Counted from the stretch's first letter, positions 1 through 64,000 are shown. The stretch is DNA of 64,000 nucleotides from an uncultured delta proteobacterium (GCA_963699755.1 CAVOVB010000003.1:128001-192000), one strand, 5' to 3'. Numbers and translations: made by a program. Notes: generated by a model not told the origin, from the sequence alone.

Positions 1-2
1 CG

Positions 3-518
3 ACATTCTCGACGCAGTTCGACCCGAACGATGTCCCGAAGTTCGTGTACGAGGATCTACGCTCCACCTACGGCACGATTTTCAATGCGCTCGACGGACT
101 GCTCAAGGCGACTTTGGCTAAGCGCTACGTCGAGGTTTCCCTAGCGTCGCGGGGCGACGCGATGCACATCGGCGAGATTCAGGACGAGCGGTTCCTTCAG
201 TGCAGCCAGTTCGTCTTGGGCGTTCAGTCGTCGGTCGCCGAGAGCCAGGTCTCCTCGGTGCTGCCGAGGGTCGCCAAGCTGGCCAGCGTCTCCGACATCA
301 ACTCCTTGCTCGCCGCAGCCACGTCGGGTGTCGAGCTTCATGCAACCAACAAGGCTCCTCCTCAGATCCCCACGAAGGCAGGCATGACCTACTTTTTGGT
401 GGTCGCCGACAAGTTGTACTGGAGAAACATCCTGCTCGAGCGGCGGCTCGCGATGTACCTCCCAAGCCCGTTCACGCCGACCGACACCCAGGTGCGGATC
501 TACGGAATTCTGAGCTAG
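3..518 (+). CDS. tssK: T6SS baseplate subunit TssK, C-terminal part (5' truncated by window edge)
   Basis: Frame is open from base 3 (TFSTQFDPNDVPKFVYEDLRSTYGTIF). Ends with the TssK-like 'PPQIP..AG.TYF....LYW..I......AMYLP', directly upstream of tssL. Confidence 0.85.
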   Translation, partial: TFSTQFDPNDVPKFVYEDLRSTYGTIFNALDGLLKATLAKRYVEVSLASRGDAMHIGEIQDERFLQCSQFVLGVQSSVAESQVSSVLPRVAKLASVSDINSLLAAATSGVELHATNKAPPQIPTKAGMTYFLVVADKLYWRNILLERRLAMYLPSPFTPTDTQVRIYGILS

Positions 519-530
519 CAGGCGAACGCC

Positions 531-1211
531 ATGGACCGCGTCAACGAAGTCACCAGAGACGTTCTTTCCACCGTAGGGCAGCTGCGCTCGGTCGAGGAAA
601 TGGCGCTCGGGGATCCAAGTGCCCTCCAGGGTCAACTCCGTTCGTTGATCACAGACGCCATGCGCCAGGCCGCGACCCTCGGGTTCGCGCAGCACGACGT
701 CCAGGACATCGGGTACGCGCTGACGGCCCTGGTCGATGAAGTCATCATGCTCAAGGGCGGGCACCTCCGAGACTACTGGGCCGCCCACATGCTTCAGCTC
801 GAGCTCTTCAACGAGGCCACCGCTGGGCAGGGGTTGTTCGACCGAGTCCAGGTCTTGCTGACGGACCCAAGCCGGATTGAAGTGCTTCAAATCTACTACC
901 TCGTCCTGCTCTTCGGCTTTCAAGGGAAGTACCGAGTGCGCGGCGGCGAGATCGAGCTTGCCGATGTGACCGACCGCGTGCGCGACTCGATTCGCCGGAC
1001 CGGCACCCGAAAAGAGACCCTGCTTTCGCCCCACGGAGACAGGCCCGACTCACGAGCCGAGGGGATCAAGTCGAATCGCTCGCTCATCTGGGCAGCGCTC
1101 GGCGTGCTCGGGCTCGCCTTCCTCATCTACGTGGGGATGGCCTGGTCGTTGTCCTCGAAGGTCGACAGCGTGAGCGATGACTTCCAGGCGTTGAGCGCCG
1201 AGGTGGATTAG
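531..1211 (+). CDS. tssL: T6SS membrane protein TssL (DotU family), no OmpA domain
   Basis: YALTALVDE, LQLELFNEATAGQGLFDR and YYLVLLFGFQGKY motifs; single C-terminal TM helix. Confidence 0.93.
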   Translation: MDRVNEVTRDVLSTVGQLRSVEEMALGDPSALQGQLRSLITDAMRQAATLGFAQHDVQDIGYALTALVDEVIMLKGGHLRDYWAAHMLQLELFNEATAGQGLFDRVQVLLTDPSRIEVLQIYYLVLLFGFQGKYRVRGGEIELADVTDRVRDSIRRTGTRKETLLSPHGDRPDSRAEGIKSNRSLIWAALGVLGLAFLIYVGMAWSLSSKVDSVSDDFQALSAEVD

Positions 1212-1220
1212 GAGCGCACC

Positions 1221-4200
1221 GTGCTGAAGTATCTCATCGCCGCCATCGTGATCGTTGCCAGCTGGCTGGCCTGGTGGCTCGTCGAAGGGCTTCCGTTCTG
1301 GCTGCCGATCGCGCTCACGGTCGTGGCGGTGCTCGCCGTGATCGGGGTCATCGTCTATGCGCGAATCCAGTCGGCGAAGGCAGCGCGCGAGCTCGAAAAT
1401 GCGCTTGCGATGCAGGCCTCGCAGCAAATGCAGAGCGCGAGGCCGGATCTTCAGCCCGAGCTCGACGAGGTCCGAGCGGAGTTCAACAAAGCGATCAACG
1501 CGCTCAAAAGCTCGAAGCTCGGCCGAGGCCGCCGAGACGCGCTCTATATCTTGCCCTGGTACCTGATCATCGGCCCGCCAGGGTCGGGCAAGACGACGGC
1601 ACTTCGCAACTCGGGCCTCGAGTTTCCTCAACTTGCAGGCGGCAATCGCGGAGTTCGCGGCATCGGCGGGACGCGCAACTGCGATTGGTGGCTGACCAAC
1701 GAGGCGGTGCTCCTAGACACGGCAGGTCGATGGTCGACGCAGGAAGAGGACCACGACGAGTGGCTCGGTTTCCTCGGGATGCTGCGGAAGTACCGGAAGC
1801 GAAAGCCTCTGAACGGAATCATCGTCACGCTGAGCGTCGTGGAGCTGGCCGAGGCGTCCAGCGAGCAGCTCTCCGAGATCGCCAAGCGGATGCGCGAGCG
1901 TGTCGACGAGGCGATGGCCGAGCTGAAAATGGCGCTTCCGGTCTACGTGCTCTTCACCAAGTGCGATTTGATGTCGGGGTTCGTCGAAACCTTTGGGAGC
2001 CTGTCCAAAGACGAACGCAGCGTCGTCTGGGGCTTCACCGTGCCTCTGAGAGAGGACGGGAACCCGGGCGCCATGTTCGAGGAGCATTTCGAGGAATTGC
2101 TTCGCGCCTTGCAAGGCTTCTGCGTCGGCAGGCTCGATGAGGAGCGCCAGCTCGAGAAGCGGCACAAGGTGTTTGGCCTTCCCCAGCAACTCGGGGAGCT
2201 GAACCGCTGCTTCACCGATTTCATCAAGCAGCTCTTTGCCGAAAACGTGTTCAGCGACACGCCGATGATGCGGGGCGTCTATTTCGCAAGTGGGACCCAA
2301 GAGGGGCGCCCATTTGATCTGATTCTGCAGCGGCTCGCGAGCGCCTACAACTTGCATGGGATCGCCGAGCAAGAGCACCATGTCGAGCCCAAGGGCTATT
2401 TCCTGCGCGATCTGTTCCGCAAGGTCATTTTCCCCGATCGCAATCTCGCGCTCCGTAGCGAGGCAGAGCGCAAGCGCCAGCGCAACATCTACTACGCTGC
2501 AGTGGGTTCCGTGTTCATGCTCGCGGGGCTTCTTTTGACGTTGCCCGCCATCTCCTGCGTCGGGAACCGCCGGATGATCAATCGCGTCGCCGAAGAAGGC
2601 GAAACCCTTGCGGGCGAGGTCCAGAAGGCCAAGCGAGCCATGCTCTCGCCGAAGGCATACATACCTTTGGTGCAGGAGCTCGCGACTTTGCGAGAGTACG
2701 ACCAAGACGGCGCGCCGGTGAAGATGCGCTCCGGTCTCTATCAGGGTGACGACGTGCTCGCGTCGGCAGCGGAGCTTTTCGGCAACGTGTTTCAAAGCAA
2801 TGTGGTCCGTCCTCTGTATGAAGAGGAGACGGCCCGCATGGCGGACTTCGGACGTGTTTACGATGCGGATCCGAACGCGATTCCAACCGGGGGCGAATAC
2901 GTCGACAATCTCGATCGGCTCCGGCTGCACTTGTTGCTCACATCTCCCAAGGAAGATGACGAACCCCCACTGAGCGAAGAGGATCTCGCGAACTCGCTGG
3001 CCGATGCGATTGCCGAGCGCTGGGCGGTCGCCAAGGAGCTGCCCAGGATGGGCAACGACGAGGATGAAGAAGGCGATTCAGAGGCGAAGCAAGCAGCCCT
3101 TGCGTATGTGACAATTCTGTCGGAAAGCGACACGCTCGGGTTCCGGCGCGAGACCGGCGTCGTCGAGCGAGCCCGCAGCGGCTTGTCCCGCGTCTCCGGG
3201 GTCGACTTGGTCATCGATGGCCTCGTCCGCCGCTACCAGAGTGCGGGCCCTGAGATCACCGTCCGGCGGATCGTGGGCAGCGGTGTTCCCGCGCTCCGAG
3301 GCCGACGCGCCGTCCGTCCGGCATTCACGAAGCGAGTTTGGGAGGAGCATCTGCGCGACCTGTTTTCGGGTGAAGCCGAGGGCTTGGTCGGGGACATGTG
3401 GGTGCTTGGCGAGTACGCCACCCGAACCGCAACCGACGCGGACGTCGATGTGGAGACCTATCTCAAGCAACTGCGGTCCCGCTACTTCGAGCGATACATC
3501 GACGAATGGCGCGAGTTCATTCGAGGCCTCGAAGTGGATCCACCAATTGAGACCACCGCGGCCCTCGGGGCCTTGCAGGACTTGACCCGGGGGCGCCCCA
3601 CCGCCTACGGGCGACTGTTCATCGAGATCAATCGAAACGTCGATCTCCGCGAGAAGAAGGCTGCCCTCGTCGAAAAGGTGGAGGGGGCGATCGAGAAGAC
3701 TGCGAAAAGCGCCGGTCTCCGGCGCCCGGCGGATTCGGAGGACCTCCGCGAGGAGGATGTCTACGGCGCGTTTCGTGATTTCGTTCGATTCGGCGTGCCC
3801 GAGACGCCCGAGGAAGAAGGCGCAGCCCCGCAGCCAACCGCCCTCGACATCTACGACGAGCAGCTGCTCTTCCTTCGCAATGCCCTTCAGGCAAAAATCG
3901 ACGACCCATCGAGCTCCAGCCTTTCGCAGGACTTGACTGTCGCTCGAGCGGAAACCACCGGCTTGATCAACGAGCAAGACGTCGGCTGGCGCCCCGCATT
4001 CGAGGCACTTCTCTGGCCCCCGATCGAGGGCGCCTCGATGAGTTACAGCCACGCGGTTGCATCGGTCGCGGGGCGAGCCTGGTGCAATGCGGTTTCTGCA
4101 CCCTACCGGCAAACGCTTCACGGTCGCTACCCGCTTCGCGAAGGAGCGGAAGACGTGCCCATCGCGGACTTCGCCGCGTTCTACCGCCCCAACGACGGGA

Positions 4201-4823
4201 TTCTCTGGAAGTTCTACGGGGACTATCTCAAGGGCCGCATTCCGCGGCGCGGCGATTCATTCGAGTTCACCACGACACTCGGAATGCCGGCGAGCCAAGT
4301 GCATACGCAATCCTTGCGCCGGTATCTCGACCGAGGGTGGAAAATCACCCAGTCGCTCTTTCCCTCGGGGAGCGCCGACCCTCGCGTCGACTTCGACGTC
4401 CGTATTCGGCCAGCACCGAGGGTCGCCGAGCAGGTGTTGGCGATCGGTGGACGTACGATCCGTTACTACAATGGTCCCGAAGAATGGACCCGGATGTCTT
4501 GGCCGGGCGATTCGCCGGGCGAAGGCGCTTCCATCCAGATTCGAGGCGCTGGCGGAATGCGTGAGACGATCACACGCGAAGACGGCTGGGGCTTGTTTCG
4601 TTTGATTGAAGAAGGGAGCGCGAAGCGGATCGACAGCCGCACCTTCACGGTCATCTGGAGGCTTCGAAGTCACGACGTGGATGTCCAGATCGACTTCCGC
4701 ATGGCGCGCCGCAATTCGCCCTTTTTCGCGACAGATGGCCGGAAGGTCTTGGACATCTTTCGGGGCCAGGATGTCGAAGCGCCGCGGGAAATCGTAACCG
4801 GCCGAAACCTTTGCGGCGGGTGA
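1221..4823 (+). CDS. tssM: T6SS membrane complex subunit TssM (IcmF)
   Basis: N-terminal TMs, LPWYLIIGPPGSGKTT Walker A, GGTRNCDWW, LLDTAGR, PVYVLFTKCD, RGVYFASGTQEG; 1200 aa. Confidence 0.95.
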   Translation: MLKYLIAAIVIVASWLAWWLVEGLPFWLPIALTVVAVLAVIGVIVYARIQSAKAARELENALAMQASQQMQSARPDLQPELDEVRAEFNKAINALKSSKLGRGRRDALYILPWYLIIGPPGSGKTTALRNSGLEFPQLAGGNRGVRGIGGTRNCDWWLTNEAVLLDTAGRWSTQEEDHDEWLGFLGMLRKYRKRKPLNGIIVTLSVVELAEASSEQLSEIAKRMRERVDEAMAELKMALPVYVLFTKCDLMSGFVETFGSLSKDERSVVWGFTVPLREDGNPGAMFEEHFEELLRALQGFCVGRLDEERQLEKRHKVFGLPQQLGELNRCFTDFIKQLFAENVFSDTPMMRGVYFASGTQEGRPFDLILQRLASAYNLHGIAEQEHHVEPKGYFLRDLFRKVIFPDRNLALRSEAERKRQRNIYYAAVGSVFMLAGLLLTLPAISCVGNRRMINRVAEEGETLAGEVQKAKRAMLSPKAYIPLVQELATLREYDQDGAPVKMRSGLYQGDDVLASAAELFGNVFQSNVVRPLYEEETARMADFGRVYDADPNAIPTGGEYVDNLDRLRLHLLLTSPKEDDEPPLSEEDLANSLADAIAERWAVAKELPRMGNDEDEEGDSEAKQAALAYVTILSESDTLGFRRETGVVERARSGLSRVSGVDLVIDGLVRRYQSAGPEITVRRIVGSGVPALRGRRAVRPAFTKRVWEEHLRDLFSGEAEGLVGDMWVLGEYATRTATDADVDVETYLKQLRSRYFERYIDEWREFIRGLEVDPPIETTAALGALQDLTRGRPTAYGRLFIEINRNVDLREKKAALVEKVEGAIEKTAKSAGLRRPADSEDLREEDVYGAFRDFVRFGVPETPEEEGAAPQPTALDIYDEQLLFLRNALQAKIDDPSSSSLSQDLTVARAETTGLINEQDVGWRPAFEALLWPPIEGASMSYSHAVASVAGRAWCNAVSAPYRQTLHGRYPLREGAEDVPIADFAAFYRPNDGILWKFYGDYLKGRIPRRGDSFEFTTTLGMPASQVHTQSLRRYLDRGWKITQSLFPSGSADPRVDFDVRIRPAPRVAEQVLAIGGRTIRYYNGPEEWTRMSWPGDSPGEGASIQIRGAGGMRETITREDGWGLFRLIEEGSAKRIDSRTFTVIWRLRSHDVDVQIDFRMARRNSPFFATDGRKVLDIFRGQDVEAPREIVTGRNLCGG

Positions 4824-4829
4824 GGGGTC

Positions 4830-5729
4830 ATGAGCTCGATTGCCTTTTTCGGAAAGATGCCAAAGGCCGCAGACTTCGTTCGGCGAGGCGTCTCGACACC
4901 GGCAATGCGCGACTTCGAGAACTGGTTTCACAGCGCCTACACCGAGCTTCGGGGAGCGGGAGCGCCAGGCTTAATGCATCAGTGCCATTTGATTCTTCCC
5001 ATCCGGAACGACGTTAACGGTGTGATGGCCGTGCTCGCCGTGCCGAGCCGCGATCGAATCGGGCGTGAGTTTCCGGTCGTCGTAGCCGCCTTCGTTGCGC
5101 GTGAACGACTGCCTCGACGCTTCGCCCCCCTCATCCTGGCTTTCACGCGCTTCTGGGACGCCACGCGGGCAGCGATCGATGACCATCAAGAAGGAGAACC
5201 AGAAGCTCTTTGGCAGGCGATCCAGTCTCTGTCGCCACCGAGCGCGGCCGAGCTTTCCGAGGCGGAGACGCGCTGCGCCGAGCTCCTGCAAAACCTCGGT
5301 GCACGACAAATGGAGCAGGAATGCTTCTCGGAGCCCAACGACCGCTTCTACGCGTATCACACGCTTCGCCTTGCGATTCGGGATGCCTCCGACAGCCGGG
5401 TCTTGATGTGCCCAGCCGCAGGTCATCCAGGCTATCGCGCCTTCTGGGTCGAGACCGTGGAGCGCGGAACGGCGCACAAAGTCCCGCTGCCCACCATGTG
5501 GCTCGAAGGCGCCAGCGCCCCACGGGGCACCCTGGTGGCGCTGGGGAAGGCGCCGAGCGCCATGCTTCGCTATGTCACCGGTCACGGGCACCAATCGAAT
5601 TCGCTCTGGCCCCTCACAACGCAGAATACCGGCGCCCAGGAACGCTCCAAGATCGCTCTTGCTGGCGAGGACTGGGAGGACACGGACCAGAACTTAAGTA
5701 GACTGATCGATGTAGTCCTGGGTACTTAG
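4830..5729 (+). CDS. tagF: T6SS-associated protein TagF
   Basis: N-terminal FFGKMPKAADFV and PSRDRIGREFP motifs; located right after tssM. Confidence 0.85.
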   Translation: MSSIAFFGKMPKAADFVRRGVSTPAMRDFENWFHSAYTELRGAGAPGLMHQCHLILPIRNDVNGVMAVLAVPSRDRIGREFPVVVAAFVARERLPRRFAPLILAFTRFWDATRAAIDDHQEGEPEALWQAIQSLSPPSAAELSEAETRCAELLQNLGARQMEQECFSEPNDRFYAYHTLRLAIRDASDSRVLMCPAAGHPGYRAFWVETVERGTAHKVPLPTMWLEGASAPRGTLVALGKAPSAMLRYVTGHGHQSNSLWPLTTQNTGAQERSKIALAGEDWEDTDQNLSRLIDVVLGT

Positions 5730-5762
5730 AGCTCAGGTCTCCTCTTCCTAGCGTGACGCAAG

Positions 5763-8153
5763 ATGACGGAACCAACGCCCGAGCCGAATGTTTCGCAGCC
5801 ACCGGTCGCCGAGCAACCTGCGGCCGATCCGATCGAAGCGAAGCTCGCGGAGCTGTCGGAGCCCTTCGTAGCGCCGATCCAAGGTTCCAACCCGGCAGGG
5901 GAAAACGCGAGATTCGACGAGCGGCACGAAGCGATTCGAAACCAGGTCGACAAGCTTGGTAGGCCCGAGGCCGAAGAGCTGGACTGGGGTCTCATCGAGG
6001 AGGCAGGACGCGCGCTCCTGACCGAGAAGTCGAAGGACTATTTGATCGCGAGTTACTTCGGCGTGGCGGCCTATGTGCGGACTGGGCCCCGGGGGCTCAT
6101 CGAAGGGCTGTGCGCACTCTCCGCCTTGCTCGAGCACTACTGGGACAATGGCTTCCCTCCGCCAGACCGTTTGCGCGCGCGAGTCAATGCAATCGATTGG
6201 TTCGTCGATCGAGTCGGCGCGTTCGGCGACCGAGCACCCAAGACGGTTCAGCAGGACGATCTCCAAATGCTGAGCCGCGCCGCCAAGAGGTTCCAAGGCT
6301 TAGTCCTCGATCGCTTTGGAGAGGAGATCCCGAACATCTACGGCTTGAAAGAGACGCTCGAGCGACTCGAGCTCTCGATTGTTGGGCAATCTGACGGCCA
6401 GCCGCATGCCCAGGACGGGCAGCCTGGGGCACCTTCGGCTGCTGATCCAAGCCCCGCACCGTCCTCCGCCGCGACATCTTTGGGCCCTGCACCGCCCGAA
6501 GGGGGTGCTCCGGTTGCGCCGCAGCCGGCCGGAGGTTCCCCCGAGGCGAAGCTCGCCGCGCTGGCCCAGGCGTTCACGGACCCCATCCCCGGTGGGAGCA
6601 GGGCCGGCGAGAATGCGCGCCATGACGAAAAGCACGAGGCGATTCGAAACGAAGTCGACAAGCTAGGAAAGCCCACAGCGGAGGAAGTGGACTGGGAGCT
6701 CGTCCGTGAGGTGGGGGGTGCGCTGCTCACCAGCAAGTCGAAGGACTTCTTGATCGCAAGCTACTTCGCGGTGGCTTCCTACGTTCGGGGAGGGGTCGAG
6801 GGCCTGGTGACTGGGCTCGCGGCGCTCTCGGCCCTCCTGCGCAACTACTGGGACGACGGCTATCCACCGGTCGCTCGCATTCGCGCGAGAGCGAATGCGC
6901 TCGATTGGTTCATCGACCGGGTCGAATCACTCGGAGACCTCGCCCCCAAATCCGTCAAGGCGGGCGATCTCGAGCTGCTCGGCTTTGCGGCCAAGCAGCT
7001 CGAGGAGCTGGTCTTGGAACGCTTCGAGGACGAGAGCCCCAACGTCCACCGGTTGAAGGAGATTCTGCAACAAATCGAGCTGGCTGTCGCGAAGCAGGCG
7101 CCCGCCCAGCCCGTAGCCCCGACCCAAAGCCCCAGTCCCAGTCCGGCCAGAACCCAGCCCGAAGCCCCGACACAAGGCCAACCGACGCCGGTTGCGGCCG
7201 TCCAGCTCGCGACGCCAACAGCGCAGCTGAACGATCCGGCACAGGTCAATAAGTTCCTCAGGGAACTGGGTGAATCGGTACACAAGGCATCCCGCGCGCT
7301 ATTCAAGGCGTCCAAAGAAGACCCCCTCGCATACCGTCTCTGCCGTCTGGGCCTGTACGTGTCTTTCCAGCAGGCTCCGCCCGCAACCAATGGAAACCAA
7401 ACCATGGTGCCCCCTCCGCCTCCCGATCGAGAAGCCCATCTGAATGCTCTTCTCAGCGCACGGAACTGGCCGGTGCTCCTCGACGAAGCCGAGTCAGGGT
7501 TGGCGAGCGCGCGCCTCTGGCTCGATCAGCATCGCTACGTGGCTCTGGCGCTCGCGGGTCTGGGCCATGAAAAGGCCAAGGAGACGGTCGTTGCGGAGAC
7601 TGCCGCGCTCATCCGGCGCCTTCCCGAGCTGCCGGAACTTGCCTTCAGCGACGGCTTTCCATTTGCGAGTCCTGCAACCCGGGACTGGCTGGGCTCCCTG
7701 TCTCCAAACGCCACGGAATCGACTGGGCTTGGGGTGACCGATTCCGCTGAGCCCGGGGCCTTCGAGGAGAGACTCGCGGAGGCCCATAAGCTAGCCGTCG
7801 GCGGAAAGCTCGGAGAGGCGGTCGAGAAACTCGGCCGCGTGATCGACTCCGGAGCGACCTCGGGCCGGGATCGGTTCCGCGCCAAGCTTGCCATGGCAAA
7901 CGCCTGTTCCCGAGCTGGCTCCGCCGCGCTTGCCGAAGGCATTCTAGCCAGCTTAAGTGAGGAAATTCGGCAGTTTCGGCTCCAAGAATGGGAACCTAAG
8001 ATGGCTGAAGCATGTTATCGTGCGCGCTACGAGGCCTTGGCTGCAATGGCAGGTGAGAGCGCAAAGTCGAGAGATGAGCTCGTGGATATTTACCGCCAGC
8101 TCTGCGGAGTAGCCCCTGCGGCGGCATTGAAATTGGGCAAACCCCCAGGTTGA
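5763..8153 (+). CDS. tssA: T6SS protein TssA with duplicated ImpA_N domain and VasJ-type C-terminus
   Basis: Two 'P.....AGENAR...DW......LL..KSKD.LIASY...GL..L..LL..YWD..PP...RAR.NA.DW' units; C-terminal 'LWLDQHRY...PEL.FSDG.PFA...T..W' and 'L.EWEP' motifs. Confidence 0.9.
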   Translation: MTEPTPEPNVSQPPVAEQPAADPIEAKLAELSEPFVAPIQGSNPAGENARFDERHEAIRNQVDKLGRPEAEELDWGLIEEAGRALLTEKSKDYLIASYFGVAAYVRTGPRGLIEGLCALSALLEHYWDNGFPPPDRLRARVNAIDWFVDRVGAFGDRAPKTVQQDDLQMLSRAAKRFQGLVLDRFGEEIPNIYGLKETLERLELSIVGQSDGQPHAQDGQPGAPSAADPSPAPSSAATSLGPAPPEGGAPVAPQPAGGSPEAKLAALAQAFTDPIPGGSRAGENARHDEKHEAIRNEVDKLGKPTAEEVDWELVREVGGALLTSKSKDFLIASYFAVASYVRGGVEGLVTGLAALSALLRNYWDDGYPPVARIRARANALDWFIDRVESLGDLAPKSVKAGDLELLGFAAKQLEELVLERFEDESPNVHRLKEILQQIELAVAKQAPAQPVAPTQSPSPSPARTQPEAPTQGQPTPVAAVQLATPTAQLNDPAQVNKFLRELGESVHKASRALFKASKEDPLAYRLCRLGLYVSFQQAPPATNGNQTMVPPPPPDREAHLNALLSARNWPVLLDEAESGLASARLWLDQHRYVALALAGLGHEKAKETVVAETAALIRRLPELPELAFSDGFPFASPATRDWLGSLSPNATESTGLGVTDSAEPGAFEERLAEAHKLAVGGKLGEAVEKLGRVIDSGATSGRDRFRAKLAMANACSRAGSAALAEGILASLSEEIRQFRLQEWEPKMAEACYRARYEALAAMAGESAKSRDELVDIYRQLCGVAPAAALKLGKPPG
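5835..7089 (+). repeat. Intragenic tandem duplication in tssA (copies about 5835-6380 and 6543-7089)
   Basis: Ungapped 182-aa alignment, about 60% identical by hand count, separated by a Pro/Ala-rich linker. Confidence 0.92.
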
Positions 8154-8195
8154 CCTGTATGACGGTCGAGGCGCCGATTCGAAGAGGAGTGAACG

Positions 8196-8804
8196 ATGGC
8201 CAAGAAAGAACAGACCGTAGCGCCCAAAGAGCGGGTCAACATCACATACAAAGCCAAGGTTGGTGACGCGACCGAAGAGCGCGAGCTCCCTCTCAAAATC
8301 CTGGCGGTCGGTGACTACACGGGTAGGCCTGATGAGCGGCAAGTCGAGGACCGCGACCCAATCAACATCGACAAGGACAACTTCAACGCCGTGATGGCAG
8401 AGCAGAAGCTGGCGGTCGAAGTATCCGTGCCCGACCGTCTGAGCGGAGATGGGGATCTCGGCGTTTCGCTGAAGTTCGAGACTTTGAAAGATTTCACTCC
8501 TGCAGGCCTCGCGAAGCAGGTTCCCGAGCTAAAAGATCTGCTGGCGATGCGAGAAGCCCTCGTCGCTGTGCGTGGGCCCCTCGGCGGGTTCCCAAAGTTC
8601 AGGCGCGCAGTTGAGGCGATCCTCAAGGACCCGGAGAAAGTGGCCCGCTTGATGGCGGAGCTGAAGGAAGACGAAAGCGTCGCAACGCCTGCCGAGGCAA
8701 GTGCTTCGGCTGCGACGGAAGGCGAAGCACCGAGCGGGGGTGAAGGTGGCGGGGAGCCCAGTGAAGAAGGAGAACCCTCCGGCGAGGGTCCGCAGCAGGG
8801 CTGA
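8196..8804 (+). CDS. tssB: T6SS contractile sheath small subunit TssB (VipA)
   Basis: APKERVNITY, ELPLKILAVGDY, IDKDNFNAVM, F.P...AKQVPELK.LL.MREAL; RBS GAGGAG; acidic C-terminal tail. Confidence 0.95.
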   Translation: MAKKEQTVAPKERVNITYKAKVGDATEERELPLKILAVGDYTGRPDERQVEDRDPINIDKDNFNAVMAEQKLAVEVSVPDRLSGDGDLGVSLKFETLKDFTPAGLAKQVPELKDLLAMREALVAVRGPLGGFPKFRRAVEAILKDPEKVARLMAELKEDESVATPAEASASAATEGEAPSGGEGGGEPSEEGEPSGEGPQQG

Positions 8805-8857
8805 CGAGCAGCGTCCCCGAGACGTTTTGCGACAGTAGGAGAATGTGGAGAGCAAGC

Positions 8858-10333
8858 ATGGCCGAACAAGAGGAACAAGCGAAACAAGTCATCGTCGAGG
8901 AAGACTCCTTGCTCGAACAGATGCTCGAGGATGCGAAGGTCAGGCCTGACGATGAGGCATACGGCACCACGGCTCTCGGGCTGAAGCAACTACTCCGGGA
9001 GATGCTTGCCCCCGACAAGAAGGGCGGGCGGGTCGACAAGAAGGCCGTCGATCGGATGATCGCCGAAATCGACGCGCGTCTCTCGAAGCAGGTCAACGAG
9101 GTACTTCACCACCCCGATGTGCAGAAGCTAGAGTCTGCGTGGCGCGGATTGAAGTACCTCGTCGACCAAGTCGACTTCCGCGAGAACACCAAGGTCGAGT
9201 TCCTCAACGTCTCCAAAGATGACCTCACGGCTGATTTCGAAGATACGCCGGAGATCCCGAAGTCGGGTCTGTACCAGAAAGTTTATGCTCGCGAATACGG
9301 CGTCTTCGGCGGCTCTCCTGTCGGATTGATCGTCGCAAACTACGAGTTCGATCAGAGCCAGGGTGACATCGAGCTCTTGCGCAATTGTGCCGCGGTATCG
9401 GCCATGGCACACGCGCCGTTTGTAACCAACGCGTCGCCAAAGTTCTTTGGTTGCGACAGCTGGCTGGAAGTGCCCAAGCTCCGCGATCTCCAAGCGATCT
9501 TCGAGAGCCCCAAATATGCGGCTTGGAATTCGTTCCGCGAGAGCGAAGACGCTCGATACGTGGGTCTCGTGGGGCCTCGATTCTTGCTTCGACGCACCTA
9601 CGGTCAGGAAAACATTCCCGTCAAGGAGTTCAACTTCGAGGAGGACGTGGTCGGAAATCACGACTCTTATCTTTGGGGAGGCTCCGCGACAGCGTTAGCC
9701 ACTCGCGTCGCGAATTCCTTCGCGAACTTCCGCTGGTGTCCCAATATCATTGGTCCCAACGCGGGAGGCGCGGTCGAGAATCTGCCGCTCCATCAATATG
9801 AGGCGATGGGTGAGCTGCAAACAAAGATCCCCACCGAGGTTCAGCTCACCTTGCGCCGCGAGTTCGAGATGTCCGAGCAAGGGTTCATCGGCCTCACCTA
9901 CCGCAAGGACACCGACAACGCGGCGTTCTTCTCGGCCAACTCAGCCCAGAAGCCGAAGCGTTTCCCGGACACGCCCGAGGGCAAGACGGCGGAAACCAAC
10001 TACCGGCTCGGAACGATGCTTCCCTACGTTTTCATCGTTTCGCGGCTGGCTCACTACCTCAAGGTGCTCCAGACCGAGCACATCGGGAGCTGGAAAGAGC
10101 GTGCCGACCTCGAGCGAGAGCTCAACAAGTGGATCTCGCAGTATGTCACCGAGATGGACAACCCGGCTCCGGCCGTCCGCGCTAGGAAGCCGCTACGAGA
10201 AGCGCGAGTCGCCGTCGAGAACGTCGATGGTCAGCCTGGCTGGTACCGTTGCAAGCTCGAGGTGAGGCCCTTCTTCAAGTACATGGGCGCCGACTTCACG
10301 CTTTCGCTCGTTGGCAAGCTCGACAAGGAGTAG
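8858..10333 (+). CDS. tssC: T6SS contractile sheath large subunit TssC (VipB)
   Basis: QKLESAWRGL, EYGVFGGSP, AMAHAPF, SRLAHYLKV, IGSWKER, PLREA motifs. Start set at ATG 8858 after GGAG (ORF track gives 8843). Confidence 0.96.
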   Translation: MAEQEEQAKQVIVEEDSLLEQMLEDAKVRPDDEAYGTTALGLKQLLREMLAPDKKGGRVDKKAVDRMIAEIDARLSKQVNEVLHHPDVQKLESAWRGLKYLVDQVDFRENTKVEFLNVSKDDLTADFEDTPEIPKSGLYQKVYAREYGVFGGSPVGLIVANYEFDQSQGDIELLRNCAAVSAMAHAPFVTNASPKFFGCDSWLEVPKLRDLQAIFESPKYAAWNSFRESEDARYVGLVGPRFLLRRTYGQENIPVKEFNFEEDVVGNHDSYLWGGSATALATRVANSFANFRWCPNIIGPNAGGAVENLPLHQYEAMGELQTKIPTEVQLTLRREFEMSEQGFIGLTYRKDTDNAAFFSANSAQKPKRFPDTPEGKTAETNYRLGTMLPYVFIVSRLAHYLKVLQTEHIGSWKERADLERELNKWISQYVTEMDNPAPAVRARKPLREARVAVENVDGQPGWYRCKLEVRPFFKYMGADFTLSLVGKLDKE

Positions 10334-10340
10334 CTCGACT

Positions 10341-11546
10341 TCATTTTTTCGGCTCTGCCGGGTATCGCAGCACCGCCGTATCGGCCTTTGGCCCATCGGG
10401 CCAGTACACGGTGCGGGTCCGCTCGATGAGGAGCGACTTGTGACGGTCCTCGAGCGCGCCGTCCAGTGTTTTCGTTTCAATCTCGACTTTTGGTGGCGCG
10501 TGGCCTGACCAGAGGCCGACGCTCAGTGTTCCGGAATGCGCGTCGCCTCGAATTCGCACGTAGTCTCCATACGGGTTTCGAATGCGCAGGTCCTTTAGCC
10601 CCCATGCGACTGCGGTGTCGAGCCCGCGCCCTGCGTATCTGGGTCGCTTGGAGTGGACGTAGTGCTCGAGAATCTCGAAGCCAGCATGAAGAGCCGCGGC
10701 ATGAAGTGCGGTGGCAACCTGGCAAACGCCGCCGCCGATCCCGTCTACGACACGGCCACGGGCGATTTCGTTGGCAGGCATGAAGCCGTGCTGAAAGCTG
10801 CGGTCGCCTACGATCTCGTTGAACGACAGCTCTCCGTGAGGTTCGATTACCACGCCATCGAGAGCCTTGGCGGCCTGCTCGATGTTATAGCCTCTGCTCC
10901 ACGAGCGACCCACCTTCCGATAGCTCGACGTGTGATGTCCGAGCCGTTGCGAGAATGTCCCCGGGCGAGCGCCCGCAACGAGCCCTCTGAGAACGGGCTT
11001 GCGTGTGGGCAGCGTGACGACGACTTGCCCGGTTGGAACCGATTGTTTCAGGACTTTGAGCGCACCATGGAGGTCGAGGGTTCTCCGGTTCGCAGGCGGA
11101 TTGCCGTCGCCGTCCTCCGGCGTGATGCTTTCGCGAAGCGCAAAGGTCGTTGCGAGGAGTTGGGCGTGATCCACCTCGGCTGACCAGTACACGGCCTGCA
11201 ACCCGTCGCCCGAGTTTCGATTGCTCGCTCGCACGACGGCGGCGAGGAGCTCGTCGAGCGAGAACCTGGCGCCAAGTTCGGCTCGCGTCTTGCGGTATGG
11301 ACGTCCGTCGACCAGGAGCGTGACCTCGGTGGATTGCCAACGAGCACGATAGATATCGGCCCAGTCTTCGACATGGGAGAGCGGGACTGAGAGCTCGTTG
11401 ATGCGCACCAGATCGATCGCGAGTGCCTCGCTGATGGCCGCCGATCCTCCGATGACCACCAGGGTCAGCACGGCGACGATCAAGCGACGAGCGAGAGCAG
11501 ATCGCCGCCGCTGTCGAGTGAACCGCGTCTGGGCTTTTCGTATCAC
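10341..11546 (-). CDS. VanW-family protein with N-terminal membrane anchor
   Basis: 'R.YNIEQAA.ALDGVVIEP.GELSFNE.VG', 'GGGVCQVATAL', 'HS....Y...GLD.AVAWG.KDL.IRNPY'. Start moved to GTG 11546, downstream of GAGGAG. Confidence 0.85.
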   Translation of the reverse strand: MIRKAQTRFTRQRRRSALARRLIVAVLTLVVIGGSAAISEALAIDLVRINELSVPLSHVEDWADIYRARWQSTEVTLLVDGRPYRKTRAELGARFSLDELLAAVVRASNRNSGDGLQAVYWSAEVDHAQLLATTFALRESITPEDGDGNPPANRRTLDLHGALKVLKQSVPTGQVVVTLPTRKPVLRGLVAGARPGTFSQRLGHHTSSYRKVGRSWSRGYNIEQAAKALDGVVIEPHGELSFNEIVGDRSFQHGFMPANEIARGRVVDGIGGGVCQVATALHAAALHAGFEILEHYVHSKRPRYAGRGLDTAVAWGLKDLRIRNPYGDYVRIRGDAHSGTLSVGLWSGHAPPKVEIETKTLDGALEDRHKSLLIERTRTVYWPDGPKADTAVLRYPAEPKK

Positions 11547-11603
11547 CGTGAAGTACACTCCTCGGAGGCAGTCGGGTACAGGCCGCCCGGTAGAGACTAT
11601 CGC

Positions 11604-13247
11604 GTGAATCAATACGATGTAAGCCGCGTCATCGATCAGTTGCTTCGCCAGCATGAAGCCGGGATCAAGATGTACCTGGTCTGCCGGCTTGGAGGGCCGG
11701 AGCCATTGTCCGACGTCTATGGCAAGTTTCGAGAGGCGCTGGCGCGAGGTTCGTCAACCGAGCTACACAAGGCGCCAAGCTTGCCTGCGTTTGCCTATGC
11801 GGAGGCCCGGCGTGCCGCAATGGGGCAGGGCGAGGGTTCGGAGCCGACCGGCTTCGAGAGGATTCCATGGGTGCCGACCCCCGAGGGCCGGCCGCCGCGC
11901 TACGGTGAGCTGCTCGACCGGCTCCGCGCCGAGCTCCGGGGAGAGCTTGCAGAGGCGCTCGAGCTGCACCATGCCCGCGGTCTGGGCGTCGACGACATCG
12001 CCTACGTCATGGGCGAGAGCTCCGCGGTCGCGGCACAGTACCTCGCCGAAGGGACCCGCATCGTCGGGACTCTCGGAAGGACCCTCGACCCCGAGCCAGC
12101 GGTCGAAACCATGGTCCAGGACGCGTTTAGGCCCCGAACGGAAGCCGACCCCGCCGATGCGCTACGCTTTCATGCAAGGCCGGTACGCTTGATAGAGGGC
12201 GCTCTCATCGGCGGCCGGTTCGCGGTTTCGTCTTCCGCGCAGACCAGCGCCTCGGCGTCCGTCTACCTCGCGAACGACGCGAGCGTTCCAGGGGAATCCG
12301 TCGTCCTCCACCTTCTGCACCGAACCGCTTCGACGACCGCCGCACGCAACGGCATGCTGCGAAAGTTGCGGCTGCTCGAGTCGGTCGTCCACACATCGAT
12401 CGGTCGGATACTCGACTACGGCTGGCATGCCGACCATCTCTGGTATGCGACGCCTTGGTACGAGGGCCACACCCTCGAGCAGCTGACGCTTCAGGGCGTG
12501 CTGACGCCAAGCGAAGCGATCGACATTTTCGCGCCCCTGGCCAGGGCTCTTGCGGCCTTGCACGAGCACGGCGTCGTGCATCGGGAGATCACGAGCCGCA
12601 ACGCATTGATTCTTCGCGTCGGAACGAAGGGAGCATATGAAACACTTCCCATACTGACCGGATTCGATACCTGGCTGCTCGGCGAGGTGTCGGTCGCCGA
12701 AGAACCCCGATCTCTGTCGCCCGAGGTCGCCAAGCGGCTTTCTCGGGGTGACCCATGCGGCGCACCCACGCCGAGTGAGGATGTCTTCGCCCTGGCTCTG
12801 ATGCTCCTACAGGCGCTTGGTCACGGGCCTCGTGCTCCTGCGGACGATCCATGGCCTGCGTTCCTCGCTCGTCGTGCAGAATCGCCGATTCAAGTCGGTG
12901 ATTCCGCGGGGGTAGCACCGTTCGCAAGCTTACTTCAGCGGGCTCTTTCGATGGCGCCCGAGGCTCGACCGAGCGCCGCCAAGCTTGCGGGGGCACTCGA
13001 GCGGGCGAGGCCGGAAGTTGCGGAGAGAAAGGCCCGCCGTCGGCTCTTCGTACCCATCTCGGTGGTCGCCGTCGCCGCTATCTTGCTGCTAGTCACCTAT
13101 TTTGTGCGTCAGTCCCGTCTCCGGCTGATCGATGAAACACTCGAGGCGGCGGACGCCCAGGTCCTCAGCGAAGAGCTCGAAGCGGAGAAGGTCAGAAGCC
13201 GTGAGCTCGAAAGCGAACTGAGCGCGAAGGACAGGCCCGAGCCCTGA
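11604..13247 (+). CDS. ECF-sigma-like N-terminus fused to Ser/Thr pseudokinase, TM helix and coiled coil
   Basis: Hanks fold recognisable (VYLAND, ILDYG, YEGHTL, ALAALHEHGVVHRE, SPE, EDVFAL) but catalytic motifs altered; N-terminal 'EALELHHARGLGVDDIAYVMGES' resembles sigma70 region 4. Confidence 0.75.
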   Translation: MNQYDVSRVIDQLLRQHEAGIKMYLVCRLGGPEPLSDVYGKFREALARGSSTELHKAPSLPAFAYAEARRAAMGQGEGSEPTGFERIPWVPTPEGRPPRYGELLDRLRAELRGELAEALELHHARGLGVDDIAYVMGESSAVAAQYLAEGTRIVGTLGRTLDPEPAVETMVQDAFRPRTEADPADALRFHARPVRLIEGALIGGRFAVSSSAQTSASASVYLANDASVPGESVVLHLLHRTASTTAARNGMLRKLRLLESVVHTSIGRILDYGWHADHLWYATPWYEGHTLEQLTLQGVLTPSEAIDIFAPLARALAALHEHGVVHREITSRNALILRVGTKGAYETLPILTGFDTWLLGEVSVAEEPRSLSPEVAKRLSRGDPCGAPTPSEDVFALALMLLQALGHGPRAPADDPWPAFLARRAESPIQVGDSAGVAPFASLLQRALSMAPEARPSAAKLAGALERARPEVAERKARRRLFVPISVVAVAAILLLVTYFVRQSRLRLIDETLEAADAQVLSEELEAEKVRSRELESELSAKDRPEP

Positions 13248-13249
13248 TT

Positions 13250-14182
13250 CTAGTCGGCGTCGCTCTGGCTCTTTTCGGTTTGAAGGTCGCCGCGCACCTC
13301 GCGCATACCTGCCCACAGCGAATCCTTTGTATAGACGAAGTACGCGCCCGTGAACTCAAGCTCGCGCCTGGCGTCGGACTTGCGGAAGAGGCGCGGGTTG
13401 TCCTCGTTACCATCGGGGGGAAGGTCATTCGCCGCGAGCTGCTCATTGACCAGCAGGCCCTCATCGGTGATTTCGTAGGTCGAGACGAGCTCGAAGCGCC
13501 TGATCCACCCGGACTTCAGGCGGACCTGTTGGGCGCGAGCCAGGCTGATCTCCGCCTCTCCGTCGCATTGATTGTTCGCGTCGCGCATCTCGAGCGGTAC
13601 GAAGCGGCCATCGTGTAGGAGCAGTAGCTTGAGACTGCGGTCGCACTTGCCCGACTCTACACCCGGCCCGCATTCTGCACCCTGAGCGAAGAGGAGATCC
13701 TCCCCGCGAACGGTCTGAAGCTCCACTTGCGTTTGCTCTGGTGGAAGACGTACCGTTCCAATTCCAAGCACGGAATTGGCCCGTTTCGAAGTATGGACGA
13801 GCGCCACCAAGAGCGTGCGGTCCCCGTTGCTGAACTCCTCGACGGGGATGGACAGAAGCCCGAAGCCGTCAGGCAAGGGGTCGACGCTGAGCTCGTCGGG
13901 GCGAATCGGAATGTCCCGCGCCGTGCCCGGCCGGGCAGCCTTCGCGCAGCGCAGCGGAAGCTCGGTGGGTTCGAACGATCGGCCGGTGCAGTCCTGACCG
14001 CGCTGCTCCGCATGGAAGAGGAGGTCGATCCACTCGCCTAACGGAACTTGGTCGACGCTTGCGTACGTCCTCGAAGGACTCTGGCTGCAAACTGCCGGCC
14101 GTGAGCCGAGGGTGTTCGAGGAGCAACCAGCGATCGCCAGGAGCCCGCAAGCGAAGAGAACGATTTCGGTGCTGACTTTCAC
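13250..14182 (-). CDS. Hypothetical lipoprotein, last gene of the tssE-fha operon
   Basis: GTG 14182 overlaps the fha stop (GTGA); signal peptide with lipobox LAIAG-C; several further Cys. Confidence 0.7.
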   Translation of the reverse strand: MKVSTEIVLFACGLLAIAGCSSNTLGSRPAVCSQSPSRTYASVDQVPLGEWIDLLFHAEQRGQDCTGRSFEPTELPLRCAKAARPGTARDIPIRPDELSVDPLPDGFGLLSIPVEEFSNGDRTLLVALVHTSKRANSVLGIGTVRLPPEQTQVELQTVRGEDLLFAQGAECGPGVESGKCDRSLKLLLLHDGRFVPLEMRDANNQCDGEAEISLARAQQVRLKSGWIRRFELVSTYEITDEGLLVNEQLAANDLPPDGNEDNPRLFRKSDARRELEFTGAYFVYTKDSLWAGMREVRGDLQTEKSQSDAD

Positions 14183-15570
14183 TTCGTATCCTGGCTCCCC
14201 ATCAGCGCTAGGTAAGCGCGAATGAACTTTCGCCCAAAGAGCTTTCGGGTGAATCGATCTTCTTCGGTGGTGGATTCGTACGTCCGCTTGTACCGTGACC
14301 AAGCCATGATGGGCGCGATGGGCCAGACCCTCATCAACAGTGAAAGCATTTCCTGGCCTCGCACAGCAATCGCGCTGGAAGTCGAGGAAGAGGTGTTTGC
14401 GCCCGCGGCAGCGATAGAGCTGGGCGAGAAACCCTCCAGGAGCTCCCGCGCCCCTTCTACCGAGGCACCCAGTAGAGCGACTTGATGCAGTGCGAAGCCC
14501 GCAAACGCGCGCCGCAGGTCGTTGAGCCTTTCACTACGGTCGGCGTCGGGCTCCATTAGGTGTGCAATCACCTCATCGAGCGCTTGGGCGCGATCCAATG
14601 CGGAGTCGTCGTAGCTGAGGTGCAAGCCCATCTCTTTTCCGAACTGATCGTAGCCCTTTCGGAGCTCGAGAAACGAGCCTGCAAAGACCTCTAGGATCGC
14701 GCCGATGTGCTCCATCGCGATCGCGGGACTCGTCCGCTGTGGGGAAGAAATCTGCGGGTTGTGAGTGAGGCGCTGCAGCCACTCTTCGATGTCGAAGCAA
14801 CCAGCCATCATTCGGTCCACGCCCATTTCGCTCAGCATCTTTCCGAACTCGGGTTCACGGGTCAGCTGAGGGAACTCGCTTACCATGAAAAACGCGGTCA
14901 TCTCGCGCATGGCAGGCGGCGAAGATTCGATTTTCTGGCGGAGCACACCCAGGCACTGCGTCCAGCTCTGACGGTAGGTGTCGTAGATCGTTTTTGCTGC
15001 CTGCACCGCCATCAGCGGTTCGTCCAGAGTGGCACTCTGCTCGGTTGGGTCCGACGGGGGCGTTGCCGGGACGACCGGCGCAGGCGGAGCCTGCGGACGG
15101 CCCGATGGGCTTGGTGCCGGCATCGCCGGGCTATGCAAGGAGGCGGGCGGTATGCCTCCCGCGAAGGGGGAAGTCCCGGGTGCGCCACCCAGCCCGACTT
15201 GCGGCAGGCTCGTCACAAACTGGGTCTTGATCTTCGGTTTCACGGCCATCCCGGCTTCGGCGCCATCAGTCCATTGGAGCCGGATCTCGAGCGGACCGAT
15301 CGAGAGCTTGGACTGAGGGCCTTGCACTCGAACCGGTGTCCGTTGCGGAACACGCTTGCCGTCCAAATTCGTGCCGTTCGTCGAGCCGAGGTCGACGTAG
15401 ATGATCTCACTCCGGTCGAACTTGATTACCCCATGCCATTGGGAGACGAAGCCGTAGTCGAGCGCAAGATCGTTCAACGCGTTCCGGCCAAGCCGGACGG
15501 GCGCCGTCGGGAACAGGTGGGTCTCCTCCAGCCCTTCTGGGCTTTCACGAAAGCGAACGAGTAGGGCCAT
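14179..15570 (-). CDS. tagH: T6SS-associated FHA-domain protein (Fha/TagH)
   Basis: FHA motifs RLGR, VSQWH, DLGSTNGT; Pro-rich linker; C-terminal 'HQVALL' and 'LFGRKF.RAY' TagH-like motifs. Confidence 0.88.
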   Translation of the reverse strand: MALLVRFRESPEGLEETHLFPTAPVRLGRNALNDLALDYGFVSQWHGVIKFDRSEIIYVDLGSTNGTNLDGKRVPQRTPVRVQGPQSKLSIGPLEIRLQWTDGAEAGMAVKPKIKTQFVTSLPQVGLGGAPGTSPFAGGIPPASLHSPAMPAPSPSGRPQAPPAPVVPATPPSDPTEQSATLDEPLMAVQAAKTIYDTYRQSWTQCLGVLRQKIESSPPAMREMTAFFMVSEFPQLTREPEFGKMLSEMGVDRMMAGCFDIEEWLQRLTHNPQISSPQRTSPAIAMEHIGAILEVFAGSFLELRKGYDQFGKEMGLHLSYDDSALDRAQALDEVIAHLMEPDADRSERLNDLRRAFAGFALHQVALLGASVEGARELLEGFSPSSIAAAGANTSSSTSSAIAVRGQEMLSLLMRVWPIAPIMAWSRYKRTYESTTEEDRFTRKLFGRKFIRAYLALMGSQDTK

Positions 15571-15584
15571 GGTCGGTCGGGAGC

Positions 15585-18194
15585 TTACACCGAGTCGACG
15601 TTTACGCGAAACGAGCCGTCGTCGCCCAGAGAGATGTCGACGCCTCCGACCTTGCCCCCCTTGGACATGACCGAGAGCAGCTCCTTGGCCAGCAGCGGAG
15701 TCAGGCTCCCCCGCATGATGTGATCAACGTTGCGGGCGCCGGTTTCGACCTCCGTGCAGCGCTTGGCGATCTCGTCGATGACTTCGTCGGACACCGTCGG
15801 GCGCACGCCATGGCCCTGCTCGATTCGGTCCCCGAGCTTGTTCAGCTTCAGCGTCGTGATCGATCGTAGCGTGTCTGGATCGAGAGGCCGGAATGCGACC
15901 ACCGTCATGCGACCGACCAGCGCCGGCTTGAAGTGGAGGTTGAGCTCTGGCCGAATGGCCGAGACGACGTCCTCCGGATTCACTTCCTCGTCCGTATCGT
16001 AGATCTGCATGATGCTATCGGTGGCGAGGTTGCTCGTCATGATGATCAAGGTGTTGCGGAAGTTGATCTGACGGCCTTCGCCATCGTTGCAAAAACCCTT
16101 GTCGAAAATCTGATAGAACAGATTCATCACTTGCGGGTCCGCCTTTTCGCATTCGTCCAGGAGCACGACCGAATAGGGACGCTGCCGGACGGCTTCGGTG
16201 AGCAGGCCGCCTTCGCCGTAGCCCACGTATCCCGGTGGTGATCCGATGAGCCGAGAAACCGTGTGCTTCTCGGTGAACTCGGTCATGTTGATCGTCGTGA
16301 CAAAGCGCTCGTGGCCGTAAAGGAAGTCGGTCAATGCGAGCGCGGTCTCCGTCTTGCCGACACCGCTGGGCCCGACGAACAGCATGACACCAATCGGGCT
16401 GTTCGGATCGCCGATGCCGGCATACGATGAACGCACCGCTTCAGCGACGGCAGCGAGGCCGTGATCTTGCCCCTTCACCCGCTCACGAAGGCGGTCTTCG
16501 AGCTCGACGACAACCGGAAGATTGCCGCGTTGCATCTTGCCGAGAGGGACACCCGTCCACGAGGAGACCGTTCGCGCCACCGCCTCTGCCGTCACGTCGA
16601 CGCTGATCAGCGCCTCATCCTCGGTGCGGCCCGTGTCGGTCGTGTCGGGGGCTGCCTCCGATGTTGCCGCATCGGTGTTGCCCTCTTCGAGCTCCTTTCG
16701 GCGTTGAAGAAGCGCGGTCACCTCTTCGCGTTCCTTCTTCCAGCGTTCCGCCAGGGCATCGCGCTCGCCACGGGTGGCGTTGAGCTTCTCCTCTGTCGAA
16801 GTGATTCGAGCTTCGAGGTCTGCGTATCCCTGGCTTTGATCCCGATTCACCGCGGCGAGCTCACGCTCGAGCGCGGCCACTTCTTCGTCGAGCTCGACCA
16901 AGCCTTCGGGCCTTGCCTCGTATTCGACACGGACTCGCGCCGAAGTCGTATCGATCAGATCGACAGCCTTGTCGGGAAGCTGCCGGCCGGAGATGTACCG
17001 ATGCGAGAGCTCCGCAGCAGCGGTCACGGCTTCGTCGAGGATACGAACACCATGGGCTTTTTCGTAGATGCTCTTGAGCCCACGTAGCATCACCGACGTG
17101 TCGTCCGTCGACGGCTCGTCGACCTTCACCGGTTGGAAACGGCGTTCGAGAGCCGCGTCCTTTTCGAAGTACTTCTTGTACTCGGACCAGGTGGTTGCCG
17201 CGACCGTGCGAAGCTCTCCTCGTGCGAGCGCTGGCTTGAGGAGGTTGGCCGCGTCTGACCCTCCTGCCGCGCCTCCTGCGCCGATGAGCGTATGCGCCTC
17301 GTCGATGAAGAGAATCGTCGGTTTTTCGGATCCTTTGATCTCCTCCAGGACGCCCTTGAGGCGGTTCTCGAACTCACCCCGGACGCTCGCGCCGGCTTGA
17401 AGAAGCCCAAGGTCGAGCCCGTAGAGCTCTGCATTTCTGAGATTCTCGGGCACATTGCCGCTTACGATTTGCAGCGCCAGGCCCTCCACCAATGCGGTCT
17501 TTCCGACGCCAGGCTCGCCGACGATGATCGGATTGTTTTTCCGGCGCCTGCACAGGATGTCGATGGCTTGGCGGATCTCTCGGTGCCTCCCAAAAATCGG
17601 GTCGATCTTGCCCGCCCGCGCCTTCTCGGTGAAGTTCTCGCAGAATCGGTCGATCGCGCCCCCTCCACCTACCGCAGCTCGCTTTGTCCCCGCGGGCGTC
17701 TTGCCGATCGGCTCGGCTTCAGGCGCTTCCTTCGAGAGGGAAAGGAGCTCGACGATTTCTTTGCCGAGGGCCTCTGCCGAAATCGCTCGGAGCTCGGGAA
17801 CCTTGGTGGCGAGATAGCGGTCGGGTTCGCGGATCAATTGATAGAGCAGCATTCCGGTGCGAATCGAAGTCTCGCCGTGCTCGACACTTGCCGTGATCCA
17901 GGTGTCTTCCAGCCAGCGAAAGAGAATCGGCGAAAATACGGGACGGGCGGTCGAGCCCGTCGGCGCTCGTCCGAGAGCATCGCGGAGACGTCGGAGAAGC
18001 GACTCCCGATTTTGCGCATACTGGTGCAAGATACCCGACGCTTCTCCGTCGGGATCGGACAGCATCTGTTCCAGCATGTGCTCGACAGTCGCTTCGGCAT
18101 GTTGGGAAGATGCCGCGCGCCCCACGGCAGCGTTGAGCATGCGCTGGGCGGTCGGGGTCATGATTTGAACGAGTCTGGCTGGATCTGTTCGCAC
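15585..18194 (-). CDS. tssH: T6SS AAA+ ATPase ClpV
   Basis: [52 protein letters not shown]; start GTG 18194 after GGAGG. Confidence 0.95.
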
Positions 18195-18212
18195 AGGGGC
18201 CTCCAATGTTGT

Positions 18213-19238
18213 TCATACGAGGGATCGATTGATCCCCGAGATTCTTCCTACGTCCCGCATGATCAGGACCTCGTTCCCGTGAAAGCCGGCGAGGTGCGCC
18301 GCGCCCAGTCGCGAGAAGCCAATTCTCATCGTTTGTGCTGCGCTCTCATGCAGCTCCAGCTCGACGTCGTACTCGAGCGGATCACGGAGAACGAGGCTAA
18401 CGGCTGCTCGCAATCGATCCAATAGAAGCTGACCCTCGGCAAATAGGTCGGCTTGCTCACGCGTCAGGATGCCGAGGCGAATCGCAAACCTCCCGCGCCG
18501 GTCGTATACGCGACGACCCAAGACCGTGAGCTCTCCGAGTGCATGATTTCGCGTCCCCAGCCGGGTATATTGGTCCTCGTCGACCATCAGCCACTGGCCG
18601 GCGAGCTCGCGAATTCGTACCTCGAGGTCAGGGAGCTCGTCGCGGAGAACCGCCAACACAGCCACCCGCAACGCCGCAGCACCCCGGGCACGTTTCGCCA
18701 GGATCGGGATGAGAACCATCAGGTGCCGTGCTTGAAGCGCTAGGTCTGGATCCGGGTGGACACCGGCCAAGCCGAGAAGGCGGAGAAGCCAGGGATCGGA
18801 TGCGTCGGAACGATGTTCCCGCGCGGGATTGAGTCGATTGACGGACCGGTACAGGAGCGAGACCGCGCGGTGATGGAACAGATCGAGGAAGTCGCGTTGG
18901 GTACCCTGCTCGAACGTGTCGACCAACACGCCCTCGGCGATGTACGGCGGGAGCGGCGATGCTGTCCCCGATAGGCCCAAGAACGTCGTCAGCACTTCGA
19001 AGCGGCGAGGGTCTTCCGCGATCTCCACGCTTCGAACATCGGCCGAGTGGAATCCCAAATCGGGGTCGTGCCGGAAGCGAATGCCTTCTCGATTCGGAGG
19101 CCCCTCGCCGCCGAGCGCGCTGGCGCCCACCGTCACACGCTCGAGAAAAGACACCAACCCGAAGAACGAGCGCGGCGCAGCAGCGCGGTACTCCTCCCAG
19201 GTCAAAGCAGTGGCTGGGTTCCTGTCTCTGGCTTCCAT
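18213..19238 (-). CDS. tssG: T6SS baseplate subunit TssG
   Basis: FLGLSGTASPLP.Y and RDFLDLFHHR motifs; ATG 19238 overlaps the end of tssF as usual. Confidence 0.92.
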   Translation of the reverse strand: MEARDRNPATALTWEEYRAAAPRSFFGLVSFLERVTVGASALGGEGPPNREGIRFRHDPDLGFHSADVRSVEIAEDPRRFEVLTTFLGLSGTASPLPPYIAEGVLVDTFEQGTQRDFLDLFHHRAVSLLYRSVNRLNPAREHRSDASDPWLLRLLGLAGVHPDPDLALQARHLMVLIPILAKRARGAAALRVAVLAVLRDELPDLEVRIRELAGQWLMVDEDQYTRLGTRNHALGELTVLGRRVYDRRGRFAIRLGILTREQADLFAEGQLLLDRLRAAVSLVLRDPLEYDVELELHESAAQTMRIGFSRLGAAHLAGFHGNEVLIMRDVGRISGINRSLV

Positions 19239-20938
19239 CCGATGCTCTTGTTGGAGGGGTAAAGGTTGATGGTGAGTCTTTGAAAGCAATTGATCGGGCT
19301 CTCCGACGTCAACAGGCGTTGGAGAGCGCATCCGAAAAGATAGGCGTCACCGATTTCAGCGAAGCCAGTTTCATCCAGCTCCACCTCGGTGTGGAGCCCG
19401 ACCATTGGAACCCTTTCGAACACCCGGCGCTCGCGGGTTGCGCGCACGCTCCGAATTGCCGCAATCCTGAGTCGATTTGCCTCGTAGAGCTGCTGGTCGG
19501 TTTCCTCGTGGACGTTGTAGAGGGTAAGCAGCGAGCTTAGGACATTGGCGTGGGCGAGGCTCCTGGTGTTGAGCGCCAGGTGAGACACCAATCGCCAGTG
19601 CTTTTCGGCGCCGATGGGAGGGCGAGTCGGCCTGGTGACACGCGTGATGTTTCGGAAGCTGGCGACCGTGGGCGAGCCGGATGTTGGCTGACAGATGTCG
19701 CCCGGCCGCAGCTCCGAAGGCAACTGCCGGTTGGTGCAGCTGAGCTCGCTCGAGAGCACACGTTCTTCGAGATCCGGCGGGACATCGGACGGCGTGAGGA
19801 CTGAGAGATAGGCATCTATCGCGTTGTCGATCGGAGAACGGTCTCGTCTCACGCTATAGTACCGCTGCGCGTTACGGGGCCTATTCAAATGAGAGAAGGC
19901 GAAAAAGGGGTCGTACGTGATTCGCCTCGAACCACGCTGGTCGATCCCGGTGACCGAGTTGACGCTGTAGATCTCCGTATGATGTGGGTCTCGGTTCAAT
20001 GCTCTGAGCAGGTACTCGTGCTCTCTCGAGCTCTGCTTGATCGGCGCGCCATCGGCTTCGAAGAGATTGACCACGGGGGTGCAATGAGGCTGGAACAGGT
20101 CTGAGGTCAGGCGCTCGGGCAACTTTGGCGGATCGCGGAAGTGGAAGACCAGATCGAAGTTTTCCCCAAGTACTCCCTCCGGCAACTTCAGGAAGCCGGG
20201 AACGTCGACGAAGAGAAGCTTCGCCGGCATGGTGAAGTACTCCTGTAGAAGGCAGAGGCCTTCGGGCACCGTGTCGGGCCAAGGAAGAAGCCGAAAGCCT
20301 GCGCCCACGCCGGGTAGCTCGACCTTGTTCGCAAGAGGATACGCGTGACCTCGCGTCTCGAGCTCGGCCGCGGTCAGGTATTCGGCCAGCCAGAAGAAGA
20401 CGGTCGACGCAAGCCCAAGCGGGCCATCCAAAAATAGCCGAAGGCGTCCGTGTTCAGGCCATTTGGGCTCGCTCTCCGCCCGGAAGCGCAACCGAATTTT
20501 CGGCCGGCTCTCGGTCGAGGGGTCCATCGTGGCGCCTTCGAGGCGCATGGGGAGAAGGTCGACCGGCGCGATCGTACGAAACGTGCACTGTGTCCCCTGG
20601 ACGGCGCGACTGGCCAGCTCCGTTCCCGACGCGACCTGGTAGTGCCCACGGATCGCCGCTGCATTCGCCGAGAACTGGACGGTGGAGCAGGCGGGCACCT
20701 GCCGAAAGAGCTGAGGGACGGTGAGCTGTCCGAGCGAGTCGATGACCTCAGGTAGGGCGTCATCGGCCCGCTCCCGGATTCGGGCGGTCAGAAATGCGAA
20801 ACCTTCGAGAAGCCGCTCGACTTCCGGGTCTCCCTCTCGATCGGCAAGCGCCCTCGTCAACGTGGGATTGGCGCGAGCGAACTCTCGGCCGAGCTCGCGG
20901 AGATAGGTCAATTCGCTCTGGTAGTACTTGCTGAACAT
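19202..20938 (-). CDS. tssF: T6SS baseplate subunit TssF
   Basis: YYQSELTYLRELGREFA, DPEVERLLEGFAFL, LLQEYF, CTPVVNLF, CTNRQLP, WRLVSHLALN. Confidence 0.95.
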   Translation of the reverse strand: MFSKYYQSELTYLRELGREFARANPTLTRALADREGDPEVERLLEGFAFLTARIRERADDALPEVIDSLGQLTVPQLFRQVPACSTVQFSANAAAIRGHYQVASGTELASRAVQGTQCTFRTIAPVDLLPMRLEGATMDPSTESRPKIRLRFRAESEPKWPEHGRLRLFLDGPLGLASTVFFWLAEYLTAAELETRGHAYPLANKVELPGVGAGFRLLPWPDTVPEGLCLLQEYFTMPAKLLFVDVPGFLKLPEGVLGENFDLVFHFRDPPKLPERLTSDLFQPHCTPVVNLFEADGAPIKQSSREHEYLLRALNRDPHHTEIYSVNSVTGIDQRGSRRITYDPFFAFSHLNRPRNAQRYYSVRRDRSPIDNAIDAYLSVLTPSDVPPDLEERVLSSELSCTNRQLPSELRPGDICQPTSGSPTVASFRNITRVTRPTRPPIGAEKHWRLVSHLALNTRSLAHANVLSSLLTLYNVHEETDQQLYEANRLRIAAIRSVRATRERRVFERVPMVGLHTEVELDETGFAEIGDAYLFGCALQRLLTSESPINCFQRLTINLYPSNKSIGWKPETGTQPLL

Positions 20939-20939
20939 C

Positions 20940-21317
20940 TCAGCGGCTCACCTTGAAGCGGTTCCCCGGCTGTAACGCGGTCCGCACGTGGAACGGGGTC
21001 TTGTCGGCATCGGTGAGACGCGCCGACACATCGAAGTAGAGAACGAACGGGTCATCGGAAGGGAAGAATCGCACCTTCACTTTGGAGAGCCTCGGCTCGT
21101 ACTTGAGGATGACGTCGCGAATCGCGTTCTGAAGTGCATGCAAGCCGTCCGGAAGCATGTGCACGATGTCGGTCAGGTCAGGCAACCCGTAGTCCGGGTG
21201 CGTCACGGAGAGGCCTTCGCGCGTGTTGAGCAAGATCTGTAGATGCTCCGCGATCGACTGCGTCTCGTCCACGCTTCGTCGATCGGTCCCGAGCCTTCGC
21301 AAGAAACGTTCGCTCAT
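20940..21317 (-). CDS. tssE: T6SS baseplate subunit TssE (gp25-like)
   Basis: HLQILLNTREG, PDYGLPD, YEPRL motifs. Confidence 0.93.
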   Translation of the reverse strand: MSERFLRRLGTDRRSVDETQSIAEHLQILLNTREGLSVTHPDYGLPDLTDIVHMLPDGLHALQNAIRDVILKYEPRLSKVKVRFFPSDDPFVLYFDVSARLTDADKTPFHVRTALQPGNRFKVSR

Positions 21318-22906
21318 CGCGCCCGCTTCTCGCTTCCTTCGTGCGGTTTGATGTCCAACGTGGCCATCCGGCTGATCAGGCTAGTCCGTGAGATACTAAG
21401 CTCCCTGGCCGTCTGGGCCACCACGCCTTCGCATTTCAGGAGGGCGTCCCGGATGATCTCACGTTCGATCGCATCGAGATCGGTGCGCCGTTCTGCCAGT
21501 TGTTCCCAGCGCTCCCGGACCGCGTACGCAGGGGGAGTGCCGCTCGGCTCGGCGCTCTGTGTTGCGGGAGCGCTCGGAAGGACCGCACGCGAGGCCTTCC
21601 GTGGAGGAAGGTCGAGGTGACGCGCTTCGATGAGCTCAGCTTCCTCATTCGCCGCACCGGCCCTGTTCTTCGCACGCTCGAGCACCGCTTCCAGCTCACG
21701 AATATTTCCGGCCCACTCGAGGTGAGGCGCTTTGAGCAGGGCGAGAGCGTCTCCGTCCAAAGCCCAATCCCTACGCGGATCTGTCCTCGTCAGGTAGCGA
21801 ATCGCGATGTCGGGGATGTCAGCTCGGCGTTCCCGCAATGGCGGAAGAGTCAGCGGCACGGTCGCCAGTCGGAAGTACAAATCCTGCCGGAATCGGGTGT
21901 CCGCAATCGCCCTGCCGATGTCTCCATTCGTGACCGAGATGAGACGAAGCTCCGCCTTCTTCGGATCGAGGCCCTGGTAGCCAAGTGGCCGGTACGTGCC
22001 GAACTGCGTGAAGTCGAGAAGCAGCTGTTGGGCATGAGGCGACAAATTGAGAACTTCGTCGAGGATGAGCGTGCCCTTGTCGGCGTACTCGACCAGGCCT
22101 TTTCGCTTCGAAACGGCACCGGAGAACGCGCCTCGCTCGTGACCGAATAGTTCCGAGGCGATCGTGTTCAGGTCGTCGCTGAATCCCAGCGTCGCCCGGA
22201 CGATCGGCGCACGATTGCTCGCGCGCGCGATCGCAGTCGCGAGCTGCGTCTTGCCTGTTCCCGATTCGCCGAGAATCATGATCGATGCATTGCTTCGAAT
22301 CGCGGCGCGCACTTCATCTCGAAGCGCCCGCATGCTCCTCGGTGCGAGGAGCTCATCGAGATCCAGATACGTCGAAGGATCCTGCCGCGCTTGCTGTTCC
22401 CGCAGATGCTCTTGGGCCTTTTCGACCAGTGCTTGTTGGGCCGTCATGGCGCCAAGCAAGGTGGCGACGTACTCGAGAAACTCCAGCACCGCGCTGCGGG
22501 TTCCCTGATCATCCGGAAAATCCAAGTAGATCGCGGCGACGAGTCGCCGATTCCCTCGCGGGGTCGTTGGGGGTGCCCAGAGCGGAATCGCCGCGAAGGA
22601 TCCGGTGTCGGCATAGGGGACAGGGCCGGCGATCGTTCGGCGTCGGTCCTCCACCTCGCTTAGGACAGTGGTGACGTGCGCTGCAAGAATGGCGGGGGGG
22701 ACGGCGTGGAAGCTGCTCGTCCGAGCATGATGGATCGACCCGCTTCCTTTGGACTCGAACGTGCTCCAAGCCGAGGTTGCGCCCAGCACCACACACAGGG
22801 CGTCGAGGGTTTCCTCGATCAGGCGGGCGTTCTGAAGGCCGCTGACGAGAGCCGCGACCACCGCGCGCATCCGCGGCCACGGATATGTTTCGTCCACCAT
22901 CGGCAT
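21314..22906 (-). CDS. Sigma54-dependent activator (GAF-like sensor, AAA+, Fis HTH), VasH-like position
   Basis: GESGTGKT, SELFGHERGAFSGA, LILDEV, FRQDLYFRL, WAGNIREL, C-terminal HTH; stop overlaps the tssE start (ATGA). Confidence 0.92.
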   Translation of the reverse strand: MPMVDETYPWPRMRAVVAALVSGLQNARLIEETLDALCVVLGATSAWSTFESKGSGSIHHARTSSFHAVPPAILAAHVTTVLSEVEDRRRTIAGPVPYADTGSFAAIPLWAPPTTPRGNRRLVAAIYLDFPDDQGTRSAVLEFLEYVATLLGAMTAQQALVEKAQEHLREQQARQDPSTYLDLDELLAPRSMRALRDEVRAAIRSNASIMILGESGTGKTQLATAIARASNRAPIVRATLGFSDDLNTIASELFGHERGAFSGAVSKRKGLVEYADKGTLILDEVLNLSPHAQQLLLDFTQFGTYRPLGYQGLDPKKAELRLISVTNGDIGRAIADTRFRQDLYFRLATVPLTLPPLRERRADIPDIAIRYLTRTDPRRDWALDGDALALLKAPHLEWAGNIRELEAVLERAKNRAGAANEEAELIEARHLDLPPRKASRAVLPSAPATQSAEPSGTPPAYAVRERWEQLAERRTDLDAIEREIIRDALLKCEGVVAQTARELSISRTSLISRMATLDIKPHEGSEKRAR

Positions 22907-23040
22907 CAGGCGACCACGAGATTACCTGTTCACGACCGTCCCGACCATAGGCTCCTCGAAATTGGTCACCTCTCGGTTGGGCGCCCGTGAATACTCGCGT
23001 TTTAGTTCGGAAATTGGAGCGGTTCGAGTAACCTGCCGCG

Positions 23041-23757
23041 ATGAGTAGCTCGTCCCGACTCCAACTCCCAGTGACCCTGCTGCTTGCGCTCTTGGCCAGT
23101 GCTTGTGCGGACGTTCAGCCGTCTGCACCCATCGGCTGCGCCAACAACTTCGATTGCGAACCGACCGACTATTGTGTGGCTGAGACCTGCGGTGGACCTG
23201 GCACCTGCCTGGCGCGGCCGGCCGACTGCTCCCCGAACGTGAGCTTCGTTTGCGGCTGTGACGGTGTGACCTACGACAACGCATGCGAGGCGAGCAGAGC
23301 CGGCGCTCGCATTGCCAACGTCGGGGAATGCGTCTGCGACACCAACGAAGATTGCAACGAAAGCGACTACTGTGACGGCGAGAGCTGCGAAGGCGCCGGC
23401 ACCTGTGAAGCCAAGCCTACGGACTGCCCGGCGGTGTTTGATCCGGTCTGTGGTTGCGACGGTGTGAACTACGACAGCGAGTGTCTCGCGGAGTCGTTGG
23501 GGGTACGGATCGAGTCAGCGGGACCTTGCCCCTGTGCCCCGGACGCGGTCGATTGCTGTGACACCAACGACGACTGCCTTGCGACTGAGTACTGTGCAGC
23601 CGAGATCTGCGCTGGCCCGGGGAATTGCGAGATTCGGCCGACGGTCTGCCCTCTGGTCCTAGCCCCCGTGTGCGGCTGCGACGGCGGAACCTACAGCAAC
23701 TCATGCGTCGCAGCGACGGCTGGTGTAAGGGTGAGCTTCTCCGGGGAATGCCCATAG
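23041..23757 (+). CDS. Cys-rich lipoprotein with three Kazal-like repeats
   Basis: Lipobox LASA-C; three VCGCDG.(T/N)Y...C.A units. Confidence 0.8.
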   Translation: MSSSSRLQLPVTLLLALLASACADVQPSAPIGCANNFDCEPTDYCVAETCGGPGTCLARPADCSPNVSFVCGCDGVTYDNACEASRAGARIANVGECVCDTNEDCNESDYCDGESCEGAGTCEAKPTDCPAVFDPVCGCDGVNYDSECLAESLGVRIESAGPCPCAPDAVDCCDTNDDCLATEYCAAEICAGPGNCEIRPTVCPLVLAPVCGCDGGTYSNSCVAATAGVRVSFSGECP

Positions 23758-24049
23758 GGAGTTGGCAGTTTGGGCGGCGCGAGCGGATTCGGGCCAATTC
23801 GCAACGGAGCGACTTCTTCACGACCCGCTGAGAATCGAATAGCACGGTGACGAGCTCAGTCGTTCACCATCGTTGGCAGGCGCCATCGCGAGCCTAACGG
23901 ACGGCGCGGGGACACCTGAGCCCATGCGGGGTTCTTTGCCGCGAATCTCGAAATCAAGGCTAGGCGAATAGATTGCGCGTCCCCCAGCCTGCGGTGCAGA
24001 ACTTTCGGAGACCGATTCGGTGTTCAACGACAAAATCGCGATCAAATAG

Positions 24050-24066
24050 CTGGCACGCGATGTGCT
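24050..24066 (+). promoter_or_regulatory. Sigma54 (-24/-12) promoter
   Basis: CTGGCACGCGATGTGCT (GG-N10-GC) about 40 bp before ATG 24105, with a GGAGG RBS and about 290 bp of upstream non-coding DNA. Confidence 0.75.
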
Positions 24067-24104
24067 TCCGCTTCTGATGTTACAGCATCGTCGGGAGGTG
24101 ACTA

Positions 24105-26228
24105 ATGCGTCTGACTCTGAAATTGCGCTTGGTGCTGGGGCTGGTGGCCGTTGTATTTGTGGCGGCTGGGGGGTGTGCGGATGTGACTCCTGCTGTAGGG
24201 TCCGGCGGTAGTGGAGGTGCCACGGGCAGTGGCGGCGGTGCTGGTAGCGGAGGGATCGACTGTTTCAACGCCTTGTGCGATCCGATCGGCGACCGCTGTT
24301 GCCCTGCGGCGTGTATGCCAGGCAATGACTTCGATTGCTGCGAAGCCGCTACCTGCAGCACCGTGTCCGACGCTTGTTGCTCAAGTACTTGTGCGGAAGC
24401 CGACGACGTCGACTGCTGTGACGAAGCTGCGTGCAGCAACAGTTCCGACGGCTGCTGTCCGGCGACGTGCACCCCCGCGAATGACGTGGACTGCTGTGAC
24501 ACCCCTTGCAGCCAGGCTGCCGATGGGTGCTGCGGGAACATGTGCACGTCGGCCAACGACGCGGATTGCTGCGCAGTAGCTACCTGCGATCCGACGCCAG
24601 ATGGCTGCTGCTCGGACGCTTGCACGGCAGCCAACGATCAAGATTGCTGCAGCATCGTCGCATGCAACAACGACTTCTCTGACAATTGTTGCCCAGACGC
24701 TTGTGCTCCAACCGAAGACATCGATTGTTTCAACGCGCCCGATTCGATTGTTGTCACGCCGAGCGACCCCTCGATTGCTTTGGGGGAAACTCAGCAGTTC
24801 ACCGCAACGGCTGTCTACGGCGGTAGCCCCGTAGAGATCACTGCCTACGCGCTATGGTCTTCTTCCAACGAGGGTGTCGCTACCGTAAGCAACAATGGGC
24901 TGGTCACGAGCGTCCTTTCAGGAACCACGACCATCTCAGCGGGCATCCCAGGCGCATCCAGCGCGCCCGTCGGATCGACCACTCTGCGCGTCACCGATGC
25001 CGAGCTCCGGTCGATCTCCATCGTTCCAGTGGACCCGTCGATCACGCTCGGGACAAAGCAACAATTCACGGCGACTGGCACGTACACCGATGGAGGCCAG
25101 GTGGACCTTACCACTCAGGTGCAGTGGAGCTCTTCGGTCCCGACCGTGGCGACGGTAAGTGATGCGCCCGGGAGCGACGGGTTGGCAACGAGTATCACGG
25201 TAGGCCGAACAACGATCACGGCCACAGATACCGCGTCCGCCATCCTCGGAGAGAGCGATTTGGACGTGACAGGACCCACGACGAACCGCGCCTATGTTGC
25301 AAACTCGAGCGACGGGTCCGTCTCAGTTATCGACATCGTAGATGGGAAGGTCATCGATACGATTACTGTAAACACTGGGCCGTTTGCCATGGCGGCGCAT
25401 CCCACAGCGAATCTCGTGTACGTGACTCACAACCAACTCGACATCGTCTCAGTAATCGACACGACGACCAACCAGGTGCTCACCACCGTCAATGTCGGCG
25501 ACAACCCTTATGATGTCGCTGTCAATGACGTTCGGAACAAGGCCTACATTGCGAATCCTGGCGCCTGGGGTTCCGGTGATGACACGGTGACGATCATCAA
25601 CACGACGAATCAGCAAGTGATCAAAACCGTGGTCGTGGGACAAGACCCGGCCGCGGTTGATGTGACCGACCACGGGAATTCCACGGGAGCATTTGTCGCC
25701 CTCAGGGGTCAGGTGAAAGTGATTGATGTTGCCACTGATAACGTGTCCCATACCATCCCGCTTCCCGCGGGAACGACAGGCACCGCATGCCCGTCGGGCG
25801 TCGCCTATCAGCGAGCAACTTACATCATGCGGGTCTTGCACAACATCTGTAACGCGCCGCTCAGCGCAAAGCCCTATATCAACGACGTCGTGTCGACGAC
25901 CAAGGCCGTCGACACCACATACCGAATCGAATCTGCCGGCGCGGGCACCGATGTGACGGTCAATCCGGGAGTCGGCGGATGGACCTATGTGACGCATGCA
26001 AGTCAAAACACGCTTTCGGTCACCGAGTACGTCTTCGATACCTTGGAAGCGGAGGTTCCCGTGGGCGAGTTCCCCACGAAGGTTCAGTTCGTAGGGCCGC
26101 CCCACAACAAAGTGCTGGTGTCGAACTGCACTAGTGGAGACGTCTCGGTCGTGGATGTAGCCACCAATACCGTTACTAAGACCATTGATGTCGGTGGCTG
26201 CCCGCGTGGAATCGCCGTGATTCCTTAG
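24105..26228 (+). CDS. Surface lipoprotein: Gly linker, six Cys-rich repeats, two bacterial Ig-like (Big_2) domains, YVTN/YncE beta-propeller
   Basis: Signal peptide ending AGG-C; two 'SI..TP/PVDPSI.LG..QQFTAT...WSSS...VATVS' units; RAYVAN..DGSVSVID and 'TI.VG..P' repeats. Confidence 0.85.
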   Translation: MRLTLKLRLVLGLVAVVFVAAGGCADVTPAVGSGGSGGATGSGGGAGSGGIDCFNALCDPIGDRCCPAACMPGNDFDCCEAATCSTVSDACCSSTCAEADDVDCCDEAACSNSSDGCCPATCTPANDVDCCDTPCSQAADGCCGNMCTSANDADCCAVATCDPTPDGCCSDACTAANDQDCCSIVACNNDFSDNCCPDACAPTEDIDCFNAPDSIVVTPSDPSIALGETQQFTATAVYGGSPVEITAYALWSSSNEGVATVSNNGLVTSVLSGTTTISAGIPGASSAPVGSTTLRVTDAELRSISIVPVDPSITLGTKQQFTATGTYTDGGQVDLTTQVQWSSSVPTVATVSDAPGSDGLATSITVGRTTITATDTASAILGESDLDVTGPTTNRAYVANSSDGSVSVIDIVDGKVIDTITVNTGPFAMAAHPTANLVYVTHNQLDIVSVIDTTTNQVLTTVNVGDNPYDVAVNDVRNKAYIANPGAWGSGDDTVTIINTTNQQVIKTVVVGQDPAAVDVTDHGNSTGAFVALRGQVKVIDVATDNVSHTIPLPAGTTGTACPSGVAYQRATYIMRVLHNICNAPLSAKPYINDVVSTTKAVDTTYRIESAGAGTDVTVNPGVGGWTYVTHASQNTLSVTEYVFDTLEAEVPVGEFPTKVQFVGPPHNKVLVSNCTSGDVSVVDVATNTVTKTIDVGGCPRGIAVIP
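24255..24736 (+). repeat. Six tandem ~25-27-aa C-x4/5-D-x-CC-x3-C-x4-D-x-DC repeats
   Basis: Read from the translation; bounded by ATCGA(C/T)TGTTTCAACGC at 24255 and 24720 (both encode IDCFNA). Confidence 0.85.
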
Positions 26229-26494
26229 TATCAGAAGCATGATGCTTAGGCTTTCGCGCCACAAGATGGCCTGGACCGGGCTTCCCAACCGAGGCTTCAG
26301 CGTTGGTCATCGAGCTGCCCTCTCTGGTTTGGCAGTGGCCGGCCGTTACGTCTTGCAAGATGACATCGGCGGCGACGTGCCCGCGTGCTCGAGCCGCATG
26401 CCAAGTGCGAGACACCTATTTGGCCAGTCCCCTTGAGCCTAGGCGTGTATCGATTGCGTTTCGACGAGCGCAAAGCGGTGCGCCGCCAGGCTGA

Positions 26495-27319
26495 TCAGTC
26501 ACACGGAATGTACTTGCGCGATCCGACGTACATGATTCCCCCATCGAAGCTCACATTGCTCGAGTACGCGTTGGCGCCGCTCGGATGGAACGTGATGCTG
26601 TTCCCTTGCACCCCGTATCTGCCCTCCTCGCGATCTTCGCTCATCACGGACTGACCCGCGGCGCTTACGGATGAAGCGCTGTAGTACGAATAGCTACCGT
26701 CCGGGTGGATGCGTAGCTTTGCTTCGGTAAACGATGAGCCATATCCCCCACTCGAGCTGAAGTATGTCCAACAACCGTGAATCCGCTGTGGCGACGCAGA
26801 GCCCACAGCGGGTTTGGAGAAGCTCAAAGACTTCTCGATTGCGCGCGCCACGGTTTGGATGCGTTTGAAGGCTTGCCCAACGCCGACCGTGCCCATCACC
26901 ACGCCGACGCCGTACTTTCCGATCACTGCTCGAAGCTGCCCCGGGTTTGATTGGGCACCGTTGGTGACTTCAACGTCGACCTGAACCACGTTTCCTTTGG
27001 CGGTAGGCTTGCCTGTGGGACGCATGCTGAGCCCCTCTCCCAGATCTTGCGTCTGTCGAAACTCCGCAAGCGCTTGCTTCGGCGTCAGCTTTTCTGCAGC
27101 CATCGAGATGAAGCCGTCAAAGCCCTCTGCTCCGACCAGGAAGTAGTCTCCGGAGAGCAACCCCATCCAACCCTTGGGAAGCCGAAAGGAGACGCCGTGG
27201 CTCGGAATCTCGAGGCTGACAGGACCTTGGTACTTGGTGCCTGGCGCCAGTTCCTCGGCCAATGCAATCGATGGAAGCCCAAGCATGAGCAGAACAAAAA
27301 GGGAAAGTCGGAGTTTCAT
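26495..27319 (-). CDS. Hypothetical secreted protein
   Basis: ATG 27319 after GGAGG; Sec signal ending IALA-EE; beta-rich C-terminal domain. Confidence 0.7.
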   Translation of the reverse strand: MKLRLSLFVLLMLGLPSIALAEELAPGTKYQGPVSLEIPSHGVSFRLPKGWMGLLSGDYFLVGAEGFDGFISMAAEKLTPKQALAEFRQTQDLGEGLSMRPTGKPTAKGNVVQVDVEVTNGAQSNPGQLRAVIGKYGVGVVMGTVGVGQAFKRIQTVARAIEKSLSFSKPAVGSASPQRIHGCWTYFSSSGGYGSSFTEAKLRIHPDGSYSYYSASSVSAAGQSVMSEDREEGRYGVQGNSITFHPSGANAYSSNVSFDGGIMYVGSRKYIPCD

Positions 27320-27488
27320 TCCACACCTCCAGGCGGTCGAAACTACCACGTGATGGCAGTAGGCTGCGACTGCTGTCGCATACGTAATTCTTCACCCACC
27401 GTGAAGGGTCGCTCGAGAAGCCGAATGTCAAAAAGTGACGAGCTGAGATATAGTCCTTCCGCGCGAGACGGCGCGGGAGGGTTGTTCG

Positions 27489-28118
27489 ATGAGGGTTTCG
27501 ATGCTGCGCACTTGGGCTGCCTGCCTGCTCTGCTTCGCCTTGGCCATAGGAACGCCGACTGCGGCTGAGAAACGCGAGGAATCGGATTCCGAATCGTACG
27601 TGGCGCCGAAGGGCAAGGCCGTGGTGGTCCTCGTGCGCAACCGCGCCCTTCTGGGTACAGTGAAGTTCAGAATCATCGACCAGAAGCGTAGATGCTACGG
27701 CGTGCTCAAAGGCAGAAGTCACGTGGGGATGGTCATCAAGCCGGGCAAGCACAAGTTGTACATTCTCGCGGCCAAACGACTGATTCAGGCAGAACGAGTC
27801 GACGCGAACGTCGCTGCCGGGCGCTCCTACATCATCGAAACACGTCCTCGGGCCAAAATGAAAGAACGTGTGGACGTCGAAACCGTGCGGCGCGGGACGC
27901 CCCGCTTCGATGAGGCGACGCATTGGATTGCGGGAACGAAGAGCATTTCGCGCAATCTCAGCGAGTGTACGCAGTGGGTCGCCAAGAAGAGCAGCAAAGT
28001 CTCAGCCGCGATCACCGCCGCCGAGCAAGAGTGGGAGATGAGTGGCGATTTCTACCAAAACGCGCGCACGCTCACACCCAAAGATGGTCGGACGAAAAGC
28101 GAGATCTTGGATCTCTGA
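27489..28118 (+). CDS. Hypothetical secreted protein, DUF2846-like
   Basis: RBS GGGAGG, signal peptide, 'P.GKAVVVLVR...PGKHKL...AGRSY' pattern. Confidence 0.6.
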   Translation: MRVSMLRTWAACLLCFALAIGTPTAAEKREESDSESYVAPKGKAVVVLVRNRALLGTVKFRIIDQKRRCYGVLKGRSHVGMVIKPGKHKLYILAAKRLIQAERVDANVAAGRSYIIETRPRAKMKERVDVETVRRGTPRFDEATHWIAGTKSISRNLSECTQWVAKKSSKVSAAITAAEQEWEMSGDFYQNARTLTPKDGRTKSEILDL

Positions 28119-28177
28119 AGGACATCGTCGTGTTCCGACCGGATCTGGCCGTCGGCGTCCCCGGATTGGCGGGTGCG

Positions 28178-29236
28178 TCAGACGTCGGTTCGTTCGGTCC
28201 CTGGAAGCTCCAGGATGAGATCCTTGCCGTACGCGGTAGACGGGGTTTGGAACCCTGGTTTGTGCTCGCCGTTGCAGATCTTCTGCGCGATGGCCAAGGA
28301 CATCCGAGCCGTGAGAGTGTAACCCTCTGGTGTGCGCAATCGAGAGACTGCGGTGCGGCCGTCCGCTGTTCGCACCTCGCCCCAGAGCTCGTTGACGGCG
28401 TTCTCACGCGCGGCGTCGTCTGGCCCGGCCGGCCCGGCTTCGATTCGCTTCTTGATCAGGTTCTGCACCGGGCGGGTGCCCAGCAAGGGAAGAAGGGGCC
28501 GGGCAAGCCGCAGAACACGGGCTAGCCCTTGCGGGAACCCCATGTAGACGATGATGTTGGGGATGCCGGTGCTCCTGTAGGCCGTGACGACGTCGCCCCA
28601 GGGGATCGACATGCAGTGTGCCGGCCTGCCGTCGCCGAAATCGACGATGCGGGTTTTCCACGCCGCCGGAACCTGCTCCAACTTGCCGTCGCGACGGATC
28701 GTCCCGCCGCGGTGAACGTTCTGAGCCATCGTCTTGGCAGTGCCATGCGAGACCCCGCCGCCACGTCCGCGAAACGCGAGCTCGAGGTGCGTGGCATCCG
28801 GGCAACGCGACTTCAGATGCGCAGCCAGACAATCGGAGGGCACGACGTCGAACCCCGTCCCCGGGAGCAACATGATGGATGCACGCTTGGCCGCTTCGTC
28901 CATCGCCCAGAGGCCTTCATATACCTCGGCCTCGCCGGTAATGTCGGTGTAGTGCGTGCCGGTGTCGATGCAGGCGCGGGCCATCGGTTCATAAGTCTGC
29001 GCAAATGGACCCGCACAATGGATCACCACGTCCACGTCGCGAAGGGCGTCTCGGATCGATTGTCCGTCGGAAAGATCGGCGGGCACCCAAGCGAACCCGT
29101 AGCGCTCCGCTTGGTCTGCAAGCCGCTCGGGGTTCCGTCCGGAGAGAACCACATCGACGCCGTCTTCCTTTGCGAAGCGCGCGATCAAATTGCCGGTGTA
29201 TCCATACGAACCGTAAACCAGAATCTTGCCAGGCAT
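28178..29236 (-). CDS. Saccharopine dehydrogenase-like NAD(P)-dependent oxidoreductase
   Basis: YGSYGYTG, HCAGPF, HYTDITGE, GFDVVPSD, PGFQTPS. Confidence 0.88.
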   Translation of the reverse strand: MPGKILVYGSYGYTGNLIARFAKEDGVDVVLSGRNPERLADQAERYGFAWVPADLSDGQSIRDALRDVDVVIHCAGPFAQTYEPMARACIDTGTHYTDITGEAEVYEGLWAMDEAAKRASIMLLPGTGFDVVPSDCLAAHLKSRCPDATHLELAFRGRGGGVSHGTAKTMAQNVHRGGTIRRDGKLEQVPAAWKTRIVDFGDGRPAHCMSIPWGDVVTAYRSTGIPNIIVYMGFPQGLARVLRLARPLLPLLGTRPVQNLIKKRIEAGPAGPDDAARENAVNELWGEVRTADGRTAVSRLRTPEGYTLTARMSLAIAQKICNGEHKPGFQTPSTAYGKDLILELPGTERTDV

Positions 29237-29281
29237 CTTGTGTGGGTTCCTTCTAGCACCGGCAGCCGCTAACGGGCAGGG

Positions 29282-31615
29282 CTACTTGGGGCGGCTGACC
29301 CAGAGCACGGCGCCCCGGGCCCCAGCGAGGGTCACGGTCAGGACATCGCCATTCAACTCCGCCGCCATCGACTGACCTGTCTCGGGATCCAAGAGGAACG
29401 CTCCGGTGAATGCACCCCTGATTCGAAGCATGTCGCTGCGCCGCTCGTAGCTTTCGTTGAAAAGGAAGTAGACGTCGCCGTTGCTGACTTGGCGGCGCTC
29501 GACCGATAACTGGAGACCGTCCGGGTCGACTGGGCTGAGGGACGGTGTCACGCCCGCGTTTGCGATTGCCACTGGGACGTCGGACACGGATGGAGCCATG
29601 ATCACCAGTGAACGCAGGCTTTCCACTAGCGCTTCGACCTCGGCGTCTCTCGCTTGGGCGTCGACGAGGCCGTCCGAGCGTTCAGGGAGCTCTCCGATCC
29701 AGACGACAGGGACTCCGGCGTCCGCTGCGCGTTCGATGCCGGCGAGCAGCTCGGGAGCGGCGGCGTGAGCGCCGTCGACCAGGAGCGTTCGATAGGAGCC
29801 TTGTCCGACTCGCAGGACACCCTCGGCGCTCGTCGACGAGGCGAGCGCCGACCGGCTTACCCTGTCGTAGGAGAACCCGGCACGTCGCAGGGCCGTGCTC
29901 GCATCTGACTCCAAGGCGCCAGGCGTCACGCCGAAGCTCACCAAGTTCGCCGCTTTCCAGTCCGAGTAGAGCCACGCAACTTCGGCCCCCGCCGATCCCC
30001 GGCTCAGCGCGTAGCTCAACCTGGCCGCCATGCGATTCAAGGTTGGAAGTGACGTCCAGATGGGCGCTTCAGGGTGGATGTCGAAGCTCAGGTCGATTGG
30101 CCCCGTTGCGAAGGCGCTGTCCTCGAGCGGATGGAACGGGAACCAACGCTGCCCGTCCTGGTGCGCGTAAGGGTATGCGTTCCCGTGATGGACCAGTCGA
30201 TTGATGCCTGCGCTGAACGCTCGGCCGATGACGATGCGCGCTTCGTCTTCGGTCAATTGCCGTGCGCCGAGCGACACCAGAGTTTCGCTGCTGGTGTAGC
30301 GCCTGCCTTCGAGATGGGCGGCGGACGCTGCCAGTCGGAGGAAGTCGTACGAGCCTCCGCCGTAGAGTCCTTCCGATTCGGGCACATCGGCCATCGCGTA
30401 CGCTTCCAAGACATCACCGTATCCGCCGTGCGCCTGCAAGCGGAGCTCGATGTCCCGATCTCGGAGCCAGGTGCGCAAAGGCTCGATCAGCTCCTCCGCG
30501 AACAGTCTGCTTCGGAAGGTCTCGTAGTCCTCCCGCGCACGGAGGCCCCGTTCGTCATCGGCGCGGTAGCGAGCCACGCTCTGGCCGCTGAGGATGTTCG
30601 CGTATTCGGATTCGCCGCCTTCGAAGAATAGGAAGGGGAGGAGGGGCGCGATCTCGTACCCAAGCGAGCTCTCGAACTGCGATGCGAAGTTGCTCGTCCA
30701 AGGCAGCTCGCCCACGAGCTCGAAGCTGTCGACGAAAACGGCGCGAGGCGGGCAGTCAGCCACTGCGTCAATCCAGGCAGCAAACTCCGAGTCGAGGAAC
30801 GCTTCGACACCCCGGCGATCCAAGTGGTCGATCACGCGCGCGTCCTCGAGCTCGCCTGGGTAGGCGCCACCCGCGGGGAAGTGCAAGGTCCTGTTTTCGT
30901 AAATGGCAAAGACCCGATGAGCTCCAGCGGGGACGTCCCAGCTCAGCGTGCCATCCTCCACTTGGGACCAAAGGTCGACGATGTCCCCCAGCGTCGCCGG
31001 CAAGCCTGGCGGCTCGTCGATGAGCGCGGCGCCAAGGACAGCCACCAAGACGAGCTCTTCGTCAAAACCATCGATCGCCGGGAGCACGTTGTTGGTGATT
31101 CCGATCCAAGCCGGCGGCTGCGCAACGGGCAAGGGGCCGCCATAGCTCGACGGGCCGTCGATCGTGAGCTCTGCGGCGATCAGTTGCCGCTCGCCATCGT
31201 CGCCCATACCCACGCCACCGGTGGACCATCCACTTCCAAGCGTGATGTCCCAGTGAAGGCCAAGCTCCTGCGCCGCGCAGGCGGCGGTCCGGAGTCGCTC
31301 GAGAAAAGTCGCGTCGCCGACCCCTCGAATGCGAGCGTCTTCCCGCAGGTCGGCATTCGTGATGGCGGACATGAAAGGCTGAATCTCGATGGCGCTATAC
31401 CCAAGCTCCGCGAACTGGGTCAGCTGGTCCACGAGCGTGGCGTCCTCTACCGAGGCGCCCGGCCACCACCAGCGAGTCTCAGGGCCAAACTCGACGGGCG
31501 GATTGGCGAAGAGCGCTGGGGAGAAAGCGTCGTCGTCGATGCCGCCCGGGCTTGTAGACCCTTTGCAACTCAGAGACGCCAGCAGGAGGCCCGCGATGAT
31601 CAAAGGTCGAAGCAC
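29282..31615 (-). CDS. Glycoside hydrolase family 106 (alpha-L-rhamnosidase-like) lipoprotein
   Basis: Lipobox ASLS-C; RWWWPG, EIQPF, DITLGSGW..GG, FVDSFE, QAHG, DVPESE, AASAAH, GINRLVHHG. Confidence 0.78.
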   Translation of the reverse strand: MLRPLIIAGLLLASLSCKGSTSPGGIDDDAFSPALFANPPVEFGPETRWWWPGASVEDATLVDQLTQFAELGYSAIEIQPFMSAITNADLREDARIRGVGDATFLERLRTAACAAQELGLHWDITLGSGWSTGGVGMGDDGERQLIAAELTIDGPSSYGGPLPVAQPPAWIGITNNVLPAIDGFDEELVLVAVLGAALIDEPPGLPATLGDIVDLWSQVEDGTLSWDVPAGAHRVFAIYENRTLHFPAGGAYPGELEDARVIDHLDRRGVEAFLDSEFAAWIDAVADCPPRAVFVDSFELVGELPWTSNFASQFESSLGYEIAPLLPFLFFEGGESEYANILSGQSVARYRADDERGLRAREDYETFRSRLFAEELIEPLRTWLRDRDIELRLQAHGGYGDVLEAYAMADVPESEGLYGGGSYDFLRLAASAAHLEGRRYTSSETLVSLGARQLTEDEARIVIGRAFSAGINRLVHHGNAYPYAHQDGQRWFPFHPLEDSAFATGPIDLSFDIHPEAPIWTSLPTLNRMAARLSYALSRGSAGAEVAWLYSDWKAANLVSFGVTPGALESDASTALRRAGFSYDRVSRSALASSTSAEGVLRVGQGSYRTLLVDGAHAAAPELLAGIERAADAGVPVVWIGELPERSDGLVDAQARDAEVEALVESLRSLVIMAPSVSDVPVAIANAGVTPSLSPVDPDGLQLSVERRQVSNGDVYFLFNESYERRSDMLRIRGAFTGAFLLDPETGQSMAAELNGDVLTVTLAGARGAVLWVSRPK

Positions 31616-31751
31616 GCTGCCTTTCTAGCAGGTATCGAGCCGGAATGGGTGTCACGAGCCTTCCGGAAGCGCGCTGCGCTCCCTCGTCGGTAAAGAATTG
31701 CGTATGGACATCGATCTGGGGTCGTGGTCTGGTTCGATTCGAGGAGGAGTC

Positions 31752-33293
31752 ATGGGAAGTCATCGCGTCGTGGTCATCGGAACTGGCGCCGGCGGCCTGA
31801 CCGCCAGCGCGTTTCTTGCCAAGCAGGGGTTCGAGGTCATCGCAGTCGAACGCTCGCCCCATGTCGGCGGCCTGCTCAACTCGTTTTCCCTTCAGGGCTA
31901 CGTCTTTGATCCAGGCGTTCACTACCTCGGTCAGTGTGGTCCGGGTCAAGCGATGGATCGCCTGCTCGAAGCGCTCGGCCTCAGCGCCGCCGAGCTGATG
32001 GCAGAGATGGACCCCGACGGGTACGACCTGTACCGCTTTCCGGACTTCGAGGTTCGCGCCTGCCGAGGTCAGGAGGCCTATCGCGATCGCTTGGTGGCGA
32101 TGTTTCCCGGCGACATCGAGGGCATCGACAAGGTGTTCGAAGCCGTTGGCGAGGTGCGCAGCCTTCACCGCGTCCTCGAGCACTTACCGCCGGCAGGCAA
32201 ACCTCGGCTCTCGGATCTCTGGGAGGGGCTCAAGTCCGCGCCTCTGTTCCGGTATGTGAAGGCGACCTACGGGGAGTTCCTCGACCATGCCGTGACCGAC
32301 CCGCGTCTCAAGGCGGTGTTTGCTGCGACCTCAGGCGACTACGGACTGCCGCCGTCTCGGGCATCGGCCATGGTCGGTCTGGCCCTCCTCGAACACTACA
32401 TGGACGGTGCGTATTTCCCGCGGGGCGGCAGCGGCAATTTGCGCGACGCCATCCAACACGTCGCGACCGAGGCAGGTGCGACCTTCCGCACCAGCTCCGA
32501 GGTTCAGCAGATCGAGGTCGAAGCTGAGCGCGTCTGCGGAGTTCGCTTGGCCGACGGTGAGCGCATCGACGCGGACGCGGTCGTCGCGGCGATCGATCCG
32601 CGGCACGTCTTCGCCAGCCTGCTCGCGCAAGAGAAGGTGCCGCACAAGCTTCTAGGGCGCGTACGCGGCCTCGAGTCGTCGATCTCGACCTTGGGCCTGA
32701 ACCTCGGCGTGAACCGCGACCTGCGTGAGATCGGGCTCGGCGCCTTCAACATCTGGGACTACCCCAGCATCGACATCGACGCGCTGCACGATCCCTACCG
32801 ACACGGACGCATGCCCGACGAATTCTTTCTCTTCATCTCGCCCAACTCGCTCAAAGATCCAACCGGCCAGATGGCGCCCAAGGGCAAGACCTCGCTCGAG
32901 GTGCTCACCGGCGCGCCGTTTGGCTTGTTTGGTGCCTGGGCCAACGTGCCGCCTGGGGAGCGCGGCGATGACTACCATCTTCTCAAGAATCGGTTGAGGG
33001 ATCAAATGCTGGCCCAGCTCGATGCGCGATTGCCCGGCGTGGTCGAACATGTCGAGCTAACGGATTTCTCCACGCCGCTGGCCATGGAGGGATGGGTCAA
33101 CGCCATCGATGGTGGGATGTACGGACCTGCACAGACTCCTGAGCAGTCGATGTTCTTCCGCTTTCCGAGCGCCACCTTCTTGCCCAACTTGTTCTTGGCT
33201 GGCGCCGGCGTCTTTGGCGGTGGCGTGCTGCCGTGCTTTCAGTCGGGGCAAGTCGCGGCCGGCATGACCAAGCGCGCGCTCTCCAAGTCGTGA
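31752..33293 (+). CDS. Phytoene desaturase / retinol saturase family FAD oxidoreductase
   Basis: VIGTGAGGL, FDPGVHY, YFPRGGS, STPL, NLFLAG; ATG 31752 after GGAGGAG. Confidence 0.85.
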   Translation: MGSHRVVVIGTGAGGLTASAFLAKQGFEVIAVERSPHVGGLLNSFSLQGYVFDPGVHYLGQCGPGQAMDRLLEALGLSAAELMAEMDPDGYDLYRFPDFEVRACRGQEAYRDRLVAMFPGDIEGIDKVFEAVGEVRSLHRVLEHLPPAGKPRLSDLWEGLKSAPLFRYVKATYGEFLDHAVTDPRLKAVFAATSGDYGLPPSRASAMVGLALLEHYMDGAYFPRGGSGNLRDAIQHVATEAGATFRTSSEVQQIEVEAERVCGVRLADGERIDADAVVAAIDPRHVFASLLAQEKVPHKLLGRVRGLESSISTLGLNLGVNRDLREIGLGAFNIWDYPSIDIDALHDPYRHGRMPDEFFLFISPNSLKDPTGQMAPKGKTSLEVLTGAPFGLFGAWANVPPGERGDDYHLLKNRLRDQMLAQLDARLPGVVEHVELTDFSTPLAMEGWVNAIDGGMYGPAQTPEQSMFFRFPSATFLPNLFLAGAGVFGGGVLPCFQSGQVAAGMTKRALSKS

Positions 33294-33342
33294 CCCAGTT
33301 CGACCGTAGCCCCGTCGCTGAAAAAGGACGAAACTAGAAACC

Positions 33343-35277
33343 TCAAGCGATCCGCAACTCCTCGTGAGTCGGGGCTTGCTCTGGGGAAGGGTCGTTCTTC
33401 CTCCGCTCCCGTTCCTCCAAGATTTCCTCCATCGATTTTGGCCGAAGGTCATCGACGCTGTATGGCAGCGGGTCGATGCCGCGTTCGAGCCAGGCGTGTT
33501 TGCCTGCAAGTAGGTCTAGGCCGACTCGCGTCGCCCGAGCGTCGTCATTTCGCCAAAGTTGGCGGAACAGCGTATCGATGTTTCGACGAGTCTGTCGCGC
33601 GAAGAAGTCGGCGAGGTCTACCGCCTGGGCTGCGTCTTCGGCCCCGTCCTCTTGGAGCTTGTGTGCGTGGCGAACGGTAGCGGATAGCGCGAAGATCTCG
33701 ATGCCAATGTCGACGATCCGAAACAGGAAGCCCTGGCGACGCTCGAGGCCCGGGCCGAAGCGCGCAATCCCGTGGAAGGTGTTGCGCGCGAGCCGCGCCG
33801 ATGCGCGCGACGCGTAGCGCAAGTGTTTCCCCAGCTTCCCGTAGCGCGCAAAGCTTGGCCATAGGCTCCAGCGAAGCCAGCGCGTGGGGTACCACCAGGC
33901 GTAGAACGCGAGGATTTTCGGGAGGGATCCGAGACGTTGCCCGATGCTTGCCTTCGGATCGATGAGCTTGCCGGCCACTTGCAGATGCTTGTCTACGGCC
34001 TCGCGTGCGATGAAGAGGTGCATGATTTCGCTCGTGCCCTCGAAGATGAGATTGACACGGTTGTCCCGCATCGCGCGCTCGATCCCGATACCTGGCTCGC
34101 CACGCGCGAGGAGCGAACGCTCGGTCTCGAAGCCGCGGCCGCCGCGAACCTGAAGGGTCTCATCGGCGAGCTTCCAGTTTCGGACGCTATTCCATTCCTT
34201 GGCGGCCGCCGCTTCCAAGCGGATATCCGCGTCCTCGTGGTCGGCGAGCTCGCCCACCACGTAGGCAATCGACTCCATGGCAAAGGCCGATGACAGGATG
34301 TATGCGTTTTTGTGCGCAATCGCCTCGTGCTTCCCGATGGGGACGCCCCACTGAACTCGAGCGTTCGACCATTTGCGCACGACCTCGACAAAGCGTTTTG
34401 CCGATCCCGAAGTACCGGCGGGTAGACTGAGCCGCCCGGTGTTCAGCGTGACGAGCGCAATCTTGAGCCCGTCGCCGTCGTTCCCGATCAGGTTCTCTTT
34501 GGGGACCTTGACCTTGTCGAAGCTGACGACGCCGTTTGCCAGGGCCCGCAGCCCCATGAAGCGACTACGATGCTCGACCTTGACGCCGGGCCAGTCCATT
34601 TCGACGACCAGGCAGTTGATTCGCTTGTTGGCAGGGTTGCGAGCCATGACCACGATGAGGTCCGCGAGGGTCACATTGGTGCACCAGAGCTTCTGACCAT
34701 TGAGCACGTAGTATTCGCCGTCCTTTGACAGCTCGGCGGTCGTGCCGAGCCTAGCCGGATCGGAGCCGGCCGTGAGCTCGGTGAGCGCGAATGCGGAAAT
34801 GGCACCCTTCGCACAGCGCGGCAGGAAACGCTTCTTCTGCTCTGCCGTTCCGAAGAGCTTGATCGGTTGGGGAACCCCGATCGCCTGGTGCGCCGACAAG
34901 AGCGCGGCGACGTTCCCATCGCTGCCACCAAGGAGTTGCATCACCCGGACGTATTCGGGGTGCGTCAATCCGAGACCGCCGTACTCCTTTGGGATCTTCA
35001 AGCCGAACGCGCCGAGCTCGGCGAGGCCCGCTACGACTTCCGGGGGATACTCGCCGCTTGCGTCGATCTCTGCGGAGTCGACCTCCTCTCGGAGAAAGGC
35101 CGCCAAGCGCTGATAGAACTCCCAAAACTCGGGTCGGTCCGGTTCATCCAGCGCGAGCCGTTCGAGCAGGTCGATCCGAAAGTCCCCGAGAAACACATCC
35201 CGCATGAAACTCTGCCCGCGCCAGGACTTCTCCCTCGACTCTTCTGCGACTTTGCGCGCCTCCTGTGCGTCTACCAT
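33343..35277 (-). CDS. Acyl-CoA dehydrogenase, long (VLCAD/FadE10-like) form
   Basis: FGLKIPKEYGG, AFALTE..AGSD, NGQKLWCTN, LNTGR, RVQWG, QVRGGRG, IFEGTSEI; ATG 35277 after GGAGG. Confidence 0.92.
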   Translation of the reverse strand: MVDAQEARKVAEESREKSWRGQSFMRDVFLGDFRIDLLERLALDEPDRPEFWEFYQRLAAFLREEVDSAEIDASGEYPPEVVAGLAELGAFGLKIPKEYGGLGLTHPEYVRVMQLLGGSDGNVAALLSAHQAIGVPQPIKLFGTAEQKKRFLPRCAKGAISAFALTELTAGSDPARLGTTAELSKDGEYYVLNGQKLWCTNVTLADLIVVMARNPANKRINCLVVEMDWPGVKVEHRSRFMGLRALANGVVSFDKVKVPKENLIGNDGDGLKIALVTLNTGRLSLPAGTSGSAKRFVEVVRKWSNARVQWGVPIGKHEAIAHKNAYILSSAFAMESIAYVVGELADHEDADIRLEAAAAKEWNSVRNWKLADETLQVRGGRGFETERSLLARGEPGIGIERAMRDNRVNLIFEGTSEIMHLFIAREAVDKHLQVAGKLIDPKASIGQRLGSLPKILAFYAWWYPTRWLRWSLWPSFARYGKLGKHLRYASRASARLARNTFHGIARFGPGLERRQGFLFRIVDIGIEIFALSATVRHAHKLQEDGAEDAAQAVDLADFFARQTRRNIDTLFRQLWRNDDARATRVGLDLLAGKHAWLERGIDPLPYSVDDLRPKSMEEILEERERRKNDPSPEQAPTHEELRIA

Positions 35278-35427
35278 CGGGGCCTCCAAACTGCGTATTG
35301 CCGCCGTCTAGTTGAGGGCGAACGTGAAATATCGGCGGCTGGCCACGATTTCACAAGCCTCGAGAACGACCAGGAGCCCAAACCTGCCATGTCGCTACAA
35401 ACTTCCGCCCTAATTGCGGCCTACTCG

Positions 35428-35991
35428 CTAGCGGAAGTTCTGAACGCTCCAGATCTTGCCGTTTGCGGCCTTGGCAAAGCCGCACGCGACGCGCTCGTAG
35501 TCAGGGTTGCTCATGTTGACGTAGTGGCCGTGCTTGGAGAATCGCTTGCCTGGTCCTTCGTCCCACATGGCCTGAAAACATCCCTCGATGACCTCGGCCC
35601 GCGACGGCCAGTCGGGACACTCGTTTTGCGCGAGACCGTGAGGCTTACAGATTCCGCCGTTGAACCCGGCGTGGGGCCCGTGTTTGCTGTCGTGCTTGGC
35701 TTCCTGGGTGGCGCATTGCTCACCTTCTTTCCAGCGCGCGAGCGGTGGCAGACATTGACAGTCCCAGCGGAGCTGATTGATGCGGGCGACGCAGTCCTCG
35801 TAGAGGTTGCCAGTGCTCGGACGCAGAGCGGGCGCGCAGCCTGGGCGCGGTCGGCTCAACGGCCCTTTTCGGCAAGTCTTGCTGGACTGCGCAGCAGCTT
35901 CAGGCCGGAAAGCGTGAGTATCCGGTACGGGCGAGGCCGCGAGACCGCCGAGCAACGCAAGCACCAGCGCCGAAACGGTTCCCCTCGTCAT
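35428..35991 (-). CDS. Secreted CAP/SCP-domain protein
   Basis: Signal peptide; INQLR, AQNE, GHYVNM, VACGF, WSVQNF. Confidence 0.75.
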   Translation of the reverse strand: MTRGTVSALVLALLGGLAASPVPDTHAFRPEAAAQSSKTCRKGPLSRPRPGCAPALRPSTGNLYEDCVARINQLRWDCQCLPPLARWKEGEQCATQEAKHDSKHGPHAGFNGGICKPHGLAQNECPDWPSRAEVIEGCFQAMWDEGPGKRFSKHGHYVNMSNPDYERVACGFAKAANGKIWSVQNFR

Positions 35992-36076
35992 GACTACAGA
36001 CTAGCACTGACGCGCTGCGAGCGCGGCAGCCGCTCGCATCCCGGGGCGAACTGCCCTTCCAAACAGCCCCTCTCCC

Positions 36077-36105
36077 TTGCCAACAATCTCCCGGATCCCT
36101 AGAAT
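36077..36105 (+). promoter_or_regulatory. Sigma70-type promoter
   Basis: TTGCCA-N17-TAGAAT, 80 bp upstream of ATG 36186. Confidence 0.65.
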
Positions 36106-36185
36106 CTCCTCAACGGGGCGTGGCGCGTTGCCCGCCCTTTGAACCCGCTCGGGAGCGTTGAGCCCCGGGCCGTGAGGAGTAGAAA

Positions 36186-36659
36186 ATGCATCCAGGTTTC
36201 TATTATCGATGGAAGCGATCTCAGGAAGATCGCGGTGGCGAGGAGCGCGTTTCCGCTTGTGGGCGCGAGGGCTGGCGGCGGCACCGGCGTTCGCACGGGC
36301 ATCCCGGCGTTCAGGCATCGGGCTTTGGTGTTCGGCGGCCGCTTCGTTACATGGCGCATCGGCTCGATCTCGACGACGAGCAGATCGACACCTTGGCCGG
36401 CATCCTCAACCTGCTCAAAACCGAGCGAGCGCAAGCCCGACTCGACGAGCAACGCAGCATCGCAGGCATTGCCGATGCGGTGGAAGGGGATGAGTTCAAT
36501 GCCGCGGTGGCCGCCGAGGCGCTGAGCGCGCGGGTCGCAGCGGCCGAGCGTCTCAAAGGGGAAGTGCTGACGACCCTGCAAAAGACGCACGAGATGTTGG
36601 ACCCGGAGCAACGCAAGCGCCTCGCGTACTTGCTGCGTTCCGGTCAGCTCACGATCTGA
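36186..36659 (+). CDS. Spy/CpxP-like helical protein without evident signal peptide
   Basis: LTxxQ-like motifs LDDEQ and LDPEQRKR; RBS GAGGAG. Confidence 0.7.
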   Translation: MHPGFYYRWKRSQEDRGGEERVSACGREGWRRHRRSHGHPGVQASGFGVRRPLRYMAHRLDLDDEQIDTLAGILNLLKTERAQARLDEQRSIAGIADAVEGDEFNAAVAAEALSARVAAAERLKGEVLTTLQKTHEMLDPEQRKRLAYLLRSGQLTI

Positions 36660-36694
36660 CGCCGCACGCGCGGTAGATCTGGTATCTCCTTGTC

Positions 36695-37573
36695 GTGAAA
36701 GAAGGTCAGGCCAGCCGCACCGCGGAATACGTGGCGCTGTTTCGGGCGATCGAGTCCTCGCTTCCGGCCAAGCGCCGGCTCTTCGAGGACCCGTTCGCCC
36801 GGCAGTTCCTCGGCCGGCGTCTTGGTCTAGTCGCATCGCTTTGCAGCGTGCCGGGCGTCGCTGATCTCGTTTCCCGCTACATCGACGCTCGATGGGCTGG
36901 CGCCCGTTCCTCGGCGGTCGCGCGAACGCGCCTCATCGATGACGCGATCGCCGACGCAGTCGCTCGCGGCATCGACCAAGTCGTCATTCTCGGCGCGGGC
37001 TTCGACTCGCGCGCCTCTCGGCTCCCTGCCTTGTCCGAGGTGCTGGTGTTTGAAGTCGACCATCCCGATACGCTGGCCAAAAAGCAGGCGGTCCTTCGCC
37101 AAGGATCATTCGATGCGGCCTCCCGCGTGCGTTCCGTCAGCATCGATTTCAAGTCGACCGAACTCGATCGAGTGATGGACGCCGCGGGCTACTCGACAGA
37201 AGCCCGCACCTTCATCCTCTGGGAAGGCGTGACCAGCTATCTCACCGAACCTGCGGTCGATGCGACGCTGCGATGGTGCGCGCGAGCGGCGCCGGGGAGC
37301 CAACTCCTCTTCACCTATCTGCATCGCGCAGTCCTCGACGACCCCCGATCGTTTGCCGGGACCGAGGCCCTCTTTGCCACCTTGAAAGAAGCCGGCGAGC
37401 AGTGGACCTTCGGCTTGGCTCCGGACGAGCTCGAATCATTCCTGCGTCAACGCGGCTTGAAGCTCGAACAAGACATCGGAAGCTCCGAGTACCGGGCCAG
37501 ATATCTGCCTCGAGTCAGCCGAGCCATGCGCGGCTACGAGTTCTACCGAATTGCCGTTGCAAGCGTGTCCTAG
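36695..37573 (+). CDS. SAM-dependent methyltransferase, LCM family
   Basis: SRTA, DPFA, ARTRLID, QVVILGAGFDSRA, FEVDHP, WEGV..YL. Confidence 0.9.
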   Translation: MKEGQASRTAEYVALFRAIESSLPAKRRLFEDPFARQFLGRRLGLVASLCSVPGVADLVSRYIDARWAGARSSAVARTRLIDDAIADAVARGIDQVVILGAGFDSRASRLPALSEVLVFEVDHPDTLAKKQAVLRQGSFDAASRVRSVSIDFKSTELDRVMDAAGYSTEARTFILWEGVTSYLTEPAVDATLRWCARAAPGSQLLFTYLHRAVLDDPRSFAGTEALFATLKEAGEQWTFGLAPDELESFLRQRGLKLEQDIGSSEYRARYLPRVSRAMRGYEFYRIAVASVS

Positions 37574-37596
37574 CCCGGCGAGCGACGGCTCCAAGG

Positions 37597-38352
37597 CTAC
37601 TGCATCTGCAGTGCCGCCTCGTGGACCCGGATCCAAACCAGCGTCGGATAGGGCAGCGTCTTTCCGCTCCTTGTTCGCGGGACAACCCGACGGCGGGTCG
37701 GGAAGACCGCTTTCCCAAACGTTTGGTGGTCGTTGCAGTAGTGCGATGCCACCGCGTAGCGTCCGATGACCTCCGCGTGGTAGTCGTGGCGGCGAAGGCG
37801 CGCTCGCTCGTCGAAGTAGAAGACCTGCTTGGCGTTGTGGGTCGGAACCAGGTCCGAGAACGTTGCACTCATACCGCGCCAAGTCCGGCCCTTGTCGTCG
37901 CAGGAGGCGCCTTCTTTGAGTGCGACGTCACGGCGACAGAGCAGATACGGCGCCGTCAGGTAGTTCCAGACGGCGTATCCAGCGAAATACAACGAATCGA
38001 GGGGATCCCAGTGCAGCTGTTTTCGGATTCCGTGAAAGGATGCCCGCGGATCGTGCCTCTCGGCGAGGACCTTTCCGTCGCGATCCTCGATCCAGACTCG
38101 GTTAGGCTCGAAGCGTCCCGTTTGCCGCGCGTGCGGAAAGTCCCGAATTTCGGTTCGAGGCGAGCGCAAATCGACGACGACCTCGGTTTGGCGGAACAGG
38201 TCCCGCGTGGTGCGCATCAAGAACAGAGCGCCTCCGGTCGACATGACGGCGCGCACCGCCCGCGCCCCATGCCAGGCGGCAAACCCGCCGTGTGCGTCCA
38301 TCACTTCACGGAGCAAGCCCCCAGCAGGCTCGAGATAGGCCCCATCGGACAT
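37597..38352 (-). CDS. Conserved hypothetical protein
   Basis: 'AHGG...W', 'WD.L...YFAGYA.WNYL..P', 'Q.FYFD...LRRHDY' pattern; function unknown. Confidence 0.65.
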   Translation of the reverse strand: MSDGAYLEPAGGLLREVMDAHGGFAAWHGARAVRAVMSTGGALFLMRTTRDLFRQTEVVVDLRSPRTEIRDFPHARQTGRFEPNRVWIEDRDGKVLAERHDPRASFHGIRKQLHWDPLDSLYFAGYAVWNYLTAPYLLCRRDVALKEGASCDDKGRTWRGMSATFSDLVPTHNAKQVFYFDERARLRRHDYHAEVIGRYAVASHYCNDHQTFGKAVFPTRRRVVPRTRSGKTLPYPTLVWIRVHEAALQMQ

Positions 38353-38523
38353 CGAGCTGAGTAGCGCACGAAATTGGCAAACCGATCAAGGCCCCTCGGC
38401 AAGCCACAGGAACCACGGTCGAAATCGCCGCATTCGTTCTTCACGTCAACCTCGATCCAGCCGTGCGTGGGGCCTTCGGCCAGCTAGGATTCGCGGACGT
38501 ATTCGACGCCTTTGTCGCGCCAC

Positions 38524-39939
38524 TTACTTGCGCGTCATGCGCTCCAAGACCTTCTCACTGCGCTCCCCATAAGGCGGGACCATTCCCGAGAGTCGTTGAA
38601 GGTTGAGCCAGCCCTGCTTGTAGACCGCGCGCGGATGGCTGAAGGTCTTGAAGCCGTCGAATCCCCGGTATGCGCCCATCCCCGACGTCCCAACGCCACC
38701 GAAGGGCAGGTCCTCGATGCTCGCATGCACCATCACGTCGTTGATGCAGGTCCCTCCAGACAGTGTGCTGTCGAGCAACTGGCGCTGGGTCGTTTCGTCG
38801 TTGCTGAAAATGTAGAGGCCGAGAGGCCGAGGATGCGCATTGACATAGTCGCTACACTCTTCGAGGGTCTCGTAGGTCTTGACCGCCAACACCGGGCCGA
38901 AGATCTCCTCTTGCATGATCTTCAGCTCGTCGCCAGGGTTGATGACGAAGGTGAACGGGATCTTGTACGTTCCGTCCTGCCTGCTGAAGTCTTCCCCTGC
39001 CGGGTTGATCGCTCGGACGTCTAGGCCAGCGGACTCAGCTTCATCGACATAGGACCGCAGCCGTCGGTAGTGGCGTTCATTGATCACCGAGCAGCAATCC
39101 GGGTTCTCCCGCACCGTCGGAAACATCTCGGCCGTCCAAGTCGCCGCGTGCCGAATGAAGTCCTCGAGTTGCTCCTCGGCGACCATGATGTAGTCGGGTC
39201 CCAGGCAGGCCTGCCCGGAGTTGAGGGCTTTGCCCGTCATGATGCGAACCGCCGCTTCTTCGAGGTTTGCGTCGCGCGCAATGATGACCGGAGACTTCCC
39301 GCCGAGCTCGAGCGTGACCGGCGTGAGGTTGTCTGCGGCAGCTCTCATCACGAGCTTTCCGACGTTCGCCGAGCCGGTGAAGCAGAGATGATCGAACGGC
39401 AGCGCACAGAAGTCCGCCGCGACGTCCGGACCACCCGACACGCATGCGACCTCCGTCTCATCGAAACGGCTCGCGACCAGGCGCTCCATCAGTGCCGCGG
39501 TCGTGGGCGAGACTTCCGAGAACTTGAGCATGACCCGGTTCCCTGCAGCGAGCGCACCCGCCAGCGGCGAGAAGAGCGTGTTGACGGGAAAGTTCCAGGT
39601 ACCGAGGATACCGACGACGCCCTTGGGCCGATAGTCCACTCTGGCCTTTGCGCCGAAGAGCACATGAGGCATACCCGCGCGCCGCTTCTCTCCTTTCATC
39701 CAACGTCGGACATGCTTCTTCGCGTATTTTAGGCTTTCCATGGTGGCGTATACGTCACTCATCAGGGTCTGATGACGGGAGCGATTGCCGAAGTCCTGCT
39801 CGATCGCGTCCGCGATCTCAGTCTGGCTGTCTTGGATCAACGAAAGCGCTCTATCCAAGCGCTCGAGCCGCATCTCGGCGCTCGGGAGGCCTTCGGCGCT
39901 GAAGGCGGCTCTCTGCCTTTCTAATAGGGCTCTCATCAC
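38524..39939 (-). CDS. Coniferyl-aldehyde dehydrogenase-like aldehyde dehydrogenase
   Basis: PKGVVG..G.WNFP, FTGS..VG, LTPVTLELGGKSP, GQAC..PDY, EEIFGP, PFGGVG.SGMG.Y. Confidence 0.9.
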   Translation of the reverse strand: MMRALLERQRAAFSAEGLPSAEMRLERLDRALSLIQDSQTEIADAIEQDFGNRSRHQTLMSDVYATMESLKYAKKHVRRWMKGEKRRAGMPHVLFGAKARVDYRPKGVVGILGTWNFPVNTLFSPLAGALAAGNRVMLKFSEVSPTTAALMERLVASRFDETEVACVSGGPDVAADFCALPFDHLCFTGSANVGKLVMRAAADNLTPVTLELGGKSPVIIARDANLEEAAVRIMTGKALNSGQACLGPDYIMVAEEQLEDFIRHAATWTAEMFPTVRENPDCCSVINERHYRRLRSYVDEAESAGLDVRAINPAGEDFSRQDGTYKIPFTFVINPGDELKIMQEEIFGPVLAVKTYETLEECSDYVNAHPRPLGLYIFSNDETTQRQLLDSTLSGGTCINDVMVHASIEDLPFGGVGTSGMGAYRGFDGFKTFSHPRAVYKQGWLNLQRLSGMVPPYGERSEKVLERMTRK

Positions 39940-40799
39940 TGAGCGAGCTCGGGGTTTTTGCGCTCGAGGATGCTCTCGGTACGTACACGCAAACGTTCGT
40001 CGCTCTTTCCAAGCTCAGAGAGTATCCAGAAGCGGCCATGGCGAATGCCTTCGACCGCCATGTCGGCCACCTCCTCGGGCTCCGTGAGCTGGAACTCGAC
40101 CCCGGCGCTCTCGGCGAGTGCTTTCATGTCCACGTAGGTCGCAGGCTCCTGACCCTCGATGCGGAATTCGTCGGGTCGGACGCGATCGGAGTTCAGGATG
40201 TTGGTGTTGACCAGGTGCGGCCCCGGGAACAGGACGTGGGCTTGCAGCTTTGCCTGATCCATCAGGAGCTGAAAGTGCAAGACCTCGGTGAGGCTGGTGA
40301 CGGCAGCCTTCGAGGAGGCGTAGACCGGGGTCGTCGGCAAAGAGGCAATCCCTCCGTTGCCCGAGGAGGTATTGATCACGTGCCCTTCCTCTCCGCGCTC
40401 CAGCATCCTTGGCACGAAGGCGCGAATCCCGTTGGTGACCCCCATGACGTTCACCGCGTAGGTCCACTGCCAATCTTTTTCGGGAATCGTCCAGATGCGC
40501 CGCTTGGCTTCCTTGATGCCGACGCCGGCGTTGTTGAAGAGCAGATGCACATTGCCGTAGGTCTCGAACACGCGCTGTGCCAGCGCGTCCACGGACTCCG
40601 CGCGCGTGACGTCGACCTCCATGCCGTCGATCGTGAGCCCCTGAATTGCCAGCTCGTCGCGCGTTCTCGCGATCGACTCCGCGTCGACATCCGCGATGAG
40701 CACCTGGGCGCCTTCGCCCGCCAGCCTGGCAGCAATCGCGCGCCCGACGCCGCTCGCGCCTCCGGTGATGACGGCCACCTTCTCGGAGAAGTCGCGCAC
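39936..40799 (-). CDS. Short-chain dehydrogenase/reductase
   Basis: TGGASGVG, NNAG, YASSK; start GTG 40799 just after the upstream stop (ORF track extension overlaps the neighbour). Confidence 0.9.
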   Translation of the reverse strand: MRDFSEKVAVITGGASGVGRAIAARLAGEGAQVLIADVDAESIARTRDELAIQGLTIDGMEVDVTRAESVDALAQRVFETYGNVHLLFNNAGVGIKEAKRRIWTIPEKDWQWTYAVNVMGVTNGIRAFVPRMLERGEEGHVINTSSGNGGIASLPTTPVYASSKAAVTSLTEVLHFQLLMDQAKLQAHVLFPGPHLVNTNILNSDRVRPDEFRIEGQEPATYVDMKALAESAGVEFQLTEPEEVADMAVEGIRHGRFWILSELGKSDERLRVRTESILERKNPELAQ

Positions 40800-40800
40800 C

Positions 40801-41631
40801 CTACTGCTGCTCCTCGGACCCGAGGAGGACCTCGATGCCTTCCTGCGGTTCGTCATATCGTTGAACGAGGAAGGGCTGCAGCCACTGGCCGGGCACGGAA
40901 CGGAGCACTTCTCCGCTCGTCCTCGAAGCTCCTTCGGCGAATTCCATGCGGAGGAGTCGCTTGACCGGGACATCGATCAGCGGGTCGTGGGGAGACTCAC
41001 GAAGAATGATGCGACCATCCTCGATGCGCCTGAGTGAATCATAGTCACGCTCCCAGGTGAGCAGCGTCAACAGGACGTCGCCATCGAATCCGCCGTTCTC
41101 ATTGGATTCCGGGACAGCCGCGGGGAGCGCCTTGTAGCAGTAGAAGTGCTCGGCGAACTTCTTCGGGCCATCCGATGCCTCGCCAATCCTTCCATCGAGC
41201 TCGAGAAACGCGACGCCGTGCCGCGCCACTTTGGCGTTCACCCGGTCGCCAGCGATCGAGAAGCTCGTCTCGGCGAGCTTCTTCGGCTCCCCGTATTTCT
41301 CGCGGCCGCCGATCACGACGAACTCGCCTTCCATCGGCATGGCGAGCACGTAGTAGCCGGGGCGACCTTCGTAGGAGCATGCGACGCCTACGGTGGCGGC
41401 GCCGATCCGTACCGTTCGCTCTTCGGAGAAGTGCATCGCCACGTTCGCAAACTGCACGAAGATCTCCGAAGCGGATGACGCTTCGAGCGGCCGCGGCAAG
41501 AGCGCCTTGGCGATCTCCGGCTCAGTTTCGTAGAGCGCGCGAATCGACTGGACGGTGTGGCGAATTTTGGCGCCGACAGCCTTCTTTGGGGCTTCCTCGG
41601 AGCTGTTCTTCACGTAACGCAGGCGCGCCAT
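40801..41631 (-). CDS. Acetoacetate decarboxylase-like family protein
   Basis: 'YETEP......LP.PL', GGREKYGEPKK (Schiff-base Lys motif), 'DP..DVPV'. Confidence 0.82.
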   Translation of the reverse strand: MARLRYVKNSSEEAPKKAVGAKIRHTVQSIRALYETEPEIAKALLPRPLEASSASEIFVQFANVAMHFSEERTVRIGAATVGVACSYEGRPGYYVLAMPMEGEFVVIGGREKYGEPKKLAETSFSIAGDRVNAKVARHGVAFLELDGRIGEASDGPKKFAEHFYCYKALPAAVPESNENGGFDGDVLLTLLTWERDYDSLRRIEDGRIILRESPHDPLIDVPVKRLLRMEFAEGASRTSGEVLRSVPGQWLQPFLVQRYDEPQEGIEVLLGSEEQQ

Positions 41632-41636
41632 CTTCG

Positions 41637-42845
41637 TTAGTCCTGGCTCGCCTGTGCGACGAAAAGGTTCTTCTCCGGGCCAACACGGCGTGCAATCTCG
41701 CTCAGCGCCACGGGGTCGAGGTCATAACATGCGATGGCGTTGGTCCCCAGCATCTTCGTGAGCTCCTGCTCGGGAATACCGGTCATGTACTTCAGCATCT
41801 TTTCGCGAGTGTGAGGCCAACAACCCTCGGGATGCGGAAAGTCCGTGCCCCACATGACGTTGTCGATCCCGATTTCGTGGCGGACCGCCGTGCTGCCCTC
41901 ATCGAAGAGAGCAGACGCGCTCAACCAGCAGTTGCGGTCGAAGTATTCGCTTGGCTTCATGGTCAGATTGGATCGGAAATCGCCCAGCTTGCCGCTCGTG
42001 TGTTTCACCGAGGCACGGACGTCCATCATTTCGAGCATGGAGGGCACCCAAAACTCACTCACTTCGGTGAGGCAGTACTTGAGCCTCGGGAATTTCTCGA
42101 AGACGCCGCCAAAGATCATGTGCCAGAGGGGACGCGCCGCCCACCAAGCGAACTCGACCAAAAAGACCCCCATCGCACCTGGAAGCTCGAAATTGTAGTC
42201 GGGGGAAGGTCCGGAATGGTTGTGGACGACCATGCCCCGCTCTTCGCAGGCCTGCCAGACCGGGTAGTGCTTGGGGTGATTGTATGGATCGTAGTCGCCC
42301 ATGAGCGCTGGAATCAGAATTCCCTTTAGGCCGTTGTCGTGTGCCCACTCGACTTCCCTCACGGCCTGCTCGGCATCGTAGAGCATCGGGACGACGGCCA
42401 GGCCGATTCGTCGCAGCGGCACCATCTGACAGAACTCCGCAATCCAGCGATTGTGTGCCCGCGCGCCTGCCCATTGCAATTCCGGGTCCACGCCCCAGGG
42501 CTTGAGGCTCAGGCCTGCACCGAAGGGCGGTGCGTTTCGCTCGGTGATGCCATCTGGAAAAAGGACTTCGGCCGCGACGCCATCCTCATCGATGACCTCG
42601 ATCCGAAGGTCGGAGTCCCAGGCGGCTGCGAGCTTGGCTTCGTTGCCGCTCCGCCATTTCTCGTTGTAGTCCTTGATGAGGAAGTCTTTTTCTCGCGCCG
42701 CCCGCATCGCGACTTCTGCGGCTACGTGCAAGTCGAATGCATCCCGGTGCTGTGGATCGACGTAGTCCCGATACTTCTCGGGCAAGAGGCCCGCATGCCC
42801 GTCTGTGGAGACGATCAAGTAGCGGTCTTCGGCAGGCTTCGGCAT
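41637..42845 (-). CDS. Amidohydrolase_2 family metal-dependent hydrolase
   Basis: STDGHAG, AHNRWIAEFC, HNH, GGVFEKFPRLK, MWGTDFPHPEG. Confidence 0.88.
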   Translation of the reverse strand: MPKPAEDRYLIVSTDGHAGLLPEKYRDYVDPQHRDAFDLHVAAEVAMRAAREKDFLIKDYNEKWRSGNEAKLAAAWDSDLRIEVIDEDGVAAEVLFPDGITERNAPPFGAGLSLKPWGVDPELQWAGARAHNRWIAEFCQMVPLRRIGLAVVPMLYDAEQAVREVEWAHDNGLKGILIPALMGDYDPYNHPKHYPVWQACEERGMVVHNHSGPSPDYNFELPGAMGVFLVEFAWWAARPLWHMIFGGVFEKFPRLKYCLTEVSEFWVPSMLEMMDVRASVKHTSGKLGDFRSNLTMKPSEYFDRNCWLSASALFDEGSTAVRHEIGIDNVMWGTDFPHPEGCWPHTREKMLKYMTGIPEQELTKMLGTNAIACYDLDPVALSEIARRVGPEKNLFVAQASQD

Positions 42846-42855
42846 GGCTCTCTCG

Positions 42856-43821
42856 TCAGGGCGCGGTCGCGTCGCTGAAGAACGAAGTGTACCACTTCCG
42901 GACCTCTCCGATCGGGCCGTCGCCGTCTGCGAAGATCGGCTGGTCGCGCCAGCGTTTGTTCTCCCAGATGGCCACGTCCTCGAAGTAGCCGTTGCGGGCT
43001 GCCGCCACGTGCGCTTCGAGAACGGCCGGGGGAAGGGTCACACCTCTTCCTGCCTTGAGGATGACCCCGAAGCGCAAGAGGAGCTCGTTCTCCTCGATGG
43101 GGGTGTGCGCGTTGATCAAGACCATGTCGTAGGCCCATTGCAGACGGGTAAACTGAATCGCGGGGCCATGATAGGTGGCGACCGAGACGACTGGGATCGG
43201 CTCTCCCTTGAGGTTGTGGCCCCGGCCGAGTGAACGCTGGGTGGCGCGTGGGCCATCGATGATCACCTGGAAGTCATCGATGAGCGTGTTGTGCACCGGC
43301 AGGAAGTGCGCGAGGTCGGCGATGTTCTCGATGACTTCGCGAGGATGGGTGGCGATTTGGATCTGAGCGCGCTGAAGCGGCGTCCAGGCGTCGTCGTCCA
43401 TCTCCTCGATCGGGGGAACCTGGTAGTCGGGTTCAGAGCCCTCGGCGCCGAAGTACGCTAGGATCATTCCGCTGTGTTCCTGAACCCGATATGCGCGGAC
43501 GGAGGCTCGAGGAGGTATGCGAGATGCGTATGGTACCTCGGTGCAACGCCCCGAGGCCCCAAAGCGCCATGCGTGGAAGGGGCAGCGGATTTCGTTGCCC
43601 TCGACGCGCCCCCCGTAGCCCAGGTGGGCGCCGAGGTGGGGGCAGTGCGCATCGAGCAGGGTGGCCTGGCCATCCTCGCCTCGAAACAAGACGTAATCTT
43701 TGCCAAAGTAGCGAAGCGGCTTCACTCCACCAGGCTCGAGGTCGGCGCTCCAAGCGACGAGGTACCAGCCTCTGGCGAATGCCGCCGGGAACCCGGCCTT
43801 ACGCGCGAGCGAGTCTTGCAT
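42856..43821 (-). CDS. Rieske non-heme iron oxygenase, KshA/Neverland-like
   Basis: CPHLGAHL...CPFHAWRF Rieske site; ENIADLAHFLPVH and EDVAIWENK mononuclear Fe motifs. Start ATG 43821 preferred (6 nt after a -10 box). Confidence 0.88.
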   Translation of the reverse strand: MQDSLARKAGFPAAFARGWYLVAWSADLEPGGVKPLRYFGKDYVLFRGEDGQATLLDAHCPHLGAHLGYGGRVEGNEIRCPFHAWRFGASGRCTEVPYASRIPPRASVRAYRVQEHSGMILAYFGAEGSEPDYQVPPIEEMDDDAWTPLQRAQIQIATHPREVIENIADLAHFLPVHNTLIDDFQVIIDGPRATQRSLGRGHNLKGEPIPVVSVATYHGPAIQFTRLQWAYDMVLINAHTPIEENELLLRFGVILKAGRGVTLPPAVLEAHVAAARNGYFEDVAIWENKRWRDQPIFADGDGPIGEVRKWYTSFFSDATAP

Positions 43822-43827
43822 CAGACA

Positions 43828-43882
43828 AGCATAGGCGCGCATCTGCCCTCGGAGTCATTGTGATTGGCTATCTAACCATTCG
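43828..43882 (-). promoter_or_regulatory. LysR-type operator plus -10 box, copy 1
   Basis: GAGTCATTGTGATTGGCTATCTAACCATTCG (43852-43882) is 26/31 identical to 52405-52435; minus-strand TATGCT at 43828-43833. Confidence 0.78.
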
Positions 43883-43899
43883 CGCGAGCTATACTTGAA

Positions 43900-44817
43900 A
43901 TGCCCATCCACGACGCGCTGAGCCGCCTGATCATCGACTTCGACGAAGCCCACGACGCATCGGGCGAGGTGCGAGCCCATGGCCTCATGCGCTTTGGCGC
44001 CGCGCTCGAGGGCCCGCCCGGACGCCTGCATGGAGGTCATCACGCGTTCGTGCGAACGCTTCCGATCGTCGAGCGCGTCACGGCACATGAGCACGCACGC
44101 ACGTTTCCATGCTCGATCGACGTCTCTTTGCAACAAGGGCTTCAGCTCGAAGAGAGCATTCCTTTCGAGGCCAACTATCGGGCGGACGGCGAGTCGTGGC
44201 AGCTCAGCACCCGGTTCCAGGGCACCGACCGCCTCGTCGCGCAGGCCCATTCGATCCCGGACGAGCCGCTACTCGACCCGGAGGAGCTCGGACGCTGGCG
44301 AGCGCTGTACGCGGAAACGAGTCGCGAGGATGACAGCTTCCAAATGTTCGGCTTCACCATCCATCTGTCGAAAAACGTGGTTTGGCTCGAGTCGCGCGAC
44401 CCGAAGAAGACAGTTCCGGACAGCCAGCACGCGGCGCTCGTCGACGCCAGCGGGATGCTGGGGCCAGCGTTCGTCAGCACACAGCTCGATACGGTGGGGG
44501 CGACGGCGCGCGGCGCTCTGATGCGGCACCCGCATTTCACGAAGCACATCGAGATTCAATTCGCCACGGGAAAAATTCCCGCCGAGATGCACCTGCTCTG
44601 TCTCGCGGATCGAACGAGGATCGAGGAAGACCCATCTTCGGAAACGGCGCCGGTAGAGATCAAGGGTGAGGTCTATGGCACTGCTCGTGTGCCTGTCGTT
44701 CTGGTCGACGCTTCGTTCGAGCAGGTGTTTGCGACCGGGAGGGTCACGGTGCACCCGGTCGACCCTGCGAAATTCGAGGCGCTCCAAAGAATGCGCCAGA
44801 TCCGCAAAGACCTCTAA
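43900..44817 (+). CDS. Hypothetical protein, possible hotdog-fold thioesterase-like
   Basis: EGPPGRLHGG motif typical of PaaI-type hotdog proteins; divergent from the Rieske gene. Confidence 0.55.
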   Translation: MPIHDALSRLIIDFDEAHDASGEVRAHGLMRFGAALEGPPGRLHGGHHAFVRTLPIVERVTAHEHARTFPCSIDVSLQQGLQLEESIPFEANYRADGESWQLSTRFQGTDRLVAQAHSIPDEPLLDPEELGRWRALYAETSREDDSFQMFGFTIHLSKNVVWLESRDPKKTVPDSQHAALVDASGMLGPAFVSTQLDTVGATARGALMRHPHFTKHIEIQFATGKIPAEMHLLCLADRTRIEEDPSSETAPVEIKGEVYGTARVPVVLVDASFEQVFATGRVTVHPVDPAKFEALQRMRQIRKDL

Positions 44818-44826
44818 GAAAAAGGC

Positions 44827-45603
44827 CTAGATGGCCGTCCAGCCGCCGTCGACGGCAATCGTTTGACCGATCACATAGCTAGACGCATCCGACGCCAAGA
44901 AGATGAGCGTGCCAGCGAGCTCTTCGACTTCGCCTGGGCGGCCCGCCGGCGTCTTCTTGCGCAGCCAAGCCATCGAGCGCTCATCCGCGAACATGTCTTC
45001 GGTGATCTCGGAAGGGAAAAAAGCAGGCGCAATCGCATTGACGCGAACGCCGCGACGCGCCCATTGTGCTCCAAGCTCACGCGTCATGTTGACGACGGCG
45101 CCCTTGCTGGCCACGTAGCCAGCCTGCGGAATGGCTCCTGAGCCGACGATGCCGAAGATCGATGCAACGTTGATGATGGAGCCTTTCCCCGCCTCCAACA
45201 TGATGCGGCCAAACCGCTGCGCGCAGTAGAACGTACCGTTCAGATTGACGTCGAGGACGCGAAGGAAGGCCTCTTCGCTTTCGTTCTCCGCAGGGACGAC
45301 TTCAGTGGTCCCCGCGTTGTTGACGAGGATGTCGACTCGGCCAAAGCGTTCGAGGCACGCATCCTTGAGAGCTTCGACCTGGCGCGAGTCCGTTACGTCG
45401 CAGGCGAAAGGCAAAACCTCCACGCCGCCTACTCCGAGCTCTTCGGCCAATGCATCGAGGCGGTCTGCCCGACGAGCCGCCAACACCAGGTGCGCCCGAG
45501 CGCCCGCCAGTGCTCGCGCGAATCCCACGCCAAGTCCCGAGGACGCGCCGGTCACCACTGCAACGCGCCCGGACAGTCCAAAAAGGTCTTCGACAGCACT
45601 CAT
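44827..45603 (-). CDS. Short-chain dehydrogenase/reductase (FabG-like)
   Basis: TGASSGLG, NNAG, YVASKG, VDGG. Confidence 0.92.
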   Translation of the reverse strand: MSAVEDLFGLSGRVAVVTGASSGLGVGFARALAGARAHLVLAARRADRLDALAEELGVGGVEVLPFACDVTDSRQVEALKDACLERFGRVDILVNNAGTTEVVPAENESEEAFLRVLDVNLNGTFYCAQRFGRIMLEAGKGSIINVASIFGIVGSGAIPQAGYVASKGAVVNMTRELGAQWARRGVRVNAIAPAFFPSEITEDMFADERSMAWLRKKTPAGRPGEVEELAGTLIFLASDASSYVIGQTIAVDGGWTAI

Positions 45604-45668
45604 CTTCGCCGGCCCTCTCCTCGGCTGAAGCGGACACTAGCAAACTTGGAGGCCGGCAGCGGGAAGTA

Positions 45669-46580
45669 CTAGGAGAAACGCCCCCGAGTCCCGCCCGGGA
45701 GGTCGAGCAGGCTCGCTGCCTCGGCGGGCGTGGCGATGGGGCGGCCGACTCGTCGGGCTAGGGCCGCCGCCTCCTGCACCAGTGTTTCGTTTGTCGGCTG
45801 TCTGTTGCCGGAGTGTTCCTCTAGGCCGACGTGGAGGTGACCGCCGTGCTCGAGCGCGAGGCGCGCAATGGGGGTTTCGAGGAGATCACCGCCCCAGACC
45901 GATACGGACCAGGGAAGCCGACTGCCTTCGATCATGTCGAGGTAGGCGAGCAGGGCGTTCTTGCTGGGTGGAAGCCCGAAGCTCACTCCAGGGCCCTTTC
46001 CGAACATCCCATAGGGGCCGCCGAAGTAGAGCTTGAGCATGGCGCCCCTCGGAAGCCGGCCTGCACGGAAGTAGGCGAGGGCGGTTTGAAGGAAGCCTGG
46101 TTCGTAAATCGCCAAGCTGGGCCCGAGCTGGTGTTGCTCGCAGAAGGCGAAGCTCCGGCGAATGTCCTCGTAGCTGTTGTAGTACACGACGCCGATGGGC
46201 AGGCCGTCTGGGTCGGGGCGGCCGAGGTTCGTCGAGCCTGGGTCGACGACCCCGATGCGCAGCGGCACTTCGCTCGCGAGGATGGCGATGTGTTCGAGCA
46301 CCTCGTCCACGTTGCTGCCGCCCGAGAGAGTTGGATACCAAAGCGCATCGGGATGTCGTTCGAGAATCACGCGCCATGCTTGGAGGTAGTCGTTTGCGGC
46401 CGCCTTCCCCGTGAGCTTGTAGTCTGAGTTGTGGGCGTGAATGATCGACGCGCCTGCGTCGAGACAGCGGTACGTGTCTTCGATGATCTCTGACGGCTCG
46501 CGCGGAACGTTCGGATTGCGCCTCTTGGAGCTGCCCCCGTTGATCGCGGCCTCGATGATGACCGGCATCTCGCCGCTCAT
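45669..46580 (-). CDS. Beta-keto acid cleavage enzyme family (DUF849/BKACE)
   Basis: IIEAAING, NPNVP..P.EI, AGASIIHAH, GGHLHVGLE, N..LV...GRPIATP; ATG 46580 overlaps the upstream stop. Confidence 0.85.
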   Translation of the reverse strand: MSGEMPVIIEAAINGGSSKRRNPNVPREPSEIIEDTYRCLDAGASIIHAHNSDYKLTGKAAANDYLQAWRVILERHPDALWYPTLSGGSNVDEVLEHIAILASEVPLRIGVVDPGSTNLGRPDPDGLPIGVVYYNSYEDIRRSFAFCEQHQLGPSLAIYEPGFLQTALAYFRAGRLPRGAMLKLYFGGPYGMFGKGPGVSFGLPPSKNALLAYLDMIEGSRLPWSVSVWGGDLLETPIARLALEHGGHLHVGLEEHSGNRQPTNETLVQEAAALARRVGRPIATPAEAASLLDLPGGTRGRFS

Positions 46581-48004
46581 GGGCAGGCCCCCATCAAGGC
46601 CTTGGTCTCGAGGAGCTCCTCGAAGCCTTCGACGCCCCACTCTCGACCATTGCCGGACTTCTTGTAGCCGCCGAAGGGCGAATTGAAGTCGGCGGTCGCG
46701 CCATTGATGTGCACCTGGCCGGTACGCAGCTTGGAAGCGACCGCGACGGCGTGCTGCAAGCTCCCCGAATAGACGTAGCCGGATAGGCCGTACTCGCTGT
46801 CGTTGGCGAGCTCGATCGCCTCCTCTTCGGTGTCGTAGGGAAGGACGGCGATTACCGGGCCGAAGATCTCTTCGCGGGCGATGCTCATGTCGTTGCGCAC
46901 GTTGCCGAATACCGTTGGCTTCACGTACAAGCCGGTGTTGAGGCCTTTCGGCTTGCCGAGGCCTCCGCAGACCAGCTGGGCGCCTTCCTCGATGCCCGTC
47001 TGGATCAGCGCTTGGATCTTCTCGTACTGCGCCGCGTGCGCGACCGGACCCATCGTGGTGTCCGGATCGGCCGGGTCGCCGATCGCGAGGCTGACAGCCA
47101 CCCGCTTTGCGAGCTCGAGCGCCTCGGACTGATGGCTCCGATGCACGAACATGCGGCTCGGAGCGTTGCAGGACTGGCCGCTGTTGCCAAAGCACTTCTG
47201 GACGCCATGCGTGACGGCCTCCTTCAGGTCGGCATCCCCGAGCACGATGTTGGCAGACTTGCCTCCGAGCTCCTGAGTCACTCGCTTGACCGAGTCAGCC
47301 GCCGCCTTCGCGACCAATACGCCTGCACGCGTCGAGCCAGTGATCGAGACCATGTCGATGTCCGGATGGGCCGAAATCGCAGTCCCTACGCCTGCCCCAT
47401 CTCCATTGACGAGGTTGAACACCCCGGCGGGCACAGCCGCCGCTTCCATGATCTCGGCCAGGATGATGGCGCTCAAGGGCGTCACCTCGCTCGGCTTGAG
47501 CACCATCGTGCAACCGGCAGCCAGCGCCGGCGCGACCTTGCAGAGGATCTGATGCATTGGCCAGTTCCACGGTGTGATGAAGCCGCAGACGCCGATGGGC
47601 TCCTTGATAATCAGGGTTTTTCCGCGTGTCCGCTGAAACTCGTAGTCCTTCAAGACCTCGAGGGCGATCTCGAGCTGCGTCAGGCCCATGGGCGCCTGCG
47701 CACTGCGGGCAAGAGAGATCGGAGCGCCCATCTCCATCGAGATGGTCGAGGCGAGGTCCTCGAGCCGCTCTTCGTAACAGGTGATCACCCTGTGCAAGAG
47801 GGCCAGGCGCTCGGCCTTGGATGTGGGCGCATAGCTTGCGAACGCCGTCCTGGCCGCCGTCACCGCACGTTCGACATCGCCTGCGCTACCGAGGGAGACA
47901 CGCCCAAACGCTTCTTCGGTAGCGGGGTTGATGAGGTCGATGACCTTCGGCGCCAGGGGCTCGACCCATTCCCCGTCGATGTAGAGCCTCGAGCCTTCAC
48001 GCAT
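46577..48004 (-). CDS. Aldehyde dehydrogenase
   Basis: LYIDGEW, ITPWNWP, LKPSE, TGS, ELGGKS, GQSCNAP, EEIFGP, PFGGYKKSG; start ATG 48004. Confidence 0.93.
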   Translation of the reverse strand: MREGSRLYIDGEWVEPLAPKVIDLINPATEEAFGRVSLGSAGDVERAVTAARTAFASYAPTSKAERLALLHRVITCYEERLEDLASTISMEMGAPISLARSAQAPMGLTQLEIALEVLKDYEFQRTRGKTLIIKEPIGVCGFITPWNWPMHQILCKVAPALAAGCTMVLKPSEVTPLSAIILAEIMEAAAVPAGVFNLVNGDGAGVGTAISAHPDIDMVSITGSTRAGVLVAKAAADSVKRVTQELGGKSANIVLGDADLKEAVTHGVQKCFGNSGQSCNAPSRMFVHRSHQSEALELAKRVAVSLAIGDPADPDTTMGPVAHAAQYEKIQALIQTGIEEGAQLVCGGLGKPKGLNTGLYVKPTVFGNVRNDMSIAREEIFGPVIAVLPYDTEEEAIELANDSEYGLSGYVYSGSLQHAVAVASKLRTGQVHINGATADFNSPFGGYKKSGNGREWGVEGFEELLETKALMGACP

Positions 48005-49532
48005 CGACTTCTCCACGGTAGCGCTCTCGTAGTCGGCGCTTGTAGAGCTTGCCATTGTCGCTTCGTGGAAGGGCATTCACGATCTCGATGCTCTGCGGGC
48101 ATTTGAAGCGCGCGAGTCGTTCGCGGCAGAGCTCGTTCAGCTCTCGTTCCAGCTCGGCCGGAGGCTCGTCGTCGACGTGCTCGACGATCGCCATGACTTC
48201 CTCGCCCCACTCGGAGCTGGGGACGCCTATGACCGCGACATCGCGCACGGACCGATGATGCAGGAGCACCGCCTCCACCTCGGCCGGGTAGATGTTCACT
48301 CCGCCTCGGATGATCAGATCGGCGCTTCGATCCGTTAGAAAGAGAAAACCGGCTTCGTCGAGATACCCGACATCCCCGACGGTGAAGTACGGACCCCGAT
48401 GGGCCGCGGCCGTCTTTGCCGGGTCGTTGAAGTATTCGAAGTCCGAGTTGGCGAGCACCTTGAGGTAAATAGTCCCGGGCTGGTTGGGGGCGCAAGGCCT
48501 GCCATCGTCGTCTAGGACCTGCACGTGGTCCTCGGTGATGGGTTTGCCGACCGTGCCTGGCTTTTCGAGCCACTGCTCGGGCCCCACCGAAGCACCTCCG
48601 CCCTCCGTCGCAGCGTAGTACTCCCAGAGAATCGGGCCGAACCAATCGAGCATCCCTTTCTTGGTACCGACCGTACAAGGCGCCGCGCCGTGCGCAATGT
48701 ACTGCATCGAGGAGACGTCAGCGCTGCGGCGAACATCTTCTGGAAGCCTCAGCAGCCGATGAAACATCGTCGGCACCATGTGGGTGTGCGTGATGCGATG
48801 TTTTTCAATCAGCCGCAGGGCTTCGGCGGCGTCCCATCTGTCCATCAGCACGGTGCCGACGCCCTGTGAGATTGGCACCTCCATCGAATACACCAGGGGC
48901 CCCCCGTGGTGCATGGGCCCCGTGCAAAGATGGAGTTGCCCCTTGCCTGGACCGTACCCGGGAGCTGAGGTCAGGCCGCTGAGACCTGTCGAATAGTTCA
49001 CTGGTCGCACCACGCCTTTGGGTCTACCGGTAGTCCCCGAGGTGTACAGCATCCGAAACCCGTCTTTCGGGTCCTCCAGATCCTGCGCATCCTCCTCGGC
49101 GATCGCTTGGTCGTAGCTCTCGAAACCTGAGATCTCGCCGCCGATTGCCAGACGCACCCTGGCGTTAGGAGAGAGGGTGGCGGCCTTCGTCATGAGAGCT
49201 GCGAAACGCGCGTCGCCGAACACGGCCTTGGCTTGGCAGTCGCCCACGATGTAAGCCACCTCGTCGGGGGTTAGATGCCAGTTGACGGGCGTATAGCGAA
49301 GCCCAGCGCGCAGGCATGCATGCACGACCTCGGCGAACTCGGGACGGTTGCCGCAGACGATCGCGACTCCGTCCCCCGCGTGAAGACCCCGCGCCCGCAA
49401 GGCGCGTGCCAAGCGGTTGCTGTTTGCGTTGAGCCGCTGGAAGGTGCGGTCTCCCCAGATCGAGTGGACTGCGAGGACCTCGGGTTGAACCCGCGCCCAG
49501 TGCGCGAGTCTCATGCCCGCCGCGACCATCAC
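47997..49532 (-). CDS. Acyl-CoA synthetase (AMP-binding)
   Basis: YTSGTTGRPKG, EYYAATE, TVGD, IIRGGVNIYPAEVE, GKL.K. Confidence 0.93.
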   Translation of the reverse strand: MMVAAGMRLAHWARVQPEVLAVHSIWGDRTFQRLNANSNRLARALRARGLHAGDGVAIVCGNRPEFAEVVHACLRAGLRYTPVNWHLTPDEVAYIVGDCQAKAVFGDARFAALMTKAATLSPNARVRLAIGGEISGFESYDQAIAEEDAQDLEDPKDGFRMLYTSGTTGRPKGVVRPVNYSTGLSGLTSAPGYGPGKGQLHLCTGPMHHGGPLVYSMEVPISQGVGTVLMDRWDAAEALRLIEKHRITHTHMVPTMFHRLLRLPEDVRRSADVSSMQYIAHGAAPCTVGTKKGMLDWFGPILWEYYAATEGGGASVGPEQWLEKPGTVGKPITEDHVQVLDDDGRPCAPNQPGTIYLKVLANSDFEYFNDPAKTAAAHRGPYFTVGDVGYLDEAGFLFLTDRSADLIIRGGVNIYPAEVEAVLLHHRSVRDVAVIGVPSSEWGEEVMAIVEHVDDEPPAELERELNELCRERLARFKCPQSIEIVNALPRSDNGKLYKRRLRERYRGEVDA

Positions 49533-51214
49533 GCCTGTCCGCCGCGCAAGACCTGACCGGGCAGGTCATCCTGCCCGTCGATCTGATCAACCCCGCTGCG
49601 CCGCAGCACCGCTCCGTTGACGATCACTGCTTCGACGCCGATGGCGTCCGACACCAAGCGCTCGGCCCCACCTGGAAGGTCTTGGACCCGACGCAACGGC
49701 GACGCCGCGACCGTATCTGGGTCGAACACCACCACGTCGGCGGGACGACCGAGCGCAAGAAGGCCTCGATCGCGAATGCCCATTAGACTGGCCGCACGCT
49801 GGGTCAAGGTATGCACGGCAGATTCCAGGCTCATCGCGCCCTTGTCGCGCACCCAATGACCCAATAGATGCGTTGAGTAGCAGGCGTCGCAGAGCTGACT
49901 CGCGTGCGCGCCCGCGTCCGAGAGGGTGACGATGGTATTCGGGTCGGTGATGAGCTCCTCCACTTCGGCTTCGTCGTAGTTGAGGAAGGCGAGACGGAAC
50001 CGGGAGGTCAACTGGGTTTCCAGCGACATGTCGAGAACCAGGTCCACCGGGTCCACGCCGCGCGCCTCCGCCACCGCGCGGAGCGGCTTCTCTTCGAGAG
50101 AGGGATCGAGCGGGTAGTACGAAATCACCGTTCGGTCGGCCCATCCTGCGTTGGCGTTTTTCGCTCCGACGAGCGATTCGGCCTTGAACTTCGAGCGAAA
50201 GCCGGGGTCGTCATAGAGCCGCATCCGGCCCTGCTGATCGGTGGTCATCGTTTCTCGAAATAGAGGCCACAACTCGAAGGGGTAAGGCTCGTCGAAATGG
50301 AAATCGAACATGATCGGGCGGCAGGCCACCTGGGGCAGGATCGTCAGCCCGGCCTCTCGCTGCTCGGCGGCCTTGTCGAGATAGCGACGGTGGTTTCCCC
50401 GTCCCGTCATTCCCGCGAGCAGCGCCGTCCAGGTGATGGGAACCTGGTGGCGGGTCGCGAGGTCGGTGAATTCGTCATTGAACAGCGTCCTGCCCATCGC
50501 TGCCTGCATGATGCCTCGGCCCGATTCGGCCATCGCGCCCACCAGCGCGTTGATTTCCGAGAACGAAGCAAGGCGGCTCGGCACCGGTTTGCCACCCGCA
50601 CCATGATGGGTGGCCGCTTGCGAGGTCGCGAAGCCGATGGCCCCGGCTTGCATGGCTTCACGCACCAGGCCTTGCATCGCCTCGACCTCATGCGCCGTTG
50701 CCTCGCGTTCGGTCGCGTCTTCGCCCATGACATAGAGTCGCAGCGGCGTGTGGCCCACGTACGCCGCTACGTTGACGGCGCTTCCAAGTCGCTCCACCGC
50801 ATCGAGGTAATTGGGAAACGTGACGAAGGGCCAATCGGAACCGAGCCCCGCGCTCAAGGCGTCGTACGCCATGCCTTCGACCTTTTCCAAGGTTCGCATG
50901 ATGACTTCACGGTGTTCGACGCGCATGGGCGCGACTCCGAAGCCGCAGTTGCCGAGGACAGCGGTGGTCACGCCGTGCCAGGGCGAGATGCTCAGCATAC
51001 GGTCCCAGAGGATCTGAGCGTCGTAGTGGGTATGAATGTCGACGAAGCCGGGTGAGACCGCGCAGCCATCGGCGTCGATGGTCTTCGTAGCGTGGCCAGG
51101 CGCGTCGCCGAGCGCAGTGATCTTCCCAGCCTTGATGCCAACGTCGCCCCGGTAAGGGGTCCCACCGCTGCCATCGACGATGTTCCCGCCCGTGATTTTC
51201 AGGTCGTAGTCCAT
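49529..51214 (-). CDS. N-acyl-D-amino-acid deacylase family amidohydrolase
   Basis: PGFVDIHTHYDAQ, HGVTT...GNCG, SDAGAH, ADVVVFDP. Confidence 0.9.
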   Translation of the reverse strand: MDYDLKITGGNIVDGSGGTPYRGDVGIKAGKITALGDAPGHATKTIDADGCAVSPGFVDIHTHYDAQILWDRMLSISPWHGVTTAVLGNCGFGVAPMRVEHREVIMRTLEKVEGMAYDALSAGLGSDWPFVTFPNYLDAVERLGSAVNVAAYVGHTPLRLYVMGEDATEREATAHEVEAMQGLVREAMQAGAIGFATSQAATHHGAGGKPVPSRLASFSEINALVGAMAESGRGIMQAAMGRTLFNDEFTDLATRHQVPITWTALLAGMTGRGNHRRYLDKAAEQREAGLTILPQVACRPIMFDFHFDEPYPFELWPLFRETMTTDQQGRMRLYDDPGFRSKFKAESLVGAKNANAGWADRTVISYYPLDPSLEEKPLRAVAEARGVDPVDLVLDMSLETQLTSRFRLAFLNYDEAEVEELITDPNTIVTLSDAGAHASQLCDACYSTHLLGHWVRDKGAMSLESAVHTLTQRAASLMGIRDRGLLALGRPADVVVFDPDTVAASPLRRVQDLPGGAERLVSDAIGVEAVIVNGAVLRRSGVDQIDGQDDLPGQVLRGGQA

Positions 51215-51229
51215 GGGCTTTCCGCCGCG

Positions 51230-52363
51230 TCAGCTCAGTGGCGCCGGTCGTTCGGGCGCGTCGAGACCGAAGAGCTCTACGCAATTGTCTCTTAAGATCC
51301 GGCGGCGCTCGTGAGGGCTGAGTTGCGCGGTGTGTTTGCCGAGCAGCTCTTGAGAGAGGGGCCAGGTCGAATCGGAGTGCGGGAAGTCGTTGGCCCACAT
51401 GATTCGCTCGACGTTGAGATGATCCTTCACCTGGAACGCGGTCCAGTCGTCCTGGAAGGTCAGCCAAATATTCTCGAAAAAGTACTCCGACGGCAGCTTC
51501 TGGAGCTCCTGGGCCTTGTTCCAGAAGCGATGACGCTTGTAGACGTGGTCCATTCGGTAGGCGTAGTGCGGGGCCCAGCCGGCGTCCGATTCGACGCAGA
51601 CCACCTTCAGACCGGGGTGACGATCGAAGACACCCGAAAAGATCAACATGCCCAAGATGTCCTGGCAGCTCCGAACCACGTTCAGCAAGGCGTTTATCTT
51701 CGGTCCACGGTGACCGCCGTAGGCCCGATTGGTCAGGATGTGAAAGCAGAGCGGCAGCTCCAGGTCTACCGCGGCCGCCCAGAGTCGATCATACGAGGGG
51801 TCGTCGTAGTCGGCCTCTCCCGGCTGACCGGACATCATGACCCCTTTGAAGCCCATCTTCTTGATCTCGGCGAGCTCCTCCACCGCATCGATTGCATTTT
51901 TGACGGCGGCTTGGCCGGCGCCAAACAGGCGGGTCGGCGCATGACTGCAATACTCTTGAAGCCAGCGGTTGTAGGCTTCCATGCAAGCACGGCGATAGTC
52001 GAGATCGGCGTGACCACAGAGCTGCATCCCCACGGTCGCAAAAAGAAGCTCCGCCGCGACGCCGTCGCGCGCCTGGTCCCTCAGCCGGTAGGTCGGGTCC
52101 CATCCCGATCGGTGCCAGTCTTCGAAGTCCCGTCCATTGAAGGTCATCTGACTCGACTCTTCGCCGGCCGCGGCAACGAGCCCCATCGGGACCGTCATGT
52201 TGTCCTGCCCGGGAATGACATAGAGGTCTCCGCGCTTCTCATCTCGCCTGATGAACGGGGCCCGGTCCCGATAGGCCGGGTCGATGAAGCGCTGATAGCA
52301 ATCCGGCGGCTCGGTGACGTGCGAGTCGGCGGAAACAAAGCCGTAGTCGAACTGGGTCTGCAT
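51230..52363 (-). CDS. Amidohydrolase_2 family metal-dependent hydrolase
   Basis: SADSHVTEP, AYNRWL, LCFH, GVFDRHPGLK, MWANDFPHSDSTWP; start ATG 52363 (TTG 52381 overlaps the -10 box). Confidence 0.88.
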   Translation of the reverse strand: MQTQFDYGFVSADSHVTEPPDCYQRFIDPAYRDRAPFIRRDEKRGDLYVIPGQDNMTVPMGLVAAAGEESSQMTFNGRDFEDWHRSGWDPTYRLRDQARDGVAAELLFATVGMQLCGHADLDYRRACMEAYNRWLQEYCSHAPTRLFGAGQAAVKNAIDAVEELAEIKKMGFKGVMMSGQPGEADYDDPSYDRLWAAAVDLELPLCFHILTNRAYGGHRGPKINALLNVVRSCQDILGMLIFSGVFDRHPGLKVVCVESDAGWAPHYAYRMDHVYKRHRFWNKAQELQKLPSEYFFENIWLTFQDDWTAFQVKDHLNVERIMWANDFPHSDSTWPLSQELLGKHTAQLSPHERRRILRDNCVELFGLDAPERPAPLS

Positions 52364-52380
52364 CTGTTCTCGTTCCAGCA

Positions 52381-52435
52381 ATCATAGGCGTGCCGAGCCC
52401 AATCGAGTCATAGCGATTGGCTATCCAAGTATTCG
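52381..52435 (-). promoter_or_regulatory. LysR-type operator plus -10 box, copy 2
   Basis: ATAGC-N5-GCTAT inverted repeat (T-N11-A) at 52410-52424; minus-strand TATGAT at 52381-52386; divergent from the LysR gene. Confidence 0.82.
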
Positions 52436-52564
52436 ACAGCATTATGTGCGGAACCTGGCGTCCGCCGGCCCGCCTCGAGGGCCAGATAGCGTGCTCCGAA
52501 CGGTGACTGGATTCGGCTGGCTGGGGATTGATTCTACGTGTATTAGCTAGAATTATACTATCTC

Positions 52565-53482
52565 ATGGACTCGACCCGGCTGACCGGCCTCAACCTCAAC
52601 CTGCTCGTCGCCTTGGACGCGCTCTTGTCCGAGCGGAATGTCACCAGGGCGGCTCGCCGCGTCGGCATCACCCAGCCTGCGATGAGCCAGACCCTCGGAC
52701 GGTTGCGCGAGCTCTTCGCTGATCCGCTCCTGGTTCGTCGGGGGCGAGCGATGGTGTTGACGCCGCGCGCCGAAGCGATGCTGGTGCCACTTTCAGATGC
52801 TCTCCTTTCGGTCGAACGCGCGGTCCAGCTGGGAATGGGTTTCGACGCGGCGACCTCGACACGGATCTTCAGCGTGGCTCTTCCGGACCTGAGCGCCACG
52901 GTCATCCTCGGACCGCTTCTTGGTCTCATTGGGGTAGAGGCTCCCGGGGTCCGGGTCCAAGTCGAGCCGCTTTCGATGAGTAGGCTCTCGGACAAGCTCG
53001 CTTCGGGCGCGATCGACCTCGTGCTCGCGGCGCACTTGAGCTCATCAGAAGGGCTTCGCCGCGAGACACTTCTGACCGACGACTACGTCTGTCTCGTTCG
53101 TCGCGGGCATCCATTGGCGCGTCGCAAGCGAGTCCGCATCGACGACTACGCGGCGCACGGTCACCTGGCCTACACGCCGGTGGGCTTCGTGCCGCCTCCC
53201 ATCTCCGAGGCCGTTCCAGGGTTCGCCTCGACCTCGGGCATCCGCGCTTCGGTGCCGTATCTCCTCGCGCTTCCCGAAGTGGTCCGGCGCACCGACCTGG
53301 TGGCCACGGTGCCGAGGCGCTTGCTCTGTGCGCCGATCGATTTCCGCGGCGTCGTAACCCTCGAGGCCCCACGCGAGCTGCCAGCGGTGGTCGATTCACT
53401 CTGGTGGCACCCTCGATTCGACTCCGACCCAGCTCATCAGTGGCTTCGGAAGCGCGTTCACGAGGCTTTGGCTGCTAGCTGA
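52565..53482 (+). CDS. LysR-family transcriptional regulator
   Basis: LNLNLLVALDALL.ERNVTRAA...TQPAMS..L.RLR..F.DPL; C-terminal WH.R..DP.HQWLR. Confidence 0.95.
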   Translation: MDSTRLTGLNLNLLVALDALLSERNVTRAARRVGITQPAMSQTLGRLRELFADPLLVRRGRAMVLTPRAEAMLVPLSDALLSVERAVQLGMGFDAATSTRIFSVALPDLSATVILGPLLGLIGVEAPGVRVQVEPLSMSRLSDKLASGAIDLVLAAHLSSSEGLRRETLLTDDYVCLVRRGHPLARRKRVRIDDYAAHGHLAYTPVGFVPPPISEAVPGFASTSGIRASVPYLLALPEVVRRTDLVATVPRRLLCAPIDFRGVVTLEAPRELPAVVDSLWWHPRFDSDPAHQWLRKRVHEALAAS

Positions 53483-54979
53483 TCAGCTCCGCCACCGAAG
53501 CAAGGAGCCCTGGTCGCCGAAGCGGTCGAGATACTCCTGCATCCGCAGCTTTCGCTTCGTATTTTCGGAGCTCATGTAGCGAATCTTGCCGAAAATGGGT
53601 CGCTCCGGGCCCCAAGCGCGATCGTAGCGACCGAGGACCCAGAAGATCCCCGAGTAGCTGTTCGGATCTCGGCCATCGAGGGCGTACCTGTTGTTGAGCT
53701 CGATCATCGCCGCAAGGGCGTCACGCGCGGTCGGCGACCATTCGAGGATCTTCTTTCCCCAGAGCATGCGAAGGTAGTTCTGAAGTCGGCCGGTTTCGCG
53801 AAGCTCGTTTTGCGCGGCGTTCCAGATCGGATCGTGAGTCTCGGACGCGGCGAGCTGTTCGAGAGAGTAGAGATAGGCCCGCTCATCGCTCTCGTGGAGC
53901 TCGAGCGATTCGCGTGCCCAGGCAGGCAAGGACTCATACTGGTCATAGTCCTTCCGGTGAGCGCACATGTTGAAGCCCAGCTCTCGCCAAGTGACCAGCT
54001 CGTCGATGAACGACTCGGCCGTGGAGCTCATCCCCCACCAGCCCTCTCGCGCGCCGTTGACCTTCTTGGAGAGTTGCTCCATCGACCAGCCTTCGTTCTT
54101 GGAAAGCTCGTCGAAGATCTGATGCGTGGAAACATGGCCGAAATGAAGCCAAGGGGAAAGCCCGCTTGCGACCTCTGCGTCAGGGTGGCTGCGCTCTTCT
54201 CCATAGCGGTCGATGTCTCCCGCGAAGAACTCATGTGCCCGCGCCTCGCCCGCTTCGAAGCCACCAACGAGGTCAGCAGTAGGCACATCGTGATCGATGG
54301 GCAGCGACGCCAGCGTTTTTCCAAGCAGCACCTCCTCTGATGCCGGGAGCCAGCTCCGTGCCGCAAGCGCTGCGAGGTCGGCACGGGCCTTCTCGGGAAT
54401 TGGGGTGAGCCCATCCACCGGATCGGCGAGCGGCTGTGTGCCGAGATGCTTCGGGAGCTCGCGTTGGAGGTGGCGCCGGAAATCAAAGGCCCGGCTGAAG
54501 ACCTTGTCGGTCGCCCTCATGGGGAACAGGCCGTTGCTGTCGACGAGCTCAATTCTAGCGTCCAGCTGCGCCGACGCTGCTTCTTGCATTCTTGGGACGA
54601 AGAACGTCGGGTAGTCATCGCTGACGATCAGGCATGCGTTCTGGGCGAGCGCGGCAAGAAGGCCTCGCCCCTCTCCCGCCGTTGCTTCGACATATGGAAA
54701 GTACAAGACGTTCTTCTTGGCGAAGTACGCGGCGTTCGCGCGCATGCCGTCGAGGATGAACTGATGGAACCGATCGCTTGCCCAAGGATAGGCGACGCGA
54801 AGGGCTTCGAGGATGAGGAGCGGCTTACCCAGTGAATCCGCAAGTGAAGCGGCATGTTCCAGAGAGAAGTTCCAGCGCGGCCTGCGAAAGCCAACCATCC
54901 AATAAAGGACGTGGCTGCCCTCCGGTCGTAGGGGCGCCTCATGGAGCACGCGAAGGCGAGCGGGCGGAGCCGGTTTCAC
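53483..54979 (-). CDS. phrB: Class II CPD DNA photolyase
   Basis: VLYWM, SGLSPWLHFG, THDPIWNAAQ, YLRMLWGKKILEW, DGRDPNSY, ERPIFGKIRYM; exact start uncertain. Confidence 0.9.
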   Translation of the reverse strand: MKPAPPARLRVLHEAPLRPEGSHVLYWMVGFRRPRWNFSLEHAASLADSLGKPLLILEALRVAYPWASDRFHQFILDGMRANAAYFAKKNVLYFPYVEATAGEGRGLLAALAQNACLIVSDDYPTFFVPRMQEAASAQLDARIELVDSNGLFPMRATDKVFSRAFDFRRHLQRELPKHLGTQPLADPVDGLTPIPEKARADLAALAARSWLPASEEVLLGKTLASLPIDHDVPTADLVGGFEAGEARAHEFFAGDIDRYGEERSHPDAEVASGLSPWLHFGHVSTHQIFDELSKNEGWSMEQLSKKVNGAREGWWGMSSTAESFIDELVTWRELGFNMCAHRKDYDQYESLPAWARESLELHESDERAYLYSLEQLAASETHDPIWNAAQNELRETGRLQNYLRMLWGKKILEWSPTARDALAAMIELNNRYALDGRDPNSYSGIFWVLGRYDRAWGPERPIFGKIRYMSSENTKRKLRMQEYLDRFGDQGSLLRWRS

Positions 54980-55067
54980 GCCGTTTGGGACCCTTTCGCT
55001 ACGCGGTTCATGTCCGGTCTGTGTGCCTACGATTGCAGGCGTCAAGTTGAGGGGCCGCCGCAACGGC

Positions 55068-55112
55068 TTGACAATTCGCGAATTCCACATAAACAGTCAG
55101 CTCTGATTGTTT
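55068..55112 (+). promoter_or_regulatory. Promoter with candidate TetR operator
   Basis: TTGACA at 55068; inverted repeat AAACAGTCAG-CT-CTGATTGTTT at 55091-55112 over the -10/+1 region; palindrome AATTCGCGAATT at 55073-55084. Confidence 0.7.
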
Positions 55113-55128
55113 CTGAACTCGAGGGACT

Positions 55129-57723
55129 ATGGGCAAAGAGCTGAGTTTTGTCGGTCGTGTGGCGATTGTGACCGGGGCCGGCCAAGGATTGGGCCGCTCG
55201 CATGCACTCGCCTTGGCAGCGCGGGGCGCGAAGGTGGTGGTGAACGATCTGGGTGGATCGATTTCCGGCGAGGGGAAGTCAGCGGAAAGCGCCGACCTGG
55301 TCGTGAACGAGATCAAGAAGGCCGGCGGCGAAGCGGTCGCCAACTACGACTCCGTCGAAGACGGCGACATGATCGTCCAGACCGCGATGGACACCTGGGG
55401 GCGCGTCGACATCCTGATCAACAACGCCGGTATCCTTCGCGACAAATCGTTCAAGAACATGACCGACGCCGATTGGGACATCATCTTCCGCGTCCACAAC
55501 TATGGTGCATACAAGGTGACCAGGGCAGCCTGGCCGATCATGACCGAGCAGGGCTACGGCCGCGTGCTCTTCACGACCTCTTCGGCGGGCCTCTACGGGA
55601 ACTTCGGGCAGACCAACTACGGCTCGGCGAAGCTCAGCCTCGTCGGTTTCGCGAACACCCTGTCGCTCGAAGGGCAGCGCAAGAACGTCTTGGTCAACAC
55701 GATCGCACCGTTCGCGGCATCCCGGCTCACCGAGGGACTGCTTCCTCCGGCGGTCTTCGATTCGCTCAAGCCCGAGTACGTCACCCCGCTCGTGGCATAT
55801 CTGTGCAGCGAGCACAACGAGACGACTGGCGGTGTCTACGAAGTTGGCGGCGGTTTCTACTCGAGCCTTCGCTGGCAGCGAACCAAGGGTAAGCTCTATC
55901 GGCTTGGTCGCGAAGTATCGCCGGAAGACATCGAATCGAGCTGGCATCAAATCAACGACTTCAGCGAGTCCGAGCACATCGGCAGCGTGATGGAGTCGCT
56001 CGGGCCCATCATTGAGAACGTCGAAGCGGGCCCTAGCAAGGGCGGCAACGAGTTTATCGACCTGGACGAAGCGCTCGGGGCGAAGTACCCGGACCGGGTA
56101 TCGAGCTACGACGAGAACGATCTCGCGCTCTACGCGCTCGGCGTGGGGGCCGCGACGGACCCGAACGATGAGCAGGCGCTCCGTCTGGTCTACGAGGGTT
56201 CGAGCGCCGGCATGAAGGCCTTGCCGACCTATGCCGTCATTCCGGGGACCAACGCGGTTCTCGGCTTCGCCAAGGAAGGCATCACGGCTCCAGGTTTGCA
56301 CTATGGCCTCGAGCGGCTCCTGCACGGCGAGCAATACGTCGAGCTGGTGCGTCCGCTCCCCTTGAAGGCGACGCTGACGACCAAGGGTGTGATCACGGAC
56401 ATCTGGGACAAGGGCAAAGGCGCGCTCGTCGTCACGGCCTTCGATTCGTATGACGAGGAAGGCGACCTGTTGATCAAGAGCGAAATGACGGCGTTCATTC
56501 GTGGCGCCGGCGGCTGGGGTGGTGATCGAGGCCCGCGCGCCGACATCAACCTGCCGCCGCCGCGGCAGCCAGACGCGGTCGTCGAGGACGCGATCCCGCC
56601 AAACCAGGCCCTGTTGTACCGCCTCAGTGGTGACTGGAACCCGCTTCACGTCGACCCAAACATGGCCCAGGCATTCGGTTTCGAGCGTCCGATTCTGCAC
56701 GGCCTGTGCACCTTTGGATATGCCGGGCGGCGAGTGCTCGAAAAGTACGCGCCCGATGGGAACCCCGACTTCTTCAAGAGTATCAAGGTGCGTTTCGCCG
56801 ACAACGTCTACCCGGGCGACACGCTGATCACCGAGATGTGGAAGGAGTCTGACCAGCGCATCGTGTTCCAGTGCAAGGTGAAGGAGCGCGACGCGGTCGT
56901 GATCTCGAACGCAGCGATCGAGCTTTTCGCGGAGCTCCCCAAGCCGAAAGAGAAGAACGAGGCAGCCACCGAGACCGGAGCCTCCGGTCCCGTCGAGCCG
57001 ACCGCCGCAGATGTGATCGCGGCGGCGAGTGATTATCTCGCGGCGAATCCGAGCATTTCCGAAAACGCGCAGACCGTCTTTCAGCTCAACCTGAGCAACC
57101 CCAGCAGTGTCTGGACGATCGACCTCAAAGCAGGGTCGACGGGCCCGGGCGAAGCGAGCAAACCCGACGCCACCCTTCAGCTCGACGACGCCGACTATGT
57201 CGCGCTTCAGAAGGGCGAGGCGGATCCGATCAAGCTGTTCTCGAGCGGGAAGCTCAAGGTCGCTGGCGACATGATGAGCGTGAACAAGCTCGAAGCGCTC
57301 CTCAAGATGCCTTTCGAGCTTGCGGTCGAAAAGGCCGAAGCCCGTGTGAGAGGAATCGCCTCGTCGGCTCCGCCACCCTCGCCAGTGGAGATCTCTGAGC
57401 CTCTCGCGCCGAAGCTCTTCGAGGCTCTGGCCGCACGCCTCGGAGAGCAGCCGAGCCTTGCCGATGAGGTCTGTGCGGTGCTTCAGTTCCATGTTCGGAA
57501 TCCCGATTCCAGTTGGGTCGTCGATCTCAATAGCCAGCCGCCGACGCTCAGGGCTGGCGAGACCGATGGCGCCACGACGACCATCACAATCGAAGATGCC
57601 GATCTGGCGGCGCTCAGCAGCGGCGAGATGACCACGCAATCTCTCTTCCAAAGGGGCAAGCTTCGTGTGGACGGGGACATTCAGCCCGCGCACCGGCTCA
57701 ACTTTCTCAAGGGCTTGATCTAA
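55129..57723 (+). CDS. Multifunctional enzyme type 2 (MFE-2/HSD17B4-like): SDR, hydratase-2 and two SCP2 domains
   Basis: TGAGQGLG, VVNDLGG, NNAGILRD, GNFGQTNYGSAK; LHGEQY, YRLSGDWNPLHVDP, ILHGLCT; two 'W.IDL...F..GKL(K/R)V.GD' SCP2 units. Confidence 0.92.
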   Translation: MGKELSFVGRVAIVTGAGQGLGRSHALALAARGAKVVVNDLGGSISGEGKSAESADLVVNEIKKAGGEAVANYDSVEDGDMIVQTAMDTWGRVDILINNAGILRDKSFKNMTDADWDIIFRVHNYGAYKVTRAAWPIMTEQGYGRVLFTTSSAGLYGNFGQTNYGSAKLSLVGFANTLSLEGQRKNVLVNTIAPFAASRLTEGLLPPAVFDSLKPEYVTPLVAYLCSEHNETTGGVYEVGGGFYSSLRWQRTKGKLYRLGREVSPEDIESSWHQINDFSESEHIGSVMESLGPIIENVEAGPSKGGNEFIDLDEALGAKYPDRVSSYDENDLALYALGVGAATDPNDEQALRLVYEGSSAGMKALPTYAVIPGTNAVLGFAKEGITAPGLHYGLERLLHGEQYVELVRPLPLKATLTTKGVITDIWDKGKGALVVTAFDSYDEEGDLLIKSEMTAFIRGAGGWGGDRGPRADINLPPPRQPDAVVEDAIPPNQALLYRLSGDWNPLHVDPNMAQAFGFERPILHGLCTFGYAGRRVLEKYAPDGNPDFFKSIKVRFADNVYPGDTLITEMWKESDQRIVFQCKVKERDAVVISNAAIELFAELPKPKEKNEAATETGASGPVEPTAADVIAAASDYLAANPSISENAQTVFQLNLSNPSSVWTIDLKAGSTGPGEASKPDATLQLDDADYVALQKGEADPIKLFSSGKLKVAGDMMSVNKLEALLKMPFELAVEKAEARVRGIASSAPPPSPVEISEPLAPKLFEALAARLGEQPSLADEVCAVLQFHVRNPDSSWVVDLNSQPPTLRAGETDGATTTITIEDADLAALSSGEMTTQSLFQRGKLRVDGDIQPAHRLNFLKGLI

Positions 57724-57750
57724 TCTCGCGCGCTGCGCGAAGGAGCAACG

Positions 57751-58929
57751 ATGGGACGCAAGGTAAACGTAATCGGAGTCGGCATGGTGCCATTCGCCAA
57801 GCCGGGCCAGAGCGAGGAGTACAACGTGATGGCCGCCAAGGCGATCAAGACGGCCTTGGCTGACGGAGGAGTCGAGTACGGCGAGGTCGAGCAGGCGGTT
57901 GCCGGCTACGTCTTCGGAGACAGCACCTGCGGGCAGCGAGCCGTGTACGACGTGGGGCTGACGGGGATTCCCGTCTACAACGTGAACAACAACTGTTCCA
58001 CCGGCTCGAGCGCCTTGATGCTAGCCAAGCAGATGGTCGAAGGCGGCATCGTCGAATGCGCGTTGGCCGTGGGTTTCGAGCAGATGCAAAAGGGTGCGCT
58101 GGCTTCCGCCTGGAACGACCGGCCCAACCCGCTCGGCCTTCATGTCAACGTGATGAACGAGACACAGGGCTTCACCTCTGCGCCGCCCGCCGCACAGATG
58201 TTTGGTGGAGCAGGGCGCGAGTACCGTTGGAAGTATGGCGCCAAGCGTGAGACCTTCGCCAAGGTCAACGCAAAGGCGCGTCAGCACGCGGCCAAGAACC
58301 CCTTCGCGCTCTTCCGGGATCTTCTCTCAGTCGAAGAGATCCTCGCCTCGCCCGAGGTCTTCGACCCGCTCACCCGCTACCAATGCTGCCCTCCGACCTG
58401 CGGCGCCGCAGCGGCGATCGTCTGCTCGGACGATTTCGCGAAAAAGAAGGGCATTTCGAATCCGGTCTACATCGCGGCACAGACCATGCGCACCGACTAC
58501 GGCTCGAGCTTCGAAGATTCGATGATCAAGATGGTCGGCTTCGACATGGCGAAGAATGCGGCGCAGGCGGTCTACGAAGAAGCGGGCATTGGTCCCGAAG
58601 ACGTCGACGTCATCGAGCTCCACGATTGCTTCACCACCAACGAGGTTCTCACCTACGAAGCGCTGGGGCTCTGCAAGGAGGGCGAAGCCGAGAAGTTCAT
58701 CGAAGATGGAGACAACACCTACGGCGGGAAGTTCGTCACGAATCCGAGCGGCGGCCTGCTCTCGAAGGGACATCCGCTCGGTGCCACGGGCCTCGCGCAG
58801 TGCACCGAGCTCGTGTGGCACCTTCGGGGGCAGGCCGAAGAACGGCAGGTCGAAGGCGCGCGGATCGCGCTCCAGCACAATCTAGGGCTCGGCGGTGCGG
58901 CAGTCGTGACCATGTACCGTCGCGACTGA
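57751..58929 (+). CDS. SCPx-type thiolase (lipid-transfer protein family)
   Basis: NVNNNCSTGS, QCCP...GAAA, ELHDCF, NPSGGLLSKGHPLGATG, QHNLGLGG. Confidence 0.93.
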   Translation: MGRKVNVIGVGMVPFAKPGQSEEYNVMAAKAIKTALADGGVEYGEVEQAVAGYVFGDSTCGQRAVYDVGLTGIPVYNVNNNCSTGSSALMLAKQMVEGGIVECALAVGFEQMQKGALASAWNDRPNPLGLHVNVMNETQGFTSAPPAAQMFGGAGREYRWKYGAKRETFAKVNAKARQHAAKNPFALFRDLLSVEEILASPEVFDPLTRYQCCPPTCGAAAAIVCSDDFAKKKGISNPVYIAAQTMRTDYGSSFEDSMIKMVGFDMAKNAAQAVYEEAGIGPEDVDVIELHDCFTTNEVLTYEALGLCKEGEAEKFIEDGDNTYGGKFVTNPSGGLLSKGHPLGATGLAQCTELVWHLRGQAEERQVEGARIALQHNLGLGGAAVVTMYRRD

Positions 58930-58942
58930 GAGGCGAATTGCG

Positions 58943-59563
58943 GTGAAGAAAGCGAGAACCGGCGAGGCCACGAAGCGAGAGCGCGTGCCTCAGGCGGAGC
59001 GGCGCCGGATCACCCGTGGAAAGCTTCTCGACGCGACCATCGAGAGCCTGATCGACCTTGGCTACCCGCGAACCACCACCGTCGAGGTCGGCGAACGGGC
59101 AGGGCTCTCGCGAGGAGCGCAGCTTCACCATTTCCCAAGCAGGGCGGACCTCTTAGTCGCCGCCATCGAGCATCTTGCCGACGAGCGCAGCAAGGAATTC
59201 GAGGCAGCGCTCAAGGAACGCCTGGACCAGGGCGATGAACCGATCGACGCCATGGTCGACATGCTCTGGGCGATGTTCTCCGACCCCCTCTACTGGGCGA
59301 CGATCGAGCTGATGGTCGCGGCGCGAACAGACCCGGAGCTCCTCGAAAAGCTGGAGGCGTTCGAGCGCAGCCTTGGTGGGCGAATCTACGCAGCGTTCAA
59401 AGAGCTGACAGGTCGGGGCGACCGCGAGGCTAGGACCGGCGTCGAAATGACGCTCTACTTCATGCGGGGCCTCGCCCTGGAGCGCATCTTTCGCAAGAAG
59501 GACGCGCACTACGGGCAGCTGGTCGAGCGCTGGAAGACGCAGCTACGCGAAATGCTGCGATGA
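58943..59563 (+). CDS. TetR/AcrR-family transcriptional regulator
   Basis: LLDATIESL...GY..TTT.EV..RAGLSRGAQLHHF HTH. Confidence 0.93.
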   Translation: MKKARTGEATKRERVPQAERRRITRGKLLDATIESLIDLGYPRTTTVEVGERAGLSRGAQLHHFPSRADLLVAAIEHLADERSKEFEAALKERLDQGDEPIDAMVDMLWAMFSDPLYWATIELMVAARTDPELLEKLEAFERSLGGRIYAAFKELTGRGDREARTGVEMTLYFMRGLALERIFRKKDAHYGQLVERWKTQLREMLR

Positions 59564-59566
59564 GCG

Positions 59567-60949
59567 CTAGTCGTACTGGGACAAAAATCTGTAGCCTTGG
59601 CCGGCGCTACGGCGTTTCAGGATTTGAATGTGCTGCACGATATCGGGCCTGTGCAGTAGCAGGTCGGCAAACTGAGCGACCGGCATTCGCAACACCAGGA
59701 CGTCGCTTGCCGCCTGCACGGTGATGAGCGACGGCGCTCGCAAGAGCAGTGATTCCTCACCGATCGCGTGCCCGAGCTCCATTTCCCCGATGCGCGTTCC
59801 ATCGGCCCTCCTACTGACGATGCGACCGTGAAGCGGAAGGTAGAGACCGTCCGCGCGTTTGTTGGCTTCGATGATCTTCGTGCCGATGAGCGCGCGTCGC
59901 ACTTCGAACAAGCAGGCGATCTGGTGCCGGGTGGTCTCGTCGAAGGCGGTGAAGATCGGATTGGTGCGAAGCAGCGAAGCGATGAGGCGGCGACAGAGGA
60001 TCTCGAGAAGCACGTCGCCAAAGGGCGGATGTAGTTCGACCAGCCGATCGAGAAGCGCTTTGTCGATTCTGAGGGTGCGGACGCGGCCGCAAGCGATGAT
60101 GTCTTCGCCGTAGCTCACGTGCGAGAGCAAGCAGGATACGCCTGCGACGTCGCCCTCGCCGAGGAGCATGCTGCGAAGGTCGGTCCCACGTTGTCCAACG
60201 ACGCTGCCCTCGACTATCACATACAGTGCGTCTGCGGCGGTCCCTGCGGTTACCAGGCGTTGTCCGTCCTCCACGTCGACTAAGGTCGAGCCCCTGACCA
60301 GAGCTTCCAGGATGCTTCGTGGAACCTCGGCGAATAGTGGCATCGAGGGGAGCTGCGCAAGCGCTTCAGGACTCGGGCGCAGGCTCACCGGTGACTCCGG
60401 ACTGAGCGGTCGTTGGAGAAGCTCGACGCCGGTCATGTCGATCCGCACGTCCGTTGTCTTCTCGGGCTTGGTGAAGCGACTCTCTTCGGCGGGCGCCCTC
60501 TGATCTCTGATCAGCGGGAGCGCATCGGTGATCAGGCTCTGCGTGTCGGTCGTAGGTTCGTCCGGGTTCAGCGGGTAGCGTTCGTCGGCCGTGACGATGA
60601 CCTTGCGGTTTTCGCGATGGAGCCGGCGCGCAGCTTCGGGGTCTACCCGTTCGAGGACATCGCCTTTGCTCGGGTCGATCGCCAAGATCACTTTGGCCAT
60701 CGCTGCAGCGCGAGCGACGAAGCCCTTGGCTGCATAGAGGTCCACAGCGCGCTCGTAGGCAGCCACGGCATCGGCCTTGCGCCCCATCCGTTGCAGAAGG
60801 TCGCCTCTTCGGTGCGACCAACGCGGCTCATCCTTCAGCTTCTTCTCGATCAGCTCGTAGATATCGAGCGCTTCGTGCAGCCGTTCGGCCTTGAGTGCCT
60901 GACTGAGCTGCGCCCGTAGGTCTACCGGCTTGCTAGGTCGCCTGAACAT
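59567..60949 (-). CDS. TPR-like N-terminus plus two cyclic-nucleotide-binding domains
   Basis: 'GDLLQRMGRKADAVAAYERA' TPR-like; two 'PLF....(G)..AD.LY...G' cNMP folds. Confidence 0.8.
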   Translation of the reverse strand: MFRRPSKPVDLRAQLSQALKAERLHEALDIYELIEKKLKDEPRWSHRRGDLLQRMGRKADAVAAYERAVDLYAAKGFVARAAAMAKVILAIDPSKGDVLERVDPEAARRLHRENRKVIVTADERYPLNPDEPTTDTQSLITDALPLIRDQRAPAEESRFTKPEKTTDVRIDMTGVELLQRPLSPESPVSLRPSPEALAQLPSMPLFAEVPRSILEALVRGSTLVDVEDGQRLVTAGTAADALYVIVEGSVVGQRGTDLRSMLLGEGDVAGVSCLLSHVSYGEDIIACGRVRTLRIDKALLDRLVELHPPFGDVLLEILCRRLIASLLRTNPIFTAFDETTRHQIACLFEVRRALIGTKIIEANKRADGLYLPLHGRIVSRRADGTRIGEMELGHAIGEESLLLRAPSLITVQAASDVLVLRMPVAQFADLLLHRPDIVQHIQILKRRSAGQGYRFLSQYD

Positions 60950-61120
60950 CCTTCCACCCCCTCGGAAGCAAATCCAAAACTCACCCTAGCGGTTTAATTC
61001 GCCGATCCCAAACCGAACCAAAATTGCCCTCGGAATGGCTTCCATTTACGGCTTGTCGCCGCTCGGGCTGCCGTTGTTCGACCACGGGGCGGGGTCGTGG
61101 GAACGACCGCCGACCTATGC

Positions 61121-62878
61121 CTAGTCGACCGCCCTCTTGAACAAGCGGAGAAAGCCGACCAGGTCGATCGCACTGCCCTCGAATCTCACGTCGCCGCGCG
61201 CAAAGGCGTCGACCGGGCTACGCAGCCCGAGCATGAGATCGCGCCAGACGGCCGAGTCTGCGGTGATGGTGAGGTCCCGGCCCTCGGGAAGGCCGTCGAT
61301 GAACTCGGCGACACCGCGCCGGATGTGGATTCCGTAGGCTCCATCGACGTCGGGGAAACGGAATCCGACCAGCATCTCCTGGTTGGCGCTCTTCTCGTAG
61401 ATGAGGTTGGCCGGCATCGCCGCGACGAAGCTGCGAATCGGAACCGTGCTGACGAACGAGAGGGCGTTCTCCGGCTTGATCTGATCGTGGATCTCGACTT
61501 TGCCTTCGAGCTCGAGCGCCTGGGTGAGGTAGTAGTTGCGCGCATTGGCGTTGACCTGGTGGCGTCCGAGAGCCCGAAGCGCGTCCGCTTTGACTTGCCG
61601 GGCCGCAGAGGAGCCGGGGTCGAGCCGAATGGAATGGCTCGCGAGCTCTGCCGCCCATGCATGCTGCTCCTCGTCGACCGCCTTGCGCGCAGCCTCTAGC
61701 AGACGGTCCGCGCCTCCCGCGAGCGCCGCCATTGCCTTGGCCCGCTCGTCCGGGCTAGCGGGCTCGAGCGTAGCGGCGTCGCCGTCGAACCATCCAAGGT
61801 AGCCGTCGAAGATTCCGCGCACCGCCCATGCGACCTTGCCGTAGTATTCCTGCAGATAGGGATGCTCCGCCAAGTGCGGCGGGAGCCGAACCAGGGCGAC
61901 TAGCTCATCGGGTTTGAGGCCTCTGTTGATGCCTTGGATCGTCTGGTCGTGCACGAACTGAATCGCGTCGCGATACGCCGTCAGCGTCTGGTACACCTCG
62001 TCTTGCCCCGAGAGCGAGCGTGTGTGGCTCGGGACGAGATGGCTGGGTTTGAGCGCCCGCATCTTGTCGATGCTCTGCGCCCAAGCGAGGACGTCGCGAT
62101 AGAGCGTCCCACGAATCGAGTAGAGGTTCGGAAAGGCCTTGTAGATGTTGTCCCCGGGCATCAACACTCCGCGCTGGGGGAGCCAGACGAAAAGCTGGTC
62201 GTTCGTCTCTCCCGGCGCATGGATCAGCCTGACCTGCACGCCGCAGATCTCGGTCTCGAGCTCGTCCGAGAAGGTCTTGGTCGGACGAATGAGCCCGAGC
62301 GTCATGTTCGAATCCAGAGTCTCCACAAAGGGTCCGAGCCCGACGTTCTCCCGCTGGTCTGGACCCGATTGCGTCAGCTCGCTCCCGAACATCCGGGAGC
62401 TCCGCACGCGGAGAATCGGCCGCAGGACGCTGACCGTTCGATTGATGTAGTGGTTCGTGGTCTCGTGCGCGTAAACGTCGATCTCGCCGTCCGGCGCAAA
62501 GGCGAGTCCGCCCATCACGTGGTCGGCATGGTTGTGCGTGTAGATCAGCGCCTCGACCGGCTTGTGCGTGATCTTGTCGAACTCCGCCTTCACTTCTTGG
62601 GCGGTTTCCATCGAACCCATCACGTCTATGATGAACACGCAGTCTTCGCCTTCGATCATGATCGAGTTGGCGATGCCGAAGCCGACTGCCTGGTAGACGC
62701 CATCGGTGACGGTGTAGACTTTGCGTTTGAACTCGTCGTTCAGGCCCTCCAGAGTCGCAATCGCTTCATCGTTGGACACCGCCGAGGAGGGTTCCCTCGG
62801 CGCCTGGGGGCGTTCGCAGGCGACGAGCAATAGAAGCAGGAGCGAGATCGGGGAGCGAAAAGCTGTACGCGACCTCAT
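61121..62878 (-). CDS. Alkyl sulfatase (SdsA1/BDS1-like, MBL fold) lipoprotein with SCP2-like C-terminus
   Basis: Lipobox LLVA-C; THNHADH, APGETNDQ, FPNLYSIRG, PSH, YYG, YLGWFDG. Confidence 0.9.
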   Translation of the reverse strand: MRSRTAFRSPISLLLLLLVACERPQAPREPSSAVSNDEAIATLEGLNDEFKRKVYTVTDGVYQAVGFGIANSIMIEGEDCVFIIDVMGSMETAQEVKAEFDKITHKPVEALIYTHNHADHVMGGLAFAPDGEIDVYAHETTNHYINRTVSVLRPILRVRSSRMFGSELTQSGPDQRENVGLGPFVETLDSNMTLGLIRPTKTFSDELETEICGVQVRLIHAPGETNDQLFVWLPQRGVLMPGDNIYKAFPNLYSIRGTLYRDVLAWAQSIDKMRALKPSHLVPSHTRSLSGQDEVYQTLTAYRDAIQFVHDQTIQGINRGLKPDELVALVRLPPHLAEHPYLQEYYGKVAWAVRGIFDGYLGWFDGDAATLEPASPDERAKAMAALAGGADRLLEAARKAVDEEQHAWAAELASHSIRLDPGSSAARQVKADALRALGRHQVNANARNYYLTQALELEGKVEIHDQIKPENALSFVSTVPIRSFVAAMPANLIYEKSANQEMLVGFRFPDVDGAYGIHIRRGVAEFIDGLPEGRDLTITADSAVWRDLMLGLRSPVDAFARGDVRFEGSAIDLVGFLRLFKRAVD

Positions 62879-63999
62879 GGCTTTGGCGTCTCGGCACGGG
62901 CCGCGTTCGCCTCACCGAGACGCAAGTGCATGACCCCGGCAAAGGCCGCGAAAATCGGATCGCCATTGGGCAGGACCTGCAAGGCCAACATGATGGGGTT
63001 ATAGCGCTCGCTTGTCCCGAGGGTATACACCGCGCGTGTTGCGCCGGTGTCCCAGTCGAGCGTTTGCATCGTCCATTGCCCGTCCTTGAGCCCGACTGTG
63101 TGAAGCTGCCGATTCAGGGTCGTGACAACCGGGGTGCTGTTGGGGCTCGAGACATCAGGCCGGGTCCAAGCAACTTCCCATTCGCGCTTTTCCCGGTCCC
63201 ACTGGAATTTCTGCACGCCGTAAGGCGTGCGCGCCGGGTCCTTCATTTTGAGCTGCACGTCGAGCATCATCTTCTCGTTGGTCTTGACCTGGTTGTTTGC
63301 GAGGACCGCGCCGTAGTCGAAGATGGTCGCCGAGTTCTCGGAATACGAGTTGTCGAGCGCCGGGTCGCCGAAGTTCACCGGGAGCAGGCCCGCGATGCGA
63401 CGACTGCTCGTTCCGGGAATTTGCTTCCAGTCCGAGGGAATCCCGTCGCGCCAGTAGAGGATCAGGTTGTTCACGTTGGCGGCGTCGGCGAAGACGACGA
63501 ACCTGTCTTTGTCATCGGGCCCACCCATGAGCGCCGGTGTCGTGCCCGAGCCGCGTTCCGCTCTCAAGGTCGCATCGAGGGAGCCAATCTCGTAAGCCTC
63601 GACCCAGGCACCATCCTTCGGGTCGTCGCTGAACCGGTTGCCCTTCCAGATGAGCTTATGGAGCTTTCTGGTCCCTGGGACGTAAACGCCACCACGCTCA
63701 TCCACGGCGATGCTGTTCCAGATCTGTTCACCGGGCAGATTGTAGTAGACGGCCTTGCTGAGGTCCGGGTCAATCGCGACGACCGTTCCATCGATGGTCA
63801 CCGCGATGATATGACCGTCAGGCGCGACGTTCATCCCAATCATGATCGGAAGCGGCATCTTCAGCCCAAGCTGGAGCTTCAGCTTCTCGAAGACGTACTG
63901 CCCGAGCTTCACGATCGACGAGTCGGGCTTTCCGGGCTCCGCATCGCCGTAGGCGACGACGCCGTTGCGATTGCTCACGTACAGGATTCCCTTGTTGCT
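62875..63999 (-). CDS. Hypothetical protein, possibly beta-propeller (5' truncated by window edge)
   Basis: Frame open to the window end; 'NSIAVDE.GGVY' and 'GSGTTP.LMG' motifs; stop overlaps the sulfatase ATG. Confidence 0.65.
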   Translation of the reverse strand, partial: SNKGILYVSNRNGVVAYGDAEPGKPDSSIVKLGQYVFEKLKLQLGLKMPLPIMIGMNVAPDGHIIAVTIDGTVVAIDPDLSKAVYYNLPGEQIWNSIAVDERGGVYVPGTRKLHKLIWKGNRFSDDPKDGAWVEAYEIGSLDATLRAERGSGTTPALMGGPDDKDRFVVFADAANVNNLILYWRDGIPSDWKQIPGTSSRRIAGLLPVNFGDPALDNSYSENSATIFDYGAVLANNQVKTNEKMMLDVQLKMKDPARTPYGVQKFQWDREKREWEVAWTRPDVSSPNSTPVVTTLNRQLHTVGLKDGQWTMQTLDWDTGATRAVYTLGTSERYNPIMLALQVLPNGDPIFAAFAGVMHLRLGEANAARAETPKP

Positions 64000-64000
64000 C

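What the first reader, a model, noticed from the sequence alone, without database searches (positions are those of the whole stretch)
11604..13247. ECF-sigma-like / pseudokinase / TM fusion inside a T6SS cluster
Seen: the first ~170 aa resemble a degenerate ECF sigma factor (region 2-like LLRQHEAGIKMYLVCRLG..SDVY and AFAYAEARR; region 4-like EALELHHARGLGVDDIAYVMGESSAVAAQYLAEG). A Hanks kinase fold follows with every catalytic motif altered: Gly loop to SSSAQTSASA, VAIK to VVLH, helix-C Glu to Lys, HRD to HRE, DFG to GFD. It ends in a TM helix and a short coiled coil. Known: T6SSs are controlled by PpkA/Fha/TagF, and in Xanthomonas citri by the separate ECF EcfK and kinase PknS. Inference: this is a single-chain, membrane-tethered sigma/pseudokinase regulator, or a dead PpkA substitute. 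I do not know this architecture from described T6SS loci.
Basis: partly seen in the sequence, partly recalled or inferred. Interest (0 to 1): 0.82.

Follow-up and report, generated by a model that had tools for sequence, protein, structure and literature searches.

The report
Sigma-mimic pseudokinase in type VI cluster
A membrane protein in a bacterial toxin-injection (type VI secretion) gene cluster joins a disabled copy of a gene-switching sigma factor to a disabled protein kinase; it is the dead form of an apparently undescribed family of sigma-kinase fusions whose intact members sit at the same place in related bacteria, almost always beside a cell-wall cross-linking enzyme.

Summary
The 547-aa gene encodes an ECF-sigma fold (sigma2+sigma4, compact; Z 14.2 to RpoE-NepR), a Hanks kinase fold (Z 24.6 to PknB), one TM helix and a short coil. 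It is not decaying: dN/dS is 0.16-0.18; all 31 members of its clade lack the beta3 Lys and helix-C Glu; 10 of 10 further loci lie in a T6SS cluster; in its genus it occurs in the same five genomes as VanW and the T6SS. New here: it belongs to a large Myxococcota family of sigma-like/kinase/TM fusions whose other 121 aligned members keep the catalytic residues. One intact subgroup sits in T6SS clusters of sister lineages, next to the same VanW-type L,D-transpeptidase gene (17 of 18 loci); a long-coil subgroup lies near a YkuD-type transpeptidase (12 of 20). The sigma domain has lost typical promoter- and polymerase-binding residues, so it is more likely a PhyR-like mimic than a working sigma. 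Best reading (0.45): a non-catalytic, non-DNA-binding membrane scaffold of an accessory VanW module that ties wall remodelling to T6SS assembly.

The parts
11604..13247 (+). sigma-mimic / pseudokinase / TM / short coil gene, 547 aa
11616..12137 (+). ECF-sigma-like domain (aa 5-178): sigma2 + linker with conserved Trp89 + sigma4 + extra helix ending D173-A-F; modelled compact
12189..13022 (+). Hanks-type pseudokinase domain (aa 196-473); H236, K254, E328, G353-F-D, W357; N-lobe is the most constrained part
13050..13106 (+). single TM helix (aa 483-501) after a basic stretch
   Evidence: topology inferred from the positive-inside rule
13107..13226 (+). short, probably periplasmic coil (aa 502-541) with invariant L525, E528, R531, L535, E536, shared with the intact T6SS-linked orthologues
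10341..11546 (-). VanW-domain protein (probable L,D-transpeptidase; N-terminal TM; invariant Cys, His, Asp); start placed at GTG 11546 from homologues, divergent from the finding with 57 bases between the starts
   Evidence: Pfam VanW E 3e-37
13250..14302 (-). uncharacterised probable lipoprotein, T6SS-linked across the order
14179..15570 (-). Fha (TagH) with intact G-R, S-x-x-H, N-G phospho-Thr pocket
15585..21317 (-). clpV (tssH), tssG, tssF, tssE
21314..22906 (-). sigma54-type enhancer-binding protein at the head of the tssE-F-G-clpV-fha run; the more obvious transcriptional regulator of the cluster
531..10333 (+). tssL, tssM, tagF, tssA, tssB, tssC

Best explanation
The protein is the catalytically dead orthologue of a T6SS-linked Hanks kinase that carries an N-terminal ECF-sigma-derived domain. 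SHOWN (sequence/structure prediction): both folds; loss of the catalytic Lys, helix-C Glu and Mg-binding Asp across the clade; purifying selection; erosion of sigma DNA/polymerase-binding residues; constant pairing with a VanW-type transpeptidase gene inside T6SS clusters. INFERRED: it neither phosphorylates nor directs transcription. It works as an inner-membrane interaction module: the TM and short coil oligomerise and contact the membrane-anchored VanW enzyme, while the closed sigma-mimic domain and the conserved kinase N-lobe form a cytoplasmic docking surface. The two-gene module ties local peptidoglycan cross-linking or anchoring to T6SS assembly. In sister lineages the same module also phosphorylates; in this genus any phosphorylation must come in trans, most simply from the intact long-coil paralogue.
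For: beta3 Lys 0 of 31, helix-C Glu 0 of 31, DFG Asp 1 of 31 versus 121, 121 and 119 of 121 in intact members. dN/dS 0.16-0.18 in 4 of 4 pairs, N-lobe dN lowest (0.05-0.14). VanW in 5 of 37 genus genomes, exactly the five with the pseudokinase. vanW adjacent in 17 of 18 intact T6SS-type loci, including 4 of 4 not chosen beforehand, and 0 of 12 long-coil loci. T6SS stretches from 11 other genomes showed neither gene. Long-coil paralogues have a YkuD/PG-binding transpeptidase gene within about 6 kb in 12 of 20 stretches from 9 families. Sigma4 recognition helix net charge -1.0 versus +3.5 in 25 free ECF-like proteins; sigma2 Trp lost. Precedent for a membrane pseudokinase as a secretion-system hub: YukC/EssB (10.1101/2020.05.09.085852).
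Against: All partner assignments rest on gene neighbourhood. In this genus vanW is inverted and divergent rather than co-transcribed. The five genus genomes are kin and gained or kept the whole cluster together, so their co-occurrence does not single out VanW. The YkuD link may be inherited gene order: an SLC13-like permease is also nearby in 8 of 20 stretches, and the Pfam YkuD score (20.5 bits) is under the cut-off. VanW's cytoplasmic N-terminus is not conserved between the two groups. Half the clade keeps the HRD Asp. Most T6SSs of the order lack the module, so it is accessory.
Confidence: 0.45

Rival explanations
1. PpkA-checkpoint adaptor: the pseudokinase docks Fha (directly, or after being phosphorylated by another kinase such as the long-coil paralogue) and so gates T6SS assembly against TagF, independently of VanW; the intact orthologues are the PpkA equivalents of their clusters.
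For: Fha keeps the phospho-Thr pocket in both groups; TagF is present and no other kinase lies among the cluster's ORFs; TssL has a Thr at position 8 in 13 of 13 other TssL N-termini seen; the paralogue is in 53 of 54 other genus genomes; YukC pseudokinase binds FHA domains; Fha binds phospho-TssL in Agrobacterium (PMC3953482).
Against: Fha with the same pocket is also in T6SS stretches without any sigma-kinase; the genome has 35 ORFs with kinase-like catalytic motifs that could serve instead; no PP2C-like gene was seen in the cluster; no conserved exposed pT-x-x-D/I site stood out.
Confidence: 0.22
2. Anti-anti-sigma (PhyR-like): the sigma-mimic domain captures an anti-sigma factor when released from the kinase lobe, freeing a separate ECF sigma that transcribes T6SS or wall genes.
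For: Compact sigma2/sigma4 model matches anti-sigma-bound ECFs and PhyR; PhyR is a sigma mimic occluded by its fused domain (PMC4598750).
Against: No ECF/anti-sigma pair was seen next to it in the loci examined; the cluster has a sigma54 activator; a compact model is also the expected state of any free ECF.
Confidence: 0.12
3. Non-canonical active kinase or nucleotide sensor: K254 reaches into the pocket in place of the beta3 Lys (WNK-like), D355 binds metal, and invariant H236 and W357 shape a rewired site.
For: Replacements are fixed rather than random: H236 27 of 31, K254 30 of 31, D/E355 26 of 31, W357 30 of 31; HRD Asp kept in 15 of 31; N-lobe most constrained.
Against: HRD Asp varies (D15, E7, N5, G2, S1, Q1), catalytic-loop Lys 0 of 31 and Asn 16 of 31, Gly loop gone; this protein itself has Glu at the base position.
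Confidence: 0.1
4. Genuine membrane-tethered ECF sigma, released by proteolysis or conformational change to transcribe T6SS genes.
For: Full sigma2+sigma4 fold; acidic residue kept at the DAED Asp position in 83% of the clade; membrane-fused ECFs released by proteolysis exist (IutY; PMC8999054); EcfK/PknS controls a T6SS (PMC13147305).
Against: GTVRSRL-type recognition helix, sigma2 Trp and following Asn, and the rest of the AED..QE motif are lost; no conserved Ser/Thr at the EcfP phospho-site.
Confidence: 0.08
5. Decaying relic hitch-hiking in the cluster.
For: Long branch to the clade (0.69 + 0.23 substitutions per site); catalytic residues lost.
Against: dN/dS 0.16-0.18, like its neighbours; open frames down to about 36% identity with 37 invariant columns among 22 sequences; intact in G203, where several neighbouring tss genes are frameshifted.
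Confidence: 0.02

Closest known systems
ECF43 sigma / Hanks kinase pairs (EcfK-PknS of Xanthomonas citri; EcfP-PknT of Vibrio parahaemolyticus)
   Same: ECF fold plus membrane Hanks kinase, linked to a T6SS; intact family members also lack the DAED motif.
   Different: There they are two proteins and the sigma is activated at a conserved Thr (STTA); here one chain, no conserved acceptor at that position, eroded sigma4 helix, and in this clade a dead kinase.
PhyR (sigma mimic fused to a receiver domain; PhyR-NepR-EcfG)
   Same: Compact sigma2/sigma4 module fused N-terminally to a signalling domain; structural match Z 10.2.
   Different: Fused domain is a Hanks (pseudo)kinase with a TM; no NepR/EcfG-like pair seen nearby; Myxococcota rather than Alphaproteobacteria.
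PpkA / Fha / TagF / PppA post-translational T6SS control
   Same: Membrane Ser/Thr kinase fold in a cluster with Fha and TagF.
   Different: N-terminal sigma-like domain; very short periplasmic part; HQD rather than HRD in intact members; dead in this genus; no PppA-like gene seen in the cluster.
YukC / EssB membrane pseudokinase of type VIIb secretion
   Same: Membrane pseudokinase in an antibacterial secretion system, with an FHA protein in the same system; proposed hub role.
   Different: Core subunit there, accessory here; no sigma-like domain; here intact orthologues survive in sister lineages.
MviN pseudokinase - PknB - FhaA of mycobacteria (recalled; only its title was seen, in a reference list)
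   Same: Pseudokinase tied to a cell-wall enzyme and an FHA protein, phosphorylated in trans.
   Different: There the pseudokinase is fused to a lipid II flippase; here it is a separate gene beside a VanW transpeptidase and carries a sigma-like domain.

Membership tests
Hanks-type kinase fold | bilobal kinase fold | tested here: met
   Z 24.6, rmsd 3.3, 248 aligned to PknB; Pfam Pkinase above cut-off
active Hanks kinase / PpkA | beta3 Lys, helix-C Glu, HRD Asp, DFG Asp, Gly loop | tested here: not met
   H236, K254, E328, G353, no Gly loop; clade tallies
active Hanks kinase / PpkA | encoded in a T6SS cluster with Fha and TagF; one TM | tested here: met
pseudokinase | loss of at least one of the Lys, HRD Asp, DFG Asp (criterion recalled) with the fold kept under selection | tested here: met
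   31 of 31 lack the Lys, 30 of 31 lack the DFG Asp; dN/dS 0.16-0.18
pseudokinase | no phosphotransfer in vitro | not testable with these tools
   needs an assay
ECF sigma factor | sigma2 + sigma4 fold without sigma3 | tested here: met
ECF sigma factor | acidic DAED..QE core-binding motif in sigma2.2 | tested here: inconclusive
   acidic at the last D in 83% of the clade; the E and Q/E positions are not conserved (motif from PMC8999054)
ECF sigma factor | basic sigma4.2 recognition helix and sigma2 Trp/Asn for promoter binding (roles recalled) | tested here: not met
   net charge -1.0 versus +3.5; Trp 88% in free ECF-like set, F/Y/V here; Asn/His 80% versus Arg 69%
ECF sigma factor | binds core RNA polymerase and directs transcription | not testable with these tools
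   needs pull-down and in vitro transcription
ECF43 (phosphorylation-activated) | conserved Thr (STTA) at the DAED Glu position, separate cognate kinase | tested here: not met
   position 36: P24/S21/A21% in the clade, Q31/S15/E15% in intact T6SS-type, R27/D15/E15% in long-coil; one chain
PhyR-type anti-anti-sigma | compact sigma-like domain lacking DNA-binding features | tested here: met
PhyR-type anti-anti-sigma | C-terminal receiver domain | tested here: not met
   kinase fold instead
PhyR-type anti-anti-sigma | binds an anti-sigma factor | not testable with these tools
   no candidate partner identified
VanW-type L,D-transpeptidase (neighbour 10341-11546) | VanW domain with conserved Cys, His, Asp | tested here: met
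   Pfam E 3e-37; C275, H298, D310 invariant in 20 of 20; triad described in PMC11348318; residue-level match to that paper's triad not checked

The most novel reading that the evidence does not exclude
An undescribed class of single-chain bacterial signalling proteins in which an ECF sigma factor has been domesticated into the regulatory cap of a membrane Ser/Thr kinase, and whose output is peptidoglycan L,D-transpeptidation rather than transcription: one branch with a YkuD enzyme as a near-core gene of several Myxococcota families, one with a VanW enzyme at the T6SS, and in this genus a pseudokinase that works as the allosteric or docking partner of the housekeeping paralogue, so wiring wall status to T6SS firing.
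Probability: 0.25. Interest if true: 0.88.

Novelty: new variant of a known kind. Interest (0 to 1): 0.74.

Why it matters
It adds a sigma-mimic/kinase fusion to the known ways ECF folds and Ser/Thr kinases are combined, and it is not rare: at least 148-160 of 401 sampled genomes of the order carry a member. The same T6SS position holds an intact kinase in some lineages and a conserved pseudokinase in another, a natural before/after pair for asking what a secretion-system kinase does besides phosphorylate. It also ties VanW-type L,D-transpeptidases, so far characterised in Clostridioides difficile, to a T6SS, bearing on how the membrane complex is fitted into the cell wall.

Tried and rejected
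Single-sequence Pfam/NCBIfam scans found no sigma family above cut-off; only profiles and structure showed it. First genome-contig scan with the single protein found nothing. Foldseek on the sigma domain gave no E<=0.001 match. No described pseudokinase (EssB, MviN) stood among the top structural rows; active kinases led, which does not exclude kinship. Idea that VanW's cytoplasmic N-terminus is a conserved in-trans anti-sigma or substrate peptide: a T-x-F-T motif is kept in the pseudokinase group only, not in the intact group; dropped. Idea that the acidic residue at position 37 is a fixed phosphomimic: it aligns with the canonical Asp of DAED, not with the phosphorylated Thr position; dropped. 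Counting shared diagnostic columns was weak (12 shared by pseudo + T6SS-type, 8 by pseudo + long-coil); orthology rests on the unrooted tree plus synteny. The tail-length script mis-placed the TM in 10 of 30 pseudokinases, so those values were not used. No sigma70-type promoter and no strict sigma54 site was found around the genes; simple scans only. No RNA holder was listed. Cluster-member look-up could not be made, so the source and context of six divergent pseudokinases (P0096, P0104, P0106, P0110, P0115, P0154) are unknown. Short hits of the sigma profile that were read (11 proteins) look like fragments, frameshifts or unrelated ECF proteins; no dedicated search for split forms was run. 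No earlier finding matched by sequence or place.

Full report
OBSERVATION. window:11604-13247(+) is a single 547-aa frame inside a complete-looking T6SS cluster: tssL, tssM, tagF, tssA, tssB, tssC on the plus strand, then a VanW-domain gene (minus), the finding (plus), and on the minus strand an unknown probable lipoprotein, fha, clpV, tssG, tssF, tssE and a sigma54 activator. hcp, vgrG, a PAAR-type gene, tssJ and tssK lie just before the window (these five labels are my reading of the translations, not family hits). Named homologues are 'Myxococcota bacterium' and 'Sandaracinaceae bacterium'. The kinase fold is plain: Pfam Pkinase E 2.2e-9, AlphaFold model pLDDT 82.6, Z 24.6 to PknB. The N-terminal domain folded alone (pLDDT 92.7, pTM 0.89) matches ECF sigma factors in their compact state: RpoE-NepR Z 14.2 (rmsd 3.3, 153 aligned), CnrH 12.2, SigW 11.7, SigG1 10.9, PhyR 10.2. 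It is all-helical, where Z under about 13 can be a common arrangement, but the top row passes that, the next rows are all sigma proteins, and a sequence profile independently hits BldN (E 2.7e-5) and SigL; the ESM Atlas also returned ECF-like clusters at 0.93. TM at aa 483-501.

IT IS A CONSERVED PSEUDOKINASE. The protein search gave 60 hits: the protein itself, 24 close relatives (48-84% identity), 13 longer ones (32-37%) and 22 generic kinases. A profile of the sigma-like domain added more. Of 160 aligned sequences I dropped 8 (one frameshifted, three non-members, four duplicates) and tallied 31 pseudokinases against 121 others: beta3 Lys 0 of 31 (His 27) versus 121 of 121; helix-C Glu 0 of 31 (Lys 30) versus 121; HRD Asp 15 of 31 versus 121; DFG Asp 1 of 31 versus 119. 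The pseudokinases form one branch (14 of 14 sampled, 100/100). Pairwise dN/dS against 4 orthologues is 0.16-0.18, like vanW (0.15-0.17) and above fha (0.08-0.14), and the kinase N-lobe is the slowest part. The gene is therefore maintained for something other than canonical catalysis.

T6SS LINKAGE. Among 55 genomes of the genus the close form is in 5 (G000, G111, G195, G203, G269). TssC was found in 4 of 55, all among those five; in G111 the contig begins just before vanW, and clpV, tssG, tssF, tssE follow. VanW is in 5 of 37 genus genomes, the same five. All 4 other genome loci and all 6 metagenome loci keep the gene order as far as their contigs reach; one of the six is 98.5% identical to the query, two are near copies of each other, and one lacks upstream DNA. 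The close form was not found outside the genus in samples of 401 order and 301 class genomes. These genomes are kin, so no statistic is claimed.

THE WIDER FAMILY. The same sigma-like/kinase/TM layout with an intact kinase (GxGxFG, VALK, RE, HQDxKPxN, DLG) is widespread: 160 of 401 order genomes matched the query and 148 of 401 matched a stricter profile; both are floors and include one unpublished genome (G123) in the count. Two intact subgroups appear. (a) A long-coil group (about 750 aa), present in 53 of 54 other genus genomes and in this genome (G000:C5), one side of a 96/98 branch. (b) A short group (about 560-610 aa from the sigma domain on) ending in the same short coil as the query. 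I found it by noticing that kinase hits shared contigs with tssC or the lipoprotein and fetched 39 stretches: 14 held an intact sigma-kinase beside T6SS genes, 13 of them directly downstream of a co-directional vanW (the 14th ends at a contig edge; one, L079, is frameshifted after the catalytic loop). Because these were hand-picked, I searched again with a profile of 12 of them: the 18 best hits were those 14 plus 4 new ones; 17 of 18 have vanW adjacent, including 4 of 4 new ones, against 0 of 12 long-coil loci. Of the four new ones, one has vgrG in the locus and one has tssC about 5.5 kb away; two are on short stretches with no T6SS gene seen. In the unrooted tree the pseudokinases and the short group lie on the same side of the long-coil branch; with the shared synteny this makes the finding the dead orthologue of the short group. 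The tree is unrooted and diagnostic columns alone are weak (12 versus 8). The module is accessory: TssC is in 176 of 401 genomes (count includes unpublished G123, G387, G396), two large families with many T6SSs have almost no family member (0 of 31 and 2 of 191), and T6SS stretches from 11 genomes showed neither vanW nor the kinase (stretches need not cover whole clusters).

A SECOND TRANSPEPTIDASE LINK. The gene divergent from this genome's long-coil paralogue has PG_binding_1 and YkuD hits just under cut-off and a His/Cys motif of L,D-transpeptidases (motif recalled). A homologue lies within about 6 kb of the long-coil gene in 12 of 20 stretches, from 9 families. VanW domains are L,D-transpeptidases of an unrelated fold (PMC11348318, passages read), and Cys, His and Asp are invariant in 20 of 20 VanW neighbours here. 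Two branches of one kinase family thus sit by two unrelated enzymes for the same reaction. This may be inherited gene order (a permease is also nearby in 8 of 20), so it is a lead.

IS THE SIGMA DOMAIN A SIGMA? I compared 29 pseudokinases, 13 intact short, 84 long-coil sequences and 25 short ECF-like proteins from the tail (not family-verified; one proved a family fragment). The structural core is shared. The ECF-like set has A-E-D..Q-E, R-A-W-L..A-R-N and G-T-V-R-S-R-L; the fusions lose the Trp (F/Y/V in the clade), mostly the Asn (Arg 69%; kept in 62% of the intact short group), the E and Q-E of the core-binding motif (the last Asp stays acidic in 83% of the clade), and the basic recognition helix (net charge -1.0, +0.8, -1.8 versus +3.5). 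The roles of the Trp, Asn and helix are recalled; the DAED/STTA logic is from PMC8999054 (passages). No group has a conserved Ser/Thr at the EcfP site. Erosion in the intact kinases too shows the domain stopped being a typical sigma before the kinase died. This resembles PhyR, a sigma mimic (PMC4598750, passages).

MECHANISM. Most likely (0.45) a non-catalytic, non-DNA-binding membrane scaffold in a two-gene module with VanW that ties wall cross-linking or anchoring to T6SS assembly; the closed sigma-mimic and the N-lobe give the cytoplasmic docking surface, the TM and coil the membrane contact. Folds, residue losses, selection and gene pairing are shown; every contact and the direction of control are inferred. 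Rivals: Fha/TssL checkpoint adaptor served by a kinase in trans (0.22), anti-anti-sigma (0.12), rewired active site (0.10), true tethered sigma (0.08), decay (0.02). The first two readings are not exclusive. Precedents: YukC, a membrane pseudokinase hub that binds FHA domains and not ATP (10.1101/2020.05.09.085852, abstract and passages); Fha binding phospho-TssL (PMC3953482, passages); MviN-PknB-FhaA (recalled).

NOVELTY. ECF groups with neighbouring kinases are known (ECF43, 59-62, 217, 267, 283; PMC7826278, passages; its supplements were not read and could list fused forms), as is EcfK/PknS control of a T6SS (PMC13147305, abstract and introduction). Ten literature searches (listings, plus one passage of PMC11032199) showed no sigma-mimic/kinase/TM family, no T6SS pseudokinase and no VanW-T6SS link; the library lacks most subscription papers. 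An earlier scan note describes a different, rare receiver-kinase-ECF43 fusion (unchecked).

Noticed in passing
L031:7093-9369(-) and L031:9477-11765(+) (G000:C5): Intact long-coil sigma-kinase paralogue, divergent from a probable lipoprotein with PG-binding and YkuD-like domains; near-core gene of the genus and of several sister families.
   Followed up: partly
window:13250-14302(-): Uncharacterised probable lipoprotein with homologues in 57 of 401 order genomes, mostly just after fha in T6SS clusters; no Pfam, Atlas clusters unnamed. Candidate undescribed T6SS accessory.
   Followed up: partly
window:531-570 (tssL N-terminus): Thr8 in an MDR[VI]N.[VI]T motif is kept in 13 of 13 other TssL N-termini seen; possible phospho-site, or structural.
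   Followed up: no
L105:7752-9095(+) (G000:C3:99752-101095): Second, divergent TssC-like gene about 14 kb before the cluster, next to an intact TM kinase; many related clusters also have extra 20-25%-identity tssC- and tssB-like genes after the lipoprotein.
   Followed up: partly
window:5763-8153: TssA with two tandem ImpA_N domains before the VasJ domain.
   Followed up: no
window:21314-22906: sigma54 activator with an unassigned N-terminal domain heads the tssE operon in the pseudokinase-bearing genomes, but was not seen at that place in the intact-kinase clusters.
   Followed up: partly
window:11547-11603: Only 57 bases separate the divergent starts of vanW and the finding; a TACACT hexamer recurs upstream of the finding in most homologous loci. 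In intact-kinase lineages the two genes are co-directional, so an inversion accompanied the loss of catalysis.
   Followed up: no
L033 (G203:C12): tssA, tssB, tssC and fha are frameshifted while the pseudokinase is intact; sequencing error or cluster decay.
   Followed up: no
P0208: A different fusion: N-terminal kinase-like domain and C-terminal ECF sigma in one 611-aa chain.
   Followed up: no
window:23041-26228; L032:15736-17650: Cys-rich secreted proteins flank the cluster (Kazal-repeat lipoprotein; Ig-like plus beta-propeller protein; Gly-rich lipoproteins between hcp and tssJ).
   Followed up: no
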